Shown here: piece by piece, positions 1 to 64,000 of the stretch | Position numbering within the stretch: position 1 is the first letter of the stretch | Layout of the letters: each line of letters starts with the position of its first letter | Origin: a virus | Virus record (IMG/VR): IMGVR_UViG_3300018080_008436 | Span: 58,998-122,997 of that record | Length of the DNA: 64,000 nt | Reading direction: 5' to 3' (one strand) | Translations under genes and position numbers: made by a program | The notes under the pieces: generated by a model | Seen by the model: the letters and a program-made list of their open reading frames with translations, nothing else | Told to the model about the DNA's origin: nothing | Database searches by the model: none

Positions 1-873
1 AGTTCTGGATTTAGATCAGTGTCTTTGATGATCTTTTCGCAAGCATCCTTGACTATATACTCAAGAGTTTGAATTCTATCTGATACACAGTTCATCTTTC
101 TTTCAAGAAGTTCTTGAGCCTTTTCTCTAATCAATCGATTTCGATCTGCATGGAACTTCCGTATCAATTCAGAGAATTTAACCTCATGCCCATTAATCTT
201 TAGTTCGATCTCATAGACACCATCTTTAGATTCACTTACTAATTGTTTAAATTCTTCTCTTGAAAGAGTTGTAGTGAGAGTAACCAAAGCCCAATGCTCT
301 GGTGTATCTCTTTTTTCTGCCCTGAAATTGAACAGTTCCATTATTCAAACTCCGCTTTGAGTTTCTCGTATTCCAGACGGCGTTACGATAACCGTTTAAA
401 TTAAACATTACGATGAATATAACATGTTTACTGGCAATGTCAAGTCTTCTTGCCCCATTTTATCCAGTTGATTACATTGAAGGTAAAATAGGTTATTTGA
501 AGGAGCAATAGTCCCCATAGTTGATTGGTAATCGCCACATATGTTAATAGAAAATTCGATATGGAGAAAAGCACAAAACAGGAACGATTCTTCTCTCCTA
601 TCAAATATATGGCGGGAAGTGTTATAAGGAAGGCTGATATATCAACCCAGTTAATCATTGGTCATCCATCTTCTGAAGGATGATCGAGAAGTAGCCTTCG
701 TCTGACACCACTTTTTGATAACTATTGCCACTTGATACAGATACGTTTTTCCAGACAGCAACATGAGTATCTGGGACTGGATACCATCCATCCTTAAGAT
801 GTGTATTGACTTCATTTTGAAATTTCCATGGTTCCTCTTCGTAAATCATTTTGAACTGCATTGTGTTTCTCCA

Positions 874-1467
874 TTAAATGTTGTTAATACGATCTAAGTT
901 ATCCTCAAGGATCTGAATCATTTCATCTTTGTATTCTCTTGCCCTCCTGAGCGCTTCTTCTTTTGTTGGTCCTAAGGCTCCAATAAGGCATTCTTTGGTC
1001 ATGTCTCTCCAATCGGGATACTCAAAAAATGTTGACCAGTTATCGTCTGTATGTTGAACAACCCACTTATTGTCTATCTTCCTGGGAAGCTCTCCATCTA
1101 CAATGAGTGCCTCTGGAATACCAATTCTTGAGAAGTAGGCTTCTGGAGTTATGAAGTTATATGGATAGGCGGGAGGATCTGTTCTAAGATAAACGCAACG
1201 ATAGTCCATGCTAATCAAATCATCGGCAACTTGTTCGCCATTATTTAAGTTAACTAAGACTTCATATCCTGCAACTTCAGGCATCTTTCTGTCCAACTCA
1301 ATGTTAAGAAAGAAAGCGTTTGAATGTTGGTCATTAGTCAAGATATCCACCATTCTTTGAGCGTCTTCTTCGGTTGACCATAATGAATGAGCATAATCAT
1401 TCTGGGTGCTACCCTCAAAAACTAAATAGTATACATGTTGACTTTCGAGTATGATCGTATTGTTCAT
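874..1467 (-). CDS. hypothetical protein
   Basis: 197-aa ORF with no recognisable motif; it is co-oriented and tightly packed with its neighbours. Confidence 0.4.
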   Translation of the reverse strand: MNNTIILESQHVYYLVFEGSTQNDYAHSLWSTEEDAQRMVDILTNDQHSNAFFLNIELDRKMPEVAGYEVLVNLNNGEQVADDLISMDYRCVYLRTDPPAYPYNFITPEAYFSRIGIPEALIVDGELPRKIDNKWVVQHTDDNWSTFFEYPDWRDMTKECLIGALGPTKEEALRRAREYKDEMIQILEDNLDRINNI

Positions 1468-2015
1468 CTCATCCAGTGTTGTCTTCTATTCCTTGGATCA
1501 AGTCTATTATACCATGGTTCTTGAGAGTTTGCTCTTTCTCTGCGTCTAAATTCTCGGTTAAATTCAGGATGAACTCCTTCTGACATCTCACTGATGATGT
1601 ATCTTGGAGTTGAGTCTGTTGGTTTCTTACAAGAGGTCACTCTTCGCTCTTGATGTCTTTCTTGATCTCTTCGTAATCGATCTTGATCCTCCCGCTCCAA
1701 GGCTCTTCCTTCTGCACGAGCTTCTCTTCTAATCTCTGCCATTTTGGTCATATGGTTATAGACCACTTTTAAATTAACACAACGATCATAAGAGAATGAG
1801 ATCAGACGATCATCAACTAATTCTTCATCAAGGATTACCTCTTCACCATAAAGATCTACGATCCCTTTGTACCATCCGTTCAACCAGTTGGAAGCTGTTT
1901 GCCCAGTTTTTTCATCAATGATAACAGTCACAACTCCCATATATGAGTAAGGACCTTCTGTCATCCTTCCCATAGTGCAAACTTCAGGCTTTATGTCTAA
2001 GATCGCAACATTCAT
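1464..2015 (-). CDS. hypothetical protein with Arg/Glu-rich C-terminus
   Basis: 183-aa ORF whose C-terminal third is a charged low-complexity stretch (REARAEGRALEREDQDRLRRDQERHQERR). Confidence 0.4.
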   Translation of the reverse strand: MNVAILDIKPEVCTMGRMTEGPYSYMGVVTVIIDEKTGQTASNWLNGWYKGIVDLYGEEVILDEELVDDRLISFSYDRCVNLKVVYNHMTKMAEIRREARAEGRALEREDQDRLRRDQERHQERRVTSCKKPTDSTPRYIISEMSEGVHPEFNREFRRRERANSQEPWYNRLDPRNRRQHWMR

Positions 2016-2440
2016 CTTCCCAGAAACTTCCTTGTTGCTGAAACACTCATCTTGTTCAGGTTCTTGAGATCAGGCATTTGAATAACAAAACCTTCTTTGT
2101 CTCTCATAGTCTCGATCTCTTTCCAAGCCCCTGCTGAGACAGTATTTGTTTTTGCTGTTGAAAAGGCAAGACCATCACATGTCTTTACAATTCTGACAAA
2201 GAACTTCATAATATAAGCACTGTCTTTGCCTCTTGCCTTCATCTTTTGAACATGCTTTTCAAATTTTGGATGACCAGGATCAATTACTTCAAAACCCATA
2301 TCCTTCAACATTTGGACATGCATCTTGGATCTTTTCGATCCGTAGTGCTTCATGCAGTAAGCGTAATAAACTCTAGGCTTCGCCTTCGTTTTCTTCGACG
2401 TATTCATTTGTTGCCTCTCCCCATCTTTTGTTAAGGTCAT
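2012..2440 (-). CDS. hypothetical protein
   Basis: 142-aa ORF whose start overlaps the stop of the next gene by 4 nt. Confidence 0.4.
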   Translation of the reverse strand: MTLTKDGERQQMNTSKKTKAKPRVYYAYCMKHYGSKRSKMHVQMLKDMGFEVIDPGHPKFEKHVQKMKARGKDSAYIMKFFVRIVKTCDGLAFSTAKTNTVSAGAWKEIETMRDKEGFVIQMPDLKNLNKMSVSATRKFLGR

Positions 2441-2963
2441 GCATCATGTCATAAAATAGATCAAAGAATTTGTTTTTGTCACCAAATTCTTTGTTAATTT
2501 TATGATACTTCTCGGCAATGTCGCACATAAGTTCATCCCTTACCCTTCTGGCGATATTTTGTGCAGTTCCTGAGTCTCCTTTCCCAGGTCTAACCCAAGC
2601 AATATCATGAGTGGATGCTAATGTCATAGCCGAATCTCTTTCCTCGTCACTTCGAAATCCCCCCAACTTAAAAGACCAGACGCAATATCTTGGCTTCTTA
2701 AGCATATGGTGGACTCTGACCTTCATCTCATCATAGCTTTTCTTCTTGAGGTAGTCTTGGGCTTTCTGGTCAGCACCATAGTAGTCTCCGACAACAAAGA
2801 TCGCTCCCTCTTTGATCCCTTGGTCAATCTTAGGTATGTAGTGCTCTGCGAATTCTTCGTCTGTAATATTCCTGTGCCCACTAATGAAATAAACAAGCGT
2901 TGTCAATCCTCGAACTCTTTCCGTTACCATCTTGGCCATGACATCACCTTTCAAATTGTTCAA
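2373..2963 (-). CDS. hypothetical protein, possibly a SLOG/DprA-like Rossmann-fold protein
   Basis: The motif FVVGDYYGADQKAQDYL resembles the GxxxGxDxxA nucleotide-binding loop of DprA/LOG/YpsA-type folds. This is a weak call. Confidence 0.3.
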   Translation of the reverse strand: MNNLKGDVMAKMVTERVRGLTTLVYFISGHRNITDEEFAEHYIPKIDQGIKEGAIFVVGDYYGADQKAQDYLKKKSYDEMKVRVHHMLKKPRYCVWSFKLGGFRSDEERDSAMTLASTHDIAWVRPGKGDSGTAQNIARRVRDELMCDIAEKYHKINKEFGDKNKFFDLFYDMMHDLNKRWGEATNEYVEENEGEA

Positions 2964-3558
2964 TCATCTTTTCAATGGCTTTGATTCGGCTTGGAGCCTC
3001 CCCATTGTAATGAATGACTTGTGGATGCTTAAAGTCCTTGTTCCAAGGTCTCAACGGCATAATTCCCAAACCTCTTGGTCTTTTATCCAACCAACTGAGC
3101 ATGTAGTCAGGATAGTCATCGATCAAAATCCTGCCATACACAAGGCTTTTGTCTTGGGTAATGGTTACTCCTACGTTTGGTGGAAGATGCTTTGCACACC
3201 ACTCTACTTTCTGAGTCCATGCAGTTTTGGTGGTTCTTGGTCCTTTGGTCAAGACATGAATCTCGAACCCAACACCAATTGCAGATTTAACAAGATCAAA
3301 GCCATCTTCAAGTCTTGGCAGGTTTAGCCACCAATCCTTACTGTTTTTGATCATATCAATTCTGTTCTGCAAGTATTCAGGATACTTTGTGTCGTGATTC
3401 ATGTCAAATTCGGGTTCATTGGGGGATCTCAACCTTTCGAGATCTTTCTCCAACTGACCAGTGTAATCAGCGACAGTACCATCCATATCGAGTAGACAGA
3501 TCTTCTCGCCTGTAGTGGATTCGGGGCCATTCGTCCTTTGATCGACTTGTATCATCAC
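2944..3558 (-). CDS. HAD-superfamily 5'(3')-deoxyribonucleotidase-like phosphatase
   Basis: An N-terminal DxDGT motif ([13 protein letters not shown]) on a ~200-aa protein matches the NT5C-type deoxyribonucleotidase family. Confidence 0.6.
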
Positions 3559-3770
3559 TTACCTCTATATACAATTCGACCTTTGCTCAGATCATAAGGT
3601 GACATTTCAACTCTGACTTTGTCACCTGTCATGATCTTGATGAAGTTCATTCTCATTTTGCCCGAAATGTGGGCAAGGATCTCATGATCATTGTCAAGTT
3701 TGACTTTGAACATGGTGTTTGGGAGGACTTGCGTAACAACGCCCTCAACTCGAATTGTGTCTTTCGCCAT
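3555..3770 (-). CDS. infA: translation initiation factor IF-1
   Basis: The 71-aa protein [71 protein letters not shown] aligns along its whole length with bacterial IF-1 (S1-like OB fold). Confidence 0.9.
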
Positions 3771-3787
3771 TTCTGGTCTCCTTTTGT

Positions 3788-4081
3788 TTACGTTAAGTCT
3801 GTGTCTTCATGCCAGTCTTCTGGATCTTTGAAGGCAAACTGAAATAGTTCTCGAACATCCCCTTTAATATACTCCTGTTTCTTCTTATCCTCAATATTTG
3901 AGACATACTCTTCAAGACTAGAAGCTACCTCTGAGAGGAATTCCTCAAACTCACTATGATACCCCCAACGATTAAGGGAGCAACGCATGATCTCTGCAAC
4001 CAACTTGTCAGTTTTTAGCTCCACAGAGACTTTAATTTCATTGTCAGAATCTTCGAATTCCAAATCAATAGTTTGCATCAC
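3788..4081 (-). CDS. hypothetical acidic protein
   Basis: 97-aa acidic ORF. Confidence 0.4.
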
Positions 4082-4961
4082 AAAAACCTATCTTTTGCCA
4101 CAGTTTGTTGTAATCAACATTTGCCGCAACCTTATCCATACCCATGGGATCAGTTCCCCATCCACCATCTCTTCGATAAGGTCTTCCTTCTACCCAACCG
4201 AATATCTCTGGATGGAAATGACTCACTGCCGCCGCTGGATCGTGGAACTTCTTCTCACTATGCTTTGCAAGATACATGTCCATAGCTTCAACAAACAGTT
4301 CTCCTGCTCTGTCTCTGACCTTGAGCGTAGGAGCAACCTGTTCATGAACATCCTGGTTGTAAAGAATCGTATGGCATACGTTCTTGCCGACGAATCTTCT
4401 ATCACCAATAAGCGCATTGACGAATTCAATCGTTCCCTTAACATCACCATTCATATTGAAGGTCGGGACAGTGATTTTATCTCTGAACTTGTCAAGAACG
4501 GGAACCTTGTGCTTCCCATGCAGATTGTATGACAGGAACCCTCCCTGCATAGTTGCCTTGGGGATTGTTGAATTTGAATAAGGGTAATACTCTTTTAGGT
4601 AATTACCCGTACTGATTGGAGGTCCACAGATAAAAAGATGGCAATCAGGGTCTTTATCTCTAGCTTCCTTCATCAATTCTGCACCATCACCATCATGGGT
4701 ATGTTCCAAAGGATATCCGTACTTCTTGAGCATCTTGTAGTGAATGCTTCCTGAAGATCTTTTGTTCCTGTCAAGCTTTCCAACTCCGATAGGAAAGTCT
4801 AAGTCAAGTTGATCTCGAATCAAGTGACAAACAGCAACTTGATCTGCATCTCCAGGTGAGATGTTGACGAGCTTAATGTCTACTCCTGACGAGATAAACC
4901 AAAGCAGAGCAAAAAAATCATCGGGGTCTCTTCCGATATCAGTATCAATTATCATTTTCAT
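4065..4961 (-). CDS. nucleoside hydrolase (inosine-uridine preferring family)
   Basis: The N-terminal motif IIDTDIGRDPDDFFAL matches the IU-nucleoside-hydrolase DxDxGxDDxxA signature. Confidence 0.6.
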   Translation of the reverse strand: MKMIIDTDIGRDPDDFFALLWFISSGVDIKLVNISPGDADQVAVCHLIRDQLDLDFPIGVGKLDRNKRSSGSIHYKMLKKYGYPLEHTHDGDGAELMKEARDKDPDCHLFICGPPISTGNYLKEYYPYSNSTIPKATMQGGFLSYNLHGKHKVPVLDKFRDKITVPTFNMNGDVKGTIEFVNALIGDRRFVGKNVCHTILYNQDVHEQVAPTLKVRDRAGELFVEAMDMYLAKHSEKKFHDPAAAVSHFHPEIFGWVEGRPYRRDGGWGTDPMGMDKVAANVDYNKLWQKIGFCDANY

Positions 4962-5024
4962 TGTATTTCTCCAATTTATATAAACATAGCATGTTGTTTG
5001 GGGATGTCAAGACGTTATTGAAAA

Positions 5025-5330
5025 TTATTCGCTAGGGTCTATCCCAATGACTTTAATACCTTCTGCCTCAAAGCCCATTTTTCTTGCAATAACATCCCTA
5101 TCCTCTTTCTGAAGCACATAGAACTCTGCTGAATCGATCTCACAATCTGGCATGTTAGAAAAACCGAACTTTCTTGGTTCCATATCGTCACCATCAAATA
5201 GTGGTCTGATTATGATATCGTCTCCTCCTGTGTAACCAACAATCTCAAAGATAGGTTCGCATGGAAGATCAACCTCATGGAAGAACGTCCCTATAGGTAA
5301 TTGCATTAATGTTTGTGAATTAACTTTCAT
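5025..5330 (-). CDS. hypothetical protein
   Basis: 101-aa ORF. Confidence 0.35.
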   Translation of the reverse strand: MKVNSQTLMQLPIGTFFHEVDLPCEPIFEIVGYTGGDDIIIRPLFDGDDMEPRKFGFSNMPDCEIDSAEFYVLQKEDRDVIARKMGFEAEGIKVIGIDPSE

Positions 5331-5707
5331 TGTTCCTCTTTAGCCAGCACAGTCACCACAACATTATTCTTGACGACAATTTCGTAAATCTTCCCGCTTT
5401 TGTGAGTCATTGAATAATTCCCATTGGGAATCTGAGCAGGTCTACCTTGCAGGATCTCTTCTTTCATTTGTTCGATGTCAAGACCCATCACTCGTCTCTC
5501 GAATTGTACAATTGCATGATCACTAACATCCAATCTCTTGGACTCATTCAGTTTACGTTGTTCTTCTCTAAGTGCGCTAATCCTCTTTTCAATGTTAAGT
5601 TTTTTTGATTTTGCCTGGGCCAATTCATCTTCTGCATAGATAAGATCGCTCTGCAATTTTTCCGCCATCTTCCTAATCTCTTTCAGACGAATATGTTTTT
5701 GCGCCAT
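5327..5707 (-). CDS. hypothetical coiled-coil protein
   Basis: 126-aa ORF with heptad-like charged repeats. Confidence 0.35.
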   Translation of the reverse strand: MAQKHIRLKEIRKMAEKLQSDLIYAEDELAQAKSKKLNIEKRISALREEQRKLNESKRLDVSDHAIVQFERRVMGLDIEQMKEEILQGRPAQIPNGNYSMTHKSGKIYEIVVKNNVVVTVLAKEEQ

Positions 5708-5708
5708 A

Positions 5709-6215
5709 TCACCATGTCTCCTTTACATCCTTATAGAACACTTTGATGGATTCGATTATTGATTGGAAGAAGATATACATCTTTTCCTTGAACGGCATTG
5801 ACTTAACATGATCTTCAACAGTTCCACTTCCTTCAGGAAGAGCAGAAGGTATTGTTCCTGAAACTTCTGTTGCCTCATCTAACATCTTTCTGTTTAACTC
5901 AGAAGCTTTCTTCAGAACTTTTTTAGGAACTTCAATGTAGAACTGGTGATAAATATTTGCATAAGTAAATCTACTCGAACTGTTTTGATACTTACAATCA
6001 TATCCAGCCTTTCGGATTTCCCTAACAGCTAAGTCTGCAACTTCTTTATTATTTATTTTACTCGATTCGAAATACACAATCAGTTGATTCATGTTGCCTT
6101 CAACGATACCAGCGTTAATATCGTGGGCGAGTTTTTCCAGAACCTGTTGTAGATTCTTTTCATCTTTCTTTGTGATTTCATCGGGACTGGGGCACTTTTT
6201 GATTTTTACAGCCAT
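5709..6215 (-). CDS. hypothetical protein
   Basis: 168-aa ORF. Confidence 0.35.
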   Translation of the reverse strand: MAVKIKKCPSPDEITKKDEKNLQQVLEKLAHDINAGIVEGNMNQLIVYFESSKINNKEVADLAVREIRKAGYDCKYQNSSSRFTYANIYHQFYIEVPKKVLKKASELNRKMLDEATEVSGTIPSALPEGSGTVEDHVKSMPFKEKMYIFFQSIIESIKVFYKDVKETW

Positions 6216-7117
6216 TTCAGTTCCTCTTCCTGAAAATATTTGATTGCCTCTCTTAACCCTTCTTCGAAAGGAGTGAGTTCGAACTTACCTTCTCTGAAAC
6301 GAGAACAAGGTTCGCTGTTTGAGGGTTTTCTATGTTGCCCATCAGGTCTCTCGTTGTCAAAAATTATGTCTCCTGTGAAATCTATGATCTTGGCAATCAT
6401 AAGCGCCACTTCCTTGATGGATATTTCTTTTTCAACAGAAACTATCATAGACTCACAATCATGATCCAATAGATGTAGAGCGTATTGAGCTACGTCCTTT
6501 GAGTAAATAAACTCTCTGAGAGGCGTTCCTGATCCCCAGACAATAAAAGGCTTTCCGTACTTTTTAGCCCTACAGCATTTGCTAATTAATGCAGGTATAA
6601 CATGACACTCATCTAATTGATAGTTATCATGCGGACCATAAATATTACAAGGAATGATTGTAGTGGATTTCAGACCATGCTGTAGCCAATAGGCTTTCAA
6701 CTGAACCATTGCCATTCTCTTTGCATATGCGTAGGGGGCATTGCTCGGATGAGGTGGACCATCAAAAATCTGACCAACATGTAATGGATACTTAACCTTG
6801 TCAGGAAAAATACAGGTTGATGCAAAGTTGATGATCTTCTCAACTTGATACATCTGACAACAATCAATCACATTTGTATTAATTAGAATGTTGTCTCTGT
6901 AAAAGTCTCCACCATATCTCATGTTTGGAGAAATCCCTCCAACCTTGGCGGCACAGTGAATTACATGAGTCGGCTCATAAATCCTGAAGATGGACTCTGC
7001 TTCTTGCAGGTTTCGAAGGTCTCCATGCTGTCTACAGACTTTTATAACGTCTGGATGGTCAATTGCACTACCAACCAGACCTTTACCTCCTGTAATCAAA
7101 ATTCTACGTTCTGGCAT
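6206..7117 (-). CDS. fcl: GDP-L-fucose synthase (GDP-4-keto-6-deoxy-D-mannose epimerase/reductase)
   Basis: The segments RILITGGKGLVGSAI and HCAAKVGGISPNMRYGGDFYRDNILINTNVI match the Fcl/GMER short-chain dehydrogenase family. Confidence 0.8.
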   Translation of the reverse strand: MPERRILITGGKGLVGSAIDHPDVIKVCRQHGDLRNLQEAESIFRIYEPTHVIHCAAKVGGISPNMRYGGDFYRDNILINTNVIDCCQMYQVEKIINFASTCIFPDKVKYPLHVGQIFDGPPHPSNAPYAYAKRMAMVQLKAYWLQHGLKSTTIIPCNIYGPHDNYQLDECHVIPALISKCCRAKKYGKPFIVWGSGTPLREFIYSKDVAQYALHLLDHDCESMIVSVEKEISIKEVALMIAKIIDFTGDIIFDNERPDGQHRKPSNSEPCSRFREGKFELTPFEEGLREAIKYFQEEELKWL

Positions 7118-7835
7118 CGTAGTTCTCCCTTGTTAAATACTTAGTCACATCAATGAGTCTTGGGTTGTATTTATCCCCTCCCCTCGTCAGTTTGCCTTCT
7201 TTATGAATGTACCACCAAAGAGCGTTGATCTCCTTATCTTTCAGATGGATGTTATCAGGGCTTCTGATAATTCTTCCATCTTCAACATCATAAACTATTT
7301 CGTCTTTGAACGGAGGGTTGAGTTTGTTACTCTCAACAATCCATTTGGGAATGATGGTGTTCTCGTCATACTCACTGGCACTATAGTCGCCATATAACTC
7401 TTTGACCAGATGAGCCATTTCTATGATGGCATCTTCGTAGTTGTCCATGTCAACAGTGAGATCATAGTCAGCGATACGTTCCCATTTCAAAGGGTGTTTC
7501 TTACAGTAATAATGAGGACCGCCTTGTATGCGAACCCTGACATAATCTACTTCCCATTCACAGCCATAGTACGCTTTGTAAGGAACCAAGATGTGGTCAT
7601 ACATGTCAGGGCAAGGTTCAAGTCTTTCAATGTGACCTTTTCCCAAGAACTCATCGAACCTCTCATCGCCTCTATAAACATAGGTGATGTCCAACTTAGT
7701 TAGTCCATGAATGCAAACCTCATCAACCTGAACCCTTAAAGAAGCAACGCCACTAAAGAATATTCCCAGAAAGGCTGGGTGGTTGTCAATGAACTTGTAG
7801 GCTCGACAAAACTCTGTCATATGTTCGTCAACCAT
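7104..7835 (-). CDS. hypothetical protein
   Basis: 243-aa ORF. Confidence 0.4.
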   Translation of the reverse strand: MVDEHMTEFCRAYKFIDNHPAFLGIFFSGVASLRVQVDEVCIHGLTKLDITYVYRGDERFDEFLGKGHIERLEPCPDMYDHILVPYKAYYGCEWEVDYVRVRIQGGPHYYCKKHPLKWERIADYDLTVDMDNYEDAIIEMAHLVKELYGDYSASEYDENTIIPKWIVESNKLNPPFKDEIVYDVEDGRIIRSPDNIHLKDKEINALWWYIHKEGKLTRGGDKYNPRLIDVTKYLTRENYDART

Positions 7836-8690
7836 CTTTTACCTCAGTCTGTTACATATGTCAGGTTGAGTGTATCTGCCGCATCTTTGTACATATGAGC
7901 GACGAAATCTTCAATCTTCCCATAATGGTTTCGGATTCTATGATCCTCAAACCAGTGGCCTCTGATTTCATTGATATAAGCGATGTGCTCAACAAATGTT
8001 TTGGTATTGTCCATACTCACAACACGTTTCAAAAGTTCTTTCGAATAAGCCTCTACGTTGACTCCAGTGTTGGCATCATCGTTATAAACACTTGATTCAA
8101 TAATCGTATTGTTCTTATCATCTCTTAAGAAATGAACCATGTTACACCTCGTCTTTCTTTACGATGAAAACCTCATCAGTTACTTTGTAATACATCAAAG
8201 CATCCTGTCGGTAGTGCTTGATGGAGAACTTGACAATCTTTTCCAACTGTCTTTCATTACAGGCGACATGAACAGGAATGATCTTTTCTTCGATCAATCT
8301 GTCCTCGTCATTAACCCACTGACCTTTACCAGGGGCGAAGATGGTTAGCCCTCCTGTAATCTTACGAACGTACTTATCCCACTCTTTATGGTGTTTCGTA
8401 CTGACATGACGATCTCCCATCAGAGTAGGGACTAGTATACACCAGACTTTTAATGAATTACTTCTCATTTTCTTAACCATTCAGCTACAGCTTTTGGGGT
8501 TAGCATACCATCTGATGTTTTCTTCCACTGCCCTCTTGCAAAGGTATCAGGACAATCCAGCCCTAAGATTTTCCAGGCTGGCTCACAACGTCTTTCTCCG
8601 TCCTCAGAGTAAGCGATAACAGAGATCTTACCAACTCTGTAGGCCCATTCCTTTCCATCAACAACAATCTTTCTTCCACGTTTTGATAAA

Positions 8691-9263
8691 TCAATCATTT
8701 TTGATAAACTCCACTAGATCATTAATATTTGTACTGCATTGATCTCTTCGTATCACATAATTGTCAGCTTTCAAAGGGACATTTGTGTTTGGTATACAGT
8801 CCCCTCTTTTAAGAAGTATGGCATCCCTCTTAAATGTCTTGAAACTACATCCAAAAATATAGGTGCAAAAGTCACCATTTACAGCAACCATGCAAAGACA
8901 ATCAGGGACTTTGCCTACCTTTTCCCATAGATCCATCCTCTTCTTCTCAACCAACAAACACTTTGCTCTTGGGGAAGATGCTTTTACATCTATGGCTTTT
9001 TCATTAGCAACGAGGTCTCCGTCATCTCCGATACCCTTGTCATAAATGTCAAAGTCAATGGATGCTTGTATTTGATTGTCACCAAGTACATCATAGATAA
9101 AGATCTCGGCCTTCTTTCCTTTAGCACTATCTTCGAATAATTTCTCAGAAGATCGTTCGGTATTTCTGCCGTCCATGAAATCTCTCTGATCAATGTTACC
9201 AACAATCTTTTTCGCGAACTGATTGGCAATCTCACATTCGAATGGAGTTAATTGTCTGTTCAT
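8691..9263 (-). CDS. hypothetical protein
   Basis: 190-aa ORF. Confidence 0.35.
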   Translation of the reverse strand: MNRQLTPFECEIANQFAKKIVGNIDQRDFMDGRNTERSSEKLFEDSAKGKKAEIFIYDVLGDNQIQASIDFDIYDKGIGDDGDLVANEKAIDVKASSPRAKCLLVEKKRMDLWEKVGKVPDCLCMVAVNGDFCTYIFGCSFKTFKRDAILLKRGDCIPNTNVPLKADNYVIRRDQCSTNINDLVEFIKND

Positions 9264-9868
9264 TTTAGATCCTCTATTGTGAAATCAACTCCAAACTCCA
9301 AAAGCATTCCAAGAACAAAAGCATGCCCCATCTTCATCTTAGGGTTTTTCAGAACATCATAATAAGACTTCCAAATTATTTTGTGGTCATAGCCATCGAA
9401 GTCTCTCAGATACAACTTTTGTCCTTTCCTAAGGCAAGTGCTTTCATACTCCATCTTCAGATAACTAAAAGCCTTAGTCTTCGCGATCTGACGATACAAC
9501 GGGATATAAATCTTCTCTCTGGCCTCTGTATAAGTCAACTGTTCTCCATCCCAGTATGAGTATAGGGGTTTGGCTCCTTTGCCCATAGGGTATCTTACAG
9601 CCTTTGGATTGTCCCATCCCTGTTTCGCCCATTCAAAGTACTCATATGTAGGATTCCCATCATCATCCACATGAAGGGGATAAACCTTTGAGTATTGCCA
9701 AGCATTCTCCATATTTTGAGCGACATAGTCACCATATAGTTCAACAGGACCCAAAAAGAATGGAGATAATCCCCGAGACCATGTTCGAGATCTTGACGTT
9801 GTATCAACCACCCGATCATCTGGGAATGTCTTGTCAGTCTGGCTTATGATTCTAAGATTTACACTCAT
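9260..9868 (-). CDS. hypothetical protein
   Basis: 202-aa ORF. Confidence 0.35.
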   Translation of the reverse strand: MSVNLRIISQTDKTFPDDRVVDTTSRSRTWSRGLSPFFLGPVELYGDYVAQNMENAWQYSKVYPLHVDDDGNPTYEYFEWAKQGWDNPKAVRYPMGKGAKPLYSYWDGEQLTYTEAREKIYIPLYRQIAKTKAFSYLKMEYESTCLRKGQKLYLRDFDGYDHKIIWKSYYDVLKNPKMKMGHAFVLGMLLEFGVDFTIEDLK

Positions 9869-10197
9869 TTTACATACGTAAATTCGAAACTTGCGGTATA
9901 GGATTCACAATAACCTGGCTTGTCGTAGGTGACTTTCCAACCTACTTCTCTGTAGGCATCTTCAACATCGAGCCATCTATGCTTGTAGATATACGATTCT
10001 GCATCTCCACGAGAATAGTTCTGGATCTCTTTTGGTGGATTACCTACAATCAACGAGATGACCTCATCTTGTTTGATGTAAGCTCTCCCGTTTCTGAATT
10101 TCTGAATGATCAAACGATTGAATGCGTCAAACACTTCTTCAGGAATGACATTGACTTTCTGATTGGCCACATCTTCAGGGCGAATGGGTTTTGACAT
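9865..10197 (-). CDS. hypothetical protein (paralogue of 10218..10589)
   Basis: Shares KPI(R/K)P..V...IPE(E/A)VFDAFN(R/H)LI and a C-terminal RWL...GW.V..D..G....Y.ASF.FT block with the adjacent ORF. Confidence 0.45.
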   Translation of the reverse strand: MSKPIRPEDVANQKVNVIPEEVFDAFNRLIIQKFRNGRAYIKQDEVISLIVGNPPKEIQNYSRGDAESYIYKHRWLDVEDAYREVGWKVTYDKPGYCESYTASFEFTYVK

Positions 10198-10217
10198 TGT
10201 GTTTCTCCATTAGGAGT

Positions 10218-10589
10218 TTATCTTTCAATGGGTTTCGTAAATGTGAAACTGGCAGGATATATGTGACTGAATCCTCTATTGTCGAATTCAACGCACCAAC
10301 CAGCATCTGAGTAAATTTCTTCAATGTACAACCACCTTTTTTCAAAGATGATGTTATATGCTTCCTCCAGACTTTCTACGTCCATGAGTTCTTCGGGCTT
10401 ATTCTTAACGATCTCCTTGAGCACTTCAAGTTGAGAGAACCTTGCAATCCCTTCATTACAATATTTGGCTATCAAATGATTGAATGCATCAAATACTGCA
10501 TCGGGGATGATCTCTTTCTTCTTCTCCTTAACTTCACTTGGCTTTATTGGTTTTCCCACTCGATCTTTTCTCCCAAAGGTACAGGGCAT
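10218..10589 (-). CDS. hypothetical protein (paralogue of 9865..10197)
   Basis: Tandem paralogue of the previous ORF; see that entry. Confidence 0.45.
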   Translation of the reverse strand: MPCTFGRKDRVGKPIKPSEVKEKKKEIIPDAVFDAFNHLIAKYCNEGIARFSQLEVLKEIVKNKPEELMDVESLEEAYNIIFEKRWLYIEEIYSDAGWCVEFDNRGFSHIYPASFTFTKPIER

Positions 10590-10905
10590 ATCTTCCTGTT
10601 ACAAAACAAAGGATGGCGAGAAAGACAGAAGCTACTGCAAGGATGCAGGCCATCTGAATACTACCACAAATCCAGACAAAACCCAAGACACTCATTGAAA
10701 AAAGAAAAAGAAATGTCACAACTCGGACAAATTCTTTTACGCTTTCTGCGCTCTTGTTGACTTCTGGTTCGGTTTTCTCTTCGTATTTAGGTGGTGTCCA
10801 ACCAATCTCATCATCCAGCCTTTCGTAGGCTTTCTTCAAGTCTTTTTTGTTAACTTCCTGCATTGTCATCCTCTGGATCTTTGAAACAGCCCAACTCAAT
10901 ATCAA
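10534..10905 (-). CDS. hypothetical membrane protein
   Basis: Contains two hydrophobic helices (VVTFLFLFSMSVLGFVWICGSI..ACILAVASVFLAILCFV). Confidence 0.35.
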   Translation of the reverse strand: MILSWAVSKIQRMTMQEVNKKDLKKAYERLDDEIGWTPPKYEEKTEPEVNKSAESVKEFVRVVTFLFLFSMSVLGFVWICGSIQMACILAVASVFLAILCFVTGRYALYLWEKRSSGKTNKAK

Positions 10906-11159
10906 TGTCCAATGCGTTCAGAACTGACTGATACACCTTAAGACGATTGAGGATGTCGTCAAGATGTTCAAGGTTCTCGAACTGAGGATCTTTGAGTGAC
11001 TTCATTGCTGAAGCTTTCTTTGATTCAAGCCATTTCTTGATAATTTCAGCGTCTTTCATAGTCATGGTCGGTTCTCCGATAATAACATTACTAATGTTAA
11101 AATAACCGATATATCAAGATTGTCAAACTGAACTGCAAGATTTTAATTCAGGACCCCAA

Positions 11160-11245
11160 AATTCATTATAATGCATATTTACGGCGTATTTGCGGTCTTA
11201 AATCCGCTTTCACGTCTTAATGTTCATTATAATGAATATTTACTC
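11160..11245. promoter_or_regulatory. duplicated palindromic promoter-like element
   Basis: TTCATTATAATGCATATTTAC (~11163) and TTCATTATAATGAATATTTAC (~11222) are direct repeats, each containing the palindrome CATTATAATG (a -10-like TATAAT readable on both strands), in an intergenic gap. Confidence 0.4.
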
Positions 11246-11626
11246 GTCAGTTTCTTTAGTAGGTAAGTCGTTCCATGTAGCGTCTTGCCACTCGCCACCC
11301 TTGTAAACCTGTAGTATCATGCCATTGTTACTAGAGATCAGAGAAGGATTGAGTTGAGTGTACATATGCTCTGGATCGGATGGGACATAGTCATCAGTAT
11401 GAGATTTCCTAAAACGTTGTGCGCCTTCTGTTGCCCTATCCCCTCCCAGGCTTACAACATGGACTTTGGATAGCTCTCCAATAATTCTTTTAAATCCTGC
11501 GCTGTTTCTGAGATTACGGAGAGCTTTGGATACCTCTGGACTGGAAAGGTCTCTATGGCTAATGGATTTAAGCAAGGAGTCCATGCTATTGAGAAGGTGT
11601 ATAGTCTCTTGGTCCGATTTCTTCAT
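11240..11626 (-). CDS. hypothetical protein
   Basis: 128-aa ORF. Confidence 0.35.
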   Translation of the reverse strand: MKKSDQETIHLLNSMDSLLKSISHRDLSSPEVSKALRNLRNSAGFKRIIGELSKVHVVSLGGDRATEGAQRFRKSHTDDYVPSDPEHMYTQLNPSLISSNNGMILQVYKGGEWQDATWNDLPTKETDE

Positions 11627-11883
11627 CCCAGAAGATTCTCCTGTTCATCAAGGGACTGAGACTCTATTCGTAAAATGAGTGATTCTTTCAATCCCTTGAG
11701 ATTTATGATCTCTTCGTTAATAACTTCATCAGTACAGTCAAAACAACAGGGCAAAGCAATCTTCTTTCCCCAACTTTCATAATCGACTGCTACGACTGGG
11801 GTCTTTGCCCTTATCCTCTCCCCGCACTTATAACAAGTTCGATCTTGTTCAAATTGTCTTATATAAAAACTCCAACCTTTCAT
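11623..11883 (-). CDS. zinc-ribbon protein
   Basis: Carries CxxC...CCFDC cysteine pairs. Confidence 0.35.
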
Positions 11884-12080
11884 GCTGGGTCATAGCCCCC
11901 TTTACTAAATGGGTTACATCTAAGAATCCGCCATATGGCTTTCCCACTACCTTTGATGACCCCATATTTCTTTATGGCATCAATAGCGTATTGAGAGCAT
12001 GACGGATAAAACCTACAACAATTCGTCCAGCGGTATAGTGGTGAGATGAATCGTTGCCAAAGTTTGATAAAAATTACCAT
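11880..12080 (-). CDS. yidD: membrane protein insertion efficiency factor YidD
   Basis: [44 protein letters not shown] matches the YidD (haemolytic domain) consensus. Confidence 0.75.
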
Positions 12081-12319
12081 TCCTTTTCTTCAACCTCTTC
12101 AACCTCTTCAACTTCTTCTGTTGAAGTTTTGGGTTGGACTGGGGTTTCTTCAACTTGCTTCTCATTCATGTCCCAAATCCTTGGTGGGAAAAAATCGATA
12201 TTCCACTTCTTGTCTCCGATTGTCAACCCGAAAAAGATGGCCCAGAACATCAGGATAAAAACTACACACCCTACACAAGAACACCCTCCACTCGCATTAC
12301 CTGAACTTTCTTCACTCAT
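12074..12319 (-). CDS. small membrane protein with (EEV)n C-terminal tail
   Basis: One transmembrane helix followed by [11 protein letters not shown], encoded by a tandem 9-bp repeat at about 12090-12125. Confidence 0.35.
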
Positions 12320-12688
12320 TGTACTTCTCCTATATTTAGTACAGTTATTTTATTATACCCGATACTTCCCAGGAATACAAGGCATATAAAAGAAAAGACC
12401 CTAATACATATCTATTAGGGTCTTAACTCGGACGGCTCCTACATTTAAGAGACAGCCCTTCATCTAAATATAACTAATCTAACTATATCGTAACCAAAGC
12501 GAAATCCATGCTTCCGTTTTTTCCCGACGTTTTTGACATCGATTTCCCCTGCATGAGGCAGACTATTTAGTTGGTGCCAGGGATGCAGTTTAGCAACAAC
12601 CTTTGTTGTCATTTTCGACGCAACCAATTCAATCGCTTTTGGCTACATTACTATTATAACCCGTCATTTATAGAATGCAAGTACTTTC

Positions 12689-12868
12689 TCAAATTTCATC
12701 CTCAGATTCTTCAATAATGGTAGTATCGATGGCTTGATAGGTTATGGTAAACAGGCAACCGCAATCCATACATTCAAACTCATGGGTACACTGTTCATTA
12801 TCAATATCGACAAGATCAAACTTGGTTGTCTGATCTACTTCATCACTATTACAACTTGGACACTTCAT
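12689..12868 (-). CDS. 59-aa zinc-ribbon protein (not in the ORF track)
   Basis: Hand translation gives MKCPSCNSDEVDQTTKFDLVDIDNEQCTHEFECMDCGCLFTITYQAIDTTIIEESEDEI, which has two CxxC pairs. Confidence 0.35.
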   Translation of the reverse strand: MKCPSCNSDEVDQTTKFDLVDIDNEQCTHEFECMDCGCLFTITYQAIDTTIIEESEDEI

Positions 12869-13669
12869 CTAGAACCTCACTAAACTCTTCAATTGCATCA
12901 GATCATCAAATTTCACATTGATACTGATGGAGAAAAGTCTTTTAAGAAGTCCTTCTTTAAAACGCACCGTTGCAATCTTGGGTTTGGGATTGGCAACGTG
13001 ATGATCTATGATCTGATCAGGATTCTTGAAATCGTCAACCAAACCTTTTTTCATTGCCTGCTTCCCAGAAAAGACCTTTGCGCTAACGATCTCTTCTTTA
13101 TTTTTCTCCATCTTTTTATTTGAACGTGCATTATACACCATTTCAACAAATTCTTCGTGACAATCTTCTAACAAAGCCTGGACAAGCATTTCATCTTTTG
13201 GCTCCAACGGTTTGAACGGACTAACAAACCCTTTGTTCTCACCAGCAGTGAACTCTCGGTATTCAATTTTATGATTGTCGATAAAGCGATCAAAGCCAAA
13301 ATTACTCATAATAACTCCAATGCTTCCAATAAGAGAAGAACGATGCGCATAGATCTTATCGCAAGCAGAAGCAATCATATATGCCCCTGAAGCGCAGACA
13401 TCACGACAATGGGCGACAATAGTACAATTAAGATCCTCTTTCAATTTGAGGATGGAATCATGAATCATTGAAGAACCAACAGGAGATCCACCACCTGAAT
13501 TGATATCAAGAATAATGAGCTTGAGGGCCGATTTATCAATTGATTTGAAGGTTCTGGCAAACTTCTCAGGATTGATCCCTTCTGCGGTCTTCTTGATTTC
13601 ACTTGCAGAAATAAATCCGTTTAACGGAACGATGACGACTTCTGGGGCTTCAGCTTTGAACATATCCAC
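12869..13669 (-). CDS. S49-family (SppA-like) serine peptidase
   Basis: LDINSGGGS and VCASGAYMIASACDKIYA are typical of the signal-peptide-peptidase / ClpP-fold S49 family. Confidence 0.7.
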   Translation of the reverse strand: MDMFKAEAPEVVIVPLNGFISASEIKKTAEGINPEKFARTFKSIDKSALKLIILDINSGGGSPVGSSMIHDSILKLKEDLNCTIVAHCRDVCASGAYMIASACDKIYAHRSSLIGSIGVIMSNFGFDRFIDNHKIEYREFTAGENKGFVSPFKPLEPKDEMLVQALLEDCHEEFVEMVYNARSNKKMEKNKEEIVSAKVFSGKQAMKKGLVDDFKNPDQIIDHHVANPKPKIATVRFKEGLLKRLFSISINVKFDDLMQLKSLVRF

Positions 13670-14465
13670 GCTCCTTCTTAATACTGTTTATAAATACTCT
13701 CATCTTGCGAAGTGATGCTTTCTCTATCTGCCTTATCCTTTCTCTTGTTAAACCATGCTCTACACTTAACTGCTCTAAAGTAGACTTCTTATCACTCATG
13801 AAACGTTTCTCAATGATTTTTCTCTCTCGATCATTTAACCTATCAAGTGCTTCATAAGCAATCTTCTTCATCTCTTTGTCGAAGACTTTCTTCCTTGCTT
13901 CCTCTTCAACAAAGATCGTTTCATACAAATCAATACTCGGATCTTGTGGCGCATCAAGAGATCGCATATTGTTAACAGGTTTGAATTGAGCGCGAAGAAG
14001 CTTATCTAAGCACCCTTCCTCATTAAGCATCGCCTCTTTATTGCGCTGTCTTCTCCTAATCTCATTATATGGAAGTCTCACAGTACGGGATGACTTGTCC
14101 ATGAATCCCATCACAGCGAACTTGACTGCTGTATTGAGGTAGCTCTGGAACTGAGTCTTCCCTTCGATATCGTACTTGATAATACACCTTAACACTGCCA
14201 GATAACATTCGTTCAGACAATCCATAAAAGATGAATTAGTGCTGTCAAGATGTTTTCTAACCAAGAGTACAACGAGCCTCAGATGTGAAAGAATAATTTT
14301 ATCCCTTGCTTCTAGAGCTTCGGGAGTCCAGGTCTTCTTATCTTTGTCATATCCTTTTTGCGCAATCACAACAAGTCTTCTGACTTCATCTTTATGAAGA
14401 GGATCACACTCTGATCGTTTGATATCTCTGTAATAAATATTGTCTAAGTTTACAGGTGTTGACAT
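13650..14465 (-). CDS. sigma-70 family RNA polymerase sigma factor
   Basis: Region 2 (LRLVVLLVRKH...YLNTAVKFAV) and region 4 HTH (LEQLSVEHGLTRERIRQIEKASLRKMR) are both present. Confidence 0.75.
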   Translation of the reverse strand: MSTPVNLDNIYYRDIKRSECDPLHKDEVRRLVVIAQKGYDKDKKTWTPEALEARDKIILSHLRLVVLLVRKHLDSTNSSFMDCLNECYLAVLRCIIKYDIEGKTQFQSYLNTAVKFAVMGFMDKSSRTVRLPYNEIRRRQRNKEAMLNEEGCLDKLLRAQFKPVNNMRSLDAPQDPSIDLYETIFVEEEARKKVFDKEMKKIAYEALDRLNDRERKIIEKRFMSDKKSTLEQLSVEHGLTRERIRQIEKASLRKMRVFINSIKKERGYVQS

Positions 14466-14473
14466 AGTTTCAC

Positions 14474-15322
14474 CTAGCTTCTGTCCTCGCCCTTCTCTCT
14501 TTGAATGAATCGTTTCATTTTTGCAAGGGCATCTCTTTCAATCTGTCTCACTCGTTCGCCAGACATATTGATTTCGTTTGCAATTCCTCTCAGAGTGTTG
14601 TCAACGTCTTCTTCTTTATTAAGAAACCGTCTCTCGATGATAAGCCTCTCTTTATCTTTAAGATGGCTCATGGCCTCAATAGCTATCTCTCGCATCTCAT
14701 GATCAAAAAGGATACGAGATGGATCTATCGGCATTGGTATGTCTCTAAAAGGCGAATTATGCATCTTAGAGCCATCATCGAAATCAAAGTCAATTGACCG
14801 AACATGACTGACAGGGTCGAAGTCTCCTTTTATTAATCTATCTAACGCATTAGGCGAACCGTAAATGTCATCTTCCACTTGTTGTCTTCGCATTGACTCA
14901 GCGATAGGAAGCTTTACCGAAGTCCCATGCTCTCGTATAAATCTCCAAACATGACGACGAATTGCAACCTGGGCATAAGTTGTAAAGTGAGTTGATGCAT
15001 TCACATCATATCTTGCAATACATTTTAATATCGCATAATGACATTCATTGATGCAGTCAAGGAAAAGAGGGTGCGGACTGCTGATGACCTTGTGAATGAT
15101 ATAAGGCACCAATCTGATGTTCGCTTTAACAACTTTGTTCTTAGCCTCGACTGACTCTTGCGTTTCCCATTTTTTAGTTTCAGGGTTGTAACCCGACTGA
15201 GCAACTTTGACTAGCTCTTTGATCTCTTCATTGCTGATCGGGTCATATTCTGGTTTCTGAATTTCCTTAAAGTACTGAGCTTGAGCACCTGACGATATAA
15301 CAATCCCGTCTGCGTTCTTCAA
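14474..15322 (-). CDS. sigma-70 family RNA polymerase sigma factor (paralogue)
   Basis: Region 2 (IRLVPYIIHKV...YAQVAIRRHV) and region 4 (LRGIANEINMSGERVRQIERDALAKMKR) are present; it lies in tandem with the previous sigma gene. Confidence 0.75.
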   Translation of the reverse strand: MKNADGIVISSGAQAQYFKEIQKPEYDPISNEEIKELVKVAQSGYNPETKKWETQESVEAKNKVVKANIRLVPYIIHKVISSPHPLFLDCINECHYAILKCIARYDVNASTHFTTYAQVAIRRHVWRFIREHGTSVKLPIAESMRRQQVEDDIYGSPNALDRLIKGDFDPVSHVRSIDFDFDDGSKMHNSPFRDIPMPIDPSRILFDHEMREIAIEAMSHLKDKERLIIERRFLNKEEDVDNTLRGIANEINMSGERVRQIERDALAKMKRFIQREKGEDRS

Positions 15323-15370
15323 ATTACACTTCTCCTGCCATTCTATTGTCTCTTCCCCAAACCCCTCTGT

Positions 15371-15763
15371 TTAATACAGCGGGAGATTTCCAGTGATTTC
15401 CTTTATTTGGTCAAAGTCTGCTGGCCCAATTGAAATTCCAACCCAGACTTTGATAGATTTCTTTAATGCCTCTGATGGAACCAAGTCTTCCCACCGACAA
15501 ACAGTAAGTCCTGACTTGACTGCATCATCATAAATATCTTGAAGTTCTTCTTTGGTGTTAACAGCTAGAATAGAAATGTATGGTTTACTCATCCATTCCT
15601 GTTCTTCTTCTGAAAATGGTCTCCCCGCCAGGATGCGAGATCGCATCCATTGGTCTGAAAGATGCGCGACCTGAGCCGCAAGCAATCCTTCAGGGAGTTC
15701 GAACCCTTTTCTCACTACACATGTTAATCTTGTATTAGCCATTACTCGCTCTCCTATGTTCAT
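15371..15763 (-). CDS. peptidyl-tRNA hydrolase, PTH2 family
   Basis: RLTCVVRKGFELPEGLLAAQVAHLS matches the PTH2 K-x-V-x-V-R...G-K-xAAQ-x-H motif. Confidence 0.6.
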   Translation of the reverse strand: MNIGERVMANTRLTCVVRKGFELPEGLLAAQVAHLSDQWMRSRILAGRPFSEEEQEWMSKPYISILAVNTKEELQDIYDDAVKSGLTVCRWEDLVPSEALKKSIKVWVGISIGPADFDQIKEITGNLPLY

Positions 15764-15969
15764 TAATCACATCAATAATCTTCATGCCCAAGTCATGAGT
15801 AGATGTAGATCTTGCCACGTAATCCTGTAGGTTATTGATATGAGGATCTACGCTGATAACACCTTTAACCATTAAAATAGCATTGATGATATGTTCACAA
15901 TCATCGTCCCTGTAATCCTTATCAAGAACTACCGTTAACGTTCTGATACGATCACTCATTTTTTCTCCT

Positions 15970-16719
15970 TTAGAAAGGTTCTACATCTTCAATGAAAATG
16001 CGTTGTTCCCAACTTTGTATACTTGACTGCCTTACTCTACCCAACTCAACCCTGGATGCGAAAAGGATCATGAGCGCAATAAAAGGCATAAACAGTTGAT
16101 TAAATGCAATACCTGCTATGAACATAATGATACAACATACCACTGCAAGGTAGAATGTCACATTCATAGATAAGACGATATTCTTGGTAAAGAACATCAT
16201 GATCGATCTGAAGATTCTTCCCCCATCCATCGGCCAAGCAGGTATTAAGTTGAAGACAGCAAATATCAAATTAATCACAACAAGATATGATGGGAACTTG
16301 TATCCAGGGCCTACTACTAAACTAACTATAAAGAAAATCACCGCTAACAAAAGTGAAGTCATAGGTCCAGCCAATGCCACCCAGAACTCTTGTTTGGCAT
16401 TTTTTCTGTCTATAGGGATAGAAGCGGCTCCACCAATTGCATACAGAACAATCTTGTCAGTGTAAATTCTGAACTTCCTGGCCATAAAACAATGACCAAG
16501 TTCATGTATCAAAACACAAAACATGGCTATGGCATAAACAGCCGCATATTCCCACCCATTCAAGATAAGGAAGATAAGGAAAGCGATGGTGCATGAGAAA
16601 TGAATAGTTACAGGTATCCCAGACCACTTCCCTAAAGAGAATGAAAGTTTGTCAATCATTGTTATGCCGTTGGAATGCAATTGTAATCTCCAGTTTATAT
16701 TTGTACTTGAGTCTAACAT
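15970..16719 (-). CDS. M50-family site-2 protease (intramembrane zinc metalloprotease)
   Basis: HELGH lies inside a transmembrane helix (VLIHELGHCFMA) and a downstream PMDGGRIF (LDG) motif is present, on a polytopic membrane topology. Confidence 0.8.
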   Translation of the reverse strand: MLDSSTNINWRLQLHSNGITMIDKLSFSLGKWSGIPVTIHFSCTIAFLIFLILNGWEYAAVYAIAMFCVLIHELGHCFMARKFRIYTDKIVLYAIGGAASIPIDRKNAKQEFWVALAGPMTSLLLAVIFFIVSLVVGPGYKFPSYLVVINLIFAVFNLIPAWPMDGGRIFRSIMMFFTKNIVLSMNVTFYLAVVCCIIMFIAGIAFNQLFMPFIALMILFASRVELGRVRQSSIQSWEQRIFIEDVEPF

Positions 16720-16761
16720 AACGCATTTTAAGCGTTTGTCAAGTTAGGTCAATGCTTTTCT

Positions 16762-17100
16762 TTAACTGTTTCTCAGATCGTCAAACCATTGCTTTCTTTT
16801 CAGCCATGCTTCTCGGTAAAGATGGTGATGATATTCATATGTATGATGATTCTTCTTGAAGCGCCAATGCTCTTTCTCACGAGGTTTACGCTTCTTGTGT
16901 TTTTTTGGTTTTGGAATACGGTATTGGGTTTTTCGTTGGGACTTCCAGCAGTTGCAGTCCCAGTAATAATACGAATCCCAGTGGTCCCCCCAAGGCTCTA
17001 ATGGATGAAGTTTCCATTCTCTGCTATGAGAGATGGCTTTGCGACCAGTCTTTCCACGGTTCCAGTTCTCTTCGAACCACTCCAATTCTTCTGTTGTCAT
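16762..17100 (-). CDS. hypothetical His/Trp-rich basic protein
   Basis: Unusual composition: HHTYEYHHHLY, KPKKHKKRKPREKEH, and many Trp residues. Confidence 0.3.
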   Translation of the reverse strand: MTTEELEWFEENWNRGKTGRKAISHSREWKLHPLEPWGDHWDSYYYWDCNCWKSQRKTQYRIPKPKKHKKRKPREKEHWRFKKNHHTYEYHHHLYREAWLKRKQWFDDLRNS

Positions 17101-17184
17101 AATGACCTCCTAAGTGTTTAACTTATTCGGTCATCATACTCCTGATAGATTGTCATAATAATTCCTTAATTTTAGAAATTCTTG

Positions 17185-17955
17185 TCAGTCATCGTAGAAG
17201 TGAACTCCATGATCGTTCAGGACTTCTAAAGCTTCATTAAATGCTTCCTCTCTGAATGCTATACCTGCGCCTCTTTCTGAAGGTTCATAGGCGCATCCAC
17301 CATAAACAAGCTCAAGGTCATAAAGAAGACTTGACATCTTCTCTTTAAGATCTTCATCCATATTATACATCTGAGTGAAGTGATCCTGGACCTCAATGAG
17401 TGCAGGTTTAATCTCTTGTTCGATTTCAATTGTTTTCTTGTCTGGCCAAACCGCTCTGTCATTTGCACCATGCAACATAAAGAATGAATTCAGAAGTCTT
17501 CCGAATTGGAAGTGCCTTTCTTTTCGATCCTCTATTGGCTCAAGCTGTTTCATCACATTTGTCGCCAACTTCCAGACTTGCAGAGCCAGATCATCAGGAA
17601 CGACAATAAGATTAGTCCATTTATGAAATTCACAGAATCGATATTTGAAACTCATGAATTGGCGACCATATATTTGACAATTAGCCATACTAGGGTCAAT
17701 GCCAATGGTTTTTGCCATCTTTATGACTTCTTTCTCGGTCATGACATAATCATAATCAGATTCTTTTGTAAAAGGACCATACTCACTAGTACCAGTTCTG
17801 AGACCAAAATCAGTAATCCATCCTATTAAAAGACTTATTTGTGATTCGTCCTTACACTTCATTTTTATATACACCTTCAAGAGCATCTCTTTTCTCTTCG
17901 TCGCCATCCCATGCAGGACACGAACCAGTAACCATGACAGACATTTCTCTCTCAT
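17185..17955 (-). CDS. hypothetical protein
   Basis: 256-aa ORF. Confidence 0.4.
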   Translation of the reverse strand: MREKCLSWLLVRVLHGMATKRKEMLLKVYIKMKCKDESQISLLIGWITDFGLRTGTSEYGPFTKESDYDYVMTEKEVIKMAKTIGIDPSMANCQIYGRQFMSFKYRFCEFHKWTNLIVVPDDLALQVWKLATNVMKQLEPIEDRKERHFQFGRLLNSFFMLHGANDRAVWPDKKTIEIEQEIKPALIEVQDHFTQMYNMDEDLKEKMSSLLYDLELVYGGCAYEPSERGAGIAFREEAFNEALEVLNDHGVHFYDD

Positions 17956-18103
17956 GGCCAGTATGCTTTTTGTGTTTATATGTATAAAGTTTGCAAGTTC
18001 CCCAGATACAACCTGGGTTGATGTTGGAATATTTGCAGGTAAGACAGCAGGCCATGTGTTTGTAGCCTACTTCTTTCATTTTGGCGAGTTTGTTCTCATC
18101 CAT
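17852..18103 (-). CDS. small Cys-rich protein
   Basis: CCLTCKYSNINPGCIWGTCK...GSCPAW. Confidence 0.3.
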   Translation of the reverse strand: MDENKLAKMKEVGYKHMACCLTCKYSNINPGCIWGTCKLYTYKHKKHTGHEREMSVMVTGSCPAWDGDEEKRDALEGVYKNEV

Positions 18104-18506
18104 TGTATTGCTCCTTTTAACCTAATTTATAGGTGGAGTAATGATTTCACACCAATATTCTGGTTCTTCATGCCAATCGTAGAATCTATCTTCGTATGCA
18201 TCATATACAGCCCAGCTTCCCTCATACGCTTCATAAAAAGTAAACATGCCTTGTACCCATGTAGCCCATTCGGGAGACCACATCAAGATAAAAGCTTGTT
18301 CACCTGGAGTCGTTCTGGGTAGTTGTTCAGCCGTTTTGATCCATGTACCGCTAGAATGATTTTTCTCAGTGACATCCATTGCATTGCTCCAAATAAAAAA
18401 TGGTTCGGCTTACTCATAGGATCTCTCTTATGGTCGGACTTTGAACCCGTTACAGTGCTACCAATTGCCTTCTTATTTATAAAGCACACCATTTTAAAAT
18501 TGTGAA

Positions 18507-19199
18507 TTAGGATTTCTTAATCCCAATGAAGCCAACTTCTTCGTATCCAACAAGACCGCATTTTTTTCTGAGTGGATCATCAGCGAGTAAATATGTTCTG
18601 TCTTGTCTGATAAACTTGTGGACCTCATAACAACCAAGTTCCTCAAAAATCTTTATAAGTCTCTTGTTCTCTTTATCCAAATAATCATCTACTTGTGGAA
18701 CAAAAGGATCTTTTCTGTTGATAATTGCGTTCAATCTTGCTTTAGGAGTTAAAAGCTTATACTTGGTGAAATATTTACGAGCATCCATCTCTGGTAAACA
18801 CGCAATCTCAAAAGTGCGAGATAAGGCTCTTTTTCCAGTTGTGACTTGGATGACTTCTCCAGAGCGATTCTCCATTACATAAGTCATTTCCCTTGGATTT
18901 CTTTCAATTATCGCCAACGCACCTTGTGGAAGGTTATGAACGACAAGTTTACATCTCGGAGAACTTGAAGTCTTGGAAGAAATATATATGGAGTCACTCC
19001 AAATATGCCCAACCCCCTTTAAATCACTAAAGGTACAAGATTCTTTTATTTTATTAAATAACTTTGAAGTACAAACAGTGGCAGGTATAAGTGCTAAAAT
19101 CGACTTGATAAAGTTTTTTCTATTCATTGTTCTTTCTCTTTCTTTAATTGTATGTTGGAGCGGTATACCGAACTCGAATCGGTCCCTCAACCTTGGCAA
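18507..19199 (-). CDS. hypothetical protein with N-terminal signal/TM segment
   Basis: 230-aa ORF containing KNFIKSILALIPATVCTS. Confidence 0.35.
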   Translation of the reverse strand: MPRLRDRFEFGIPLQHTIKERERTMNRKNFIKSILALIPATVCTSKLFNKIKESCTFSDLKGVGHIWSDSIYISSKTSSSPRCKLVVHNLPQGALAIIERNPREMTYVMENRSGEVIQVTTGKRALSRTFEIACLPEMDARKYFTKYKLLTPKARLNAIINRKDPFVPQVDDYLDKENKRLIKIFEELGCYEVHKFIRQDRTYLLADDPLRKKCGLVGYEEVGFIGIKKS

Positions 19200-19309
19200 A
19201 GTTGCATGCTACCACTAACACCAATACCGCATAAAGCGCCCCTCTCCTGATTTGAGCTTCACTAGATAGGCTTAAGAGATCGGACTTGACATACGTCTAT
19301 GCCCATTCT

Positions 19310-19389
19310 TGGTGGACCAAGAGGGATTCGAACCCTCGAAAGAATGCGTCCACTATCGGCTTTAACACTCTTCCTAGCCTAATTAGCCC
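19310..19389 (-). tRNA. tRNA-like gene (anticodon not resolved)
   Basis: The minus strand has a canonical T-arm GAGGG-TTCGAAT-CCCTC, a 3' TTGGTCC-A-CCA end, and a matching 5' acceptor strand GGGCTAA. The D and anticodon arms are irregular. Confidence 0.45.
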
Positions 19390-19391
19390 AT

Positions 19392-19470
19392 TGGCGCGGA
19401 GGGTTGGATTCGAACCAACGTCTCTAGGTTCTTACGCCTAGTGCAATAACTTCCAATCCAGATCCTTTTG
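19392..19470 (-). tRNA. tRNA-like 3' portion (5' boundary uncertain)
   Basis: T-arm GTTGG-TTCGAAT-CCAAC and a 3' CCTCCGC-G-CCA end are present. The only matching 5' acceptor strand (GCGGAGG) lies ~200 nt upstream at 19587-19593. Confidence 0.35.
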
Positions 19471-19599
19471 GCCTTAAAGGTCTAGAAAGGTCGAAGATTA
19501 ATAATATTCCGCTTCGGTAAAAACGTAAGATTATCTAGAAATCTTAGTCCCCTAGCATTCAATTATCAACCTGTCCTCTATGCTACCTCCGCATAAATT

Positions 19600-19684
19600 T
19601 GGAGCGAAAGAAAGGAGTCGAACCTTTTAATCAAGAGTCTCTACGACCGATAACGAGCCTTGAAGTATTACCACATACTTTCGC
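19600..19684 (-). tRNA. tRNA-like, long (type-II-sized, 82 nt + CCA)
   Basis: Acceptor GCGAAAG/CTTTCGC, T-arm AAAGG-TTCGACT-CCTTT, and an encoded CCA. The internal arms are non-canonical. Confidence 0.45.
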
Positions 19685-19815
19685 TAAAGTGAGGATTTTA
19701 ATAGCCGAGAGTACCTCACAATTCTCTCCGCAGTGATTATGATTGAGACCGTCAAATCACTCTTGGCTACGCATTACTGCGCTGTCCCAAACCTATAAAT
19801 AGGTCAACCAAACGT

Positions 19816-19902
19816 TGGAGCGGGTAACAGGATTCGAACCTGCGTAAACTATTCGCCTCGAACTTGGAAGGATCGCGCTCTACCTGACTGAGCTATACCC
19901 GC
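19816..19902 (-). tRNA. tRNA (D-arm GCTC-AGTCAGGTA-GAGC; ~15-nt variable region; anticodon loop possibly CUUCCAA)
   Basis: Acceptor GCGGGTA/TACCCGC, T-arm GCAGG-TTCGAAT-CCTGT, and an encoded CCA. Confidence 0.55.
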
Positions 19903-19908
19903 AAAACC

Positions 19909-19982
19909 TGGAGCGGATAGAGGAATTCGAATCCTCGCCAAGAGGTTGGAAACCTCGTATGCTACCATTACACCATACCCGC
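19909..19982 (-). tRNA. tRNA-Gly (UCC)
   Basis: The structure GCGGGTA-TG-GTGT-AATGGTA-GCAT-A-CGAGG-TTTCCAA-CCTCT-TGGC-GAGGA-TTCGAAT-TCCTC-TATCCGC-T-CCA closely resembles T4 tRNA-Gly. Confidence 0.8.
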
Positions 19983-20224
19983 ATAAAAAGATGCCCCTAC
20001 AACCCCCGCTAAAGGGAATGAACTGTGACGAATGACATTTTCGAGCGCTACTCCAATGTCAATTTTCACGTTGCCCAGCATCACCTGTAAGCGTCTTCTC
20101 TGGATTCATTGTCCAGCGACTCATTCACCAAAATGATTCCCATTTTCGCTTTATCCAGTAGGTTCCTGGGGTGGGCTAAAACCACCGCCATAGTTCATCA
20201 TTCTTTGCAGGCGCATAAAAAGTC

Positions 20225-20300
20225 TCCCACTGGGACTTGAACCCAGAACTCGCATACATTTCCCAAGGTTGTGCTCGTTAACTCTGACGCTCAAGGTTCC
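20225..20300 (-). ncRNA. tRNA-like 3' element (T-arm CTGGG-TTCAAGT-CCCAG, no encoded CCA)
   Basis: A T-arm and 3' acceptor strand TGGGAGA are present, but the only matching 5' strand (TCTCCCA) is ~155 nt upstream (20378-20384). It may be analogous to the small stable tRNA-like RNAs of the T4 tRNA region. Confidence 0.3.
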
Positions 20301-20384
20301 TGTACGCCAGCGAATCCTCGTTCTTATATCAGCGAATCTATCTGACCAAACAAGGAACACCTATACCATTTAGCGATGGGAGAT

Positions 20385-20464
20385 TGGTGGGTTCGGCAGG
20401 ACTTACACCTGCATTACCTCTCATGGGGGAATCGAGAGGGTCTTAAAAATTAGATGACGAACCC
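20385..20464 (-). ncRNA. tRNA-like element with non-canonical T-loop and enlarged anticodon-region loop
   Basis: Acceptor pair GGGTTCG/CGAACCC and an encoded CCA, with T-arm GCAGG-TGTAAGT-CCTGC and a candidate stem CTCTC/GAGAG enclosing 11 nt. Confidence 0.35.
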
Positions 20465-20467
20465 AAA

Positions 20468-20587
20468 TGGTGGCTCAGGTAGGATTTTACCTACAATGCA
20501 TGTTGGGGGATTTCGGCCAGCTATACCTGTAACCTACACCAATCATTGCAAGGATTGGTACTTCGCGTATAGTTCCGCCACTGAGCC
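20468..20587 (-). ncRNA. tRNA-like stable RNA (~117 nt + CCA)
   Basis: Acceptor pair GGCTCAG/CTGAGCC and an encoded CCA, a T-arm-like hairpin GTAGG-TAAAAT-CCTAC, and internal hairpins (ACCAATC...GATTGGT). Confidence 0.35.
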
Positions 20588-20826
20588 ATAAAAATGTTTC
20601 TGGTAGGTTTTGCACCTACATCCTGATGAGACTCACCGTGTAGTACAGCATTACCAAAGGCACTCTGCCGCCCCATTACGACATCAAACGCGACACTTTA
20701 AGCTCACACTATCAAGAAGGAGGTCACCGCACACTGGGTCAAATAGTGACTTTCCGAGCTTGCCTGCGGGTTACCCCGCTTCAGAAACAGTAAATTGTTA
20801 AAGATCACTTTTCTCTTTCGAGAAAT

Positions 20827-20927
20827 TGGTAGCGAGAGCAGGAATCGAACCTGCGTCAACAGAGATCATGACTCTCTGTGGGAAAGCTCATTTCGTTTCG
20901 GAAAGAGCGACCAACATCCTTCTCGCA
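20827..20927 (-). ncRNA. tRNA-like with CAU anticodon loop and an extra 23-nt hairpin in the D region
   Basis: T-arm GCAGG-TTCGATT-CCTGC, 3' TCTCGCT-A-CCA end, and anticodon stem-loop CAGAGA-GUCAUGA-UCUCUG. A GCTCTTTCCGAAACGAAATGAGC hairpin is inserted, and positions 1 and 72 are T and T. Confidence 0.35.
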
Positions 20928-20928
20928 T

Positions 20929-21017
20929 TGGTAGCGGAGGCAGGACTCGAACCTGCGAGGAATTTTACTTCCTTCTGGCTTATGAGACCAGCGAGTTACC
21001 AACTACTCTACTCCGCA
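20929..21017 (-). tRNA. type-II (long-variable-arm) tRNA with CAU anticodon
   Basis: Folds cleanly as TGCGGAG-TA-GAGT-AGTTGGTA-ACTC-G-CTGGT-CTCATAA-GCCAG-[AAGGAAGTAAAATTCCTC]-GCAGG-TTCGAGT-CCTGC-CTCCGCT-A-CCA. The discriminator is A73 and positions 1 and 72 are U and U. Confidence 0.6.
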
Positions 21018-21077
21018 ATCAACATGTTACTAGTATAACTCATGTAAAAGAGATTTCAAGCCCAAAGAAAAAAAAAT

Positions 21078-21785
21078 CTAATCAAGCCATTTTTCGCTCT
21101 GGTCCCCAAGGATCTCTTTTACAGATCCATACAGATTTTGAACAATATCAGTTCTGTGTAATTTTATCCTACACACTCCATAGGGATGCTTAACCTTCCT
21201 GCTAGATGTGTGGTAATTTTGTTTAACAGTGGCTTTGTTCAAATTCTCTTTTGACAAACCTAGAACACCCAGCCAATAAGTTTCTATATCTTCAAGGGTC
21301 AATCCATTGTTGGTATAACAATTTATCCTAACCTTCCATTCTCTTTCTTCGACAGAAAAAAACTCGTTGACACAATCAAAGAAATATCTCACCAACATTG
21401 GGTCTGTGTTAGAAAACGCAACATAATTTCTTGCTTTATCACCCTCTGCGATAAATAGCGCGTAAAAGAATCCTTTCTTGATAGAAGCTTTATCGCTATT
21501 TTTTATGTGATACCTTCCATTACTTTGGCATTTCACTCTCTTTTCCCTAAGCTGTCGATTCTTAGTCTCATGAGCGATTTTAATATCACTTCCGCTTTTT
21601 TTCAAGTTTAATGCAAATTCTTCAGGAACAATCACGTCACGAACCCAAAGGCTAACAGTGCTTTTGGCAACACTTAGCTCATTTGCAATCATCCCCAAAG
21701 ACCACCCTCTTTTTCGGAGGGAGATAGCTTGTTCTTTTTCTTTCTTTTTCATTTTCGAACCTCTGTTTTCGAACCTATATTTCAT
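21078..21785 (-). CDS. HTH DNA-binding protein, possibly a homing endonuclease
   Basis: N-terminal HTH (LRKRGWSLGMIANELSVAKSTVSLWVRD) and a weakly LAGLIDADG-like segment (GFFYALFIAEGDK). It sits directly beside the tRNA cluster, as seg-type endonucleases do in T4. Confidence 0.4.
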   Translation of the reverse strand: MKYRFENRGSKMKKKEKEQAISLRKRGWSLGMIANELSVAKSTVSLWVRDVIVPEEFALNLKKSGSDIKIAHETKNRQLREKRVKCQSNGRYHIKNSDKASIKKGFFYALFIAEGDKARNYVAFSNTDPMLVRYFFDCVNEFFSVEEREWKVRINCYTNNGLTLEDIETYWLGVLGLSKENLNKATVKQNYHTSSRKVKHPYGVCRIKLHRTDIVQNLYGSVKEILGDQSEKWLD

Positions 21786-21822
21786 TGTTCGAAATTCTCG
21801 TTCGAGTTACCTTCACAAATTT

Positions 21823-22230
21823 TTATTCTTCTTTGATAACCTCTTTCGGTTCTAAAGTATGAAACTCATAATCGATATCAGTTTTATTTCCCCAGATGCC
21901 TCTAAACACTATCTTTTTAGCAGTAACCTCTCCAGTAATAAATGATTTTTTATAAAAAATCTTGAACTTGTCATCTTCCAGGATAATTGCTCTGAAATAA
22001 TCTTCCTCTTCCACTGCCGAATATTTAATCGCAATTGGGCTTTCTTCTTTATCGACAGCAATTGCTACACTCAAAATTCCAGTCATCATCGAAATAAAGC
22101 AAAATAAACAAAAAATAGTGTGCCAATCACAACCTCTGGAGTCAGAGTTGTCAAAAAAATTCTTATAAATAGTGAATAAGAGACCCAAAAGTGCGAACGA
22201 AATAAAACAAATCATTAATAACTTGATCAT
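21823..22230 (-). CDS. hypothetical membrane protein
   Basis: Two transmembrane helices. Confidence 0.35.
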   Translation of the reverse strand: MIKLLMICFISFALLGLLFTIYKNFFDNSDSRGCDWHTIFCLFCFISMMTGILSVAIAVDKEESPIAIKYSAVEEEDYFRAIILEDDKFKIFYKKSFITGEVTAKKIVFRGIWGNKTDIDYEFHTLEPKEVIKEE

Positions 22231-23012
22231 CGTTTCCGATTCCTTGTCGCTGACCTGGGATCATATGGCTTGCAGGACTTCTTATTTAAGTATTTTGCAA
22301 CGTCATTGTAAGATATGGGACTGAACCCCCATACATCTACTCCTACGTCCATTGAGAGGGCATCTGGGTCTTCTTCCAAGGTTCCATGCGAATGGCCGTA
22401 AAGATGATAAGAACCATAATGAGAGGCATCCCAAACCCTCATCGCAAAATGCATAAGGCAAACCTTCCTTACTCCATCACTCGCATCATCATCTTTTACC
22501 TTTAAAAGGAAATAATCCTTTATCCACCCCATCTTGTCTTGGTAAAGATTAGTGCTATGATCATGATTTCCTTTAACAAGATAAATTCTCCCATTAAGTC
22601 TGTTAATAAGATCCAAGATCGGACCTCTATCTCTGCCCCAACAGAAGTCTCCTAGATGGAAAACCACTCCATTTTCAGGAACTACACTGTTCCAGTTGGC
22701 AATGATGGTTTCGTCATGTTTTTCAACAGTCTCTTGACTGATTCTCAGCTTACGACACTCTTTTACTTCTTCTGGTTCTCTAGGGAAGTCTTCCCCCAAT
22801 TCTCTTGCTTTCTCTTTTTGGTCAAGATAGCACTTTCCAGCGGCTGATTCGAAGAATGCTATCTGAGCATCCACTACTGCCTGTTCATGCTTACTCATGA
22901 ATGGGCGGTTACAATATTTGATAATGTTATTATGCCCGAAATGAGTATCTGACGTAAAGAAAACTATGTCTTTATTTCTTTCCATTGTCTTTCCTTTCGT
23001 AATTTTTTTCAA
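22227..23012 (-). CDS. calcineurin-like metallophosphoesterase
   Basis: Motifs FFTSDTHFGH, GDF and GNHD identify a metallophosphatase. Confidence 0.7.
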   Translation of the reverse strand: MKKITKGKTMERNKDIVFFTSDTHFGHNNIIKYCNRPFMSKHEQAVVDAQIAFFESAAGKCYLDQKEKARELGEDFPREPEEVKECRKLRISQETVEKHDETIIANWNSVVPENGVVFHLGDFCWGRDRGPILDLINRLNGRIYLVKGNHDHSTNLYQDKMGWIKDYFLLKVKDDDASDGVRKVCLMHFAMRVWDASHYGSYHLYGHSHGTLEEDPDALSMDVGVDVWGFSPISYNDVAKYLNKKSCKPYDPRSATRNRKR

Positions 23013-23189
23013 ACACTGATGTCGAGACGTAGTATTTGTCTTTTGTTGTGGTATTCATCAGTGCAACTTTCTTTCCTGTCATCCCATAGACTGTTGTCTC
23101 TTGGGCAACTACTTCGACTTCGGTTCCTTTTCCAGAACCATACTTCTGAACATAGATCATTGATTTGCTCCGAAAGATGTGTTTTGGGG

Positions 23190-23480
23190 CTATTTTGTTA
23201 ATTCATGGGGGAAGTCGTATCTTTTTCCCAGAAAAATCAACTCAAATATGTTAGCTTTCCTCAAGCTCTTGTTACTGGTTTTCACTGCATGCAGTTTACC
23301 AGTCCGAGTGATAAGGACGAGTTGATCTTTTTCGACAGAGTAGACCTTCCAATACTTGTCTACATCATAGTTATAGTTTTCACCATGAACTTCGGGCCGA
23401 ACGTTTTTTGCTCTCGGACCTGGGTGGTTCGAGTTTTTGTGAACTTGGAATACGACCTTGTCTCCTACCTTGAACTTCAT
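23190..23480 (-). CDS. hypothetical protein
   Basis: 96-aa ORF. Confidence 0.3.
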   Translation of the reverse strand: MKFKVGDKVVFQVHKNSNHPGPRAKNVRPEVHGENYNYDVDKYWKVYSVEKDQLVLITRTGKLHAVKTSNKSLRKANIFELIFLGKRYDFPHELTK

Positions 23481-23497
23481 AATGTCTTCCTCAACAG

Positions 23498-23881
23498 TTA
23501 GTTAAAGACCTTGTTCAATACTTTAACCGTCTTTTCTACAAAGTCAAGCTTTCCTATGTCTTTTTTACTGATATACTTCCATTTAGAAGATTCTTCATTG
23601 ATTTTTGGTTTTTTATCGCTTTCTCCAATGTATACAGCCATATCACCATAGTTGCCGAGGAACTTGACATTTTTGGGAGTGATCCCTGCCTCTTCCTGAC
23701 ATTCTCGTATGGCTCCTTCTTTGTATGTTTCTCCCTTCTTGAGTCCACCTCCAGGGAGATTCCACTTATCAGGATTATTCTCAGACTCTTTACTCCTTTT
23801 CAGGACAAGCACTTCGCCCTTCTTGTTCTTGACAACAAAAGCGGCTGAATCAATTTTCTTTCCCACTCTAATTATCTTCAT
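23498..23881 (-). CDS. NUDIX hydrolase
   Basis: Nudix box LPGGGLKKGETYKEGAIRECQEEAGI. Confidence 0.75.
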   Translation of the reverse strand: MKIIRVGKKIDSAAFVVKNKKGEVLVLKRSKESENNPDKWNLPGGGLKKGETYKEGAIRECQEEAGITPKNVKFLGNYGDMAVYIGESDKKPKINEESSKWKYISKKDIGKLDFVEKTVKVLNKVFN

Positions 23882-24145
23882 TAGTCTAAGTTCACATGTT
23901 TGTAGAATCCATTGGGAGGTAAGATCCTAATGATTCTATCTGTTCCTCTTTCTCTGATCACTGGTACGCTAAACTCGTTAGCGCCACAACCTGGAACGTA
24001 ATCTACATAATATTTCCTTTGTTGTTCAATGTGTTCGCATCCAGTAAGTGACAAAAAAAGGATCAGTATAAATACTAACTTCTTCATATATGATCTCCAA
24101 TACGTTGCCACTATTACTTAGAACAAATTGAAAGAAAACCCTTTA

Positions 24146-24760
24146 TTACCAGCGACATTCGTTTTGGCGAAATTTCACCTTTTTAAGTCTAAGTTTCATC
24201 CTAAGTCTTCCAAGCCAGGACTCTCTTCGCTTCTTTGACTCTATTTCCTGATCATAGAATTTAGAGTAGTCTTCTAAGTTTAGACTGAACTCTGGCGACC
24301 TCATACCTCTATAAATGTCATATTCAACAGGGTTAAAGACAGCATGGTCGTGCATTCTTAAAAAGAATTCCGCAAGAAACGATTGAAACTTTTGGTTCTC
24401 TTTGGAGATGTCAAACTGATATGGAATCCTAAACAGTTTGAAAAAGTCGTTCCACCACTTTTTTCTTTTGATAATTTTTACTATTCCTATGATACTATTT
24501 TCCTTCATGTCATCAAGGACTTCTTCTTCCTTCCTGCACCATGCTTCGAATTCCTCATCAGTCGCCCCATATTTCATGATTGGAAGAGCCACATTGTGGT
24601 CATCAATGTAATCCTTTTCCTCTTTCTTATCCCTAGCTTTCATTTCATTCGAAACGGCCCCCAGGTGTACTATTCCGAAGTCGGAAGATATATGTTTTGA
24701 AGCAACTTTCTTGATATTCTTTTCAATATAATTCTCGGCATTTTCACTGTCAGTATTCAT
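24146..24760 (-). CDS. hypothetical protein
   Basis: 204-aa ORF. Confidence 0.4.
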   Translation of the reverse strand: MNTDSENAENYIEKNIKKVASKHISSDFGIVHLGAVSNEMKARDKKEEKDYIDDHNVALPIMKYGATDEEFEAWCRKEEEVLDDMKENSIIGIVKIIKRKKWWNDFFKLFRIPYQFDISKENQKFQSFLAEFFLRMHDHAVFNPVEYDIYRGMRSPEFSLNLEDYSKFYDQEIESKKRRESWLGRLRMKLRLKKVKFRQNECRW

Positions 24761-24836
24761 AAAATAAACTCCTGTACAATTTTATACATTATACAGGAGT
24801 TTCAAAAAATACTGAAATTTGCACTAAGTTAGTGAA

Positions 24837-25361
24837 TCATTCTTCGTCTTCTTCGATGGCCTCATCATCGTTTCCACATCTTGCAAAGACGGCATCGAGC
24901 AGTCGTCTTTTGTCTTCCTTATCAGGTTTGGTTTCATCAACCTTTTGGGTCAAAACATTTGCGACTACTTTCTCGACAAAATCCTCTGCGTTTTTTCTGC
25001 CCATTTCAAAGGCGATCTTATTAATCGCTTCACGTCTGCCTTTTTTGAATGCTGAGACAACTGCTTTCTTATCTGCTCCTGAGAATTTGACAGCGGATAG
25101 ATCCACTTCATCCATGAGTTTGGTGGCAACTTCCTGGACCCTCTCCTTGATCAATCTATTGATAAATCCATCATGCCAGTCGTGCCATTCGATCTTCTTT
25201 CCCCAGAAATCAATACGGAATCCAAGTCTGTGGAGCACAGCTTGTTTCAGCGCTTGAGGGATAGCCTCTTTGAGTTGTTCTTCAAGTTTCTCCTGATCAA
25301 TCTCTGTCAAAAATTTATCAGCAAGTTTCTCGACTTCTTTAGCGAATTCTTTCTCATTCAT
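24837..25361 (-). CDS. hypothetical charged protein
   Basis: 174-aa ORF. Confidence 0.4.
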   Translation of the reverse strand: MNEKEFAKEVEKLADKFLTEIDQEKLEEQLKEAIPQALKQAVLHRLGFRIDFWGKKIEWHDWHDGFINRLIKERVQEVATKLMDEVDLSAVKFSGADKKAVVSAFKKGRREAINKIAFEMGRKNAEDFVEKVVANVLTQKVDETKPDKEDKRRLLDAVFARCGNDDEAIEEDEE

Positions 25362-25364
25362 TGT

Positions 25365-25688
25365 TTACCATTTCCCTTTGTTCTTGGATTCCCACGCTTT
25401 TTGACGTTGTTCCAAAGTGTTATTCGTTGTTGGTTCAGATTTTGGTTCAGATTTTGGTTCAGGTTTTGGTTCAGGTTTTGGTTCAGGTTTCTGAGTGACT
25501 TGCACATCAGGCTTCTTGGATTCTACTTCCACCCTCATCTCCACCTTAGGTTTCCGATCCGGTTCCTCTTTTTTCTTTGAAGTGGTTGGTGACAAAATAA
25601 GCCAAGCGATGACAATCCAGAAAATATACTCTGGGGCATCATTTAAAAGGCAAATTACTACTGCAACGATAGCGATGGTTGTGAGCAT
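25365..25688 (-). CDS. small membrane protein with PEPK tandem repeats
   Basis: N-terminal transmembrane helix followed by KPEPKPEPKPEPKSEPKSEP, encoded by a 12-bp tandem DNA repeat at about 25430-25495. Confidence 0.45.
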   Translation of the reverse strand: MLTTIAIVAVVICLLNDAPEYIFWIVIAWLILSPTTSKKKEEPDRKPKVEMRVEVESKKPDVQVTQKPEPKPEPKPEPKSEPKSEPTTNNTLEQRQKAWESKNKGKW

Positions 25689-25943
25689 GCGTCATCCTTT
25701 GATTATTTGTGATTTCTGATCCTCTTCAACGATGCGATTCCAATACTTCATCATTATTTTATCAACTTTCATTACGTTTGATGAAACATGGATATTAACA
25801 GCCCGTATCTCATCATGAGTACCATGTTCTAAAACATAGCTGAGAAATTTAACGACTTGAGTAAGGGTTTCCTTTTCCGTTAAATCATTATTATCCATAG
25901 CATACCTCCAATATAGCTCAAAACTTGAGATTGTCAAGTCAAA

Positions 25944-28900
25944 TTAGCTTGTTTTGAAGATATTATACCAATCATGCTGATAAACGAGATCATCTTCGTC
26001 ATCTCCTGGCTGATAGCCTGGAGGACGAGGACCACCTGGATCGTCAATGACCCTTGGGACATATGTATCCTTTTGTGGAACTTTTTTAGCTTCTTCAATG
26101 TATTGGATTACTCTTTCATAAGCAATCCTTCCACTCTTAGTCTGTAGAACTCTTCCTTCGAAAAGTGCGTCAAGTTGTTTTATGATCTGAAGTTTGATTT
26201 CTGGGGATGGGGGATTCTTGCTGATGTTGTATGCTTTAAGAGCGGCCCTTCTGATTAATCGCTCATTCTTCTTCAACATAGGATATGAGTTCATGATTCT
26301 GGTTAGCTCTTTATAATCACCCCTTTCCAAAGCAGTCTCAGCGACTCCTACGGCTCTCTTAGACTCTCTTGATCTAAATTCCTCCACATGCTTCTCTGTT
26401 ACAATTGGTTTGCCGTAAAGATCTTGAATCTGTTTGATTATTGTATCATAATATGGATCACCTTTGTAGAACATACACATTGTGCTTAAGGTAACACATT
26501 TCTTATAAAATGCTGGATTTTTGGCAAGTCTTCCGCCATATAAATCATTAATACCTTTCATTTTGTCAAGAGGACTTTCTCCAGAATCAGAACCGTCTCT
26601 TATGTTGTTCCAGTTCAAGTATGTGCTTGTAGCATATGCTACAGCTTCTCCTAAAGAATCATCTGCGATTTCCTGAACCTTCTCTTTGATAAGCTTACCC
26701 CTGGTTCTCTTGTTCAGTTCCCCTATCTTTTCCCTATCACCTCTAGCAAATGCTGTCTGAGCATCTCTCTTTATACTTTGGTAAGTCTTCTCTGCAATAT
26801 CTTGGTAATATGGTTTAAGTGGAGTTCCGATCAATCTCTTGAAATCGTTGTAATACCCTTCTGTTTGATCCCAGCTAGTGTTCATGTCTGACAAAATCCT
26901 AGAAGCATGAGTAACTGAACGTTGAAGAAACCTTTCAGTATCAAAAAGATCACCTTTGAAGTTTTGGTTCAGAAGAATTAACTGATTATAGTTACTAGCA
27001 TCAAGGTGATTAATAGCTACTTCAGTAGCCTGTTGAATTGCTTGCTGATAAATTCGTTCATAATGCACCCCTCTAGAAAGTTCATTGTTTAATACCCTAT
27101 CAACCTGTTGGAAAAGATCTGGGTTATGAACCATCCATGTTGAACTCATCCTGATTACAGCTTCTTTGACTTCGTCTCTTGCACTTAACTCTGGGAATCT
27201 CTCCAAAATATCTCTAAATGCTGTTAGATCATTCTCTGCTAAATAGTTGATCACTTTATTTTCAGCAAGTCCTAGTGCTCCCTCATAAATAACATCAAAA
27301 TATTTCGGTTCGGATAACTTCTCATCAAAGAAATCATTTAAATTGTTAAAGGCCATTTGGTCTTCCACAAGCATTAATGAAGCTCTTTCAAGCATCATTT
27401 CAAATGCCTCTTCTTTGAACTCATCCAAATTCTCTTTAAGGTCAAAGTGAACTCTTATGTTATTAAATTTGTTGAAATTATTATCTTTAATTGCATCAAT
27501 ACAAGCTTCTGTAGCTACACCCTTAAATAAAGGCGCGGCCCCAGATTGATTAATGATTGCCTGAACATCATAAAGTAAAGTTTTTTGGGTGGCACTTTCT
27601 CTTTGATTCACCAGCCTCATATAAGCTTGGAAAGCTAAGTCTTGGACTTCTTTGTGTTTAACGGGGATTGATCCCATTTGGTTGTTCAATTTAGCAAAAT
27701 CAACCCTTTGTGTATTAAGGTAATCTTTTGCACCTTCTTCGATAATAGTTTCCAACTCTTTTTTAATGAGTTCGATGGATAACTGTTGTACCACTGGGTC
27801 TTTCTTTAAAAAAGAGTATCGGCCTAAATTAAACTCAACTTCATTTGGAGAAATAGATACTAATCTATCTCGACAAACTTTGTGAAATCTCGATGCTTGG
27901 ATTTCTTTGCGCATACCATCAATTTCTTTCTTGTGGTCTTTGGCTTCATTCAACGTCCATCTGACTTTCTTGACATCTTCTCTTCGTCTTGCCTCATCCT
28001 CTTCAGTCTCGCCTCTGGTTTTCCTCAAAGCTTGTTCTTGCTTTGCTGAATCTTGAATTTTTGCATTTATCTTAGCATCCATATTTTCAAGACCATTTAT
28101 ATAAGCATCTGCTTTGGCAGAATAGAACAAATTCTCAACTTTTGAAAGCTTTGTGATCTCCTTCCTATTTACCCACATTCGATTCTTTTCATTTCGAAGT
28201 GATTCAATTTTCTTCCTAACCTCTGCAACAAGTTTTTCTAAAGGTAAATTTAGTTTTATATTCGCTTTCTCTAAAGCTATCGTCAATTCAGATCTTCCGA
28301 GACCTTGCCTTACCTTCTTTTCAAAAAGTTCATCATCTATTTTAAAACCATATTGACTAAGAAGTTTTCCTTTATCTCCTTTATGCAAGTCAGCGAAGCA
28401 CTCATCCATGTTACTGACTGCTCCTTTGGAGAATTTATCAATTGTACTATTGTCTAAGTAATAGAAAGCATGCCCATTAGAAGTTATCTCTGGATCACTC
28501 ACCATATTAGTAATTTCTTCGATGTTTTTCCCAGATAGGTCTTTAACCCTTTCCTCGTCTTCACGAAGTTTTTTGAGGTTGTAGTGACCGGTCTTGTTCA
28601 TCTCAGAATTGATATGTGGATGTCTTTGACAGAGATTATATACTTTGTCAGCATACGGGACGATAGTGATATCCTTATTATTCAGCCCTCTAACTTCTTG
28701 TATTCGGCTACCGATGAACCTGATCGCCACTCTTGGGGCACCACCCTCTACATAGAACCAGAAATCTCCTTGGTAAGTATAATCTTTTGCGGTTCCAAGT
28801 CCACCTATGCACCATCCAGCACTATTAGTCAACATACTAATAATCTTGCCTCTGGCATCAGAAGTGGTTACATCCAGACCCCTAATTTGATTTCTAATAT

Positions 28901-29846
28901 CCTCTGGGTATTTTATTTTGGCACCGACATTTCTTCCACCAGGGATAACAACCCAATCATTCTTAAGCCCCTTAATATCTTCTTGAGAGACTTTATTAAG
29001 AGCATCTTCACCTTCGAGGTTCTTTTGTGTATTAAAATATGATGAAAATATTTGCTTATTACCCAGTGGCCTTTTGGAACTCTTCATCTCTTCATAGATA
29101 GGAGCAAGTTCTTCTTTCTTCGCCAAGGCTTCTTGTAAGTTTTCTTCAGCTTTTTTGATAACTACAGGTGCTTCATTTTTCTTTTTAAGTTGATTAACCT
29201 GATTGGTCAACTTAGACACTTGTTTGTTCAAGTTCTGGTAAACTGATGCTGTTTTTTCCTCCAAAACATAGATTCCACTTTCTATGTCTTCCTGCGTAAT
29301 TCCAAATTTTGCTAAGGTCTGAGTCTTAAGTCGATCACCAGCAAGTGCCTGCATATAGTTGTCAATCTTCGGAACGGACATCTCTTCATAAGATGCTTGC
29401 AAAACCTTATCTGTTGGTTCTGCGAGGGGACTGTTGGCAACAGAAACGGAAAGAATATAAAGGAAAGGATTGCTAAGTCTGTAAGTAAATTCTTTTGGTT
29501 GTTCGCCAAATAGAAGGTTCTCCCACTTAGGGATCTGCATCATGGCTTTAAGATAAACTCTTCTGTCTTGGTAAGATAACTCTTGCTTTTGAAGATCTTT
29601 GGCATCGAAGGTTAAAATCTTCTCAAAGTTAGCCTTGGATTTTTCTAAGAGTTCTTTAGCTTTTCCACTGACAATAAACTTGTCGATTTCTGCTCGTAAG
29701 CTTTTCTCATCATTGATGGCCTGCCAGTCAAGGTAGGCTCCACCTTTTCTATCTTCCAGGTTACAGATATTGATTAAGAGGGGATCAGTGGGATTTCCTG
29801 CACTTTTCAGCTTCTCTTCAACTTTTGCAATTTTAATGAATTTCAT
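25944..29846 (-). CDS. large hypothetical protein (1300 aa)
   Basis: The longest ORF in the window, with no recognisable catalytic motif and a coiled-coil segment around residues 200-250. It may be a virion or injected protein. Confidence 0.5.
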   Translation of the reverse strand: MKFIKIAKVEEKLKSAGNPTDPLLINICNLEDRKGGAYLDWQAINDEKSLRAEIDKFIVSGKAKELLEKSKANFEKILTFDAKDLQKQELSYQDRRVYLKAMMQIPKWENLLFGEQPKEFTYRLSNPFLYILSVSVANSPLAEPTDKVLQASYEEMSVPKIDNYMQALAGDRLKTQTLAKFGITQEDIESGIYVLEEKTASVYQNLNKQVSKLTNQVNQLKKKNEAPVVIKKAEENLQEALAKKEELAPIYEEMKSSKRPLGNKQIFSSYFNTQKNLEGEDALNKVSQEDIKGLKNDWVVIPGGRNVGAKIKYPEDIRNQIRGLDVTTSDARGKIISMLTNSAGWCIGGLGTAKDYTYQGDFWFYVEGGAPRVAIRFIGSRIQEVRGLNNKDITIVPYADKVYNLCQRHPHINSEMNKTGHYNLKKLREDEERVKDLSGKNIEEITNMVSDPEITSNGHAFYYLDNSTIDKFSKGAVSNMDECFADLHKGDKGKLLSQYGFKIDDELFEKKVRQGLGRSELTIALEKANIKLNLPLEKLVAEVRKKIESLRNEKNRMWVNRKEITKLSKVENLFYSAKADAYINGLENMDAKINAKIQDSAKQEQALRKTRGETEEDEARRREDVKKVRWTLNEAKDHKKEIDGMRKEIQASRFHKVCRDRLVSISPNEVEFNLGRYSFLKKDPVVQQLSIELIKKELETIIEEGAKDYLNTQRVDFAKLNNQMGSIPVKHKEVQDLAFQAYMRLVNQRESATQKTLLYDVQAIINQSGAAPLFKGVATEACIDAIKDNNFNKFNNIRVHFDLKENLDEFKEEAFEMMLERASLMLVEDQMAFNNLNDFFDEKLSEPKYFDVIYEGALGLAENKVINYLAENDLTAFRDILERFPELSARDEVKEAVIRMSSTWMVHNPDLFQQVDRVLNNELSRGVHYERIYQQAIQQATEVAINHLDASNYNQLILLNQNFKGDLFDTERFLQRSVTHASRILSDMNTSWDQTEGYYNDFKRLIGTPLKPYYQDIAEKTYQSIKRDAQTAFARGDREKIGELNKRTRGKLIKEKVQEIADDSLGEAVAYATSTYLNWNNIRDGSDSGESPLDKMKGINDLYGGRLAKNPAFYKKCVTLSTMCMFYKGDPYYDTIIKQIQDLYGKPIVTEKHVEEFRSRESKRAVGVAETALERGDYKELTRIMNSYPMLKKNERLIRRAALKAYNISKNPPSPEIKLQIIKQLDALFEGRVLQTKSGRIAYERVIQYIEEAKKVPQKDTYVPRVIDDPGGPRPPGYQPGDDEDDLVYQHDWYNIFKTS

Positions 29847-29925
29847 ACGTCAATACACAAAAAAAGGATCTCATCCTATATCTTTCCAAAGGATGAGACC
29901 CTTAACCTGCTATATTGACAAAAAA

Positions 29926-30369
29926 TTACCAGTCGTCTTTGCTGTCGCTCTTAGGATCGCTTTCAGGCTGTCCTACAAAGGGTTTACCCTTCTTATCGAC
30001 CTTGCAATAGGCCAAGATCTGTTCGATGTCTATGGGCTTCGCATTGGGGTTTAAAACGGGGTTCAGATCATCTGTTTTTGGATCGTAATTGCTGATCAAT
30101 GTCGCCAGCATTTGCTCCAACTCATCATCATTCAGATGAGAGCTTGCACTAGCATTGCGCATAGCCTCTATCTGTTGAGCTAAACGACTTTGAGTTGGAC
30201 AGAAAGGTGAGTTACTTTTGCAATAGACAATCGTTCCAAAAAGCATGGCGAATGGGGCGAGGACACAGACGGCAATGCAGAGATACTGAGCACATGTTTT
30301 GACCATGTCTCTAACATCTTTAGATACATCGCTTACAACTTCCCAGAATACTTTTTTATTTTCGCTCAT
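29926..30369 (-). CDS. hypothetical membrane protein
   Basis: Transmembrane helix (LCIAVCVLAPFAMLFGTIVY). Confidence 0.35.
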   Translation of the reverse strand: MSENKKVFWEVVSDVSKDVRDMVKTCAQYLCIAVCVLAPFAMLFGTIVYCKSNSPFCPTQSRLAQQIEAMRNASASSHLNDDELEQMLATLISNYDPKTDDLNPVLNPNAKPIDIEQILAYCKVDKKGKPFVGQPESDPKSDSKDDW

Positions 30370-30680
30370 TTTTTATCGTCCCAGTTATCTTCTTTGGGTT
30401 TGGAGTTTTCGACAATAGTCTTTGGTATGATTGTTTCTCTATAAATGAGATATTGACACCCATCTATTGTTACTTCAAGGATCGGTGCGGTATTTCCAGG
30501 AATCCGATAAATGGTTCTTCCCACTCTCTTCTCTGGAGTACTGGCGAGGTCTTTGTCAGCACCCAAACTCTTGGAATTTTCTTTTTGGACAAGAGAATAT
30601 ATCCCTGCACATCCAATCAATAAAATCAAAAGCGCAAGACATACCTCAATTATCGAGAAAAGATTGGATTTCATCACCAA
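30366..30680 (-). CDS. type IV pilin-like (N-terminal prepilin-type helix) protein
   Basis: MKSNLFSIIEVCLALLILLIGCAG resembles the class III signal / N-terminal pilin helix F-[ST]-LIE-[VL]-x-x-A-L-x-I-L. Confidence 0.45.
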   Translation of the reverse strand: MVMKSNLFSIIEVCLALLILLIGCAGIYSLVQKENSKSLGADKDLASTPEKRVGRTIYRIPGNTAPILEVTIDGCQYLIYRETIIPKTIVENSKPKEDNWDDKK

Positions 30681-31231
30681 CCCTCATTTGTTACGGATTC
30701 CTTGGGCATAGGAAAAGAGATTGCATTATTCGCCTTGAGTGCCTCAAACTGTTCTTTAGAAAGCTCTTGAGGATTTCCAGTAACGCGATCCCAGGTATCG
30801 AAATGAAGCTCTTCAATCAAATCTTTCTCTCGAAGGATGTTGAACTGTTGCCTTGAAAGCTTCTGAGGGTTCCCAGTAAAGACAGACCATTGTTGATACA
30901 AATCACCTGATTGAACTTTAACGGTCTTGCCGATATTCCTCATCTTGGTTTTGATGATAGGGATAGTGGTTTCGCTGAATTTCTTCTTACCTTCGCATAA
31001 GTCCATCAACTCAGGATGAAAAGCTTCGGTCTCATAAACTCCACAGAACTCTTCGATTGAAAGAAGTTTCACATCTTCTTTCAAATCAAGTTGTGTTCTT
31101 GCATGGGAGCAAAAGTTGATATGCCTTGACAAACGAATAGCTCTGGCAAGTGCTGGGACCAGCATCCCTACCAGAATCAAAAGGATCGCAGTAACAACGA
31201 GAAGTTCTGGCAATGTGAATCTTTGTTTCAT
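30674..31231 (-). CDS. type IV pilin/pseudopilin-like protein
   Basis: KQRFTLPELLVVTAILLILVGMLVPAL is pilin-like, but R replaces the usual G before F. Confidence 0.45.
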   Translation of the reverse strand: MKQRFTLPELLVVTAILLILVGMLVPALARAIRLSRHINFCSHARTQLDLKEDVKLLSIEEFCGVYETEAFHPELMDLCEGKKKFSETTIPIIKTKMRNIGKTVKVQSGDLYQQWSVFTGNPQKLSRQQFNILREKDLIEELHFDTWDRVTGNPQELSKEQFEALKANNAISFPMPKESVTNEGW

Positions 31232-31294
31232 GATATCCTCCTAAAGAAAATCCCTGCCCCCGAAGAGGCAGGGATTCAGATGCTTCAACGGGGT

Positions 31295-32677
31295 TTACTT
31301 TTGGGGAGTCGCAACAGGAGTCGCTTCTGGAGTATCGCCGTAGTTGTTTTTGGAGTTGTAGGTTGGGATCTTGTTAATTGGAGTCTTGTCCAACAAGCCC
31401 ATCCCTTCCAACAGCTTCAGATTGATCAGATTGGTTGTCATACCGCCCTGTGATCCGCCTGTAGTACCTCCATTACCGCCGATGGTAACGCCTGGAACTT
31501 TGATATTGGAAAGATGTTCTGCAATTCCGATATCACGTTCTTTGGCAATCTCAGCAAGAATCTTTTCCTGCTCGGTGATAGCGCCAGCTTTCTGAATCTT
31601 TTCCTCTTCAGCCGCCGCCAACTCACGAATTGCTTCAGCATCAAGCTTGGCCGCTTCCAGTTTTAACTGAGCGACATCCACTTCCTGCTGTGCTTCGATC
31701 TTGGCCTTGAGTGCAACCTGCTCAGCTTCCAGAGCCGCTTCTTTCGCAACGGCGACCTTCTGCTGTGCTTCGATCTCAGCCATTTCCTTTTCCTTCTCAG
31801 CCTTAATGACAGCTTCGGCCTTCTCGACATTGGCTTTAGCCTCCATCTCAGCTTTCTCACGCAATCCCTTCTCTTCGACCATCAGGCGCTGTTGAACTTC
31901 CTGTACACGCTCAGCCTTGGACTGCTCTGCCAACAGTGAAGACTTTTTCTTCGCCGCAAACAGTTCGCGAGTCTGTGGATCATACTCAACTCCTGTAATG
32001 GAGAACTGAGTGATCGTAATGCCATACTGCTCCAACGGAGATTCTTTGGCGATCAATGGTACGCCGTTGTCATCCTTGACAATATTGGTGACGTAAACGG
32101 TAATTGCCTTACCGCTTTCATCTGTTTCGTCAACCTGCTGAACCGCTTCCTTACGCATCTGGTAAAGACCATTGTCCAACTGCTCTCGAACAGTCTGGTC
32201 AAACTCCGTCTTACGGGCCGACTGATGTTCGGAGGACTGCATCATTGGGGCGGTATTCTTCAAACAGTTAATAAGGTGGGAACGGCATGCCGACTTAATG
32301 TTATCGGGATTACCGCTGAACTGTTTGTTGAATTCGATACGTTTGGCTTCATCCGTAGGCAACTCAATACGGGCGTAACATGATACGTCTGCCTGACCAC
32401 CATCGTTGAAGGTAATACGAATCGACTCATCTTTGACTCCACCTTCTTCAACTGACTGGGAGAAGTAGTAGTCTTCGAACTTGTTCCATTCCCAGGTAGT
32501 GGCGAAGAAGTTCCAGTAATAACCGCCTCGGTCGATCACGCTCAGATCACCGCCAATCGTCTGCTTGACGACGAACTTGGTGTTTTCGTTGTAACCAAAC
32601 AACTGGGTTAAAATTGTGAGTGAGATGACGGCGACGATTCCTACGAATGCGAGTTTTACTTTTGTTGCGTTTGTCAT
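31295..32677 (-). CDS. SPFH (band-7)/flotillin-like membrane protein
   Basis: N-terminal transmembrane helix, an SPFH core (ITGVEYDPQTRELFAAKK...), then a long Ala/Glu/Lys coiled coil typical of flotillin/YqiK. Confidence 0.7.
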   Translation of the reverse strand: MTNATKVKLAFVGIVAVISLTILTQLFGYNENTKFVVKQTIGGDLSVIDRGGYYWNFFATTWEWNKFEDYYFSQSVEEGGVKDESIRITFNDGGQADVSCYARIELPTDEAKRIEFNKQFSGNPDNIKSACRSHLINCLKNTAPMMQSSEHQSARKTEFDQTVREQLDNGLYQMRKEAVQQVDETDESGKAITVYVTNIVKDDNGVPLIAKESPLEQYGITITQFSITGVEYDPQTRELFAAKKKSSLLAEQSKAERVQEVQQRLMVEEKGLREKAEMEAKANVEKAEAVIKAEKEKEMAEIEAQQKVAVAKEAALEAEQVALKAKIEAQQEVDVAQLKLEAAKLDAEAIRELAAAEEEKIQKAGAITEQEKILAEIAKERDIGIAEHLSNIKVPGVTIGGNGGTTGGSQGGMTTNLINLKLLEGMGLLDKTPINKIPTYNSKNNYGDTPEATPVATPQK

Positions 32678-32717
32678 TGGTGCTTTCCTTTGACTTGTTT
32701 TTGTTTACAACAGTGAG

Positions 32718-33059
32718 TTACTTTTCTTCAACAGCCTCTTCGGCTTCGTCCAACTCATTCTCAATAGCCGCTTTTGTGGCTACTTCTCTTGAGAAGGACT
32801 TAATCTGATCATTTTCCTCCTGTAGTTTGTTTGTTACCTTTTCGTTTTGTTCGACTCGTTCATCAAGAGCTTCAAAAGCCCTCTTTCCATCATTGCAAAG
32901 ACTCTCTGTGCTCTTCTTGGGATGAGGGGAACAGAGATCATTGGCGAATTGATCAATCGCCTCGCTTGTAAAGATCTTCTTGTAAAGAAGGGTTACAAAT
33001 GCGAGAACGAGAGATACGACTGCAAGGACTGCAATTAGCGTTACGAGTTTGACGATCAT
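32718..33059 (-). CDS. small membrane protein
   Basis: N-terminal transmembrane helix (IVKLVTLIAVLAVVSLVLAFVTLLY). Confidence 0.35.
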   Translation of the reverse strand: MIVKLVTLIAVLAVVSLVLAFVTLLYKKIFTSEAIDQFANDLCSPHPKKSTESLCNDGKRAFEALDERVEQNEKVTNKLQEENDQIKSFSREVATKAAIENELDEAEEAVEEK

Positions 33060-33138
33060 GTTTGATCTCCTGATTAATTAAATTATGAGACTAATATAGA
33101 TCGTCTTTAATGGATGTCAAGCGGTTTTATAGAAAAAT

Positions 33139-34212
33139 CTAGGCTTTATGGCCATTTTTTTCTTTAATAGGGTTGGCCTTCAAAGCTTCATAGTCAGCTT
33201 TATACATGATTTCAACGAGTTCATTGAACTTCACTTTCGGTTCCCATCCCAAAACTTTCTTTGCCTTGGAGTAATCTCCCAAAAGTAGATCCACTTCAGC
33301 AGGTCGATAATACCTTGGATCAATCTGAACTAGTGCATCTCCGCTCTTACTGAAACCAACTTCTTGCTGACCCTCGCCTTCCCATTTCAATGGCATCTCT
33401 GCCAAATCGAAAGCGATATCAACAAATTCCTTAATAGAATGTGTTTCATTTGTTGCTACGACATAATCATCTGGCTTATCCTGTTGCAACATCAACCACA
33501 TTGCTTCAACAAAATCTGGTGCATATCCCCAATCTCTTCTAGAATACATATTGCCAAGATACAAACAATCTTGCATTCCAAGCTTAATAGATGCCACGGC
33601 CCTGGTGATCTTTCTTGTAACGAAAGTTTCTCCTCTTCTAGGAGATTCATGGTTAAAAAGTATCCCGTTGCTTCCATAAATCCCATAGGACTCTCTGTAG
33701 TTCATTGTAATTGAGAACCCAAACTGTTTTGCAACACCATATGGGGATCTTGGATGAAACCTTGTCAACTCAGTTTGTGGACTCTCATAAGGAATACCGA
33801 ATAACTCTGACGAAGACGCTTGATAGAACTTACACTCAGGGCAAAAGGATCTGATCGCTTCCAGTAATCTCAAAACTCCCAATCCCGTTACATCCGCTGT
33901 GTATTCTGGCTTGTCAAATGACACCCTTACATGACTCATTGCCGCAAGGTTATAACACTCGGTTGGCCTTACCTTTTGAACGATTCTATTCAAACTGTTC
34001 GCATCTGATAAATCACCATAATGAAGATGTAAATTTACATGTCTGTCATGAGGGTCTTGATAAATGTGATCGATTCTCTCTGTGTTGAATGAACTGGATC
34101 TTCTTATGACTCCATGCACTTCATATCCCTTATTCAAAAGTAGTTCTGCTAGATATGAACCATCTTGTCCTGTTATCCCTGTTACCAGTGCGATTTTCTT
34201 TGATTTAGCCAT
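33139..34212 (-). CDS. gmd: GDP-mannose 4,6-dehydratase
   Basis: [46 protein letters not shown]...[14 protein letters not shown] is a textbook GMD signature. Confidence 0.9.
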
Positions 34213-34287
34213 TATGAAATTCTCCTATGTTATTGAACGTATTATACATCACAAAACAAAGGATTTACAAATTTTTGATATGAATTA

Positions 34288-34752
34288 ATGAGTGTAACGG
34301 GAGGCTTTGGAATGAAAAAGAAAAAGAACAAAAAAAGTAAATTCTGGTGCATCCTCGGCAATTCATTACTCTATGCCGTAATAGTTATCACATCTATTAT
34401 CGTTTATGACAAAGTGAGGTTCGGGGAAGCTGAAGAACCAGTTGCTGAAGAAACAGCACCAACAATTGAAGAAGCAACAGATCATACAATTGATGAGTTA
34501 GATCTAAAGAAACTTGATCTGAAAGCACTAGTAACCAAAGAACCTGAACCACTTCGCATGAGATATTCTCTTTGCCCTGCTGGATCGACAGTATTCAAAA
34601 TGAACCATGAAACTGGAGAAGTGTACTTCTTCTCTGGAGGGATGTTCCTTCCAATACAGACAATCTCTCATGCCCAGATCTATGGAATCATCCCTCAGTT
34701 AGAGAAGGAATTGAAAGAGAAGCAGGAAGCACTCAAACCTAAGGCTGAGTAA
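34288..34752 (+). CDS. hypothetical membrane-anchored protein
   Basis: Plus-strand ORF filling the gap between gmd and thyX, with an N-terminal transmembrane helix (FWCILGNSLLYAVIVITSIIVY). Confidence 0.4.
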   Translation: MSVTGGFGMKKKKNKKSKFWCILGNSLLYAVIVITSIIVYDKVRFGEAEEPVAEETAPTIEEATDHTIDELDLKKLDLKALVTKEPEPLRMRYSLCPAGSTVFKMNHETGEVYFFSGGMFLPIQTISHAQIYGIIPQLEKELKEKQEALKPKAE

Positions 34753-35515
34753 ACTTACCATCAGGCCCCCTGACGTTGTAATATCTCTTCCCGTCAGGTT
34801 TGGTGCCATAAGTTGCTTCCTCAATAGCCTCAAAACGCTCTATGATACCCCACTTGGCTTCATAGACAGTTGGAACAATGGGTTTGATCAACTGCTTTAA
34901 AGCCTCGGCATATTGAACCATTTCCCACTGAGCGCCCTCATGACTTCTCAGATTGATGAAATGGATCAAGTTGTGCAAATCAACTGTTGCGTAAAATGTA
35001 ACCATCATGTTCTGAGGCAACACTCCCCTGGCTTGCTCTCTGGCAACCCCTTCGTCAAGAAGATTCTGATAAAGCTTGAGGCACCCAATATTGTGCTTGG
35101 CCATAATGCTTTTTATATGCTCTTCGTGATCTTCTCCCTCTCCAAATCCATCTACTGATGCCTGTCTATTGATCTTCGCTTGTCCTCGGATTTTTGGGGG
35201 AACATAGAACTGCAAATCAAATTCTGTGTATCTTCTAGAGATTTCATTGTAAGACCAAGTTCTGTGTCTATGCCACTGTCCTCTAATGAACAAAGGGCAA
35301 TGTACCAAGAAAGTGAACTCGACATGTTCAAGAGGACTCGTATGCTGATTGTTAATTAGATACCGAATCAGCACTCTGTCTTTTTCTTCGATAGCGTCAA
35401 CCCTTTTCCCGAATGAAACCCTTGCGGCATTCACAATCCTGGTCTCGTCCCCCATAAAATCAATCAAACGAACGTACCCCTGTCCACCCAATACTTCAAC
35501 AACTTTAGAATCCAT
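34739..35515 (-). CDS. thyX: flavin-dependent thymidylate synthase ThyX
   Basis: ThyX signature RHRX7S (QWHRHRTWSYNEISRRY), plus SPLEH. Confidence 0.85.
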   Translation of the reverse strand: MDSKVVEVLGGQGYVRLIDFMGDETRIVNAARVSFGKRVDAIEEKDRVLIRYLINNQHTSPLEHVEFTFLVHCPLFIRGQWHRHRTWSYNEISRRYTEFDLQFYVPPKIRGQAKINRQASVDGFGEGEDHEEHIKSIMAKHNIGCLKLYQNLLDEGVAREQARGVLPQNMMVTFYATVDLHNLIHFINLRSHEGAQWEMVQYAEALKQLIKPIVPTVYEAKWGIIERFEAIEEATYGTKPDGKRYYNVRGPDGKFTQP

Positions 35516-36401
35516 AGTCTTCTTCCTCTTTAAATAAGTCTAGCACTTCAATTGGCTCAATAAATTTCTCGAAATGTTCTTTAAAGTCAATAATGTTCTC
35601 AAGTAAATCTTTTCTATCACCCAAAACAATATATGCCACATCAATTCTAGTAGCTATTGTAAAATTAGCCATTCCTTGCTCTGGGTGGTAACCATACGAG
35701 GAAACACTTTGCGAACTGTTCGCGATCAAAACAACATCTGGTTTAGGAATCATACCTTCTGTAAACAGCAACGACTGTGCAACAGCCTTTTGCATTGATG
35801 TCTTCTTTGCATCTTCTCGCAAAACATCCAATGGCCTAACATTATTTGTTGAGAATGTATAGTATTCAGGTTCCCCCTGCATAAAAGTTCTATAAGATAA
35901 TTGCTCATATGTTTCAGCATCTTCCAAATGAAAAGCAACCACTGGATAGTCCTTCATCTCCAAACGGAAAGCGTTTTTATCTGCGGCCCTTTTCATTCTC
36001 TTAACAGCAACCTCATGATACCCTTTCATGCTATCACTGAGCTTCTTCTCAACCAACCTGTCAATAGCTTGTCCAACCATCCTCTCAATACCACCAGAAG
36101 TTTGAAGCATTTCAATGACCCCTTCAATGTGAGGGTGAGAGATCTCTTTTACTTCCTCCCTTTTTTCATGCTTGGCCTTATTGACAGCACAAATAAGATC
36201 TTTTTTGGCCTCAAAAACCTGTTCGGAAATAGCGTCTTGAAGTTCCACTTTAGCTTTGGATAATTCTTGTTGTTTATATTCCTCAACTTCTCTAATAGCT
36301 TTGGCCTTTTCTCTCTCGATGTGATCTTTTACCATTTTGTCAACAAAATCAAACATCTTCTTCCTCGCTCTCATCGTATTCAGAGTCCATGATTTCATCA
36401 T
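35505..36401 (-). CDS. hypothetical protein
   Basis: 298-aa ORF. Confidence 0.4.
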   Translation of the reverse strand: MMKSWTLNTMRARKKMFDFVDKMVKDHIEREKAKAIREVEEYKQQELSKAKVELQDAISEQVFEAKKDLICAVNKAKHEKREEVKEISHPHIEGVIEMLQTSGGIERMVGQAIDRLVEKKLSDSMKGYHEVAVKRMKRAADKNAFRLEMKDYPVVAFHLEDAETYEQLSYRTFMQGEPEYYTFSTNNVRPLDVLREDAKKTSMQKAVAQSLLFTEGMIPKPDVVLIANSSQSVSSYGYHPEQGMANFTIATRIDVAYIVLGDRKDLLENIIDFKEHFEKFIEPIEVLDLFKEEEDYGF

Positions 36402-37152
36402 TGAAACCGCCGATCAGCATCTCTTCCTTCTCACTCAGTTCCTTTTCTTTTTCTTCTGAGCTTTTAGAAAAACCCGAAATGGTGTAGAAAGAATAATTAG
36501 CAACAATTTCAAGATCTGTACTCTTCTGTGACCCTCCCCAACTTTGCCATTTGGAAAATACAGAGTTCTTGATCTCCATAGTCATGAGATCAGCCCCCAT
36601 CTTCCCTCCCAACTTTAAACCACGTTTAATCGCTTCATTACGCAAAGCTCTCCGAACAGAGTCTTTGAAAGTCTCTTTATTGCCACTACCCTGATAGTTT
36701 TCTTTAAGAACAATGCTTGCGACTTTTATAAAAGTGTAGTCATACTTTTCCAACTCTTCTGTAGTTTCCACAAAAATTGGATTGGTCGAAAAACTCTGAG
36801 TTTCCACATACTCATTGAAGCACTTCTTGAATATCTCTGCCAGATCTTGAGACTCACACTCCCTGATGAAATCAGCCTTAAGACGGTCAAGGTTCGCATC
36901 AACAAACTCTTCGAACTCATCACGACAAGTCCTGAACTTTTCCTGAGTAATCCTTGTGTAAGTATCACAATGAGTTTCAAGTGCCTGCTGACTGGACATT
37001 ATCTTTAACTCAATCTCTTCTTCCATCTTCTTGGTGCGTTTCTGGAAGAATTCATCAATTTTTTCATCGAACCAGTTGAACATATTAATTACCTTGTGTT
37101 TGGATGTATCTAGAGATATTGATCTTGTTTTCTTTAGCCCATTCGGAGACAT
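36349..37152 (-). CDS. hypothetical protein with acidic C-terminus
   Basis: 267-aa ORF. Confidence 0.4.
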   Translation of the reverse strand: MSPNGLKKTRSISLDTSKHKVINMFNWFDEKIDEFFQKRTKKMEEEIELKIMSSQQALETHCDTYTRITQEKFRTCRDEFEEFVDANLDRLKADFIRECESQDLAEIFKKCFNEYVETQSFSTNPIFVETTEELEKYDYTFIKVASIVLKENYQGSGNKETFKDSVRRALRNEAIKRGLKLGGKMGADLMTMEIKNSVFSKWQSWGGSQKSTDLEIVANYSFYTISGFSKSSEEKEKELSEKEEMLIGGFNDEIMDSEYDESEEEDV

Positions 37153-38515
37153 ATTTCATCTCTGAACGTTGGATTAGCTGATTACAAGCTCCACGAATCT
37201 GGACTACCGTTCTATTCCCTCGCTTATATTCTATAGTGGCAATAGTTTGGGTAAGTTCATCATCTGTATAAATGCGAAGAGAAAAAATTGAGACCTCGCC
37301 ATTTGCACACTTACGAGCATAGCTACCAACACAATGATGCATATCCTTCCCTTCATCCTTCAAACCTTCGCGAGTAGTAATTTCCACAATCCTACGCTCT
37401 TTGTCGCTATCTCCCTTCTCAAAGATCTTCTTAGAATAGGGTTTGACAGTTGAAGGATTCCAGAAAGGAGGGATGTTGTCTCTACGAACAGTACGACGAG
37501 TGTTGAGTTCTCTATGCCACCCTTCCACTAATGCCAAAAGGTTGTCAGGATTACGACCTTTGAAAGAGAAATCTGGTTGAAGTGGAGGGAGTCGATGATA
37601 TTCCCCTTGAAGGTACTGAGTTCGATCACGAAATTTAATATCCACAACATAATCATAGATTTCTCTATACTTGTCGTTGCTAAGGAATGGATTGTTTGCA
37701 AAGAAGAAGAACATGGTAATCCAAAATTCCTCTCTAACACCAACTGGAATTCCAAGAGACATGATCCCGTTGATTACTCGCTCTTCAAAACCAAGACCCT
37801 TTAACTGTGCCCAACGAAAAGACTCATCCAGAGTGAAAGAATGAGGAGCCGAGTTTAAACAATGAGCTTGCTTCTTGCTTAATGGGATTGGTAAATCCTT
37901 CTGCTTCCGAATGTTCTGGCCCCAACCTACGTTAAGATACCACTTCTTCTGAATCTTGAATAACTTTTTGTTAGTGGCCTTGTTATCCCAGATCTTGTTG
38001 AGGCAGTAAGGGACCTCATAAAGCAAAGTGAGAAACTGTGCCAACTTGTAAACGTTATCTTTTGCAGGAACTTTCGGCTCAGGAACGAAGTCTTCAGGTT
38101 CTTTGATCCAGGTATCCTTACAGGATGCCAAATTCACAAGGATAGTCAAAATCTGAACATTCTTCAAAGGAACGCCCTGAAGATTGTCAAAACCATCAAC
38201 CCCACCACCTTCGTATCTTTCTTCATGATATTGGAGTAAGCGGAATCGTTTGGCAACAGTAATGAGTCTATTCAAAGCACGACACTCTGACTCTGTCAGA
38301 TACTTGTCTAAAATAGCTTCACGAACATATCGAACCTCTGGATGATCATCCATTGTAGGATAAAACCCAAAACAGACAGCCCTAAGCTTCTCGTAAAACA
38401 CATTGACTGGTTTGCGTTTTGGCTTGTTATAAAGCCGAACCTTACGCTCATGTTTGCGAATCTGGGCAATTTCTTGCTTATGTCGTTTGATTTTTTTGTT
38501 GCTATTCTTAGCCAT
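37085..38515 (-). CDS. hypothetical protein, possibly PcfJ-like
   Basis: Basic N-terminus and a C-terminal HHCVGSYARKCANGEVSIFSL motif reminiscent of PcfJ-domain proteins. This assignment is tentative. Confidence 0.35.
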   Translation of the reverse strand: MAKNSNKKIKRHKQEIAQIRKHERKVRLYNKPKRKPVNVFYEKLRAVCFGFYPTMDDHPEVRYVREAILDKYLTESECRALNRLITVAKRFRLLQYHEERYEGGGVDGFDNLQGVPLKNVQILTILVNLASCKDTWIKEPEDFVPEPKVPAKDNVYKLAQFLTLLYEVPYCLNKIWDNKATNKKLFKIQKKWYLNVGWGQNIRKQKDLPIPLSKKQAHCLNSAPHSFTLDESFRWAQLKGLGFEERVINGIMSLGIPVGVREEFWITMFFFFANNPFLSNDKYREIYDYVVDIKFRDRTQYLQGEYHRLPPLQPDFSFKGRNPDNLLALVEGWHRELNTRRTVRRDNIPPFWNPSTVKPYSKKIFEKGDSDKERRIVEITTREGLKDEGKDMHHCVGSYARKCANGEVSIFSLRIYTDDELTQTIATIEYKRGNRTVVQIRGACNQLIQRSEMKYVSEWAKENKINISRYIQTQGN

Positions 38516-38612
38516 ACTCTACCTCTTACTACCTTAAAATAGCTTGGGTACAGGAAAAATCAAGCTCTTTTAGAAGAAATATTTCAGGGATGTATAATAG
38601 TGGAAAATAAAA

Positions 38613-39158
38613 ATGGTTCATTTTAGAATGGAAAAGAAATATATTACAGTATTCTTAACTGGTTTACCCTGTTCTGGCAAGACAACTATTGCAAAACAAT
38701 TCATCAAAAAATGGAATGGCCTCATAACTGATCAGAAGTTTGCCCCAATTCCACTAGATGGAGATCATCTTAGATCTGGCTTAACAAGTCATCTAGGTTT
38801 CTCTCCCGAAGATCGAGCAGAAAATATGAGAATTGTAGGACATCTTGCCCAATTAATTAACGATATGCAAATGAACGTTATTTGCTCATTCGTCTCTCCT
38901 ACCGAAGCTCTACGTCAAAAGGCCCTAGACAGCATTAAAAACCCTCATGTGGTCTATGTAAAATGCTCTGCGGATAAATGCGCAGAAAGAGACGTTAAAG
39001 GTATGTGGAAACTGGCCAAAGAAGGGGAAATAGAAATGTTCACAGGTTACTCTGCTCCTTATGAAGAGCCAAAGGATGTTGATTTGGTTCTTGACACTGA
39101 GAAACTATCTCTGGAAGAATGCGTTGACCTTCTGATGGATTCTATGTTGAAGTTCTAA
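38613..39158 (+). CDS. cysC: adenylyl-sulfate (APS) kinase
   Basis: P-loop GLPCSGKTT; LDGDHLRSGLTSHLGFSPEDRAENMRIVGHLAQL; FVSP; ERDVKGMWKLAKEGEIEMFTGYSAPYEEP. These align closely with CysC. Confidence 0.85.
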   Translation: MVHFRMEKKYITVFLTGLPCSGKTTIAKQFIKKWNGLITDQKFAPIPLDGDHLRSGLTSHLGFSPEDRAENMRIVGHLAQLINDMQMNVICSFVSPTEALRQKALDSIKNPHVVYVKCSADKCAERDVKGMWKLAKEGEIEMFTGYSAPYEEPKDVDLVLDTEKLSLEECVDLLMDSMLKF

Positions 39159-39355
39159 TAAATAGGGGTGCTATCAACTGAAATCCACGTTTTCTTTTCA
39201 TTATCTTCATCTTGATGATAACGAATAGATACACTTCTTTTGATCTTTACGTTATTCCCTTTGATTGGAGTGTCTTTAGGGATATCTTTTAAAGCTTTTA
39301 CGATATCCCCAACCGTCTTGCAATCTTTTGTTGGCTTCCAACATATAGTTCCCAT
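39155..39355 (-). CDS. hypothetical small protein
   Basis: 66-aa ORF. Confidence 0.3.
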   Translation of the reverse strand: MGTICWKPTKDCKTVGDIVKALKDIPKDTPIKGNNVKIKRSVSIRYHQDEDNEKKTWISVDSTPIY

Positions 39356-39365
39356 AATTCACCTC

Positions 39366-40391
39366 CTAGAACGTACCATCTATAATGTTTACAAAATGCT
39401 TTCTAATAAAAGAAGCACATGCGTTATTGATCGTTTTGTTAACTCGTTTTTCTTCACTCTTTTCGAGTTTCTCAAAAATAGTGGATTCATCTTTCAGCAT
39501 ATCTTTTCGAACATCCTGAGCAAAGGCCCCCATGAGTTTTCCGAATTCTTTCTGACTGATCTCTCCAATATGAGACAGAACATTTCTTAGTCTGTTTTCT
39601 GTAATGTATTCGTCAGCAACTTGAGTTACTCTTTGGGCCTCTTCAGAAACCACTACAGGTTTTCTTTCTTTAGGAACTCTTTTCCTTTCTGTGAACTTTT
39701 CATTCTTTGATTTAAGAATGACTCTTGATCCACAAGGGTCACAAATAGAAACCAAAGGCTTGAGGACATTCCCCTCGCAGATGTTACCCTCAATCTCTGG
39801 AAGACCATAATGCTTATAAGTCGGATCTGGATAATCATTAGGATAGTCCAAGCACTCTTCAAATGTTCCAACATGCAAAGCTTTGGCGTAAAGGGTGAAT
39901 CCAGCTTCATCCATTACTTTAACAAAATTATCATAGCTCATAGGAGTGCTCTTCTCTCCCCTAATGTAGATATCAAATGGAAAGAAATCAACGTCTGGAC
40001 AGTACCAAACCTTGTTCTGAACCATCTTTACGCCTTGAACAGGCTCTACATCTGGATGAGGATATCTTCCACCAAACAGCTCCCCATAAATCTGAACAGT
40101 AGTGTCCTCATCCAGATTAAACATGTTAAGGATAATCTCCCTAGCCAAATTGACCCTTACTAGGTAACGATTTCTCACCTTCTGGAAGTTGAAAAAGTTT
40201 TCGTCTTCTGACAGCCAGCTTGTTCTTTTTGAGCACTTGACTCCATTACTATCAGCATACATTGAAAAATTAGCACCATGGATCTTAGTTGTAACGATCC
40301 AGGGATTTGCGGTATAACCACGGGTTACGTAGCTATCAATGGTTTTCTTTCTGTCAGAGTTGTCAATCTCGGTGTACTTCCTGAAATTCAT
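39366..40391 (-). CDS. RNA ligase, T4 Rnl2 family
   Basis: MNFRKYTEIDNS...WIVTTKIHGANFSM carries the KxHG nucleotidyltransferase motif I and is collinear with T4 Rnl2 (MFKKYSSLENH...VAREKIHGTNFSL). Confidence 0.85.
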   Translation of the reverse strand: MNFRKYTEIDNSDRKKTIDSYVTRGYTANPWIVTTKIHGANFSMYADSNGVKCSKRTSWLSEDENFFNFQKVRNRYLVRVNLAREIILNMFNLDEDTTVQIYGELFGGRYPHPDVEPVQGVKMVQNKVWYCPDVDFFPFDIYIRGEKSTPMSYDNFVKVMDEAGFTLYAKALHVGTFEECLDYPNDYPDPTYKHYGLPEIEGNICEGNVLKPLVSICDPCGSRVILKSKNEKFTERKRVPKERKPVVVSEEAQRVTQVADEYITENRLRNVLSHIGEISQKEFGKLMGAFAQDVRKDMLKDESTIFEKLEKSEEKRVNKTINNACASFIRKHFVNIIDGTF

Positions 40392-40461
40392 ATCCCACCC
40401 TCCTTGATAATGTTAGAAACATTATAAAGAGAATGGGGCGGAATTCAAGACAAAAAGAAAA

Positions 40462-40794
40462 TTATTTCATGATGCCCACAATCTTATCCAAACAGCCCCA
40501 TGTGGTAAGAATGGGCTTAAGTCTCCAATAACATTGGATATGCAGATTGGCTCTGCTAGGTAGTTGGTGATCTCTACCAGGAGTAGTAATAAACAAGAAT
40601 GCTACTAAGACATCTAGGTTCTCTGTATGAGGATCAAGCATGGCCAACATCTCATCAATTTCTTCCCATCTCCCAGCATGCATGAGATTGTTAACTATTT
40701 TGTATATAGTGAAGGTAGCTTCATCTTCATCAGTTTCGTCAAGTTTCCTGACATAATTCAACCACTCTTCTTTCTTTGTCGGATCATACTTCAT
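40462..40794 (-). CDS. hypothetical protein
   Basis: 110-aa ORF. Confidence 0.35.
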   Translation of the reverse strand: MKYDPTKKEEWLNYVRKLDETDEDEATFTIYKIVNNLMHAGRWEEIDEMLAMLDPHTENLDVLVAFLFITTPGRDHQLPSRANLHIQCYWRLKPILTTWGCLDKIVGIMK

Positions 40795-41143
40795 CTAATT
40801 CTTCCAGTACGTCATCGAAAGTCCCTATTGACTTTCTTAGTTCTTCTCTGGACTTACCCTCATCTTTAAGAGTACCAGCACTTCTCATCTTCTCAATAGC
40901 ATCATCTATTTGTTGGTCAACCATTTCTTCATAAAACTCACGATCATATTCAAGTTGATCAACAAAGAATTCCCCATTGCAGATTGAGTATGGAACGAGA
41001 ATGAACCAGAATATTGAGAACATAAAGATGTGAAGAAATCTGGGGATTAACTCAACCCTTAGAACCGAATGGTACAGTCTGAACGACAGATAGGAGAAGC
41101 AAAGTATGAATCCTATGAAATAGAATATTATGAAAGCAACCAT
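40784..41143 (-). CDS. hypothetical membrane protein
   Basis: Two transmembrane helices. Confidence 0.35.
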   Translation of the reverse strand: MVAFIIFYFIGFILCFSYLSFRLYHSVLRVELIPRFLHIFMFSIFWFILVPYSICNGEFFVDQLEYDREFYEEMVDQQIDDAIEKMRSAGTLKDEGKSREELRKSIGTFDDVLEELDEV

Positions 41144-41478
41144 TTTCTAGAATTCACAACCTCTTCTTTCATATGTTGAAACACTGACTCAATATCTGAG
41201 GAAACAAACACCTTAACAGTTTCGAATAGGTTGGAACCGAAGTAAACAGTTAAAGGAGACTCTAGGACAGATAGAACATAACGTTCATCTGAGTCACCTT
41301 CATCAACTAAGATGGCAAACCTTGGTATTGGGATACCATGTTGATTCTCCATTACGGTTAAATCAACCATATCACCATCGTCATCTACCGTAAAGGTGAA
41401 TTTTGTTTCTAACTCTTCTGAAAGCAGATGGAGTTCCTCTGTAATCATCCTTCCCCTAACCCCAGTTATTGTGCCCAA
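41128..41478 (-). CDS. hypothetical protein
   Basis: 116-aa ORF. Confidence 0.35.
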
Positions 41479-42403
41479 GTTCTTCCTTAAAGTATTTGAT
41501 CGTATGCTTCAAACCCTCTTCTAAAGGAACCTCAGGACCCCAATCCAATTTCTTTTTTGCCAAATCAATCACAGGTTTCCTTCTAGTTGGGTCATCCTTA
41601 GGAAGTTCCTTAAACACAATCTTAGAATCTGATCCTGTCAACTCTATGATCTTCTCAGCTAATTCAAGAATGGAGTTTTCTGTAGGATTTCCTAGATTGA
41701 CTGGCCCTGTAAAGTCCTGACTGTTCATCATCTTTATCATACCATCAATTAAATCACTTACATAACAGAAACTTCTTGTTTGAGATCCGTACCCATATAT
41801 TGTTATGTCTTCACCTTTCAAAGCTTGAACAATGAAGTTTGAAACAACCCTCCCATCCCCAGGACACATTCTAGGTCCATAAGTGTTGAAGATTCTGATC
41901 ACTTTAATATCTGAGTTGTATTGTCTGTAATAGTCAAAGAAAAGGGTTTCGGCACATCTCTTCCCAATGTCATAACAGCTTCTAGGCCCTATTGGGTTAA
42001 CACAACCCTTGTAAGACTCTGGTTGGGGATGTACTTCAGGATCACCATATACCTCAGAAGTTGATGCCTGAAGTATGGGGATCTTGAGTCTCTTGGCGAT
42101 CCCTAGCATATTGATGGCACCCATCACTGATGTCTTAGTTGTTTGAACTGGATCAAACTGATAGTGAATAGGAGATGCTGGACAGGCCAAGTTGTAAATC
42201 TGATCAACTTCTACATAAAGAGGGAATGTGATGTCATGTCTGATGACCTCGAAGTTTCTCATGTATTGAAAAGGGTAGATGTTTTTCTTCCTACCAGTGT
42301 AGAAATTATCAACACAAATTACTTCGTTGCCTTCTTGCAACAGTCTCTCGCAAAGATGGGAACCCAGGAACCCTGCTCCCCCTGTAACCAAAATTCTTTT
42401 CAT
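41456..42403 (-). CDS. UDP-glucuronate decarboxylase (UDP-xylose synthase)
   Basis: [34 protein letters not shown]...[11 protein letters not shown]...[19 protein letters not shown] is a near-consensus UXS/ArnA-decarboxylase signature. Confidence 0.85.
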
Positions 42404-42445
42404 TGAATTACCCTTAAATATAGATCTTCCCCACCATTATACAAT

Positions 42446-42811
42446 CTATCGTGAGAACCTTTTGATGTAAGGATCAAATTGTTCCCAAGGAATCTCATTG
42501 TGACAATTGAATTCTCCGAAGAAACTTTCTTCTGTTTTCCGATCCCTGTAGAAGCACTCCCATACTTCTCCAATCAATTCAAACTCCATGTAGTTCTGAC
42601 TGTCGTCCAGAGCAAGCATAAACTCATTCTGAACGCCAGAAGGAGCCGCATCCATGTTCAGGTTCGGATAACGCTCATGAAAGGCTTCCCAGAAGCTTAA
42701 AACGATAAGAGAAGCGTCAACCGACAACAACTGCCGATTGACGCAATCCTCAACGTACTCTTCCATGGACTTATGACTTCTTGGTGAATCGTCCATTCTT
42801 TCCTCGTACAT
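42446..42811 (-). CDS. hypothetical protein
   Basis: 121-aa ORF. Confidence 0.35.
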   Translation of the reverse strand: MYEERMDDSPRSHKSMEEYVEDCVNRQLLSVDASLIVLSFWEAFHERYPNLNMDAAPSGVQNEFMLALDDSQNYMEFELIGEVWECFYRDRKTEESFFGEFNCHNEIPWEQFDPYIKRFSR

Positions 42812-43823
42812 TGTGATATTTCTTCCCGCTAGGCTTGTAGCCGAACGACTGAGTGGTTGGGGGAGTCGAAGTCCGTTTGATGAAACGGCCTTTCACATCT
42901 CTTGCAGGAGTTGGCTTGACAGAATCACCAACTGGTGCAACAAATGCATCGTCATTAGCCTGATCATCTGTCTCGGCAACCGTTTCAGCAACCGTTTCAG
43001 CTTCCTTGGCCTTCTCAGCCTTGACATGAACCATTTGTTTATGAACATCCTGGTTGGTGTCAATGTATGACTCTTCGAACGCTTCCTCTTGTTCGCGATT
43101 TGAAGAATCATATTCTGCAATAACCTCATAGCAACAGGCGCGTCCTTTGGTGTTGTTGTAATCGCGAGGAATCGCAACAACATCGCGAGGGTTGATCTTA
43201 ACAATAACAACTCGACTATTGTGCAAACAACCATATTTTGGGAGATAGGTGAGAGAACAGAAATGCAAACCCTTTGAACAGGTCCGATCCCGATCATCAT
43301 CGACCTCATCCCGATCCATATGAACAATTGCGCCAATAGAATGATCCAAGTGAGTCCCGTCAGGAGAAGCATGAATTGACTTCAAATCCATGTTGACCTT
43401 TTTATAGGCCAAGAAACACCCATCGTCTGTGACTGGATTGTTCCCCGTCTCCAAAAAGAGGTAGAGTTCGTCTTTGGCGCTTTGAAGTGGGTTCTTCAGA
43501 ACATTTTCCAGGAAGGCAATGAGTGGCTCAAAAGGATAGCCCTTTTCGCTAAACTTAAGGATGCGGTCAACAAGAACATTGTGAATCTCTTCGCCGTTGT
43601 AGAAGATAGCTCCGTTTTGAAAAACAACTTTCCCATCAGAGCATTTGTTGATTGCTAGGGGGACATTCAGAAATTCTTCGAGTCTATCGTAGTCCTTCCG
43701 GTTCAGCTTTTCCCGAATGGTCTCGTAGTTACGATGGTCAGTGGTTACATTGTAGGGGGTGCCGTTGACGTAAACGGTAACGTCCCCAGAGTTGTGATCA
43801 ATGATGTGGGCTACATGGCTCAT
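42771..43823 (-). CDS. rIIB: rIIB-like protein
   Basis: Collinear with T4 rIIB: VLVDRILKFSEKGYPFEPLIAFLENVLKNP against T4 LVDRILDSMEKGENFEFYFPFLENLLENP. Further matches include DDGCFLAYKKV, CSKGLHFCS, and VKINPRDVVAIPRDYNNTKGRACCYEV against T4 VKVHPRDVVSIPIDYNDAKMRTCQYEV. Confidence 0.85.
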   Translation of the reverse strand: MSHVAHIIDHNSGDVTVYVNGTPYNVTTDHRNYETIREKLNRKDYDRLEEFLNVPLAINKCSDGKVVFQNGAIFYNGEEIHNVLVDRILKFSEKGYPFEPLIAFLENVLKNPLQSAKDELYLFLETGNNPVTDDGCFLAYKKVNMDLKSIHASPDGTHLDHSIGAIVHMDRDEVDDDRDRTCSKGLHFCSLTYLPKYGCLHNSRVVIVKINPRDVVAIPRDYNNTKGRACCYEVIAEYDSSNREQEEAFEESYIDTNQDVHKQMVHVKAEKAKEAETVAETVAETDDQANDDAFVAPVGDSVKPTPARDVKGRFIKRTSTPPTTQSFGYKPSGKKYHNVRGKNGRFTKKS

Positions 43824-43832
43824 GATGTCCTC

Positions 43833-46034
43833 CTATTTGTAGAGCTTGTACTGGACCATTGCATTAATATAGTCCAAGAGATTGTTAATTCCAATGGGAC
43901 CGCCATAAAATTTATCAAAATCAAGGAAAAAAGGATATCGTTGTCCAAATTCATCCAACAACTCTTGATTTTTGGCTGAATATTGACGAATGGCTTTGAC
44001 CTCATCAGTCGTCAAGGTAGAATATCCTTCAGAAATATGATCCCATACCAAACGAGTGATCTTCTTGATCCCTTTGGACGTACAACGCTTCTGCTTGTCG
44101 TACCGTTTCGCCAGTTCCTTCAGGACTGGACATTTGCATTGCTTCATCCAAGTGCTTTTTCCGATCAGACCATCTTCATGACGAGTCTCAGGATATCGAT
44201 TGATTGATCGAAAAAGTTTCACAGTCTTACCATAGTCAACATCTTCGCTATTGATAAAAGTCTGCAACTCATCATGTACATTGGGCAACAGTGCATATTG
44301 ACGAATGATCTCTTGAACGAAATCAAACCAATTGATCCAGTCATCTCGTTTCTCAAGTGACTTGACTTTGGCGACTTTAACCCCATAAACAGTATGAAGC
44401 ATGTTGGGACAAATCAACTTATACATAGCGTTGAGTTTGTGCAAGAACTCATGCGGGGACTGGGTTTCGTTATTGTGGACAGTCTTCCAACGAGAGATTG
44501 GGACATAGAACCCACCTTCGTTTATATCGAAGTTATCTTCGTCTTTAACATTTGACCAGTAGGAAGAGTTATCAATTGGACAGTTGTCATCCCAGGACAT
44601 CTTGACAAAGTTTCCAAAAGCAGACACTTCTCGTTTTGCCCGAATGGCTTTGGGTGGTTCGATCTCGCTAAGCATGCGGATTTTTATGTCCTCGCCCATA
44701 CCCATCTCTTTACGAATTTGTTCGATGATCTTTTTGTTCGATGACTTGAACAGGTAGACATCTGAGACATGTCCATTTTCTTCGAGGAACTTCTTCACCC
44801 GAAGCATGTGGCGGCTAGTGCAATCGTTCAAAAAGAACGCGCTACGCTTACCAACCTTTATTCGAGCGCAAGGTTCGGACTTTACCACAGTCTCGTTAGA
44901 GTACCGACGACGATAGCTACTATGATAGAATACCCGAGTCAGAGTGCAATTCTCATCAATTTCATGGTAGTCTTTCATATTAACGCCAATCATCTTAGCG
45001 ACAATACGATCCTTGTATTTCACTTTAACATGGTTGAACAGAAGTTCAACGATCTTGTTTCGCTCCTTTTCTTCCCAGAACCACAATGACGCATCCCAGT
45101 AGTTATTGTGCTTCTCAACTTCTTTTTGTACGCGCTCTTTTTCAAAAGCGATGATACCCTGAACTCGTTCCCGAATCGCATTAGTGGTCTTCTCATCATA
45201 CGAGAGGGATTCGCGAGACGGGGTGATTTCCAGGTCTCCGATATCATAGAAGATATCCAAAGGGAAGGAGCGAAGAATCGACCGTTCATCTGCTGAAAAA
45301 TCCACCTTGTCCAAGCTAACAGGGTATGCGACATTTCCCATGACAGCAACCGCATTTCCATTTCGATTGGCCGAAAGACCCCAAACGCCATTTTGAGTGA
45401 TATACTCGCGTTTCCGAATGGAAGGTACGTTCCCAACGAAGTTTGGCCGATGTTCGAAATAAAAGAAGATGCTTTCGGCCTTATACTTGAATTCATGGAT
45501 ATCATTTTTCTTGACAGAGAACTGAACCTTCAGACCATTCTTCTCATCTGTATCCGACTCACTAATCAATGCGATAGTCGGAGTGCCTGCTTCATTCAGA
45601 AGAGCAGAGTATACATACTGTTTCCCCTGAAGAAAGCTAGTGATTGTAAACATGTCTACATAGGAGAAGGGGGACTTGGAACCAAGACCCAGGCAACCAA
45701 CTTCGTCATTAGTATCGGTCTTGGTTGATTCGAAGTAAGTGGTGTAAATCTCTTCGATGTCTGCCTTACTAAGGCCAGTACCATAGTCCCGAATATAGAA
45801 AAGAGGGTGGAAAGGAGTGGGGAGATGAACGTCGAAAGGGATGTCGAGGGTTCCTGCTTCAACATGAGCATCGTAAGCATTACAGCTAAGTTCTCGGATG
45901 ATGGCCCGAATTTTGTCAGAGTACAAGCCGTCAGAGAGGATTCTAAAGGCTTTCGCATTTGCTTTGATCTTGAATTCTTGTTCTTTAAAGTTCCCAGATC
46001 GTTCCAGCTTGCGATTTTTCTCGATGGTCTTCAT
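43833..46034 (-). CDS. rIIA: rIIA-like protein (GHKL/HSP90-type ATPase domain)
   Basis: [31 protein letters not shown]...[11 protein letters not shown]...[21 protein letters not shown] is collinear with T4 rIIA ([30 protein letters not shown]...[21 protein letters not shown]), and the length (733 aa) matches. Confidence 0.85.
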   Translation of the reverse strand: [733 protein letters not shown]

Positions 46035-46039
46035 ACTGT

Positions 46040-46100
46040 CTTTTCCTTTTTGGTTTCTGCGGAGTTCCTTGCTTCAACTAACCTCAACGTAGCTCCGCAA
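46040..46100. terminator. long hairpin GCGGAGTTCC...GTAGCTCCGC
   Basis: Inverted repeat between rIIA (start 46034) and the gene ending at 46133; it is flanked by A/T runs. Confidence 0.35.
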
Positions 46101-46132
46101 AACCAAAAGTCAAGGCGGTTTTCGAAAAAAAG

Positions 46133-46585
46133 TTAGTTTTTCTCAACCGCCTCAGAAATCTCGAACATTGTTTTCATAGAACTTCTCACCATCTTCCCCA
46201 TATCGGTGAGTTCAATGTCCGTATTATGCTCATGGAATTCAGTAACCCGACCGACTCCTTTGAACTCCAGAATGCCATCTCTTCTCATTTTCTCACAATG
46301 AGCGAACGTTGCCAAACCCAGTAGGCAACTATTCTTGACCTTCTCACTCAACTGTTCGCTATCGACATTGCATTCCTTTTCTCCAACCAGATAACATAAT
46401 GTCAAATAGTCAAAGCATTCAAAGGGAGGTCTCTTTTCTTCTTCCTGGGAGAAGAACAATTCACTTGATTCAATGATTTGTGCGAGGATATCGTCCCCGA
46501 CCTTATGAAGCCATTTAAGAGTGTTGAAGTCTTCAGTTGACCGTTCATTACATACGAAGTATTGTGATAATGGTACTGTATTCAT
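46133..46585 (-). CDS. hypothetical protein
   Basis: 150-aa ORF. Confidence 0.35.
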   Translation of the reverse strand: MNTVPLSQYFVCNERSTEDFNTLKWLHKVGDDILAQIIESSELFFSQEEEKRPPFECFDYLTLCYLVGEKECNVDSEQLSEKVKNSCLLGLATFAHCEKMRRDGILEFKGVGRVTEFHEHNTDIELTDMGKMVRSSMKTMFEISEAVEKN

Positions 46586-46622
46586 TTTGCATCTTCCTTT
46601 CCCCCCAAAGCATTGGGTTTAG

Positions 46623-47375
46623 TTACTCAGCAACGACGAGAATGACGCTGTGACCCAGGTTTGCCGAACATTCCTTGACAGCATACTGGGAGCTAATTCC
46701 AATTCTTTTCAGGAATCGTTTGGAGATGCGAATACGGCCATCAACATCCACCTTGTATGATTTGATGGAATTGATTGGGTTGGTGGAAATCGACAGCGCA
46801 TTGACGTTCTTCCCATCCTTTCTTGCTACCGACTGGCTGATATGAGCATGGGGAGGGAAATGCTTGAGCATTTTAACTGGAATGTTAAGTCTACCCTCTT
46901 TGGTAACAGAGAACGTCTTGAAGCCGTCAGAGAGGCTTTGAACGCGATTTGCGACTGTCTGAGAGTTTACTCTCTGAACCTGGACATTCTGACTCTGAAC
47001 TGTCTGAGTGGTTGAGTCATCGTCATCATCGTCATCGAGTGGACTCCCATCAATTGGGCTGATGACAGTTTGAGTCTGAGTAGGAAGATAGGAATCTACC
47101 CAATCCTTATCATACTCAGTATCGGGGTCCTGGTGGTTCAGATGGTAGATGAACGGAGCGATGCGTCTACCGATGTTAACCTGGGTACGTTCATAGATAC
47201 CCATTTCATCGTTTTCATACATCTCATGAACTTTGTTCTTGACTTCATTATGAGAAACATTCTCACCGTCAAGACGGTGGCGCATGATGCGGGTCACATC
47301 ATAGGCAGAGAAGAGTTTGCGATTTCGGGTGAGTTCGTTGACAACTTTTTCAGTTTCTGATTGGATGTTAACCAT
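46623..47375 (-). CDS. hypothetical protein with poly-Asp tract
   Basis: 250-aa ORF containing DDDDDDDS. Confidence 0.35.
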   Translation of the reverse strand: MVNIQSETEKVVNELTRNRKLFSAYDVTRIMRHRLDGENVSHNEVKNKVHEMYENDEMGIYERTQVNIGRRIAPFIYHLNHQDPDTEYDKDWVDSYLPTQTQTVISPIDGSPLDDDDDDDSTTQTVQSQNVQVQRVNSQTVANRVQSLSDGFKTFSVTKEGRLNIPVKMLKHFPPHAHISQSVARKDGKNVNALSISTNPINSIKSYKVDVDGRIRISKRFLKRIGISSQYAVKECSANLGHSVILVVAE

Positions 47376-47482
47376 TTTTAGTACTCCTGTTTTTTAGTAT
47401 TTTCAGTTACTGGTTCTACTGTAGCTCAACTAAGTAGAATGTCAAATCGGTTTAACCGATTTTCTTATACTATTATACAAAT

Positions 47483-47722
47483 TTACTGCATGATCATAAT
47501 AATACTTAATGCAATAACCATAAACACAATCATGCCAATTTGAGCAGTAAGGAACAGGATATAGCCGTCTTGTCTGGAAGCTTCTCTATACCACTGAGGA
47601 TTTCTCATTTTTGTAAGCCACATGATTGGAAAACCAAAAACAACAAGTGTGGAAAGTAGAATCCCCAAAATAAGTTTTAGAGCGAAGGCCGTGAAACCAA
47701 AGATAAAACTTATTACTCTCAT
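47483..47722 (-). CDS. small membrane protein
   Basis: Two transmembrane helices. Confidence 0.35.
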   Translation of the reverse strand: MRVISFIFGFTAFALKLILGILLSTLVVFGFPIMWLTKMRNPQWYREASRQDGYILFLTAQIGMIVFMVIALSIIMIMQ

Positions 47723-48450
47723 TTTTTACCACAGCATTTTTTATAATTTACGGGCTTCCCGTTGACTTCCTTACCGCATGGACAAGGCTCATTTCTCCCA
47801 ATCTTCTCTGATCGTACAGTCAGATGGTCTGGAGCGACAAGCTCTTCTTGAACACCATCAAGGTGATCTTGTTCATGTTGCCAAACCTGAGCTTCCCATC
47901 CTGAGAGTTCTGCGGTTTTCTTTTCTCCTTCCTGGGTCCAGTATTCGACATCGATTCTGAGATATCGGTCAGCAATAACCTTTTTATTTGGCCATGTCAA
48001 ACACCCTTCAACTCTACTTTGAGGATCACCATGTTTGGCAACAATCCTGGGGTTGATGAAAACCTTCCATTCCCCATCACCTTCACCTTCCGCCTTGGAA
48101 CAGAACATCCGATACATGAATCTATCGCCATTGATGTCCTCTAACTGATTGGCGGCGAGTCCCACTGCATTTCCAGTTTTTCTGGAACGTTTGAGAAACT
48201 CGTTAATTATTGCTTGATTATCTTTGATCCACTGATCGATGTCCTCAATCTCTGGGACTTTGGGAGTCTGTTCATTTGTGGCAATCTTCAACATAATTGG
48301 TTTCCTTTCAAAAACTGATTCAAATTCACTGATGGCCTTTTGTGCTTTAGCCATCTCACTAAGATGCCTAAGTTTTATCCTGTCAATATCAAAATATGAC
48401 TTGGGCATAAGATGTACATTCTCAAGATCCTTGTAATCTTTATGACCCAT
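47719..48450 (-). CDS. def: peptide deformylase with C-terminal SEC-C zinc-binding motif
   Basis: All three PDF motifs are present: GNAVGLAANQ (GxGLAAxQ), EGCLTWP (EGCLS), and QHEQDHLDG (QHExDHL). The C-terminus PCPCGKEVNGKPVNYKKCCGKK is a SEC-C motif. Confidence 0.85.
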   Translation of the reverse strand: MGHKDYKDLENVHLMPKSYFDIDRIKLRHLSEMAKAQKAISEFESVFERKPIMLKIATNEQTPKVPEIEDIDQWIKDNQAIINEFLKRSRKTGNAVGLAANQLEDINGDRFMYRMFCSKAEGEGDGEWKVFINPRIVAKHGDPQSRVEGCLTWPNKKVIADRYLRIDVEYWTQEGEKKTAELSGWEAQVWQHEQDHLDGVQEELVAPDHLTVRSEKIGRNEPCPCGKEVNGKPVNYKKCCGKK

Positions 48451-48790
48451 GGTTCCTAATCCTTATCACCTTGTCTTGATGCAATCGGTGGAACTCTCTG
48501 TTAGCCTTCCTTCTCAGTGGTCTCTTAAAGAAATCTGTCCATTTCCTCCAAGATGTCCACTGAATATGAACCAGAGGCTGGTGATGATCCTCACAAACGG
48601 TAATTCCGTTCTTCAGTTCGAAAGCTTTCTCTGGGTAAATTGACTTGGGATATATGTGATGAGCATGAGCCGTTTTTTTGCATCGTTTACCGCAGACATG
48701 ACAAGTGAAATCATCCCTCAGTCTGACCAATGTTGACCAACGTCTCAAATGATACTCATTCAGCACTACTCTTCCTCGTTTCTTTCCCAA
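48440..48790 (-). CDS. HNH endonuclease
   Basis: CHVCGKRCKKTAHAHHIYPKSIYPEKAFELKNGITVCEDHH is an HNH motif. Confidence 0.7.
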   Translation of the reverse strand: MGKKRGRVVLNEYHLRRWSTLVRLRDDFTCHVCGKRCKKTAHAHHIYPKSIYPEKAFELKNGITVCEDHHQPLVHIQWTSWRKWTDFFKRPLRRKANREFHRLHQDKVIRIRNHGS

Positions 48791-49050
48791 TAGTCAAACG
48801 GATTGTACCCACTGGAGAGTTCATTCTCTTCGAACAAACCAAGAACGGTAGGTTCCTCTGTAACAAGAGTAATGTCCCCTTGTCTCATGTTGTCATAGAC
48901 TTCTGAGTGTTTCCCCAGAACCTCACCGAAATAAACACGCTTGCCGATGATTTCCTTAACTTCCTTTCTGGTAGCGACAAAGACTCCTTCCAGGTCCCCT
49001 TGTCTACCACAGTTCCAGTAAAATTTGTAAATACCTTTTGTGTCTTCCAT
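48766..49050 (-). CDS. hypothetical protein
   Basis: 94-aa ORF. Confidence 0.3.
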   Translation of the reverse strand: MEDTKGIYKFYWNCGRQGDLEGVFVATRKEVKEIIGKRVYFGEVLGKHSEVYDNMRQGDITLVTEEPTVLGLFEENELSSGYNPFDYWERNEEE

Positions 49051-49062
49051 TTTCTTTACCTA

Positions 49063-49845
49063 TTAAATGTCATCAATCGTTGGGGGCGCTTGATGTTTGT
49101 GTTTATTTGCATAATGCATCTTTCTGACAAATGCACCAACAACAGACTTTTCCCATTCGCCTGTTTCTTTGAATCTTCTGATAACAGGTTCCATCTCATC
49201 GTAAGTGTAACCCAATTCTTTTTCGTCAGTCTGCCCATCCCAAAGTCCAGCAGACGGGACTCTGTCAATATGACGTTCTTCAATGTCGCCTCTCTCAACA
49301 AACCATTCAAGCATACCATACACTTCAGATTTGAAAAGATGACCGATGGGGAAGAAGTCTGCGAGAGCATCCCCACCCTTGGTATCATAACCGATAAAAT
49401 CCTCCGAAAGGTTCCCCGTACCCATGACTCGAACTCTTTGGTTGCTGTAATCCCTGGCGAACTTTTCTGACAGAGTACAACAATAAGTGTAAAGAGCGAC
49501 CATTCGCATACGACTTCTCATATTGCCAGAGTTCAATTCTGAAATTTTGAGATGTCCAAATTCATCTTCAAGAGAATCACAAGTTTCCCTGATGAAAATC
49601 ATTTCGCCCTTTACTCCAAGATTACTAGCGATATCCAATGACCTTGCATTGAACTTGCTTCCACTCAAATCTCGGTTGTCATAAGGCATATGCAAAACGT
49701 AAACATTCTCTGCCCCAAGAGCTTCTTTGCACAGAAGCGTTACCAGAAGAGAGTCAACTCCCCCACTTAAACCAATTACGGCCTTATCAGTGAATTTCGC
49801 AATTGCATCTGTAATTCTTTCAATTTCTCCTGGGATTGATTCCAT
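49063..49845 (-). CDS. nadE: NH3-dependent NAD+ synthetase
   Basis: PP-loop GLSGGVDS, and GNLSEDFIGYDTKGGDALADFFPIGHLFKSEVYGM matching the NadE GYFTKYGDGxxDxxPLxxLxKxxV block. Confidence 0.8.
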   Translation of the reverse strand: MESIPGEIERITDAIAKFTDKAVIGLSGGVDSLLVTLLCKEALGAENVYVLHMPYDNRDLSGSKFNARSLDIASNLGVKGEMIFIRETCDSLEDEFGHLKISELNSGNMRSRMRMVALYTYCCTLSEKFARDYSNQRVRVMGTGNLSEDFIGYDTKGGDALADFFPIGHLFKSEVYGMLEWFVERGDIEERHIDRVPSAGLWDGQTDEKELGYTYDEMEPVIRRFKETGEWEKSVVGAFVRKMHYANKHKHQAPPTIDDI

Positions 49846-49857
49846 TCTTCCACCTCT

Positions 49858-50274
49858 TTATATGTTTACTATTGTACTTACAGTGTCTTCTTGATTCTCA
49901 TAAGGGAAATGAATCCAAAAGTCATACTTGTTTTCAAATCCAAAATAGGTTGGCTGGATAGTTGAAGTTTTGTTAAGGACTATCACCGCTACATCAAGAT
50001 TTTTGTAGTCGATATGTTTGAACAGTCTCTCCAAAGTTCCCCCGCTATCAAGGATATCATCACAAATCAGAGTATTGAAAGAGATATCGGATTCACTTAC
50101 AATAAGAGGGATATCCAAAGCATGAGAAAGCATAACAGCAGGGATAAGACCGCCTCTGGGAACTCCATATATGTTTTCATACATATCATCACCCTTTCTT
50201 TCCTTGATCTCTTGGGCGATTTTATCAACATTGTGAGCGAAGTACTTCCAACTTATGTCTCTAATCTGCTTCAT
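49858..50274 (-). CDS. type I phosphoribosyltransferase (xanthine-guanine PRT-like)
   Basis: YGVPRGGLIPAVMLSHALDIP, ICDDILDSGGTL (PRPP-binding loop), and DFWIHFPYE resemble the Gpt motifs AVSRGGLVPGALLARELGI, VIDDLVDTGGT, and DTWIEQPWD. Confidence 0.6.
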   Translation of the reverse strand: MKQIRDISWKYFAHNVDKIAQEIKERKGDDMYENIYGVPRGGLIPAVMLSHALDIPLIVSESDISFNTLICDDILDSGGTLERLFKHIDYKNLDVAVIVLNKTSTIQPTYFGFENKYDFWIHFPYENQEDTVSTIVNI

Positions 50275-50777
50275 TACTCTTCAGTCCTTGGTTCCATGGC
50301 CATTTGCTTACCAATATGCAAATCAAATCCTTGTCCATCCCACTCATACAACTCCTTTTCGTATTCGACAAGAAGTCCGACAATAGAGTTTCCATTTGAG
50401 ATTTCAAATCTTTCCACAAGATCCTTTATGGACTCAAGGAATTCATGTAAAGGAATGGGGTCCTCTTTACACAAAGGACAAATTTGGTCAATCTTTCCTG
50501 GGTGCTCTGCAAAGAACTCTGCCATCTCATCGAAAGTTATCTCATTGATTGGGGGAAGTTCTGGATCGTATCCAAAATAATCATTAGATGCTTCAAGCTT
50601 GATGTTGAAGTTTTCATGCATCTCTTTGAATTTTTCGAACACTTCTGGATAGCATTCTTTACAAAACGTATGTCCTTTGGAGCAACAAAGAATACCAGAT
50701 TCATATCCAGTAGATTGAGTGGCTGTACAGATTTCGTATGAACATTTGTCGCAAGTAAGAAAGTCTGAGGAATCCAT
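50274..50777 (-). CDS. zinc-finger protein
   Basis: CDKCSYEIC...CCSKGHTFCKEC...CPLCKE. Confidence 0.4.
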   Translation of the reverse strand: MDSSDFLTCDKCSYEICTATQSTGYESGILCCSKGHTFCKECYPEVFEKFKEMHENFNIKLEASNDYFGYDPELPPINEITFDEMAEFFAEHPGKIDQICPLCKEDPIPLHEFLESIKDLVERFEISNGNSIVGLLVEYEKELYEWDGQGFDLHIGKQMAMEPRTEE

Positions 50778-50800
50778 TGTAATTCTCCTGTGTTAAAAAT

Positions 50801-50878
50801 TGGTCGGGGTGAGACGATTCGAACGTCCGACTTCTTGCTCCCAAAGCAAGCGCTCTAACCAGGCTGAGCTACACCCCG
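50801..50878 (-). tRNA. tRNA-Pro (UGG)
   Basis: The minus-strand sequence CGGGGTG-TA-GCTC-AGCCTGGTTA-GAGC-G-CTTGC-TTTGGGA-GCAAG-AAGTC-GGACG-TTCGAAT-CGTCT-CACCCCG-A-CCA forms a canonical cloverleaf. Confidence 0.85.
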
Positions 50879-50885
50879 ATGTTAA

Positions 50886-51206
50886 TTATTTCACTCCGAA
50901 AAGACGAGCGACAAGACTTTCAAGAGGCCCTCGTTCTCTTTCCTCACATGCACAACCTTCTGCACAGTTTCCTGAACAAGTGCAATCATCCAACTTACAA
51001 TCGTTGTAAGGCTTGGATTCGACTTCGGGTTCAGGGATGGGTTCGGGTTTGGGTTTGGGTTTTGATGGCTGGACCGACAAAGGAATGTCGAACTTAGTGG
51101 CAAACTTTTTGACCTCGACAAGATCAACTTGATTTGCCAATGCATCAGTAATGGCCTGAACGGCCTCATCTCTGGTTGTAGCCAACGCTCTTGTTTCCCA
51201 GTTCAT
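50886..51206 (-). CDS. small protein with (KP/EP) repeats and Cys-rich C-terminus
   Basis: PSKPKPKPEPIPEPE followed by CKLDDCTCSGNCAEGCACE, with tandem GGGTTT DNA repeats at about 51040-51065. Confidence 0.4.
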   Translation of the reverse strand: MNWETRALATTRDEAVQAITDALANQVDLVEVKKFATKFDIPLSVQPSKPKPKPEPIPEPEVESKPYNDCKLDDCTCSGNCAEGCACEERERGPLESLVARLFGVK

Positions 51207-51480
51207 TGTTGCTCTCCTGTCTAGGTTTGTATTTAAGTTACTATATCATAACTCATCAAAATCAAATGTCAAATCGTTTTGAGAAATTTACCATGTATTT
51301 GGGGGCGACTGCGTTATATTCGAAAAAACAACAGCCCCTAATACTATTAACACATTGATAAATGAGATCAGTATAACTGTCCAAATCAATTGAGTTAGAC
51401 TCATTGACAGAAGAAACACCAGTAATGCTTCTGGTAGCAGAATCATAATGCCAACTCCGTTCCTCTGCACCTCTTTTCCA

Positions 51481-51915
51481 TCACCCCATTACCTTTACCA
51501 ACTCTTGAAGACCATAATTACTGCAAAAGTCCTTTCGAATATGATCCCCCTCAATCAGTTCCTGCACTTTTTCCACTATTTTTCTGGCCTTCTCTTCTTT
51601 ATCTTTCAATGGAACTACGTTGAACAAAGACTTACCTTCCCCAGGACAGTAGTAAATAGTTGTCAGACAGTTCTTCGGATAGAATCGAGTCTCATGCCAC
51701 TTCAATGTAGGATTACTGTCTTTGTCATACCAATTAGCTTTGGCGAACTGTTTGTTGTATTCTTCCCAATAAGAAAAATCAAGACTGATTCTCCAAACAC
51801 CATCGTTATCTACATGAGCATCAACAACTTTTGCTCTTTGCCTTTTATCAAAGTCCATGTCATGTTTTTCAACATAGTCAGTGAATTCAACATGCTTACC
51901 AATATAGCCTTTCAT
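51481..51915 (-). CDS. hypothetical protein
   Basis: 144-aa ORF. Confidence 0.4.
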   Translation of the reverse strand: MKGYIGKHVEFTDYVEKHDMDFDKRQRAKVVDAHVDNDGVWRISLDFSYWEEYNKQFAKANWYDKDSNPTLKWHETRFYPKNCLTTIYYCPGEGKSLFNVVPLKDKEEKARKIVEKVQELIEGDHIRKDFCSNYGLQELVKVMG

Positions 51916-52283
51916 TGTGTTTTCTCCAACGGTTTATTTCTGTAAAATTTATTTCCATCAGTATGCAGTCTTCTCTTTTCAATAGAACGAATCAAATTGA
52001 ACATTGCAGACCCTACACCTTTCTTACGAAACTTTTTGCGGACGAAGATCCCAATGTTCGGAGTACCAAGACATCCTCTGTATCGCATCCTGGCTTTTGT
52101 TGTGCAGGCGACTCCGATGTATTGTCCCTGAAATTTTGCCAGAACCATTAATGAAATAAGTTCTGGAGTCGAATAGACCTTCCTCAATGTCCATCCGTTA
52201 ACGTATAACCTATTAGAAATTGCAACCTTCGTCATCTCTCTAATCTCTGCCCTACGTCTTGAAATTTCAAACTCTATCTTCAT
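51912..52283 (-). CDS. GNAT-family N-acetyltransferase (putative)
   Basis: Motif A-like R-x-x-G-x-G/A (RKKGVGSAMF) on a ~120-aa protein. Confidence 0.45.
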   Translation of the reverse strand: MKIEFEISRRRAEIREMTKVAISNRLYVNGWTLRKVYSTPELISLMVLAKFQGQYIGVACTTKARMRYRGCLGTPNIGIFVRKKFRKKGVGSAMFNLIRSIEKRRLHTDGNKFYRNKPLEKTQ

Positions 52284-52745
52284 CTAACACCTTTCAAACT
52301 AATTAGACAGACAACTATCATCCCAGTAGCCAAAACCATGGCCGAATTAGAAGAAATCATTGTTGCAATCAAAAGCATGATCGTTACTCATCCAGGATCA
52401 ACATCACTTGAGTCTTCTGGGAAGTTAATGTCAGACCAATGAGTGATTCTGACATGTCCCAAGAAATCTAATCCCTCTCCATCAAACTCACCACCATCCC
52501 CTTCTTTAATATTGAATCTGGTGATACAACAAACTTTTTTGTTAATAATACCAATTATTCTTCTGTAACCGCAGGCCAGGACTTTTCGTCTATCATCTGG
52601 CACTCTTACTTCTCTGCTGATCCAGTCAATCATTTTTCTTCACTCTTTTGTAGTAATTAGAAAGCCTGGGGTTCTTGTCGCAAATAGATTATGCATCTCT
52701 TTGCAATGAGGGTATTCACCCTGCCACCTTTGCGAGTCTTTTTCA

Positions 52746-53069
52746 TTAGCCCAAATCCTCAATGTCGATGAAGTCAACCGAAGGGCTTACACAACATTCG
52801 AATCGACCTTTCTCAAAATAGAACTCAGGGCCATACGACCACTTTATTCCGACCAAGTCTTCTACGTCTAATTCGAACTCTTCTTCGTAACCCTCGTCAT
52901 AGTGAGGTTTACAGAAAGTATTGACGATCTTTTCTAAAAACCCAGGTTTGTCTTTCAGATAGTTAAACCCCTCTTCATAAGTTTCAATCTCATCAGGGAT
53001 GATGAAACCAACTGGGCACATATATCCACCGTCTTCACGGTCAATTATTCCGAACAACATTATCTGCAT
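52746..53069 (-). CDS. hypothetical protein
   Basis: 107-aa ORF. Confidence 0.35.
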   Translation of the reverse strand: MQIMLFGIIDREDGGYMCPVGFIIPDEIETYEEGFNYLKDKPGFLEKIVNTFCKPHYDEGYEEEFELDVEDLVGIKWSYGPEFYFEKGRFECCVSPSVDFIDIEDLG

Positions 53070-53480
53070 TTATTCTTTCTCCCTTGCAATCCACCCGAAG
53101 GGATCATGTTGACCACCCCCAGTTCTTCTTGTTAACTCACTATGACAGTTCCCGCACCTTCTGGACATCCCAGGAAATGGAGAGCATCTTGTTGGGCCAT
53201 CACCAACTTCATCATGACATTGGTAACAAAGCCAAGCAACATTTTTTAGCTCTTTCCACTGACTCCACTTATCACGATCATTCAAATCGTTAAAATATTC
53301 GATGTCTTGATCGTCGTAAGTTTCTTCAGCTTCAGATTCATCCTCTGCCATTCCCAGAACCTGGATGACCTGATTTATACGCCGTTCTGCTTCTTCATAG
53401 GCATCTTCATCAGACATAGGATGCTCTTTTTGAAGGATCTTCGCGAGTTCTCTGATGGCTCTAGACATATTATTCCTCAA
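53070..53480 (-). CDS. zinc-finger protein
   Basis: CYQCHDE...CSPFPGMSRRCGNCH. Confidence 0.4.
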   Translation of the reverse strand: MRNNMSRAIRELAKILQKEHPMSDEDAYEEAERRINQVIQVLGMAEDESEAEETYDDQDIEYFNDLNDRDKWSQWKELKNVAWLCYQCHDEVGDGPTRCSPFPGMSRRCGNCHSELTRRTGGGQHDPFGWIAREKE

Positions 53481-53669
53481 TCATTTCATGGTCTTCGCAC
53501 CATTTCGGGACTTTATGACGTAGCACATCTGTCGCCCATTTTCGGCATCTACCAGAATGGCTATTCCTTATGTCTCCAGAATAGTGTATACAATTCATGC
53601 ATCTGGGCTTAGTATGATCGAACTGATGTATGTTGTACCAGGGCAGTTTGGTTTTACCATCCATACTCT

Positions 53670-53945
53670 TCATCTCAGACTTCTTACAGGTTTGTTGCAA
53701 AAGGGGCACTTTTTTGTTTTATGTATTGCGTCTGACATCTCTTGAAACTTTTCACTTCCAGGTTCAGCGTTGATGAATAGCTTCTTTCCCATAAAATGTG
53801 CGTCCTCGCACCATTCGGACTCTTTTTCTTGATTCATGATTTCTTTTTCACATTTGTAGCAGAGTCCATGGCTCAGAACTTCTTCTTTAGTAACGAACCC
53901 TTTGCACTTAGTGCATCTGAATTTTGAAAAGTCTACCCAGTGCAT
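53670..53945 (-). CDS. small Cys-rich zinc-ribbon protein
   Basis: CTKCKGF...CYKCEKE...CPFCNK. Confidence 0.4.
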   Translation of the reverse strand: MHWVDFSKFRCTKCKGFVTKEEVLSHGLCYKCEKEIMNQEKESEWCEDAHFMGKKLFINAEPGSEKFQEMSDAIHKTKKCPFCNKPVRSLR

Positions 53946-54144
53946 TAATCGTCCTCTTCATCCCAGTCTTCATCTTCCCCATCCCAATCTCTTCCTTCTT
54001 TGACTTTGCCTCTCAGCGCATCAATTTCAAGATCAGAGAGACGGATGAATTTACTCCCGTTCCTCGACTCAACTTTATCAAGAAGTTGCCTAATGACTTT
54101 TTTCAAATCACTGATCTCTTCTTGCATTCCTTGGAAATCGTCAC

Positions 54145-54519
54145 CTAATCCATACATGATGGAACTCCTTTTTGCCTCGGATTTCTGGTCTTCTTATAGA
54201 TCTTCTCAATCAGTGCTTCAACCTTATTTTCTCTTTTTTGAGTTGGCTTCCTGATATATGATCTTGACATCGCTACCAATGACCTGAGTGTTTTGGCCTC
54301 AACAACGATAGGATAATCAAACTTCTCATCTGACATCACTGTGACGAATTGCTCGTCAAACCCGTCATCATCTTCGTCAAACACTCCAGTTTCTTCAGCA
54401 AGGCCGTCAGTAAGATTCTTCATCTCAGTGCGACGAATAGAATCTTCTGGGAATCTATTCTCAACGGCTGACATAGCACAATTAAGAAGCCAACGGAACT
54501 CCTTTTTACTGATGTTCAT
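54145..54519 (-). CDS. hypothetical protein
   Basis: 124-aa ORF. Confidence 0.35.
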   Translation of the reverse strand: MNISKKEFRWLLNCAMSAVENRFPEDSIRRTEMKNLTDGLAEETGVFDEDDDGFDEQFVTVMSDEKFDYPIVVEAKTLRSLVAMSRSYIRKPTQKRENKVEALIEKIYKKTRNPRQKGVPSCMD

Positions 54520-54799
54520 AACAATCCCTCAGATAGTTAATTGTTTCAACGAGCCACTCATGAGGCATTGGCATCATCTCATTTTGATTCAATGAATCTG
54601 CCAACTCTTGTTTGCTTTCATAAGTGTTAACCATGCCATCAGTCATTGATATGAGGCAATACTTAGTTCCCTTTGCGGTTGGCAGGAAACCTATTTTGCT
54701 TGTCCACTTGGCTGAGTTCCCTGTCGGCTTATCGAACTTTCTGTTCTTGCAAACAAACCGACCTGGGATGATATCTTCTTCTGTCCATGTATATTTCAT
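54506..54799 (-). CDS. hypothetical protein
   Basis: 97-aa ORF. Confidence 0.35.
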   Translation of the reverse strand: MKYTWTEEDIIPGRFVCKNRKFDKPTGNSAKWTSKIGFLPTAKGTKYCLISMTDGMVNTYESKQELADSLNQNEMMPMPHEWLVETINYLRDCYEHQ

Positions 54800-55303
54800 T
54801 GTATTCTCCTAAAGTTGATCTATTGATCCTATATTCAACTTCTTAAACATAGCATCTATTAAGGTAATGTCAAGCGAAGAATCAAGATTTAAGTCTGAAA
54901 CTACGACATGTCCTATTATGATCCCAACTCGGAAGTTGTTCCGACAACTCAGCGCAGATTAAAATCTCCTTCTCCCCATTAATAACCCTAAAATGTGGAG
55001 TATTTCTGTTTTCGGTACTTAGTCATTTCTTTAATGACCTTCTTTCTGTAGCCTGTTTAAAACTCGCATCATCCCATGCTTATGAATTGTATGATGATAT
55101 GATCCGTCCCAGACCTCTCGGATAAGCATTACCTCTTTTCCATTAATCACTGCCAATACTTCAGCCCATATACCACTTCTCCGCAATGTAATTGATGATA
55201 TGCCCACCTCATCCTCTTTGAGATCATGAGAGTCCAAGGTAACAATTTTTGTTATTGTGTCATCCATTAGGTCTAGTGTTCCATAGCGATATATCCAAAA
55301 GGA

Positions 55304-55636
55304 TCATTCTGGGTTTGGTAAAGACTTATATCCACAGTTACTGCAATAATACCCCATAGGAATCACACGAGAGAAGTAAGGGTCTGGCTTATCACATTCG
55401 CAGACCTTCTCTTCTTTAGGCTCTGGAAAAAGCTTACACTTACAACACCGACCATCTTCTAAGAGAGTATATAATCCATCATGCCTACAATATGATTGAG
55501 AGTTATCAATGCAAAACTGAGCGACCTCAAGAACGTCTTTCGCTGTGACGTTTCCCAGAACCTTAACTTCTGGCTCCCAAGAAGAAACACATTTCTTCAG
55601 TTCTTCGGCCTTCTTTTTAATGCTCATTACCTTCAC
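55304..55636 (-). CDS. small Cys-rich protein
   Basis: CRHDG...CCKCK...CECDKP...CSNCGYK. Confidence 0.4.
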   Translation of the reverse strand: MKVMSIKKKAEELKKCVSSWEPEVKVLGNVTAKDVLEVAQFCIDNSQSYCRHDGLYTLLEDGRCCKCKLFPEPKEEKVCECDKPDPYFSRVIPMGYYCSNCGYKSLPNPE

Positions 55637-56037
55637 CTGCCTCCGTTTCCATCTTCTTTAGGTCTAGTATTCCACGCAGTTACTGCCCAACCTAGTCTTG
55701 ATTGTTCGACAGACGCTTGGCATTTTGGATTTTGACATTTGATGATGCGACCTCGCACTGTCCCACTATTGTCGGTATAACGAGGCAATATTTTGATATC
55801 ATCACCTTCACAGAATGGACATAGAAGCAACTCATGTCCACTTACAAGAACTACATGGTCGTGCGCATGGACGGTCACACTGGTTTTGCTCTGCTTTGCT
55901 TCGTCTATACAGTCAAGACACCACATTATACCATAACCCAGGTTTTCCTGAGGATACTTGGGTTTCATGCATTTGTCACAAAGACCGATTCCTTCTCGAA
56001 TTTCGCACTTACTCTTTTTTGCGGTTGAGTCAGTCAT
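55633..56037 (-). CDS. Cys-rich zinc-finger protein
   Basis: CDKCMKP...CLDC...CPFCEG...CQNPKC. Confidence 0.4.
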   Translation of the reverse strand: MTDSTAKKSKCEIREGIGLCDKCMKPKYPQENLGYGIMWCLDCIDEAKQSKTSVTVHAHDHVVLVSGHELLLCPFCEGDDIKILPRYTDNSGTVRGRIIKCQNPKCQASVEQSRLGWAVTAWNTRPKEDGNGGR

Positions 56038-56606
56038 TGTTTGCCATCCTTCTCTCTCGCCTTTCGTTCAAGAAAATTAAGTTCATCTCGCTCAAATACT
56101 CTGGCTAAAGAATCCTGTAACTCTGACCACTCATATGATGTGAACTGGTCGTAATAATTCTCAGGATTTTTCAACACAATATTAAGGGCTTTTCTTGTCG
56201 CCTCCCACTCACCTTTATAAAAGGTAGCAGGGCGACAACGATGTGTTGATTCTTTTTCAGCTTCTTTTTGTTCTTCGAAGCCTGCTCCTAAGAATGGTTC
56301 CCCAGGTTCCACTTCTCCATTCCAGAGAGCCATTGCCCATTGAATCATGAATTGATACATGACTCCATAAAAGCTTAAATCTTCATCCCACATGTCAACG
56401 AATTCATCAAGAACAACTCCTTCATCATCACATATGGATTGAAAACTAATTTGAGGACCCCGACACCTACATCTTTCGCAGGAAACCGCTCTGGTTTCAT
56501 AATCCATAGGTCCAACGTCCAAATATTCTGCTGTCTTGCAGAATGGACAATCTCTTAATCCTTCTACCATTTTAACAATCCTCAATAGCTCGTCCCATAA
56601 AACCAC
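56034..56606 (-). CDS. Cys-rich protein
   Basis: CPFCKT...CERCRC. Confidence 0.4.
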   Translation of the reverse strand: MVLWDELLRIVKMVEGLRDCPFCKTAEYLDVGPMDYETRAVSCERCRCRGPQISFQSICDDEGVVLDEFVDMWDEDLSFYGVMYQFMIQWAMALWNGEVEPGEPFLGAGFEEQKEAEKESTHRCRPATFYKGEWEATRKALNIVLKNPENYYDQFTSYEWSELQDSLARVFERDELNFLERKAREKDGKQ

Positions 56607-56814
56607 TAACCTTTACTTCAGGAGACTTTGGAATCCCCTGTTTCATTGTTTCTTGAAATTTCTTTAAGCAAGGACTACACAGAGTCACAGGATTTGCAAC
56701 TACTGGAGAGTTTCCTATTACGGTACATCCGAAATTTCCACAACATGAACATTCTCCAACTGATTTGTAGACAAATTTCAAGTCCAAGTCCATTTTTCTT
56801 CTCCTTTGTTAATT

Positions 56815-57069
56815 TTACCAATCTCCACTGATCCACGCATCCCCTTCGTCACAGGATATTTGTAAACTAATCGCTTCACATTCATTGTCAGTGCATCTTA
56901 CTGGATCACCATCATAAAACATTTGATCATCAGACTTTGTATAGACCTCAATGGTAGACCCACAACATGGACATTCATCCCATTCGCAAACAACCCACTT
57001 TTCATTAATGTCTGTCATTTTCTTCTCTCTTTTCCTTACGAAGAACTCGAACGATTTCTCGCAATTCAA
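56815..57069 (-). CDS. small zinc-ribbon protein
   Basis: CEWDECPCCGST...CTDNEC. Confidence 0.35.
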   Translation of the reverse strand: MNCEKSFEFFVRKREKKMTDINEKWVVCEWDECPCCGSTIEVYTKSDDQMFYDGDPVRCTDNECEAISLQISCDEGDAWISGDW

Positions 57070-57479
57070 ATTGAGTAAGTTCAGGATACTTGCCTTTCAG
57101 CATTCTTTTGATCTTGATATAGCTGACACCTTTACTGGCATAAATTCGAGCAAGGTTAAGTGGAGCATCATCATTTCCCTTTTTGTCGGGATAGACAAAC
57201 ATTGGACAGTTGCTCATAATTTCCGACATAGTCATTGCTCTTCTCCAATCAAAGCATGTTTTATCACATGAAAGGACATCGTCCCACCATTCTCATGCAA
57301 ATCAGAATCCTTCGTTTCACTTCTTAATTTCTCTGCATGAGCCTTCGCGTCATCTTCGTTTTCAAAAATAGATTCTATATATCTCCAGCGTAGTGAATTC
57401 AATCCATGCACCTGGGCTTTGTTCTGTCAAACTGACGAATTCCCCAGAATCCATTTTTATTTTCCATCTTCTACCTTTC

Positions 57480-57944
57480 TCACTCTTCAGGTTCATGCTC
57501 GTCATTCACCAAAATAAATTTCGGGGGTTGAGTGGGGGACTCTTCATGAGGACTGGGAGGACCACCACTTTCCTCAATATCAATCAACCATCTTTCTTCT
57601 TTAAAATTCCATGACCAAGCAAATCCATCCCATGTGCAAGATACATCATCAATCTCTTTTCCATTGATCTCTTTTCTGTACTGCTCTGGGAACGATGGAC
57701 CTCTTTTACGTCCAGTAACCCATCTTTCTTCATAACCTCTCAGAACTGCATAGAATGTTGCCATGCCCCATCTTTCGTCTTTTGCTACTTCATGAAGAAA
57801 ACGAAGGGCATCATCTTCTTTCGTAAACATCTTCACTTCATGAATCAACTGTTGCATCGTCTTGCAATCTTTAACAGTCATTTTATCCCCAACCTTCTTT
57901 ATCTTTAGGTTCGCACCAGCCTTCTGCCCATTTATTTTCATCAT
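57480..57944 (-). CDS. hypothetical protein
   Basis: 154-aa ORF. Confidence 0.4.
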   Translation of the reverse strand: MMKINGQKAGANLKIKKVGDKMTVKDCKTMQQLIHEVKMFTKEDDALRFLHEVAKDERWGMATFYAVLRGYEERWVTGRKRGPSFPEQYRKEINGKEIDDVSCTWDGFAWSWNFKEERWLIDIEESGGPPSPHEESPTQPPKFILVNDEHEPEE

Positions 57945-57963
57945 GTTTCGATGTCGGTCATTG

Positions 57964-58437
57964 TTAGCCCCTGGTTACTTTGACTAGCTTACCGTCTTTT
58001 AGCTCTTTGTAGTCATCTTTGAAGTAGTTCAGGTATGTTGTGGGTTTCTTATGAACCGACCACCTTTTGATAAACTTCATAGCATCACTTCTTCTATAGA
58101 AGAAAAGGGTGAGTTCCAATGAAGAACCAGTCGATCTGTACTCATCATTCCCCATGCACCATCCCTTTTCCCCCTTACACGAACTTGATTGATTGTCTTT
58201 GACGTTTTCATTCAGCCAATCAATGACCTCTTGCTTCAGGAATGGAACATTTTTGATTCTGAGAAAGACATCTTCAACTTCCATTCTCTTCATTTCCACG
58301 AGATTGTGCCAGTCTTCTTGTTCCGTTTTGTAGTCTTGGCGACTAAACTTGTCTATGCCAACCATGTAGGAGCAATCAAAAACTTCTCCGTCCCAATGAG
58401 ATTTGGAACACCAACAATGGTTTTGATGAAAGTGCAT
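57964..58437 (-). CDS. hypothetical protein
   Basis: 157-aa ORF immediately downstream of the PARP-like gene. Confidence 0.4.
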   Translation of the reverse strand: MHFHQNHCWCSKSHWDGEVFDCSYMVGIDKFSRQDYKTEQEDWHNLVEMKRMEVEDVFLRIKNVPFLKQEVIDWLNENVKDNQSSSCKGEKGWCMGNDEYRSTGSSLELTLFFYRRSDAMKFIKRWSVHKKPTTYLNYFKDDYKELKDGKLVKVTRG

Positions 58438-58467
58438 TTTATCTACCTTTTTCAGACTTGCCGTTGA

Positions 58468-59793
58468 TTATTTTCCGTTAGGTGAAAACTCAACCAAGTA
58501 CTTCAGGTTAACTTGGGACGTTCTGTAAACGATCATTTCGTTGTTCATGACCCCAGACTTGTTCGCCTTAGCGAAAGTGGAATCAGTATTACGAACAGGG
58601 AAACCGCTTCCGTAACGAGCAGGGACATGATAATTGCCCATTGCCATATCCAAAAGGAACATGAAGCAATTGTTGTCAGCCTTTCCGCCCCAATAGCCAT
58701 AAGCGTAGTTTAACGCCTTCGTAGACTGATCTGAGGCGTAGACCCCATTCCCGAACATTCGGCCCGTACAATGGCTTGAAGAGGCTGGAGGAATGACCAG
58801 ACCGCCCTTCAGGATCGAAAGAAGGTTGGATGCTCTTGTACCATGCCATAACTCCCAGATGTTGTCCATCTTCGCCCCATCCAATTCGAAAGCCTGACGG
58901 ACAGTATTGATGTCAACCTTGTAAATGGTTTTGACATCCAGGTGATAACAGGCATGTCTTGACTGACGGGTTTTCCCATACATCTTTTTAATATGGGCCA
59001 GAGTCTTGGAATCTTCTACCAGATCCAGTTGAACATCGAAGACCTGTTCTTCAGGAAGTTTCACAGTCTTCTTGCGTCCAGGCTGAGTGGTTGCAGTAAC
59101 CAAAGATGCCTGTAAAGCATCAACAATTGACTTCTGTTTCTGGACCTTGGCAAGATCAGACCAGAAATTATTCACATCCAGTCGCTTTCTTCCAATGTTC
59201 TGAGGGACCAACATAAGGTAGTCATTGGTCAAGTCGCCTAATTTTGCAGTGTAACGACCTTTGGCAACCATATCACCAATCTTGACCAGGATGTCATTGG
59301 CATCATCAATATTACCTTGAGTGACGATACCCATGGGCGTTGAAAACAGCCCTGTAGTATCATTGAAGGTAATCTGACCGCCAGTAGCAGATGAGATCTG
59401 ATGGGCGTTGACTTTCGTCAGATAGGTGATCAACTTTGCAACGTTGGGGTTGTTATATTTGATTTGTTTCTTGGCAACGCTTTCGAGGTTGGCCTTCGCA
59501 ACGGTTTTCTGAGCGGTCTGAGTCGTTGTTCCACCTTCAACGATCTCAATCTCTCGATAAGCGATCTCACCATTTCGACCAGAACGAAGTTTAGATCTAA
59601 TCTTGCTTTCAGCAAACTTTCGGCCTGCCGCTTCACTACCTTTCTGGTAGGTTCGGCTTTGTCCTGAATCTCCTACGCGACCATAGCGGACGGTTACTTC
59701 TCCATCGTCATAGATTTCAACATTCCAGAATTTGTTGTTGTTCTTTTTGTGATCGCTTTTGATGAAATGGCGTTTTTCGATTAATGTACCCAT
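58468..59793 (-). CDS. WGR-domain poly(ADP-ribose) polymerase (PARP)-like ADP-ribosyltransferase
   Basis: N-terminal WGR domain (KFWNVEIYDDGEVTVRYGRVG). C-terminal PARP catalytic H-Y-E triad region: LWHGTRASNLLSILKGGLVIPP...GRMFGNGVYASDQSTKALNYA...NNEMIVYRTSQVNLKYLVEF. The last segment is near-identical in pattern to the PARP1 C-terminus [24 protein letters not shown]. Confidence 0.8.
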   Translation of the reverse strand: MGTLIEKRHFIKSDHKKNNNKFWNVEIYDDGEVTVRYGRVGDSGQSRTYQKGSEAAGRKFAESKIRSKLRSGRNGEIAYREIEIVEGGTTTQTAQKTVAKANLESVAKKQIKYNNPNVAKLITYLTKVNAHQISSATGGQITFNDTTGLFSTPMGIVTQGNIDDANDILVKIGDMVAKGRYTAKLGDLTNDYLMLVPQNIGRKRLDVNNFWSDLAKVQKQKSIVDALQASLVTATTQPGRKKTVKLPEEQVFDVQLDLVEDSKTLAHIKKMYGKTRQSRHACYHLDVKTIYKVDINTVRQAFELDGAKMDNIWELWHGTRASNLLSILKGGLVIPPASSSHCTGRMFGNGVYASDQSTKALNYAYGYWGGKADNNCFMFLLDMAMGNYHVPARYGSGFPVRNTDSTFAKANKSGVMNNEMIVYRTSQVNLKYLVEFSPNGK

Positions 59794-59804
59794 TTTTTAG
59801 TCTC

Positions 59805-59845
59805 CTGTATTGCGGAGCAGAACTCCGCTGTTTTTAGTTTTTAAG
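59805..59845. terminator. GC hairpin GCGGAGCAGAACTCCGC followed by T-runs on the plus strand
   Basis: The inverted repeat GCGGAG-N5-CTCCGC is followed by TGTTTTTAGTTTTT, between the PARP-like gene and the upstream gene. Confidence 0.35.
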
Positions 59846-59905
59846 TCTTTAGCGTATACAATAGTTCATCTAGGTCTATTGTCAACCTGTACTAAGAAAA
59901 AAATC

Positions 59906-60634
59906 TTACTTAGTATTTCTCTTCTTCAGACCTCTTTCATATATGAAGGCAAGTCTGGCGCTTCTAAGGCTATTCTCGCAAATTCTTTGGACATCTGTAA
60001 TCAAATTGCTGGCCAAAGTATCCAAGCTGATGTCACTTTCACTTCCTTCCTGCAAAATCTTAATGATTTCAAAAGCGTCATCAGATAAAGAAACCATGTT
60101 TCCCTCTGTTACTTCTAACTTGACATTCTCCACTTCAGATTCAACCGTTTTTGACTCAGGGTCATCAACAGGTGCTTGATCTTGTTTAGGGACTATCGTT
60201 CCTTCTCGAATTCTTCTTGCGATATGTTTCTCAAATCGATAGATGAAACTCTTGACCGAGTTCTTTATCTCTTCAGTACAACTTCTCATTGAGCAAAGAG
60301 GCAGAAGAAAGTCACGAACAAAATCTCCAGAAACATAATGCTTCCCATCAATTTCGATACAATGTCTGTTAATTTTTGCACGATAATGCTCTCCATCTGT
60401 GAGCCATTCTCCCCTCCTTTCAAGGGAACTTGCATAATGACTAAGGCGACCACCATCCTTATAGGTTAAGACACTAGAGATGTCTTTCAATTTATAGAAA
60501 TTCTTAACCTTAGATCCCGTTAATCTAGCACACAAAATGCTTCGCCCGTTGATTTCTTCTTCTATGAGAGTGCAGTTTTCAGAGTCTTGGGATGAGAAAG
60601 ATCTGAGTTTGATTTGATTTACTTTTGTAGACAT
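59906..60634 (-). CDS. hypothetical protein (possible KilA-N-like N-terminal domain)
   Basis: 242-aa ORF. The N-terminal ~100 aa loosely resemble KilA-N/APSES-type DNA-binding domains. This is a weak call. Confidence 0.3.
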   Translation of the reverse strand: MSTKVNQIKLRSFSSQDSENCTLIEEEINGRSILCARLTGSKVKNFYKLKDISSVLTYKDGGRLSHYASSLERRGEWLTDGEHYRAKINRHCIEIDGKHYVSGDFVRDFLLPLCSMRSCTEEIKNSVKSFIYRFEKHIARRIREGTIVPKQDQAPVDDPESKTVESEVENVKLEVTEGNMVSLSDDAFEIIKILQEGSESDISLDTLASNLITDVQRICENSLRSARLAFIYERGLKKRNTK

Positions 60635-60743
60635 TTTTTAGTTTCTCCTTTTTTAGTTTTTAGTTTGAAACATGGACATATTATACAGGGGGCACGGGAA
60701 AAACTTCAGTTCACAGAAAAATTTATAATTGCTGTGCCTAATC

Positions 60744-61601
60744 TTAGAAGATATCCTCCATGACCTCAATGGAGTCGTCTTTTTCGTCCACTATTGGTTC
60801 AACCTCTTCTGCGGAACCAATTCCTAATGTTTCTTGGATCTCAGATTGAGTCAACGGTTCTCTATCCTTAAGATATGAACCACATGGAGCACCACCTTCG
60901 AAGTAAAAACCTGAATAGAACAGTTCGCTGAATGTTAGTGTAATAAGTTGAGATGTCTTCTTAACTGATCTCAAAATCAAACCATCAAACTTTCCACTTT
61001 CAGTATCGAGATTCAACCCCTGAACGGTATATGTCTCGCCTTTACTGTCAAAGATTTTTGTGCTTATAGCACCGTTATCTTTCATTACATCTTTGTAGCT
61101 CATTGGTTCAAAACATTTGTCGGTAATCAAAAGACAGGCTTGTTGTATACTTTTCACTTCAATATCTTCATCAGTTGCGATATCAACTAACCGTATTTTG
61201 TTCGCCTCAATAATAATTGAACACTCAACTGGAATCCAAAGCTCAATATTGTCAATGGACTCTTGAGAAAGGGTAAGATTGGGGGCATTAGAAATCTGAG
61301 CTATAGAGACTTTGTAATCAAGTTGCTCCGCTTTCTGCAAACACAATGAGCATGTCGCAACAGAAGGATCTTCCGTATATCTTGATGGAGTGGTGTAACT
61401 TCCATTATAAGAAGAGTATTGCGTTGTATTAACAAATCCTCCGCAAAACTTATGCTTATACGAAGGGACTCCTGGGAAAATCTCTTTTAACTCTTCCCAC
61501 CTCGCTTTAGTTCTAATTGAGAGGTGAATATCTCCTGTCGCGTTTTTGTTGGTAACATGAGGATCGAAACGTACACCTTGTCTGGATACAGAGCTAGACA
61601 T
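60744..61601 (-). CDS. hypothetical protein
   Basis: 285-aa ORF. Confidence 0.4.
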   Translation of the reverse strand: MSSSVSRQGVRFDPHVTNKNATGDIHLSIRTKARWEELKEIFPGVPSYKHKFCGGFVNTTQYSSYNGSYTTPSRYTEDPSVATCSLCLQKAEQLDYKVSIAQISNAPNLTLSQESIDNIELWIPVECSIIIEANKIRLVDIATDEDIEVKSIQQACLLITDKCFEPMSYKDVMKDNGAISTKIFDSKGETYTVQGLNLDTESGKFDGLILRSVKKTSQLITLTFSELFYSGFYFEGGAPCGSYLKDREPLTQSEIQETLGIGSAEEVEPIVDEKDDSIEVMEDIF

Positions 61602-61641
61602 TGTATTGCTCCTTTATTAATATTCGTTGTAATAATTAGTG

Positions 61642-62277
61642 TTAGTCTTTCTTAACGAACTTCTTGATTTTCTTTTCCATTGGAAGTTCGACACTACCAG
61701 TAGTCATAAACCTTAGTCCCAAGTTTATCATAGCCAGGACAGTTGCGGGGAGATACATTGATGTTTGGGGGTCATCAGAAACAAAAACCCCTAGAATACA
61801 CCCAGCAGTGGCCAAGACATTTGAAATAACAGTCTTGGATTTATACCAAGGTTTCTTTCCTTCAGTGACCTCCTTGTCTGGATTATTGGCAAAGATCTCT
61901 TGCACATCTTCAACAATCTCAGGAAGGCTTTCAATAACATCTTCTGCGACTTCCATGAGATCCAAGCCATCTTCCGACTCTTCAGGTTTTATCTCAGGTT
62001 CTATTTCAGGTTCGGGTTCTGGTTCCTCTTGGAGGTTTTCACTCTCAATGGGACTCGTACTGGGACTCTCTTGTGGAACAGTTTCCTCAACTGGTCGATC
62101 AAAATACGGATTAACATCTTCTTTTTCCTCTTCTACAACGGTGCTTTGATCGATAAGGACTAAATCACCAGCTTTGAGTTTCTCTCTGAACTCATCAATG
62201 TCATCCAAAGAAGCAGGACCGACATTTTTTACCTCAAGCTGAACAGGTACATTATTAATTTTTACATCCAAATACAT
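61642..62277 (-). CDS. acidic protein with C-terminal membrane anchor
   Basis: A central PEPEPEIEPEIKPE acidic tract and a C-terminal transmembrane helix (VISNVLATAGCILGVFV). It is the last gene before the CRISPR array. Confidence 0.4.
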   Translation of the reverse strand: MYLDVKINNVPVQLEVKNVGPASLDDIDEFREKLKAGDLVLIDQSTVVEEEKEDVNPYFDRPVEETVPQESPSTSPIESENLQEEPEPEPEIEPEIKPEESEDGLDLMEVAEDVIESLPEIVEDVQEIFANNPDKEVTEGKKPWYKSKTVISNVLATAGCILGVFVSDDPQTSMYLPATVLAMINLGLRFMTTGSVELPMEKKIKKFVKKD

Positions 62278-62416
62278 GTCGCATTCGATTTAGGAAATAC
62301 CTAAATCTGCACCTATTGTTTAAGTTGCTATATATTTATTCAAGTTAAAAATCACTTTTTCCTTTTCCGTAGCTCGTCTAGGTTTATTATATCAGTCAGG
62401 TTGTCTGTCAGCGTCT

Positions 62417-64000
62417 GTCACATTTGGCTCAAGTTTTTCTTGAGCCTATACCCGTATCCAGCAGACGTTTGACGGGCAGGTCGAGTTGGTCACAATTAGC
62501 TCAAGTTTTTCTTGAGCCTATACCATATCAGAGAGCAAAAAAGAAGTTTGCTCAAGCCCTGTCACATTTGGCTCAAGTTTTTCTTGAGCCTGTACCTAAG
62601 AGAGCTTATCTGTTCCAACGATTCTTGTATAGTGTCACAATTAGCTCAAGTTTTTCTTGAGCCTGTACCACAGGATTCTAAGCCTCGTCACAATTAGCTC
62701 AAGTTTTTCTTGAGCCTGTACCTTGTTGAAACCGTCAGAAGCGGCGGGTTGGGAGAGAGTCACATTTAGCTCAAGTTTTTCTTGAGCCTGTACTAAGTCT
62801 GGGAACAGGGCAAAGAGCATGTTCTACACTCGTCACATTTGGCTCAAGTTTTTCTTGAGCCTGTACCATTTCTCTGCCTTGAATCGCTTCAGGTTGTCAC
62901 AATTAGCTCAAGTTTTTCTTGAGCCTGTACCGAAAGAAGCTCTGGTAATTCAGATAATCCAGGTCTTGTCACAACTGGCTCAAGTTTTTCTTGAGCCTGT
63001 ACCGAATTCTGGGTTCAGGGAGACCCACGTCGGATCATGTCACAACTGGCTCAAGTTTTTCTTGAGCCTGTACCATTTCTCTGCCTTGAATCGCTTCAAG
63101 TTGTCACAATTAGCTCAAGTTTTTCTTGAGCCTGTACCTTAGAAACCTTGTTACTACTGATGAGGTCACATTTAGCTCAAGTTTTTCTTGAGCCTGTACC
63201 AGTTGATGGCCGCTAACCTGTGGAGCCTTGGCCTGCGTCACATTTGGCTCAAGTTTTTCTTGAACCTGTACCATTCGAAATCCATTCCGTCAACCAGATT
63301 GCTCAGGGGTTACAATTAGCTCAAGTTTTTCTTGAGCCTGTACCTTACAGTCTAAAAACGCTTCCAGAATTGGCGGCAGGTCACATTTGGCTCAAGTTTT
63401 TCTTGAGCCTGTACCTCAATGAAAACGATTGGGTATTGCAGAGTCTCACTTTGTCACAACTGGCTCAAGTTTTTCTTGAGCCTGTACCGTGCAAACGCAT
63501 TAGTTTGAGCAGGTCTTGCCAGCAGTCACAACTGGCTCAAGTTTTTCTTGAGCCTGTACCAGATTTCATAACGGGGTTGATGTCACAATTAGCTCAAGTT
63601 TTTCTTGAGCCTGTACCAGGAGTAAGGATCAGTTCTGTTACACCTACCTTCTTGTCACAATTAGCTCAAGTTTTTCTTGAGCCTGTACCAGAAGTAATCG
63701 AAATGATTGACTGGAGAGCATTCCTCGTCACAATTAGCTCAAGTTTTTCTTGAGCCTGTACCACCTGCATTGCGCTCGACTGCAAGTTGTCAGGCGTCAC
63801 AATTAGCTCAAGTTTTTCTTGAGCCTGTACCATTCCCTGTCGGAGGCTGAGAAGTGGGATTTGATCATGTCACATTTGGCTCAAGTTTTTCTTGAGCCTG
63901 TACCAGAATACGTGAGGGGAGAACGATTTGCAGATATCCATGTCACATTTGGCTCAAGTTTTTCTTGAGCCTGTACCATTCCCTGTCGGAGGCTGAGAAG
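62417..64000. CRISPR. CRISPR array of at least 22 repeats, running off the window edge
   Basis: The 36-bp repeat GTCACA[AT][TC]T[AG]GCTCAAGTTTTTCTTGAGCCTGTACC has an internal 8-bp palindrome GGCTCAAG/CTTGAGCC. Repeats start at 62417, 62489, 62561, 62634, 62687, 62759, 62832, 62896, 62968, 63039, 63103, 63165, 63237, 63309, 63380 and onward. Spacers are 17-37 bp, mostly 35-37. The two repeats nearest 62417 carry CCTATACC instead of CCTGTACC. An AT-rich flank lies at 62280-62416. Confidence 0.9.

Follow-up and report, generated by a model that had tools for sequence, protein, structure and literature searches.

Enzymes for GDP-fucose, UDP-xylose and PAPS synthesis in a very large phage, and a possible link to a sulfated glycan

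The window analyzed here is a 64,000-nucleotide stretch, about 12%, of a 523,871-bp (~524 kb) phage contig. It encodes four enzymes that, by family assignment, convert GDP-mannose to GDP-L-fucose (GMD and Fcl), UDP-glucuronate to UDP-xylose (UXS) and APS to PAPS (APS kinase), a gene content already known in phages. Sequence comparisons indicate vertical inheritance of the APS kinase and GMD, both part of a gene block conserved in a clade of related large phages, and the neighborhoods of homologous kinases favor the use of PAPS for glycan sulfation over its use in sulfur assimilation. We put forward the sulfated-glycan link as a hypothesis and give an even chance to the reading that the three donors are raised for a glycan with fucose and xylose that is probably sulfated and likely an envelope polysaccharide of the infected cell.

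The four enzymes and their surroundings

All four ORFs were found exactly where the initial annotation had placed them, on the same strands and with the identities it proposed, and their catalytic residues are intact. GMD (33139..34212, minus strand, 357 aa) matches Pfam GDP_Man_Dehyd (E = 3e-147), the NCBIfam equivalog TIGR01472 (545 bits versus a cut-off of 415) and the solved bacterial GMDs, including E. coli 1db3 (467-468 bits), and it keeps the catalytic Ser-Ser-Glu and Tyr-x3-Lys. The GDP-L-fucose synthase Fcl (GMER; 6206..7117, minus strand, 303 aa) is closest in type to the enzymes of humans and Naegleria. Its best solved matches are all GDP-L-fucose synthases, with 248 bits and 43% identity to human 4b8w and 169 bits to the E. 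coli enzyme, and the Ser-x-Cys, Tyr-x3-Lys and His motifs are all kept. The previously claimed complete route from GDP-mannose to GDP-fucose is present. UXS, the UDP-glucuronate decarboxylase or UDP-xylose synthase (41456..42403, minus strand, 315 aa), aligns along its whole length with human UXS1 at 410 bits and 59% identity, versus 147 bits for the next family; a ten-residue motif, YDxGKR and QTR are kept.

The APS (adenylyl-sulfate) kinase (38613..39158, plus strand) has 181 aa, or 176 aa if translation starts at the ATG at 38628. It belongs to a subfamily with the P-loop GLPCSGKTT and scores 150.8 bits against TIGR00455, versus a cut-off of 138.7. Its Walker A, LDGD, LGFSPEDRxEN, SFVSP and FTG motifs align with those of human PAPSS1 and other solved APS kinases, and 16 homologues show no variation at the catalytic and APS-binding positions. 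By this model and these motifs it is a true APS kinase, as had been proposed for the PAPS-forming enzyme. Homologues occur in only 7 of 50,697 phage records, one being the huge phage LR756500.1. A consensus scan of the 97-bp divergent gap upstream of the kinase gave a candidate sigma-70-type promoter on the plus strand (38569..38598; TTTAGA, 18-nt spacer, TATAAT), a pattern match alone at 10 of 12 positions. On the other side, a 66-aa ORF (39155-39355) and the RNA ligase 2 gene rnl2 (39366..40391, minus strand; Pfam RNA_ligase and T4_Rnl2_C) are convergent with the kinase, the gene ends sharing 4 nt.

The phage nature of the contig is confirmed by RIIA (43833-46034) and RIIB (42771-43823), both on the minus strand and matching PHROGs with E = 2e-132 and 2e-67, respectively. 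Sigma-70 and peptide deformylase (PDF) are further bacteriophage markers, and the contig also carries sigma factors, tRNAs and a CRISPR array. Among the window's nucleotide-metabolism genes are those for NT5C, a nucleoside hydrolase, a Nudix protein and the thymidylate synthase ThyX, which lies between GMD and the kinase (34739..35515, minus strand; Pfam Thy1, E = 1e-53). No structural module was visible in the window.

Gene order and gene histories

In related large phages the clade block runs RIIA-RIIB...Rnl2-APS kinase-Thy...GMD, with the kinase on the opposite strand. In relatives L008/L009, L010/L049 and L048 the kinase is the only gene in opposite orientation, it adjoins Rnl2 and/or Thy, and GMD lies 2.4-10 kb away; the slot and the orientation are common to four related phage lineages. 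Rnl2 occupies the same position in L010, L048, L049 and L050, and ThyA stands at the ThyX position in L008, L009, L010 and L048. The kinase is 59-62% identical to its clade relatives, and the backbone ranges from 48 to 74% (RIIA 48-50%, RIIB 49-50%, Rnl2 53-60%, PDF 64-66%, GMD 70% to that of the syntenic relative L048, SPFH 74%). The nearest cellular relatives of the kinase, from Omnitrophota, are only 50% identical. For all four genes GC, GC3 and CAI fall within an absolute z of 1.2 relative to 55 window genes.

The plus-strand kinase had been taken initially as a sign of separate acquisition. That proposal is unsupported, because the identity of the kinase fits that of the backbone and its composition does not stand out from the rest of the phage, and the shared slot and orientation speak against it as well. 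Comparative sequence evidence marks the kinase instead as an old, conserved gene of this phage clade. Its co-conservation with GMD may be plain backbone synteny, since unrelated genes separate the two in the clade.

The other two genes have different histories. Fcl is patchy within the clade: its nearest homologues are 58-60% identical, one of them in the related phage L208, and it is missing from relatives L006 and L007. UXS, flanked by RIIB and a conserved 106-aa ORF, is specific to this phage lineage, where it replaces the NAD kinase found in that slot in L008, L010, L048 and L049. The four genes are spread over 36 kb (at 6.2, 33, 38.6 and 41.5 kb) on both strands and are interleaved with Thy, Rnl2, PcfJ-like and RII genes, with PDF and NAD synthase also among the surrounding genes. 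They are not one cassette, and this dispersal gives no indication that they are co-regulated. The earlier term "toolkit" thus overstated their unity.

Neighborhoods of homologous kinases and known systems

Genes near homologous kinases were counted in two censuses, some contigs of which may be cellular. Among 150 dereplicated neighbors from 36 IMG/VR loci there were 7 Sulfotransfer_3, 6 Sulfotransfer_1, 6 GT1, 5 GMD-type SDR and 4 GT2 proteins; PAPS reductase and ATP sulfurylase were outside the 25 most frequent families. The 150 neighbors from 50 metagenome loci included 11 SDR, 7 Sulfotransfer_3 and 5 GT2 proteins versus 3 each of ATP-sulfurylase and PAPS_reduct. In loci L041 and L044 the gene directly downstream of the kinase encodes a sulfotransferase, and a custom-built profile gave more such cases. 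In L104, GMD is 55 bp upstream of the kinase. A 435,804-bp viral contig (L036, IMGVR_UViG_3300028840_001395) has Fcl (7987-8979), GMD (8976-10013) and APS kinase (10001-10501) overlapping end to start on one strand. Its GMD and kinase are 63% and 40% identical to those of the window. This huge phage is not a close relative, since it has no other backbone gene in common with the window within 20 kb. Its Fcl is of the E. coli type (373 bits), unlike the human-type Fcl of the window, which likewise indicates that the combination arose independently. We read PAPS as a probable sulfation donor rather than a cysteine intermediate because relatives of the kinase adjoin mainly sulfotransferases, glycosyltransferases and sugar dehydratases, and because the kinase once directly follows fcl-gmd in another huge phage.

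The same two GDP-fucose enzymes are encoded by the T4-like cyanophages P-SSM2, S-SKS1, S-CAM7, S-SCSM1 and S-SRM01, whose GMD and Fcl are 60-61% and 32-34% identical to ours. In these phages and in 68 of the 80 best IMG/VR GMD loci an Fcl-like gene is in the same locus, beside gmd where inspected, whereas in the window 26 kb separate the two genes and the Fcl resembles the human type instead. An APS kinase occurs in none of these 80 loci; ordinary phage gmd-fcl pairs do not need PAPS. Cyanophage gmd-fcl genes are usually described as auxiliary genes for the cell surface or LPS; we know of no experimentally established target.

Chen et al., in a 2020 preprint (10.1101/2020.02.13.942896), and an intertidal survey of large DNA viruses (PMC13172472) have reported the kinase gene, cysC, among the auxiliary genes of large and huge phages; both file it under sulfur metabolism or assimilation. 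Those phages, of 150-530 kb and from sediments or freshwater, likewise have a stand-alone APS kinase. Contrary to that filing, the slot and orientation of the window kinase and the neighbors of its homologues (sulfotransferases, glycosyltransferases and GMD/Fcl) point to sulfation. In cellular sulfated-glycan loci, such as rhizobial NodPQ/NodH and the sulfated exopolysaccharide clusters of cyanobacteria, APS kinase feeds PAPS to carbohydrate sulfotransferases, and the same combination is seen around homologous kinases on metagenome contigs; the window, by contrast, has the kinase without ATP sulfurylase or sulfotransferase. Among eukaryotic viruses, the chlorovirus PBCV-1 encodes GMD and GMER and has fucose and xylose in its capsid glycan, and chloroviruses and mimiviruses make the sugar nucleotides for their capsid or fibril glycans with pathways of their own. 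A virus-encoded GDP-fucose route is thus common to them and to our phage, but these viruses have their own glycosyltransferases and, to our knowledge, no PAPS synthesis or sulfation.

Possible use of the donors

Pfam matches, from our own scans or precomputed for the source contig, covered all called genes of the window and 10 kb beyond either end (84 kb of the 523,871 bp). No glycosyltransferase or sulfotransferase was detected in these 84 kb, so their reported absence from the window holds and extends to the flanks; nor were cysH, cysDN, sat (ATP sulfurylase), manC or ugd. The custom sulfotransferase profile gave no match in the window (best E = 0.22). The missing transferases count against the sulfated-glycan reading, and so do the scatter of the four genes, the lack of APS kinases in the 80 GMD loci and the filing of cysC under sulfur metabolism.

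These results bear on several other readings. The genes could be unrelated auxiliary metabolic genes, the kinase aiding assimilatory sulfate reduction (PAPS to sulfite by host CysH, then to cysteine for phage proteins) and GMD/Fcl and UXS separately topping up host LPS or capsule precursors, with no common product and no sulfation. We regard this as rather unlikely, even though the genes are dispersed with differing histories, cysC is listed under assimilatory sulfate reduction or sulfur metabolism in both studies (10.1101/2020.02.13.942896; PMC13172472), ATP sulfurylase and PAPS_reduct do occur near some homologous kinases, and sulfotransferases were detected neither in the window nor, with a limited custom profile, in LR756500.1, which has both UXS and APS kinase. 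Against it are the lack of cysH, cysDN and sat in the 84 kb, the excess of sulfotransferases and glycan genes over assimilation genes near this kinase subfamily, the low rank of assimilation genes in the viral set, and the overlapping fcl-gmd-kinase run of L036. In addition, many bacteria assimilate sulfate via APS reductase, and there an APS kinase would divert APS from assimilation. Less probable still is a use of the donors on proteins of the phage particle itself, which would be glycosylated and possibly also sulfated. PBCV-1 provides a precedent, as do mimiviruses and mycobacteriophages with glycosylated capsids and tails (virion glycosylation in the latter is cited in PMC12619734). The enzymes are also conserved across a clade of very large phages, which suggests a function belonging to the phage itself and not to the glycan type of a particular host. 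However, their neighbors are early-type and nucleotide-metabolism genes (RIIA/B, Thy, PDF, NAD synthase) and not recognizable structural genes, and the 84 kb held no phage glycosyltransferase.

It is highly improbable that the sugar donors go into glycosylated bases of a hypermodified phage DNA, or that the kinase acts on nucleic acid ends with Rnl2. The surrounding ThyX, NT5C, nucleoside hydrolase and Nudix genes, the adjacency of kinase and Rnl2 in the window, L010, L048 and L049, and the existence of virus-encoded DNA glycosyltransferases (referenced in PMC12619734) would fit such roles. Yet the window has no hydroxymethylase-type ThyA homologue or DNA glycosyltransferase, its ThyX is a standard Thy1-family match, all residues with which true APS kinases bind APS and catalyze the reaction are invariant across the 16 kinase homologues, and Rnl2 is not adjacent in L008 and L009. 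We know of no fucosyl or xylosyl DNA modification. Least credible is that the four genes are decaying, inactive relics: Fcl does fall under the curated NCBIfam cut-off (219 versus 500), but all four ORFs are full length with every examined catalytic motif present, a point on which the initial annotation had made its proposal depend. Their codon usage matches that of the phage, the kinase and GMD retain 59-70% identity between lineages and do not vary at active-site positions, and identical proteins occur in several independent assemblies.

The glycan-related role proposed at the outset, with sulfation included, is therefore the reading best supported by the neighborhoods of homologous kinases and the L036 run, although the single toolkit and the separate acquisition of the kinase that went with it are not. 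During infection the phage would draw on host GDP-mannose, UDP-glucuronate and APS, and pools of GDP-fucose, UDP-xylose and PAPS would rise. Host transferases, or ones from other parts of the phage genome, could then use these donors to make a new or altered glycan with fucose and xylose, probably sulfated. Its most likely target would be a cell-envelope polysaccharide of the infected cell, where it may serve to block superinfection or to maintain the envelope during a long infection.

Identity of the four enzymes

The four open reading frames were recovered with exactly the boundaries given in the initial annotation, and the predicted enzyme families are those it had named. GMD (33139-34212, minus strand) matched Pfam GDP_Man_Dehyd with E = 3e-147 and passed TIGR01472 (EC 4.2.1.47) with a whole-protein score of 545.4 bits, against a curated equivalog cut-off of 415; solved bacterial GMDs matched it at 467-468 bits. 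In the alignment to 7kf3 the Rossmann GxxGxxG motif, the Ser-Ser-Glu motif (Ser replacing the Thr of Ser/Thr-x-Glu) and Tyr-x3-Lys (SPYGVAK) were all kept, and the roles of these residues are presumed to be those of E. coli GMD.

For Fcl (6206-7117, minus strand), the top 18 matches among solved proteins were all GDP-L-fucose synthases (E = 1e-72 to 2e-27), the best being human GFUS with 248 bits and 43% identity. The motifs STC (Ser-x-Cys), YAYAK (Tyr-x3-Lys) and GPHDN (His) are conserved; we take them to correspond to the catalytic Ser, Tyr and Lys and the epimerisation Cys and His of E. coli GFS (S107, C109, Y136, K140 and H179). No NCBIfam family matched the whole protein better than equivalog NF047922, which gave 219.3 bits against a cut-off of 500. 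That model appears to have been built on E. coli-type sequences, and the window Fcl is nearer to the human and Naegleria type. Because the score misses this narrow cut-off, we label the protein only a probable GDP-fucose synthase (EC 1.1.1.271) of the human/Naegleria-like type. The GMD partner that supplies its substrate is encoded in the same genome.

UXS (41456-42403, minus strand) aligned over its full length with human UXS1 at 59% identity and 410 bits; the next family reached 147 bits, ArnA 75-78 and UAXS 72. It reached the cut-off of no NCBIfam family, and no stand-alone UXS model was among the matches. The catalytic motifs, including YDxGKR and QTR (GSQTRSF), align with the human ones, so that Thr-x-Glu, Tyr-x3-Lys and the conserved Arg are kept, presumably in the roles usual for UDP-glucuronate decarboxylase / UDP-xylose synthase (EC 4.1.1.35).

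The APS kinase (38613-39158, plus strand) scored 150.8 bits with TIGR00455 (EC 2.7.1.25), for which the cut-off is 138.7. Walker A, LDGD, LGFSPEDRxEN, SFVSP and FTG are all present in an alignment to human PAPSS1, and Walker A, LDGD and the APS-binding residues (Arg, Phe, Arg, Asn, SFxSP, FTG) are invariant in 16 kinase homologues. The P-loop of the window kinase is the variant GLPCSGKT, and an alignment of phage-type APS kinases shows a subfamily with GLPCSGKTT at this place rather than the usual GLSG(A/S)GK(S/T). In the same alignment the cysteines C20, C118 and C123 never vary and C91 and C170 seldom do, a pattern that hints at a possible redox or metal site. Homologues were present in only 7 of 50,697 phage records. 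Among 185,579 species genomes the best cellular relatives reached only 50% identity; these were from Omnitrophota, followed by Bathyarchaeia, Thermoplasmata and others, including archaeal MAGs. The Omnitrophota proteins (292-306 aa, about 50% identity) have a cytidylyltransferase-like domain (PF01467) fused to the kinase. A scan of IMG/VR with the single protein found no close relative, and the alignment-based scan was required. A pattern match to a sigma-70-like promoter lies just upstream of the gene. The kinase was also considered as a polynucleotide kinase partner of RNA ligase 2 (Rnl2); this was rejected on the invariant APS-binding residues and on two related phage loci, L008 and L009, in which the kinase does not adjoin Rnl2.

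Genome context and inheritance of the enzyme genes

Identical proteins place the window, in reverse complement, at roughly 195.3-259.3 kb of a 523,871-bp contig (ena:ERZ27256796:k141_941235), of which a JGI/ENA twin of roughly 524.7 kb exists; it represents about 12% of a huge-phage genome. These proteins are also encoded on three further contigs of 0.2-1 Mb. That the source is a large bacteriophage is shown by RIIA, RIIB, two sigma-70-like factors, S49 and M50 peptidases, peptide deformylase (PDF), NAD synthase, a PARP-like protein and five tRNAs. Against 50,697 phage records, megablast of 33000-42500 gave no match and RIIA is at most 34% identical to known phages, so the phage has no annotated close relative.

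The closest kinase homologues (57-65% identity) are on contigs of related large phages, where the kinase again stands alone on the opposite strand, within the same block and with its 3' end overlapping a convergent gene. Contigs related to that of the window include Ga0452214_000021 (136 kb) and HAWL17-1 scaffold_49 (128 kb). In L008 and L009 the order is RIIA, RIIB, NAD kinase and, after intervening genes, the plus-strand APS kinase and ThyA. L010 and L049 share the beginning of this block, followed at some distance by Rnl2, the plus-strand APS kinase, a Cas3-like and a Cas12-like gene and ThyA, with GMD further on. In L048 the order is RIIB and NAD kinase, then Rnl2, the plus-strand APS kinase and ThyA, and then, each at a distance, GMD, SPFH and a 1300-aa protein. 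Kinase identities to these relatives are 59-62%, inside the range of the backbone proteins (RIIA 48-50%, RIIB 49-50%, Rnl2 53-60%, PDF 64-66%, GMD 70%, SPFH 74%). None of the four enzyme genes departs by more than 1.2 standard deviations from 55 window genes in GC, GC3 or codon adaptation. Since identities, synteny and composition match the phage backbone and cellular relatives reach only 50%, the kinase and GMD are old, vertically inherited genes of this phage clade. The initial annotation had taken the plus-strand position of the kinase as a hint of separate acquisition. This is not supported, as the opposite-strand slot is conserved in relatives and the composition is typical of the phage; recent horizontal acquisition was rejected on composition and synteny. 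Among the window genes, GC is highest (0.484, z = 2.9) in that for the SPFH/Band-7 protein (31295-32677, 460 aa). Its L048 counterpart nevertheless shares 74% identity, so this bias reflects protein-linked composition and not recent import.

The other two genes are distributed differently. UXS and a 121-aa ORF stand where NAD kinase is found in all relatives, with RIIB on one side and a conserved 106-aa ORF on the other. UXS is lineage-specific cargo; its close homologues are rarer among phage records than those of GMD and Fcl. GMD homologues occur in 238 phage records and Fcl homologues in 115, mainly of cyanophages and huge phages. Fcl is patchy within the clade, because the relatives L006 and L007 lack it at the corresponding place and a third, L208, has a 60% identical copy in a different slot of the same region. 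Two ORFs overlapping fcl (7104-7835, 243 aa; 5709-6215, 168 aa) were considered as hidden transferases and rejected as backbone genes, being kept in the fcl-less L006 and L007; neither gave a Pfam, PHROG or PDB signal.

Several other features of the region were recorded. A CRISPR array extends from 62417 to 64000 and past the window end, with at least 23 copies of a 36-nt repeat, GTCACA(A/T)TT(A/G)GCTCAAGTTTTTCTTGAGCCTGTACC, at a period of about 72 nt. It abuts genes for a 1119-aa protein with a weak Cas12f1-like_TNB match and an 820-aa DEAD/Cas3-like_C_2 helicase (2050-7868 of locus L005, just beyond the window). In the related phage L010 this pair recurs, as proteins of 887 and 778 aa encoded directly beside the APS kinase. 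This looks like phage-borne CRISPR-Cas with an unusual Cas12-like and Cas3-like pairing. The PARP-like protein (58468-59793, 441 aa) has a eukaryote-style arrangement of WGR, PARP regulatory and PARP catalytic domains. Its region also holds NAD synthase (49063-49845) and a weak phosphoribosyltransferase match (9572-9988 of locus L290), and relatives have NAD kinase; NAD+ metabolism seems to be a major investment of the clade. A 71-aa IF-1/eIF-1A-like protein (PF01176; 3555-3770) is the most conserved gene relative to L006 (86% identity). Relatives also have PTH2 and Thg1; the clade thus carries translation-related cargo.

Five tRNA genes, at 19156-21017 and 50801-50878, specify Gly-GCC, two Gly-UCC, Met and Pro; the Met tRNA (89 nt) and one of the two for Gly-UCC (87 nt) are unusually long. 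Adjoining the tRNAs is a 235-aa ORF (21078-21785) with an HTH-like N-terminus that may be a homing endonuclease. Intergenic motifs with ATGTCAA in them recur as the repeat families D5 and D6 (414-444, 4981-5011 and 54844-54874; 25914-25954, 47422-47462 and 51249-51289), and may be phage promoter or regulatory elements. A 190-aa ORF that is missing in L006 (8691-9263) has a motif resembling a PD-(D/E)xK nuclease (…GDDGDLV…IDVKAS…). The plus-strand 188-aa ORF at 50014-50580 is Ser-rich, of low complexity and uncalled on the source contig; it is probably not a gene.

Transferases and the neighbourhoods of homologous kinases

Window ORFs of at least 170 aa were scanned with Pfam, and precomputed Pfam matches covered every called gene in the window and in the 10 kb flanking it on each side. 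No Pfam match in these 84 kb was to a glycosyltransferase, sulfotransferase, PAPS reductase, ATP sulfurylase, ManC or Ugd. The assimilatory set (cysH PAPS reductase, cysDN and sat) was likewise absent from the window and from 10 kb on either side. A sulfotransferase profile built from seven viral examples, which recovers at least 11 further sulfotransferases near other APS kinases, found nothing in the window or flanks (best E = 0.22). Glycosyltransferase seed searches of the same region, outside which lie about 440 kb of the genome, were also negative. The earlier statement that the window lacks a recognisable glycosyltransferase or sulfotransferase thus extends to 84 kb by Pfam, profile and seed searches. 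Precursors and all transfer steps depend on genes outside these 84 kb, whether those of the host or of other parts of the phage genome.

Individual candidates were also inspected. Two ORFs between ThyX and PcfJ (283 and 244 aa; 35505-36356 and 36349-37083) were rejected as transferases, being coiled-coil-like with acidic tails and no nucleotide-binding motifs. They have similar starts (MFDFVDKM..., MFNWFDEK...), long charged helical stretches and acidic C-termini; they match no family, their BLAST similarity to each other is not significant, and they are absent from relatives at that position. None of the other unknown ORFs of at least 170 aa was transferase-like. The huge phage LR756500.1 (462 kb, GC 24%) encodes a UXS and an APS kinase with 58% and 43% identity to the window proteins. 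It gave no sulfotransferase with a profile of limited sensitivity, no glycosyltransferase seed match and no GMD or Fcl, and the outcome was the same when read-through of TAG or TGA was allowed.

The alignment of phage-type kinases retrieved 36 IMG/VR loci and 80 metagenome loci, some of whose contigs may be cellular. From the IMG/VR loci, 150 dereplicated neighbours of at least 170 aa lying within 3.5 kb of the kinase were scanned with Pfam. The commonest families were Sulfotransfer_3 (7), Sulfotransfer_1 (6), GT1 families (6), GMD-type SDRs (5) and GT2 (4), with PAPS reductase and ATP sulfurylase outside the top 25 families. Among 150 neighbours from 50 of the metagenome loci there were 11 SDRs, 7 Sulfotransfer_3, 5 GT2, 3 ATP sulfurylases and 3 PAPS_reduct proteins. 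In L041 and L044 the next gene downstream of the kinase encodes a sulfotransferase, and sulfotransferases also accompany the kinase in L032, L045, L055, L115, L125 and others.

The kinase is also found beside GDP-fucose genes. The strongest case is a 435,804-bp viral contig (L036, IMGVR_UViG_3300028840_001395) with an overlapping, co-directional run of Fcl, GMD and APS kinase, and in L104 GMD is 55 bp upstream of the kinase. The Fcl of L036 is of the E. coli type (373 bits to 1bsv) and that of the window phage of the human type; since the types differ, the trio was put together independently in two huge phages. Of the 80 best viral gmd loci, 68 had an Fcl-like gene and none had the kinase, and in the phage clade studied here unrelated genes separate GMD from the kinase.

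Proposed role in glycan sulfation

Judged by their sequences, the phage enzymes turn GDP-mannose into GDP-fucose, UDP-glucuronate into UDP-xylose and APS into PAPS. In the most likely mechanism these activated donors would feed the making or altering of a glycan that contains fucose and xylose and is probably sulfated, and the most likely target would be the envelope polysaccharide of the infected cell. More generally, in a phage clade with genomes of roughly 0.13-0.5 Mb, a vertically inherited PAPS kinase might work together with GDP-fucose synthesis, and here also UDP-xylose synthesis, towards a sulfated glycan rich in fucose and xylose, on the cell or on the virion. This wider reading is a tentative proposal, possible though on balance unlikely.

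Other explanations would account for the same genes. They may be auxiliary genes unrelated to each other, with the kinase serving cysteine synthesis. Phage sugar-nucleotide and cysC genes commonly appear in lists of auxiliary metabolic genes, with cysC counted under sulfur cycling. Two papers describing cysC from large phages class it with sulfur metabolism or assimilatory sulfate reduction (10.1101/2020.02.13.942896; PMC13172472). Near homologous kinases, however, assimilation genes are rare compared with sulfotransferases (3 of 150 neighbours each in the metagenome set, and outside the top 25 families in the IMG/VR set). The sugar nucleotides could instead serve glycosylation of the virion or modification of nucleic acid. 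That the genes are dead, with catalytic residues lost, had been named in the initial annotation as an outcome that would count against it; the catalytic motifs examined are intact in all four enzymes and none is a relic.

All four are known kinds of phage genes, and the gene content is ordinary for large phages. What is new is the opposite-strand slot of the kinase, conserved in the clade, and its subfamily signature, with the P-loop GLPCSGKTT and several invariant cysteines. Also new is the link of the kinase to sulfotransferases and GDP-fucose genes, both statistical and at the level of operons, which supports, but does not prove, virus-directed sulfation of a glycan.

If the glycan-sulfation proposal is true, this would be the first such pathway attributed to a prokaryotic virus. 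The "cysC" of large phages would then be a gene of surface chemistry and not of sulfur assimilation, and sulfur-cycle readings of it would have to be revised. Huge phages would then control both the charge of a surface polysaccharide and its composition, with a bearing on superinfection exclusion, on grazing and adsorption, and on where the sulfated polysaccharides of sediments and waters come from.

Follow-up and report, generated by a model that had tools for sequence, protein, structure and literature searches.

Phages that rebuild NAD+ have been described under the names NARP1 (Adps plus Namat) and NARP2 (Nampt plus Nmnat) (Osterman et al., bioRxiv 10.1101/2024.02.11.579819), and for the "NAD-jumbo phages" both the combination of NadE with a PARP and the clustering of NadE with pncB, nadM-Nudix, and pncA have already been published (Li et al. 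2024, PMC11662467). Many cultured phages have a gene annotated as NadE, and since complete NAD+ salvage clusters and PARP-type consumers of jumbo phages are also known, the NAD+ side of the locus studied here adds little. A second group of described systems concerns the 7-deazaguanine modification of phage DNA: in phiST and immuto, dG is fully replaced by 7-deazaguanines, and the ADG nucleoside was detected in infected cells (PMC10516641). The two key papers on these deazaguanine pathways do not mention the family of small phosphoribosyltransferases (PRTases) treated below, and one of them reports a failed reconstitution for which "other unknown enzymes" were suspected. Here, we compare with these systems a viral locus in which NadE adjoins such a PRTase, a pair for which the original prediction was an NAD+ synthesis module in a genome that also encodes an NAD+-consuming PARP.

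Gene content of the locus

The sequence covered was a 64-kb stretch (the window) within a contig of ∼524 kb, a size that makes the source a megaphage; gene absences hold for the window unless a wider scope is given. Both ORFs exist as predicted (Table 1), on the same strand and separated by 12 nt containing a Shine-Dalgarno-like sequence (AGAGGTGG). The stop codon of a Cys-rich ORF overlaps the PRTase start (TAATG), and the phrog_5848 ORF lies 12 nt downstream of NadE. RING-like Pfam matches of the Cys-rich ORF were all subthreshold, and no homologue of it occurred among 80 PRTase loci or 17 NadE loci; the phrog_5848 ORF was likewise absent from the other NadE and PRTase loci compared.

Table 1. 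Features of the locus and of the PARP region, in window coordinates
Feature	Position	Strand	Annotation or basis
NadE (260 aa)	49063-49845	minus	NH3-dependent NAD+ synthetase, single NAD_synthase domain
Loop-less Gpt-like type I purine PRTase (138 aa)	49858-50274	minus	phrog_8995, Pfam Pribosyltran
Cys-rich ORF (167 aa), no assigned function	50274-50777	minus	ORF list, junction sequence
phrog_5848 ORF (94 aa), no assigned function	48766-49050	minus	PHROG 6e-30
tRNA-Pro (TGG)	50801-50878	minus	ARAGORN; upstream of gene string
WGR-PARP_reg-PARP protein (441 aa)	58468-59793	minus	Pfam, human PARP1 alignment

Independent assemblies repeat the gene order of the window; among them are contigs of 524,692 bp, the longest reported, and 523,871 bp, the latter being ENA ERZ27256796 k141_941235, in which the window spans roughly 195 to 259 kb. 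In a near-DNA search of positions 48000 to 52000 against GenBank phages, the tRNA-Pro was the sole match, indicating that there is no close cultured relative. Promoter and terminator counts in positions 47400 to 51600 were no higher than chance, and therefore transcription-unit boundaries cannot be claimed for this region.

NAD+ genes of the window and their relatives

NadE matched the Pfam family NAD_synthase (PF02540) at 6.6e-45 (153.6 bits, cut-off 21), passed TIGR00552 nadE (156.1 bits, cut-off 63.65), and matched phrog_11189 "NAD synthetase," while its score against the archaeal-type equivalog NF010587 (171.7 bits) was under the cut-off of 255. It aligned with the solved NadE structures 2e18 (P. 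horikoshii, 2e-31) and 3p52 (C. jejuni), in alignment with which the motifs GN..SR.RM, GT.N.SE..GY.TK.GD, and PSAGLW.GQTDE.ELG are kept, and its P-loop SGGVDS (residues 27 to 32) fits the PP-loop pattern SGGxDS. The PP-loop and the ATP-, Mg-, and NaAD-site motifs were invariant among five aligned phage relatives, the NAD_synthase domain spans residues 19 to 236, and a glutaminase (CN-hydrolase) domain is missing. Window NadE shares the domain, length class, PP-loop, and substrate and Mg motifs of known NadE (PF02540/TIGR00552) and, judged by these scores and motifs, is a genuine NAD+ synthetase of the NH3-dependent type whose catalytic motifs are intact, as had been claimed. QueC models also matched it, weakly (E 0.0048 in the HMM scan of the window and 8.6e-4 in another search).

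The claimed PARP-like consumer was borne out as well. It lies 8.6 kb upstream of NadE, matches Pfam PARP (1.2e-26) and WGR (2e-12), and aligns with the human PARP1 catalytic domain at 2.6e-25, including the triad of H (LWHGT), Y (GVYASD), and E (NEMIVY); this PARP is genuine and looks catalytically competent. By Pfam, PncB, NMNAT, and NAMPT had no match in the minus-strand ORFs of at least 75 aa in the window. A DUF6939 protein (9260-9868), guessed from sequence to be NADAR-like, was dropped for want of solved-structure or Pfam support.

In 16 of 17 viral loci, relatives of NadE had PncB, NMNAT-Nudix, PncA-like, or Prs/NAMPT-like genes or PARP as partners, which marks NadE as a real NAD+ gene. 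The four aligned homologues (loci L001 to L004) to which window NadE is 50 to 53% identical comprise three with PncB, NMNAT-Nudix, or PncA-like genes and one with a WGR-PARP. Across the close clade (seven distinct loci), PncB, NMNAT-Nudix, or PncA-like genes occurred within 6 kb in five and a WGR-PARP in one, the PARP homologue being 2 kb from NadE in L004/L005; PncB was within 6 kb in four close relatives and within one gene in two. In a distant clade of nine phage loci, PncA-like, Prs-like, and NAMPT-like genes lie directly upstream of NadE.

The locus shares with NARP1 and NARP2 the theme of phages rebuilding NAD+, but the Prs-like plus NAMPT-like pair that adjoins NadE in the nine distant loci does not do so in the window, which has neither a two-domain Prs/Adps-like protein nor a NAMPT/NAPRTase-family protein. 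Unlike the NadE loci of jumbo phages, it also holds no pathway partner of NadE within 64 kb. The PRTase, a single-domain protein of 138 aa, differs from NARP1 Adps (Pribosyltran_N plus Pribosyl_synth, ∼280 to 320 aa) and has just the generic PRPP loop in common with the Prs-like proteins adjoining NadE elsewhere. Proteins of ∼277 aa beside NadE in L103 to L111 were considered as members of the small PRTase family and rejected, as the HMM match covered the generic PRPP loop only and Pfam placed them as Prs-like with NAMPT-like partners.

The Preiss-Handler route ends with the amidation of nicotinate adenine dinucleotide (NaAD). NadE is predicted to catalyze this step with ATP and free ammonia, yielding NAD+ (or NMN, if NaMN is the substrate), and could thereby boost or restore NAD+ upon depletion of the pool or for enzymes of the phage that use NAD+, the WGR-PARP being an example. 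PncB and NadD/NadM are absent from the 64-kb window and must therefore be contributed by the host or by the remainder of the phage genome.

Fold and motifs of the small PRTase

The PRTase matched Pfam Pribosyltran (1.2e-9) and phrog_8995 "phosphoribosyl transferase" (1.6e-11). Its best NCBIfam model was the xanthine PRT PRK09177 (Gpt, NF006613), at 43.7 bits, far under the cut-off of 138, so by sequence it is a relative of this equivalog and not a member. The best solved relative was the purine PRT of P. horikoshii (1vdm; 2.3e-11 alone and 6e-28 with the family profile), and the top 50 Foldseek PDB matches of the AF2 model (pLDDT 89.4) were all purine PRTases, as was every solved-structure sequence, profile, and fold match. 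The protein shares its type I fold with Gpt (E. coli 1a95/1nul), 1vdm, and S. solfataricus HGXPRT (4z1o), at TM values of about 0.72 to 0.77.

All 13 family-invariant positions (G37, R40-G41-G42-L43-I44-P45-A46, S50, D72, D76, G78, and E126) are kept; the protein has the PPi loop PRGGLIP and the PRPP loop ICDDILDSGGT (D72, D73, and D76), neither of which varies within the family. With the Gpt/archaeal purine PRTases it shares the PPi loop RGG, an acidic PRPP loop bearing a 6-oxopurine-type Asp, and the C-terminal base-stacking motif W-I-x-x-P-[WY]-[ED]; D76 aligns with D92 of XGPRT and D137 of HGPRT, and FWIHFPYE aligns with TWIEQPWD of XGPRT. The functional roles of the D76-type Asp and of the C-terminal base-site residues are presumably those of 6-oxopurine PRTs. 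Compared with Gpt, the GVPRGGLIPAVMLSH motif is far more conserved in the short PRTase family.

In HMMER alignments with 1vdm, 4z1o, and XGPRT, the window PRTase lacks the beta-hairpin and flexible catalytic loop (∼25 to 30 residues) that separate the second core strand from the PRPP loop, and the hairpin is likewise missing from the AF2 secondary structure; with this deletion the protein has 138 aa, versus 152 to 180 aa in the Gpt/archaeal enzymes. From its alignments, the PRTase belongs to the Gpt/archaeal purine-PRTase clade, of which it is a loop-less representative.

In canonical PRTases the flexible loop closes the active site, and because the whole family is without it, PRTase activity is putative. 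Such a protein might be catalytically weak or inactive and have a binding or regulatory role instead, perhaps as a sink for PRPP, GMP, or (p)ppGpp-like nucleotides, and one fold match is indeed an XGPRT-like protein crystallized with ppGpp (5vog). This is unlikely, considering that the PRPP-, PPi-, and base-contacting motifs are invariant or nearly so in 32 diverse members and that the family is large (263 representatives, clustered at 50% identity, with E ≤ 1e-30), both of which suggest selection for catalysis; fusion and adjacency to FolE also suit a metabolic enzyme. In the representative library, no protein scored higher against the family profile than the window PRTase itself (6.7e-40), which is also part of the query alignment.

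The fold matches include an adenine PRT of S. solfataricus (4trb), thought to be derived from a 6-oxopurine PRT, and the Gpt/archaeal clade has therefore changed its base specificity before. In a genome with a counterdefense flavor (NadE and PARP), an adenine PRTase could rebuild AMP from adenine freed by defense nucleosidases, in parallel to NAD+ reconstitution. The PRPP-loop Asp (DS/TG) is a 6-oxopurine signature, canonical APRTs having Ala at this position, and the family context is centered on guanine and GTP (FolE and IMPDH/GMP reductase), which together make adenine a very improbable substrate.

The PRTase family in 7-deazaguanine clusters

Among the 80 closest viral PRTase loci, 64 had 7-deazaguanine genes (FolE, QueD, QueE, or QueC) within 6 kb, with QueE in 55, FolE in 54, QueD in 46, and QueC in 34. 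At least 32 loci carried DpdA of the immuto type, 29 PolB, 27 MazG/PRA-PH-like genes, and 12 DCD-like genes. FolE, the GTP-consuming first enzyme of 7-deazaguanine synthesis, was the immediate neighbor of the PRTase in 35 loci and was fused to it in a single ORF in 3. The association persisted after dereplication (24 of 34 clusters at 50% identity), and independent metagenome contexts agreed with it; one copy of the PRTase gene was translationally coupled to an IMPDH/GMP-reductase family gene. No NAD+ gene, whether NadE, PncA, NMNAT, PARP, or another, was near the PRTase in any of the 80 loci, and the loci without deazaguanine genes had mixed neighbors. Conversely, the small PRTase was absent from all 17 phage NadE loci.

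These contexts bear directly on the predicted module, in which the PRTase would take the role of PncB (nicotinate plus PRPP to NaMN) and feed NadE via a host or phage adenylyltransferase. Close, cotranscribed genes in bacteria often signal a common function, and NadE and PRTase, 12 nt apart and co-oriented, are probably cotranscribed, which counts against their independence. The missing PncB also leaves a formal "PRTase-shaped" gap relative to the four close relatives that carry PncB within 6 kb of NadE. The known PRTases for nicotinate, nicotinamide, and quinolinate belong to type II (Pfam NAPRTase), with a fold other than type I, and the window PRTase, of type I purine-PRT fold, did not match the NAPRTase-type domains PF04095 and PF17767 even at E 0.1. 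Considering also that its family, none of whose invariant residues it has lost, is found in guanine/7-deazaguanine contexts, and that no locus of either census joins it to NAD+ genes, a shared NAD+ pathway is extremely improbable. The NadE half of the prediction stands, its closest phage relatives being part of NAD+ salvage clusters or having a WGR-PARP 2 kb away; the PRTase half essentially falls to purine salvage with no NAD+ link. As no NAD+ role of the PRTase can be supported, its annotation should not place it in an NAD+ pathway.

Two cultured phages carry the family, as Flavobacterium phage immuto_2-6A gp211 (family HMM, 1.9e-54) and Cellulophaga phage phiST gp064 (6.2e-34). The window PRTase belongs to the same short family (phrog_8995) and keeps all its invariant residues, but it adjoins NadE, and HMMs for FolE, QueD, QueE, DpdA, PolB, and MazG-like proteins had no match in the 64-kb window, where the QueC model touched NadE alone, weakly. 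In a DpdA3 profile search, none of the 120 matches listed of 3,512 was on the 524-kb contig.

The PRTase might instead convert a 7-deazaguanine base (CDG, preQ0, or DG) to a modified nucleotide for prereplicative incorporation, as part of a cryptic system here in which NadE may be QueC-like. Such a reaction would suit the clustering with MazG/PRA-PH-like, DCD-like, and PolB genes and the full dG replacement and ADG nucleoside of the cultured carriers (PMC10516641), and QueC, like NadE, is an amidating enzyme of the PP-loop type, the two being linked here by the weak match of 8.6e-4. It is nonetheless improbable. The invariant D76, at the N7-contacting position of 6-oxopurine PRTs, suits a normal N7 purine better than a 7-deaza base; where DpdA is present, base exchange, which releases guanine, already accounts for insertion; the window holds no deazaguanine gene; and NadE groups, at 50 to 53% identity, with NadE of PncB, NMNAT-Nudix, PncA-like, and PARP loci.

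Proposed roles and implications

We consider NadE and PRTase to be adjacent but functionally independent auxiliary metabolic genes, one for the amidation step of NAD+ synthesis and the other for guanine-type purine salvage (probability roughly 0.7). Their adjacency is not conserved in other phages. The PRTase would be a minimal 6-oxopurine PRTase that converts a free purine base and PRPP to a nucleoside monophosphate, most likely with a preference for guanine. In the deazaguanine clusters of other phages, it plausibly recycles guanine expelled by DpdA to GMP and on to GTP for FolE, a role we infer from these contexts; as no such cluster is nearby here, its role in this phage is most likely general salvage of purine bases.

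Of greater interest, as a by-product, is the link of the PRTase family with 7-deazaguanine clusters. Tentatively, and with considerable doubt, the family could be an unrecognized core accessory of phage 7-deazaguanine DNA hypermodification, particularly of dG-replacing DpdA3-type systems, and could flag guanine modification in the present phage. If so, the PRTase would close a recycling loop from guanine through GTP to 7-deazaguanine or directly phosphoribosylate a 7-deazaguanine base, and the 524-kb phage would be predicted to modify its guanines by means of other genes elsewhere in its genome or of the host queuosine pathway. The family offers a concrete candidate for the failed DpdA3/DpdL reconstitutions in E. 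coli and a simple marker gene for 7-deazaguanine modification systems. In immuto_2-6A, gp211 is flanked by QueE and FolE, and DpdA follows three genes downstream.

Arrangement of the NadE and PRTase genes in a megaphage

The original prediction held that an NH3-dependent NAD+ synthetase (NadE) and an adjacent short phosphoribosyltransferase (PRTase) form an NAD+ synthesis module in a phage that also encodes a PARP. Both ORFs are real, were rightly described, and lie on the minus strand, as do nearly all genes in the window. A Cys-rich ORF lies upstream, its stop codon overlapping the start codon of the PRTase (TAATG), and is translationally coupled to it; homologues of the Cys-rich ORF were found in none of the fetched viral loci. 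NadE follows the PRTase after a 12-nt gap containing AGAGGTGG, and promoter-like and terminator-like sites around the two genes were counted at chance level. Several assemblies, among them contigs of 523,871 bp and 524,692 bp, carry the same PRTase protein and gene order. The source of the window is a megaphage, and no close relative was found among GenBank phages.

Features of the window and of related viral loci (L-numbered; positions within each locus)
Feature	Location	Strand	Remarks
NadE	window 49063-49845	-	260 aa; Pfam NAD_synthase 6.6e-45; TIGR00552 nadE 156 bits (cut-off 63.65); phrog_11189
PRTase	window 49858-50274	-	138 aa; Pfam Pribosyltran 1.2e-9; phrog_8995 'phosphoribosyl transferase'
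Cys-rich ORF	window 50274-50777	-	167 aa; CxxC...CC..GH.FC..C...CPLC; RING-like matches sub-threshold
PARP	window 58468-59793	-	WGR, PARP_reg and PARP catalytic domains
Nudix	window 23498-23881		127 aa
IU-nucleoside-hydrolase homologue (inosine-uridine)	window 4065-4961		36.7 bits, barely over cut-off
NT5C-like 5'-nucleotidase	window 2944-3558		
Peptide deformylase (PDF)	window 47719-48450		Cys-rich C-terminal tail
Rnl2	window 39366-40391		
rIIB-family protein and 733-aa protein	window 42771-43823, 43833-46034		adjoining
Two sigma-70-like factors, PTH2 peptidyl-tRNA hydrolase, M50 site-2 protease	window 13650-14465, 14474-15322, 15371-15763, 15970-16719		
71-aa ORF	window 3555-3770		
1300-aa protein	window 25944-29846		
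PRTase-FolE fusion ORFs	L087 5992-6870; L073 5926-6882; L053 568-1689		
PRTase of Flavobacterium phage immuto_2-6A (gp211)	L099 6899-7294		QueE on one side, FolE on the other; DpdA (gp206) nearby
PRTase of Cellulophaga phage phiST (gp064)	L098 6977-7405		
PncA-like, Prs-like (~277 aa), NAMPT-like (~574 aa), 141-aa gene, then NadE	L103-L111, ~2400-6700 in each		more distant NadE clade
Apyc1-like gene and WGR-PARP, NadE between	L004/L005 3692-4513, 8945-10177		
RNA-repair genes	L003 4186-5487; L100 5168-5956; L104-L111 ~480-1750 and 9270-10100; L009 6350-7387; L016 2014-2433		

NadE is an NAD+ gene

NadE aligned with the solved NH3-dependent NAD+ synthetases 2e18 (2e-31), 3p52, 1xng, and 3fiu, lacks a glutaminase domain, and keeps all signature motifs (SGGVDS PP-loop, GN..SR.RM, GT.N.SE..GY.TK.GD, and PSAGLW.GQTDE.ELG), which, together with its family scores, bears out its assignment. 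The PARP is likewise confirmed by its three domains and by His, Tyr, and Glu residues that align with the human PARP1 triad.

To describe the context of NadE, 17 viral loci encoding relatives were fetched and their neighbors labelled. In the close clade (43 to 52% identity by tblastn; 50 to 53% in a five-sequence alignment), PncB lay directly after NadE in L002, one gene off in L101 and L102, and ~5 kb off in L003; L001 carried an NMNAT-Nudix fusion and an isochorismatase (PncA-like) near NadE, L002 a PncA-like gene as well, and L004 and L005 a WGR-PARP 2 kb downstream of NadE, while no NAD+ partner was found within 6 kb of NadE in L100. Moreover, the Prs-like and NAMPT-like pair of the more distant clade (L103 to L111) resembles the published pair of the NARP1 pathway (Adps and Namat), and these gene strings suggest that large phages have clusters in which NAD+ reconstitution and the Preiss-Handler route are combined. 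Such neighbors mark phage NadE of this type as a reliable NAD+ gene, and its association with PARP recurs. Many cultured phages have an annotated NadE, as do the uncultured phages of 642 to 735 kb, and 'NAD-jumbo phages' with pncB-nadD-nadE clusters have been described, with PARP listed among the NAD+ consumers (Li et al. 2024, PMC11662467). The NadE/PARP half of the proposal is correct and already known.

In the window, no PncB, NadD, NMNAT, NAMPT, or Prs was detected by Pfam among minus-strand ORFs of at least 75 aa, and apart from NadE, the only loosely related genes are those of the Nudix protein, the IU-nucleoside-hydrolase homologue, and the NT5C-like nucleotidase. NadE would most likely carry out the final amidation in the Preiss-Handler route, with partners supplied by the host or by the remaining 460 kb of the genome, and its output could serve phage NAD+ users such as PARP or a depleted pool.

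Two further arrangements were observed around these genes. In L004 and L005, the upstream neighbor of NadE is an Apyc1-like metallo-beta-lactamase (anti-Pycsar family, 9.4e-25), and the stretch from there to the WGR-PARP looks like a counter-defense island in two related phage contigs. In addition, RNA-repair genes (RtcB, Thg1-like, RNA ligase, and Archease) repeatedly adjoin phage NadE or PRTase genes, and the window itself encodes Rnl2.

The PRTase belongs to a short, loop-less, Gpt-like PRTase family

The top NCBIfam model for the PRTase was xanthine PRT, far under its cut-off (43.7 versus 138). Its top solved-structure match was the P. horikoshii purine PRTase 1vdm (153 aa), at 2.3e-11 alone and 6e-28 when a profile built from 32 members of the family was used, followed by the S. 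solfataricus HGXPRT 4z1o and chain 4trb (described as adenine PRT) and by bacterial XGPRTs. All 51 specific matches were PRTases, 50 of them purine and one orotate near the threshold, with no nicotinate or nicotinamide PRTase among them. A confident AlphaFold2 model with the family alignment as input (pLDDT 89.4) retrieved purine PRTases as all 50 of its top Foldseek PDB matches (TM ~0.72 to 0.77).

Residues invariant in the family alignment (G37, R40-G41-G42-L43-I44-P45-A46, S50, D72, D76, G78, and E126) or nearly so (W9, D73, T80, P108, W120, and P124) map, by alignment with XGPRT, to the PPi-binding RGG loop, the PRPP loop, and the base-stacking W-I motif, the last being shared by FWIHFPYE in the PRTase and TWIEQPWD in XGPRT. 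The third Asp of the PRPP loop takes the position of XGPRT D92 and HGPRT D137, the Asp that typically contacts N7 in 6-oxopurine PRTs. The entire family, with 263 representatives (50% identity) at E ≤ 1e-30 and lengths of 113 to 150 aa for almost all of the 150 matches listed, lacks 25 to 30 residues of beta-hairpin and flexible loop, whereas 1vdm, 4z1o, and XGPRT have both. The PRTase is most likely a 6-oxopurine PRTase, probably guanine-preferring.

The PRTase family recurs in phage 7-deazaguanine clusters

Seven metagenome look-ups of PRTase homologues (P0012 duplicating the arrangement of P0013) gave guanine-centered contexts in six: five homologues lay in, or ~3 kb from, QueD/QueE/FolE/QueC(/QueF/DpdA) clusters, and the sixth showed translational coupling with an IMPDH/GMP-reductase family gene of 345 aa. 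We then surveyed the best 80 of more than 327 viral loci closest to the window PRTase (±6 kb), clustering neighbor ORFs without prior labels before annotating the top clusters. QueE-like radical SAM proteins occurred in 55 loci, FolE in 54, QueD in 46, QueC in 34, a 264-aa family in 32 (annotated as DpdA in phage immuto; HMM 1.6e-106), PolB in 29, a MazG/PRA-PH-like hydrolase in 27, a DCD-like protein in 12, and IMPDH/GuaC in 4, while none of the 80 loci had NadE, PncB, NMNAT, PncA, or PARP. Of these loci, 64 had one or more deazaguanine genes and 54 had two or more, and the association was kept in 24 of 34 PRTase clusters de-replicated at 50% identity. FolE was the immediate neighbor 35 times, and PRTase-FolE fusions occurred. 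The deazaguanine-free loci had heterogeneous neighbors, one a PnrA-like purine-nucleoside-binding protein, with no NAD+ genes. Of the 80 loci, 9 had a PDF homologue no more than 6 kb from the PRTase; the window PDF is 0.6 kb downstream of NadE.

Two cultured phages carry the family. Phage phiST contains dDG at 302,000 and immuto_2-6A fdPreQ1 at 345,000 per 10^6 nucleotides, with the dG peak gone and dG fully replaced in both, and 'DpdA3' is the subfamily with the highest efficiency (Cui et al. 2023, PMC10516641). The words phosphoribosyl and PRPP are absent from that paper and from Hutinet et al. 2019 (PMC6884629), and full-text literature searches for a PRTase in a 7-deazaguanine context gave nothing relevant; the link appears to be previously unreported. 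This family is a recurrent, sometimes FolE-fused part of phage 7-deazaguanine clusters, and the link offers a candidate that can be tested on an open question of how phages hypermodify their DNA.

An attractive, though inferred, role in these phages is guanine recycling. DpdA-type base exchange frees one guanine per 7-deazaguanine inserted, and the FolE step spends one GTP on each 7-deazaguanine, so that conversion of guanine and PRPP to GMP and then GTP would close the loop; this would explain the FolE linkage and fusions and the invariant N7-type Asp. Alternatively, the PRTase may phosphoribosylate the 7-deazaguanine base itself for pre-replicative incorporation, with which the MazG-like, DCD, and PolB neighbors and the complete-replacement phenotypes agree, but against which the conserved Asp and the frequency of DpdA in PRTase loci argue.

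In the window, HMMs of all the partner families from the PRTase survey matched nothing except NadE, weakly, with the QueC model (E 0.0048). As it has no deazaguanine genes close by, this PRTase is read most economically as an enzyme of general purine-base salvage. Free bases could come from the nucleotidase and nucleoside-hydrolase homologue, and these two, the Nudix protein, and the PRTase could make up a salvage chain from nucleotide through nucleoside and base back to nucleotide. Adjacency of NadE and PRTase was seen in 0 of the 80 plus 17 loci examined. NadE and PARP stand as NAD+ genes, but the purine-PRTase matches and the absence of NAD+ genes from all 80 loci speak against the PRTase as the other half of an NAD+ module, and the pair is best read as two neighboring auxiliary metabolic genes.

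Other genes of the window

Other window genes encode sigma factors, PDF, PTH2, an M50 protease, ThyX, Rnl2, rIIB, and GDP-sugar enzymes. The 1300-aa protein had no Pfam matches, and the 71-aa ORF resembles translation initiation factor IF-1 by eye only. The rIIB-family protein (Pfam Phage_T4_rIIB, precomputed hits) adjoins a 733-aa protein that matches HATPase_c weakly, and the two may be a rIIA/rIIB pair in a megaphage.

Follow-up and report, generated by a model that had tools for sequence, protein, structure and literature searches.

Results

A phage gene for a three-domain PARP

The window, that is, the whole stretch of 64,000 nucleotides (64 kb) analyzed here, carries a PARP gene on its minus strand together with several genes and sites that bear on its interpretation. 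These features are as follows.

58468..59793, minus strand: PARP gene with an ATG start, encoding 441 aa (49 kDa, pI 9.6; ORF list)
59578..59772, minus strand: WGR domain, aa 8-72 (Pfam WGR)
59044..59487, minus strand: PARP regulatory helical domain (HD), approximately aa 103-250, with a low-confidence loop at 233-247 (Pfam, profile alignment and model)
58483..59007, minus strand: ART (PARP catalytic) domain, aa 263-437 (Pfam PARP)
58843-58845, 58738-58740 and 58537-58539, minus strand: codons of the catalytic triad, H317 (in LWHGT), Y352 (in GVYASD) and E419 (in NNEMIVY), respectively
59858..59885, minus strand: match to a sigma-70-like promoter, TTGACA-16-TATTGT, within the 112 nt that separate the PARP start from the next gene upstream (a weak candidate)
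49063-49845, minus strand: NadE, an NH3-type NAD+ synthase of 260 aa, 8.6 kb downstream of the PARP gene on the same strand (Pfam, TIGR00552)
46623-47375, minus strand: member of a family designated c1, 250 aa, 11.1 kb downstream of the PARP gene on the same strand (family HMM, E value of 2e-52)

The PARP protein is laid out as a WGR domain, a disordered linker of about 20 residues, a helical regulatory domain and an ART catalytic domain. All three domains were judged against the curated Pfam thresholds, and all scored above them. The catalytic domain (residues 263-437) matched PF00644 with an E value of 1.4e-27 and 96.9 bits (cut-off, 26.7), the WGR domain (residues 8-72) matched PF05406 with an E value of 6.8e-13 and 49 bits (cut-off, 22), and PARP_reg (PF02877, residues 151-229) was a marginal match at 27.7 bits (cut-off, 26.8). 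The HD call is backed by a continuous alignment to the HD of PARP2 and by helices predicted in an AF2 model at residues 103-110, 116-136, 159-177, 183-195 and 214-230. An earlier, sequence-only reading of this DNA had proposed a WGR domain and a PARP catalytic domain; the HMM search that it called for found both, but the HD between them had been overlooked.

The WGR motif of the protein is Y37-G38-R39, an NNNKFW motif lies at aa 17-23, and the WGR region as a whole (aa 1-82) has a pI of 9.9. The PARP2 stretch NNNKYY...RWGRVGKMGQ aligned with this region. In the catalytic domain, H317, Y352 and E419 align with H862, Y896 and E988 of PARP1; the H-Y-E triad that had been described as complete is present, with none of its residues replaced. 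The C-terminal likeness to PARP1, said to include the catalytic Glu, was reproduced by phmmer, which aligned the segment running from KANKSG through NNEMIVY to VEFSP with a 30-residue PARP1 segment. At the level of the whole protein, a sequence search of the PDB matched PARP1 with an E value of 2.6e-25, and the profile of PHROG 23333, a phage "polymerase" family that corresponds to PARP, matched full-length (E value of 2.3e-55, with residues 10-436 aligned to positions 8-382 of the 383 in the profile). The family profile aligned with full-length PARP2 without a break from WGR through HD to ART (E value of 6e-35).

Structure modeling, which had been suggested as a check on the triad, gave residue confidences and a global superposition. 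The AF2 model has a pLDDT of 78 overall and of ~90 at H317, Y352 and E419. Foldseek matched it to PARP1 WGR-CAT chains in DNA-break complexes (TM of 0.64 to 0.69, E value of 3e-28), and the model superposes over its full length on the WGR-HD-CAT chains of PARP1 and PARP2. Judged from sequence and model, the gene encodes a full PARP2-like WGR-HD-ART module that is apparently active.

Conservation of catalytic and WGR residues

Conservation was scored in a set of 104 homologues, 41 from phages and 63 from bacteria, with overall identity down to ~30%. H317, G318, Y352, K359, Y363 and E419 were invariant in 104/104. In the WGR motif, G38 was invariant, R39 was found in 103 of the 104 and position 37 was mostly W or Y. 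Together, the invariant catalytic residues and the conserved WGR suggest that both catalysis and the WGR domain are under purifying selection.

Other positions bear on the reaction product. K359 corresponds to PARP1 K903, and M346, which corresponds to PARP1 M890, is Met in 88/104; we take K903 and M890 of PARP1 to line the acceptor site. PARP1 Y986 is replaced by an Asn (N417) that is invariant across the family, and PARP1 S904 is replaced by Ala in the window protein (A or S family-wide). The stretch from GNYH to NNEMIVY comprises 19 residues, versus 47 in PARP1, and so is ~28 residues shorter. Polymerase activity is uncertain in view of N417, the Ala at the S904 site and the short loop before the catalytic Glu.

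The same protein sequence was found on contig k141_941235 of ENA ERZ27256796, which is ~524 kb long, and in an independent assembly of 37 kb, and the ORF is intact in both. Full-length relatives number in the hundreds. That the gene was taken from a cell and is now catalytically dead or decaying is favored only by how often huge phages carry horizontally acquired passengers; these two assemblies, these relatives and the conservation pattern contradict it, and we give it next to no chance.

Genome setting

The assignment to a phage made by the sequence-only reading is supported by rIIA and rIIB (PHROG E values of 1e-132 and 1e-67), by other PHROG matches, by ThyX, Rnl2 and five tRNAs in the window, by the ~524-kb contig and by relatives in IMG/VR. 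No capsid or terminase gene was found within the 64-kb window. Small ORFan genes surround the PARP gene and form an early-like block close to rIIA and rIIB. The ORFs immediately downstream (157 and 154 aa) and those upstream had no Pfam, PHROG or c1-HMM match and are ORFans. Sigma-70-like matches such as the one upstream of the PARP start are no more numerous in the region than in shuffled sequence. Several "conserved neighbor" clusters in high-GC bacterial loci consisted of shadow ORFs that overlap the PARP gene, and these clusters were set aside.

A CRISPR array, whose 36-nt repeat occurs at least 23 times, begins at position 62417, and the distance of 2.6 kb given for it earlier was measured as 2,624 nt, counted from the start codon of PARP. 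When the window and loci L001 to L117 were scanned for k-mer spacing, arrays appeared in this phage only, apart from a 4-copy repeat in L027. A link between CRISPR and PARP was rejected, since this phage alone among the loci scanned shows such proximity. PADLOC models matched neither PARP, c1 and NadE nor the flanking ORFs, and membership in a known anti-phage defense system was rejected for want of such a match.

Erasers of ADP-ribosylation were also sought. Pfam searches of ORFs of at least 150 aa, together with precomputed Pfam assignments, revealed no PARG, macro, ARH or NADAR domain in the 64-kb window or in the 10 kb beyond it. Within the window, phmmer searches with an approximate Escherichia coli YmdB macro query, the NADAR of L006 and the ARH of L120 gave no match, nor did a PARG signature regular expression (GGG-x6-8-QEE). 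Elsewhere in the family, a macro domain (L017) or an ADP_ribosyl_GH domain (L120) lies beside PARP and c1. These erasers beside PARP point to reversible modification of macromolecules rather than simple destruction of NAD+.

NadE in the neighborhood of PARP

The NAD+ synthetase claimed at about 9 kb from the PARP gene was confirmed by profiles as NadE (Pfam NAD_synthase, E value of 6.6e-45; TIGR00552 nadE, 156 bits versus a cut-off of 63.65) and lies 8.6 kb away. NadE and PARP lie less than 10 kb apart in the window and in L003, L005, L006, L007/8 and L016 and in no other phage loci. Among 39 IMG/VR loci searched by phmmer with the window NadE, it was near PARP only in L007/8 and L016. A general link between NadE and PARP was therefore rejected, because it is restricted to closer relatives, and their proximity is at best clade-level synteny. 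A supply of NAD+ to PARP by the phage NadE is possible. NadD, PncB, NAMPT and NadR were not found among the scanned window ORFs. The small PRTase next to NadE is of the purine type (XPRT/HGPRT-like) and was for this reason rejected as an enzyme of an NAD pathway.

The c1 family

Proteins of the c1 family consist of an acidic winged-helix-like N-terminal domain, a poly-Asp/Gln linker and a basic MraZ/AbrB-like C-terminal domain. The AF2 model of the window member has a pLDDT of 86.5, and Foldseek matched it to MraZ (E value of 1e-3) and to winged helix-turn-helix (wHTH) proteins of the PadR, RTP and Fur type (E values of 0.02 to 0.2). The protein has a conserved surface with FTAxDVT, H42, Y61 and FVYH. 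In 33 of 111 loci, PARP is closely followed on its downstream side by a c1 gene, and the c1 members found independently of PARP all have a PARP gene upstream (7/7). PARP and c1 also occur on multi-megabase bacterial chromosomal contigs. The c1 family is unannotated, and its linkage to PARP is strong and apparently unreported. In the window itself, c1 is not adjacent to PARP.

Distribution

PARP was found in 16 of 50,697 phage records and in at least 71 of 185,579 species genomes, and the window protein shares 31 to 49% identity with the proteins of 71 GTDB loci. The statement that PARPs are rare in bacteria and phages holds numerically, but the class is already annotated and has been reviewed (PMC7824862, PMC9503650, PMC11662467, PMC4245714), and published surveys have noted PARPs of phages alongside phage-encoded NAD+ synthesis. 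The protein is not of a new kind: it is a member of PHROG 23333, and three-domain PARPs are annotated in cultured phages. Full-length homologues with 32 to 38% identity occur in Klebsiella phage vB_KpM_FBKp34 (QQV91759.1), Xanthomonas phage XacN1 (BBA65562.1), Xoo-sp13 and Stenotrophomonas phages CM1 and RAS14, and partial homologues with ~28% identity occur in Cellulophaga phages phi4:1 and phi17:2. The GenBank annotation of FBKp34 names WGR, regulatory and catalytic domains, as found here; neither XacN1 nor FBKp34 has c1 downstream of PARP. No near-identical DNA was found in INPHARED, which indicates that the phage is uncultured. The closest sequences (50 to 72% identity) are all metagenomic.

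Discussion

The explanation that we favor, and consider probable, is that the gene product is a functional PARP of the bacterial/phage type, with the minimal WGR-HD-ART layout of PARP2 and PARP3, dependent on NAD+ and activated by nucleic acid ends. By analogy with PARP1/2/3 and with the bacterial enzymes HaPARP and CdPARP, the HD would hold the NAD+ site shut until the basic WGR domain binds a nucleic acid end or break, and ADP-ribose would then be moved from NAD+ onto the enzyme itself and onto nearby acceptors. With lower confidence, the genome context suggests expression from a phage auxiliary and nucleotide-metabolism gene block and action on DNA-associated proteins when phage DNA is replicated, recombined or damaged. 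With similar reserve, we put forward the co-conserved wHTH and MraZ-like c1 protein (46623-47375) as a candidate target or cofactor. NAD+ that the PARP would consume may be replenished in part by the phage NadE. Judged by sequence, the product may be either a polymer or a single ADP-ribose.

The H-Y-E triad is necessary and yet insufficient for polymer synthesis, since PARP3 and PARP4 carry it and are mono-transferases; PARP4 appears among the PDB matches as a "mono-ADP-ribosyltransferase." The protein may accordingly be a PARP3-like mono-ADP-ribosyltransferase, possibly one that acts on terminal phosphates at DNA or RNA ends for marking, protection or repair rather than building PAR on proteins. 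We regard this as rather unlikely, although the invariant N417 at the Y986 site and the much shorter loop before the catalytic Glu speak for it. So does the company that the gene keeps: Rnl1 lies within 5 kb of PARP in 8 of the 9 loci that have it, often immediately upstream, L003 and L007 have PNKP, Rnl1, RtcB and a Pol-X-like gene, and the window has Rnl2. These RNA repair neighbors are clade specific, however, and may reflect shared early-gene blocks. ADP-ribosylation of nucleic acid ends by PARPs is documented (PMC8385414, PMC13036486 and a 2026 bioRxiv preprint). Against a mono-transferase stand the invariant K359, the Met at position 346 in most homologues and the synthesis of PAR in vitro by bacterial relatives of the same architecture (PMC5966428, PMC8120803).

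Host takeover was also considered, in which the enzyme would (poly)ADP-ribosylate host proteins, for instance RNA polymerase or translation factors, whether or not DNA is broken, as an analogue of Alt, ModA and ModB of T4. This role has been proposed for jumbo-phage PARPs (PMC7824862), host machinery is a common target of phage ARTs (PMC8120803), and the gene lies in an early-like ORFan block near rIIA and rIIB. The strictly conserved WGR domain and the autoinhibitory HD nonetheless imply ligand-gated rather than constitutive activity, and takeover of a host makes no sense on the multi-megabase bacterial chromosomal contigs that carry PARP and c1. The T4 enzymes are likewise phage-encoded NAD+-dependent ARTs, but they have an R-S-E triad rather than H-Y-E, lack WGR and HD, belong to another clade and have no family-level homology to the window protein. 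We judge host takeover to be improbable.

Still less credible is an NAD+-draining effector that serves superinfection exclusion or manipulates NAD+-dependent host defenses, with NadE restoring the NAD+ of the phage. Hyperactivation of PARP1 does deplete NAD+, and NadE is nearby in this clade. NAD+ is also central to conflict between phage and host (PMC9503650, PMC11662467). Most phage PARP loci, however, have no NadE within 10 kb, PADLOC matched neither PARP nor its neighbors, and the erasers in L017 and L120 suggest signaling. A phage that both synthesizes NAD+ and burns it as a weapon is, moreover, unparsimonious.

We propose tentatively that PARP and c1 may form a conserved two-gene module of phages and several bacterial phyla, sometimes joined by a macro or ARH eraser, in which c1 would be a dedicated DNA-bound substrate or cofactor of PARP, histone-like or HPF1-like. 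If true, prokaryotes and viruses would have a counterpart of the PAR signaling that eukaryotes carry out on chromatin. The linkage offers a concrete candidate substrate or cofactor, also in cultured systems (Blastocatellia and Armatimonadota genomes and huge phages), and with an eraser alongside in some loci it bears on a pre-eukaryotic origin of PAR signaling. The window PARP itself is one more well-conserved example and leaves the general picture of phage PARPs unchanged; the literature search found no biochemical data on any phage PARP.

Comparison with known systems

The "NAD-jumbo phages" (Li et al. 2024, PMC11662467) are huge phages that combine an NAD+ synthesis gene with NAD+-consuming enzymes including PARP, as here, and phage-directed DNA repair has been proposed for them (PMC11662467). 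Membership in this group calls for all the genes of NAD+ synthesis by the salvage or Preiss-Handler pathway; of these, only NadE was seen in the window.

Among cellular enzymes, HaPARP of Herpetosiphon aurantiacus, CdPARP of Clostridioides difficile CD160 and the Leifsonia PARP share the WGR (Y/W-G-R)-PARP_reg-PARP architecture and the size of the window protein. HaPARP and CdPARP are likened to it by architecture, and the direct comparison is with the homologue of Leifsonia sp. Leaf264 (named in PMC5966428), which is 36% identical over residues 10-436. Both HaPARP and CdPARP synthesize PAR in vitro, a modification reversed by PARG; HaPARP is reported to require DNA, and automodification of CdPARP was shown with NAD+ and activated DNA (PMC8120803, PMC5966428, PMC4245714). 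These bacterial PARPs are cellular, whereas the window PARP is borne by a phage (~524 kb), and the window showed neither a PARG nor a macro partner. CdPARP is inhibited by the PARP inhibitor rucaparib.

Compared with human PARP1 and PARP2, the window protein has ~20 to 25% identity and lacks the N-terminal DNA-binding extension, the zinc fingers and BRCT. It has in common with them the H-Y-E triad, the G after the H, the equivalents of K903 and Y907 and the NNNK...WGRVG..GQ motif. The domain order WGR-HD-ART is shared with human PARP2, PARP3 and the WGR-HD-CAT core of PARP1, the DNA-dependent enzymes of Clade 1.

Genomic context of the PARP gene

Nearly all genes in the window lie on the minus strand. 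Those annotated away from the PARP gene include the following.

42771-46034, minus strand: rIIA (733 aa) and rIIB (350 aa) homologues, PHROG E values 1e-132 and 1e-67
13650-15322, minus strand: a pair of neighboring sigma-70-like factors, 271 and 282 aa, with regions 2 and 4
33139-34212, 41456-42403 and 6206-7117, minus strand: GDP-mannose 4,6-dehydratase and two NAD-dependent epimerase/dehydratase genes
19156-21017 and 50801-50878, minus strand: five tRNA genes, namely three tRNA-Gly (one GCC, two TCC), tRNA-Met and tRNA-Pro

The rIIA and rIIB homologues are useful markers of a T4-like-lineage huge phage, and the window also encodes ThyX, Rnl2, a peptide deformylase and a PcfJ-like protein. 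Since the 64 kb contain no structural genes, assignment of the window to an uncultured huge phage is indirect but strong. INPHARED contained no DNA nearly identical to the window. A protein identical to the window PARP is recorded on a contig listed at 524,692 bp in one record and at 523,871 bp in ENA (ERZ27256796 k141_941235); an independent Logan assembly of 37 kb also carries it. The dehydratase and epimerases are phage nucleotide-sugar enzymes and therefore add further NAD(P)-binding proteins to the PARP region. An S49 peptidase follows the sigma-70-like pair, with an M50 peptidase farther along, and a 1300-aa ORF (25944-29846, minus strand) has no Pfam match at E ≤ 1e-3. An NT5C-type 5'-nucleotidase and a homologue of inosine-uridine-preferring nucleoside hydrolases (2944-3558 and 4065-4961, minus strand) possibly serve nucleotide or nicotinamide-riboside salvage.

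Domains and conserved residues of the window PARP

58468-59793, minus strand: PARP ORF, ATG start, 441 aa
aa 8-72: WGR domain, Pfam E = 6.8e-13
aa 151-229: PARP regulatory helical domain (HD), Pfam 27.7 bits (cut-off, 26.8)
aa 263-437: PARP catalytic domain (ART), Pfam E = 1.4e-27

The sequence-only reading had placed a WGR and PARP catalytic protein at exactly these positions. All three domains score above the curated cut-offs; the central HD had been overlooked. When PDB sequences were searched with phmmer, PARP1 catalytic fragments were matched at E = 2.6e-25, a PARP2 alignment covered the stretch from WGR into ART (residues 15/16-387), and the likeness to PARP1 around the catalytic Glu that had been quoted for the C terminus was reproduced. 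The WGR region is basic (pI 9.9). The AlphaFold2 model (pLDDT 78, pTM 0.70; residues 84-101 and 233-247 disordered) matches the PARP1 WGR-CAT chain of DNA double-strand-break complexes over about 490 columns (TM 0.64-0.69) and superposes on PARP2 too.

Alignment of 20 relatives (51-73% identity) showed dense conservation across all three domains. A larger alignment took in 104 homologues, of which phage loci contributed 41 and bacterial genomes 63, and went down to about 30% identity with the window PARP. Among these, the H-Y-E triad that had been described as complete, H317/Y352/E419, is invariant, as are G318, K359 (PARP1 K903) and Y363 (Y907). Within the WGR motif, G38 is invariant, R39 is present in 103 of the 104, and the first position is W or Y in most, being Y in the window PARP. 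The best PDB match of the family profile was full-length PARP2 (E = 6e-35), in an alignment that spans the WGR and HD and extends into the ART.

Occurrence of phage and bacterial PARPs

The window PARP is real and was correctly identified, yet it belongs to a kind already known and annotated. By tblastn, a PARP gene was found in 16 of 50,697 phage records, among them Xanthomonas phages XacN1 and Xoo-sp13, Stenotrophomonas CM1/RAS14, three Klebsiella phages and Cellulophaga phi4:1/phi17:2. Several of these records already carry a PARP annotation, and that of Klebsiella phage vB_KpM_FBKp34 names the WGR, regulatory and catalytic domains explicitly. PHROG 23333 is matched by the window PARP over its full length (E = 2.3e-55). 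A word-indexed search of 5.8 billion proteins returned 1,833 matches, the best 120 of which all share these domains and a length of about 440 aa, and an exhaustive HMMER search of 1.84 billion cluster representatives returned 3,157 matches at E ≤ 1e-3, 1,263 at ≤ 1e-10 and 394 at ≤ 1e-30. A pattern-limited scan of GTDB found at least 71 PARP loci, several on multi-megabase chromosomal contigs, which span Armatimonadota, Cyanobacteria, Blastocatellia, Actinobacteria (including Leifsonia sp. Leaf264, whose PARP is named in PMC5966428), proteobacterial plasmids and one Altiarchaeales MAG.

Most of this picture is already covered by published literature. Viral PARPs have been described since 2005 (PMC1266365), jumbo-phage PARPs are treated in PMC7824862 with XacN1 BBA65562.1 as an example, PART/PARP rank among the most frequent viral ARTs (PMC9503650), and NAD+ synthesis genes co-occur with PARP in gut jumbo phages (PMC11662467). 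Bacterial PARPs make PAR in vitro, and the Herpetosiphon aurantiacus enzyme (HaPARP) is reported to require DNA (PMC4245714, PMC5966428, PMC8120803). Two PARP paralogues, P0019 (locus L005) and P0104, 63% and 53% identical to the window PARP, are both recorded with a longest contig of 182,571 bp and the source name 'Synergistaceae MAG'; the source is probably a mis-binned huge phage with two PARP genes.

A protein family encoded downstream of PARP

De novo clustering of all PARP-flanking ORFs, followed by iterated HMM searches, yielded a family that we call c1, present in 33 of 111 phage and bacterial PARP loci.

46623-47375, minus strand: c1 copy of the window (c1 HMM E = 2e-52); same strand as PARP, 11.1 kb downstream of it and next to rIIA

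Besides the window, the loci with c1 fall within L006-L034, L048-L110 and L120-L125. The gene lies on the PARP strand in 19 of 41 distinct phage loci and is at most 1 kb downstream in 16 of those 19, often at 0-60 nt. The 14 positive bacterial loci (of 70) belong to Armatimonadota, Blastocatellia, Omnitrophota, Planctomycetota and Chloroflexota. No c1 lies downstream of PARP in the cultured phages XacN1 and FBKp34. In a reciprocal test, six c1 members on long contigs were picked from the protein database; each has a same-strand PARP gene upstream, at distances of 16 nt to 2.6 kb. A tblastn search added a seventh from the uncultured phage LR756511 (595 kb), whose PARP gene precedes c1 by about 1.6 kb, so that all 7 members found independently of PARP have an upstream, same-strand PARP gene. 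In three loci, PARP and c1 are followed, in that order, by a macro domain (L017:12524-13105), an ADP-ribosylglycohydrolase (L120:5089-6072) or an SRAP abasic-site-sensor domain (L121:4444-5109). This arrangement suggests reversible, DNA-damage-related ADP-ribosylation modules.

The c1 proteins are about 90-450 aa long, and phage members are typically about 200-250 aa. Neither Pfam nor PHROG has a matching family. Of the 82 database homologues, one is labeled an AbrB-type antitoxin and the others are 'hypothetical' or unnamed. The AlphaFold2 model (pLDDT 86.5) has three parts: an acidic N-terminal domain (pI 5.5) of three helices and a hairpin, a disordered poly-Asp/Gln linker and a basic C-terminal domain (pI 10.3). 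By Foldseek, the first resembles winged-helix regulators (PadR/RTP/Fur, E = 0.02-0.2) and the last resembles MraZ/AbrB swapped-hairpin DNA binders (E = 1e-3), a likeness with weak sequence support. Conservation is concentrated in the N-terminal domain, with F22, T23, A24, D26, T28, H42, Y61 and F75-V76-Y77-H78 near-invariant. We found no description of c1 or of its pairing with PARP in the literature searched, and we consider c1 a candidate PARP substrate, cofactor or regulator.

Other neighbors of PARP

49063-49845: NAD+ synthase (NadE)
62417 to the window end (64000), continuing beyond (L001:1-5384): CRISPR array with a 36-nt repeat in at least 23 copies

Both neighbors that had been noted for PARP are real and lie at the distances then given, about 9 kb for NadE and 2.6 kb for the array. 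NadE and PARP are no more than 10 kb apart in the window, L003, L005, L006 and L007, with NadE on one side or the other and the distance varying; of 39 IMG/VR loci (33-56% identity), only L007/8 and L016 have it that close. The linkage is limited to the closer relatives of the window phage and may be synteny. Directly upstream of NadE is a truncated-looking 138-aa phosphoribosyltransferase (49858-50274, minus strand); it is of the XPRT/HGPRT-like purine type and was rejected as an NAD-pathway enzyme.

Among the loci compared, only the window phage has a CRISPR array adjoining PARP. Its repeat, GTCACA-N4-GCTCAAGTTTTTCTTGAGCCTGTACC, has an internal hairpin and three alternating variants, and its spacers are irregular (17-37 nt), with two near-duplicates, 1 nt apart, after the repeats at 62832 and 63039. 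Just beyond the window end are genes for an 820-aa DEAD/Cas3-like helicase and, running off the locus, a 1119-aa product with a weak Cas12f1-like TNB match. No PADLOC model matches PARP or its neighbors, no macro, PARG, ARH or NADAR genes were detected in the 64-kb window, and the ORFs flanking PARP are ORFans. Downstream of PARP, small Cys-rich ORFs form a run that includes two proteins (55633-56606, minus strand) with weak, sub-threshold likeness to the Lar restriction-alleviation zinc ribbon. An acidic 211-aa protein with a C-terminal hydrophobic segment (61642-62277, minus strand) has no family match; the closest relatives (L003, L005, L006 and L016) conserve it at a position 1-6 kb upstream from PARP. 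RNA repair genes also recur near PARP (L026, L027, L031, L032, L033 and L043; also L003, L009 and L037): a T4-type RNA ligase 1 lies about 1 kb or less upstream in one phage clade, and PNKP, RtcB and Rnl2 occur in other phages.

Proposed activity and comparison with PARP1 and PARP2

The window PARP is best read as an ADP-ribosyltransferase of PARP2 type whose activity is gated by a ligand. The analysis shows its domains, its conserved residues and its fold; that it is gated and depends on DNA is inferred from PARP1/2/3 and from assays of HaPARP and the Clostridioides difficile CD160 enzyme (CdPARP). By analogy with these, the WGR would sense a nucleic-acid end, the HD would then free the NAD+ site, and the ART would modify PARP itself and nearby acceptors. 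In the phage, PARP may modify DNA-associated proteins, with c1 as a putative substrate or cofactor and NadE perhaps supplying NAD+ support.

The rival of greatest weight is that the enzyme performs mono-transfer or modifies nucleic-acid ends. PARP3 and PARP4 bear H-Y-E yet are mono-transferases, and for this reason the triad cannot decide between poly- and mono-activity; PARP4, labeled a mono-transferase, is among the phmmer PDB matches of the window PARP. A role in Alt/Mod-like host takeover ranks second and NAD+ depletion third. The least weighty rival, a dead gene, is contradicted by the pattern of residue conservation. The remaining interest lies in the biology of phage PARPs, of which no experimental study was found in the literature searched, and in the PARP-c1 module uncovered here.

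The window PARP and its family depart from PARP1/2 at three places. PARP1 Y986 is replaced by an Asn (N417) that is invariant in the phage and bacterial family, S904 is Ala in the window PARP and Ala or Ser across the family, and the segment from 'GNYH' to the catalytic 'NNEMIVY' spans 19 residues, whereas it spans 47 in PARP1.
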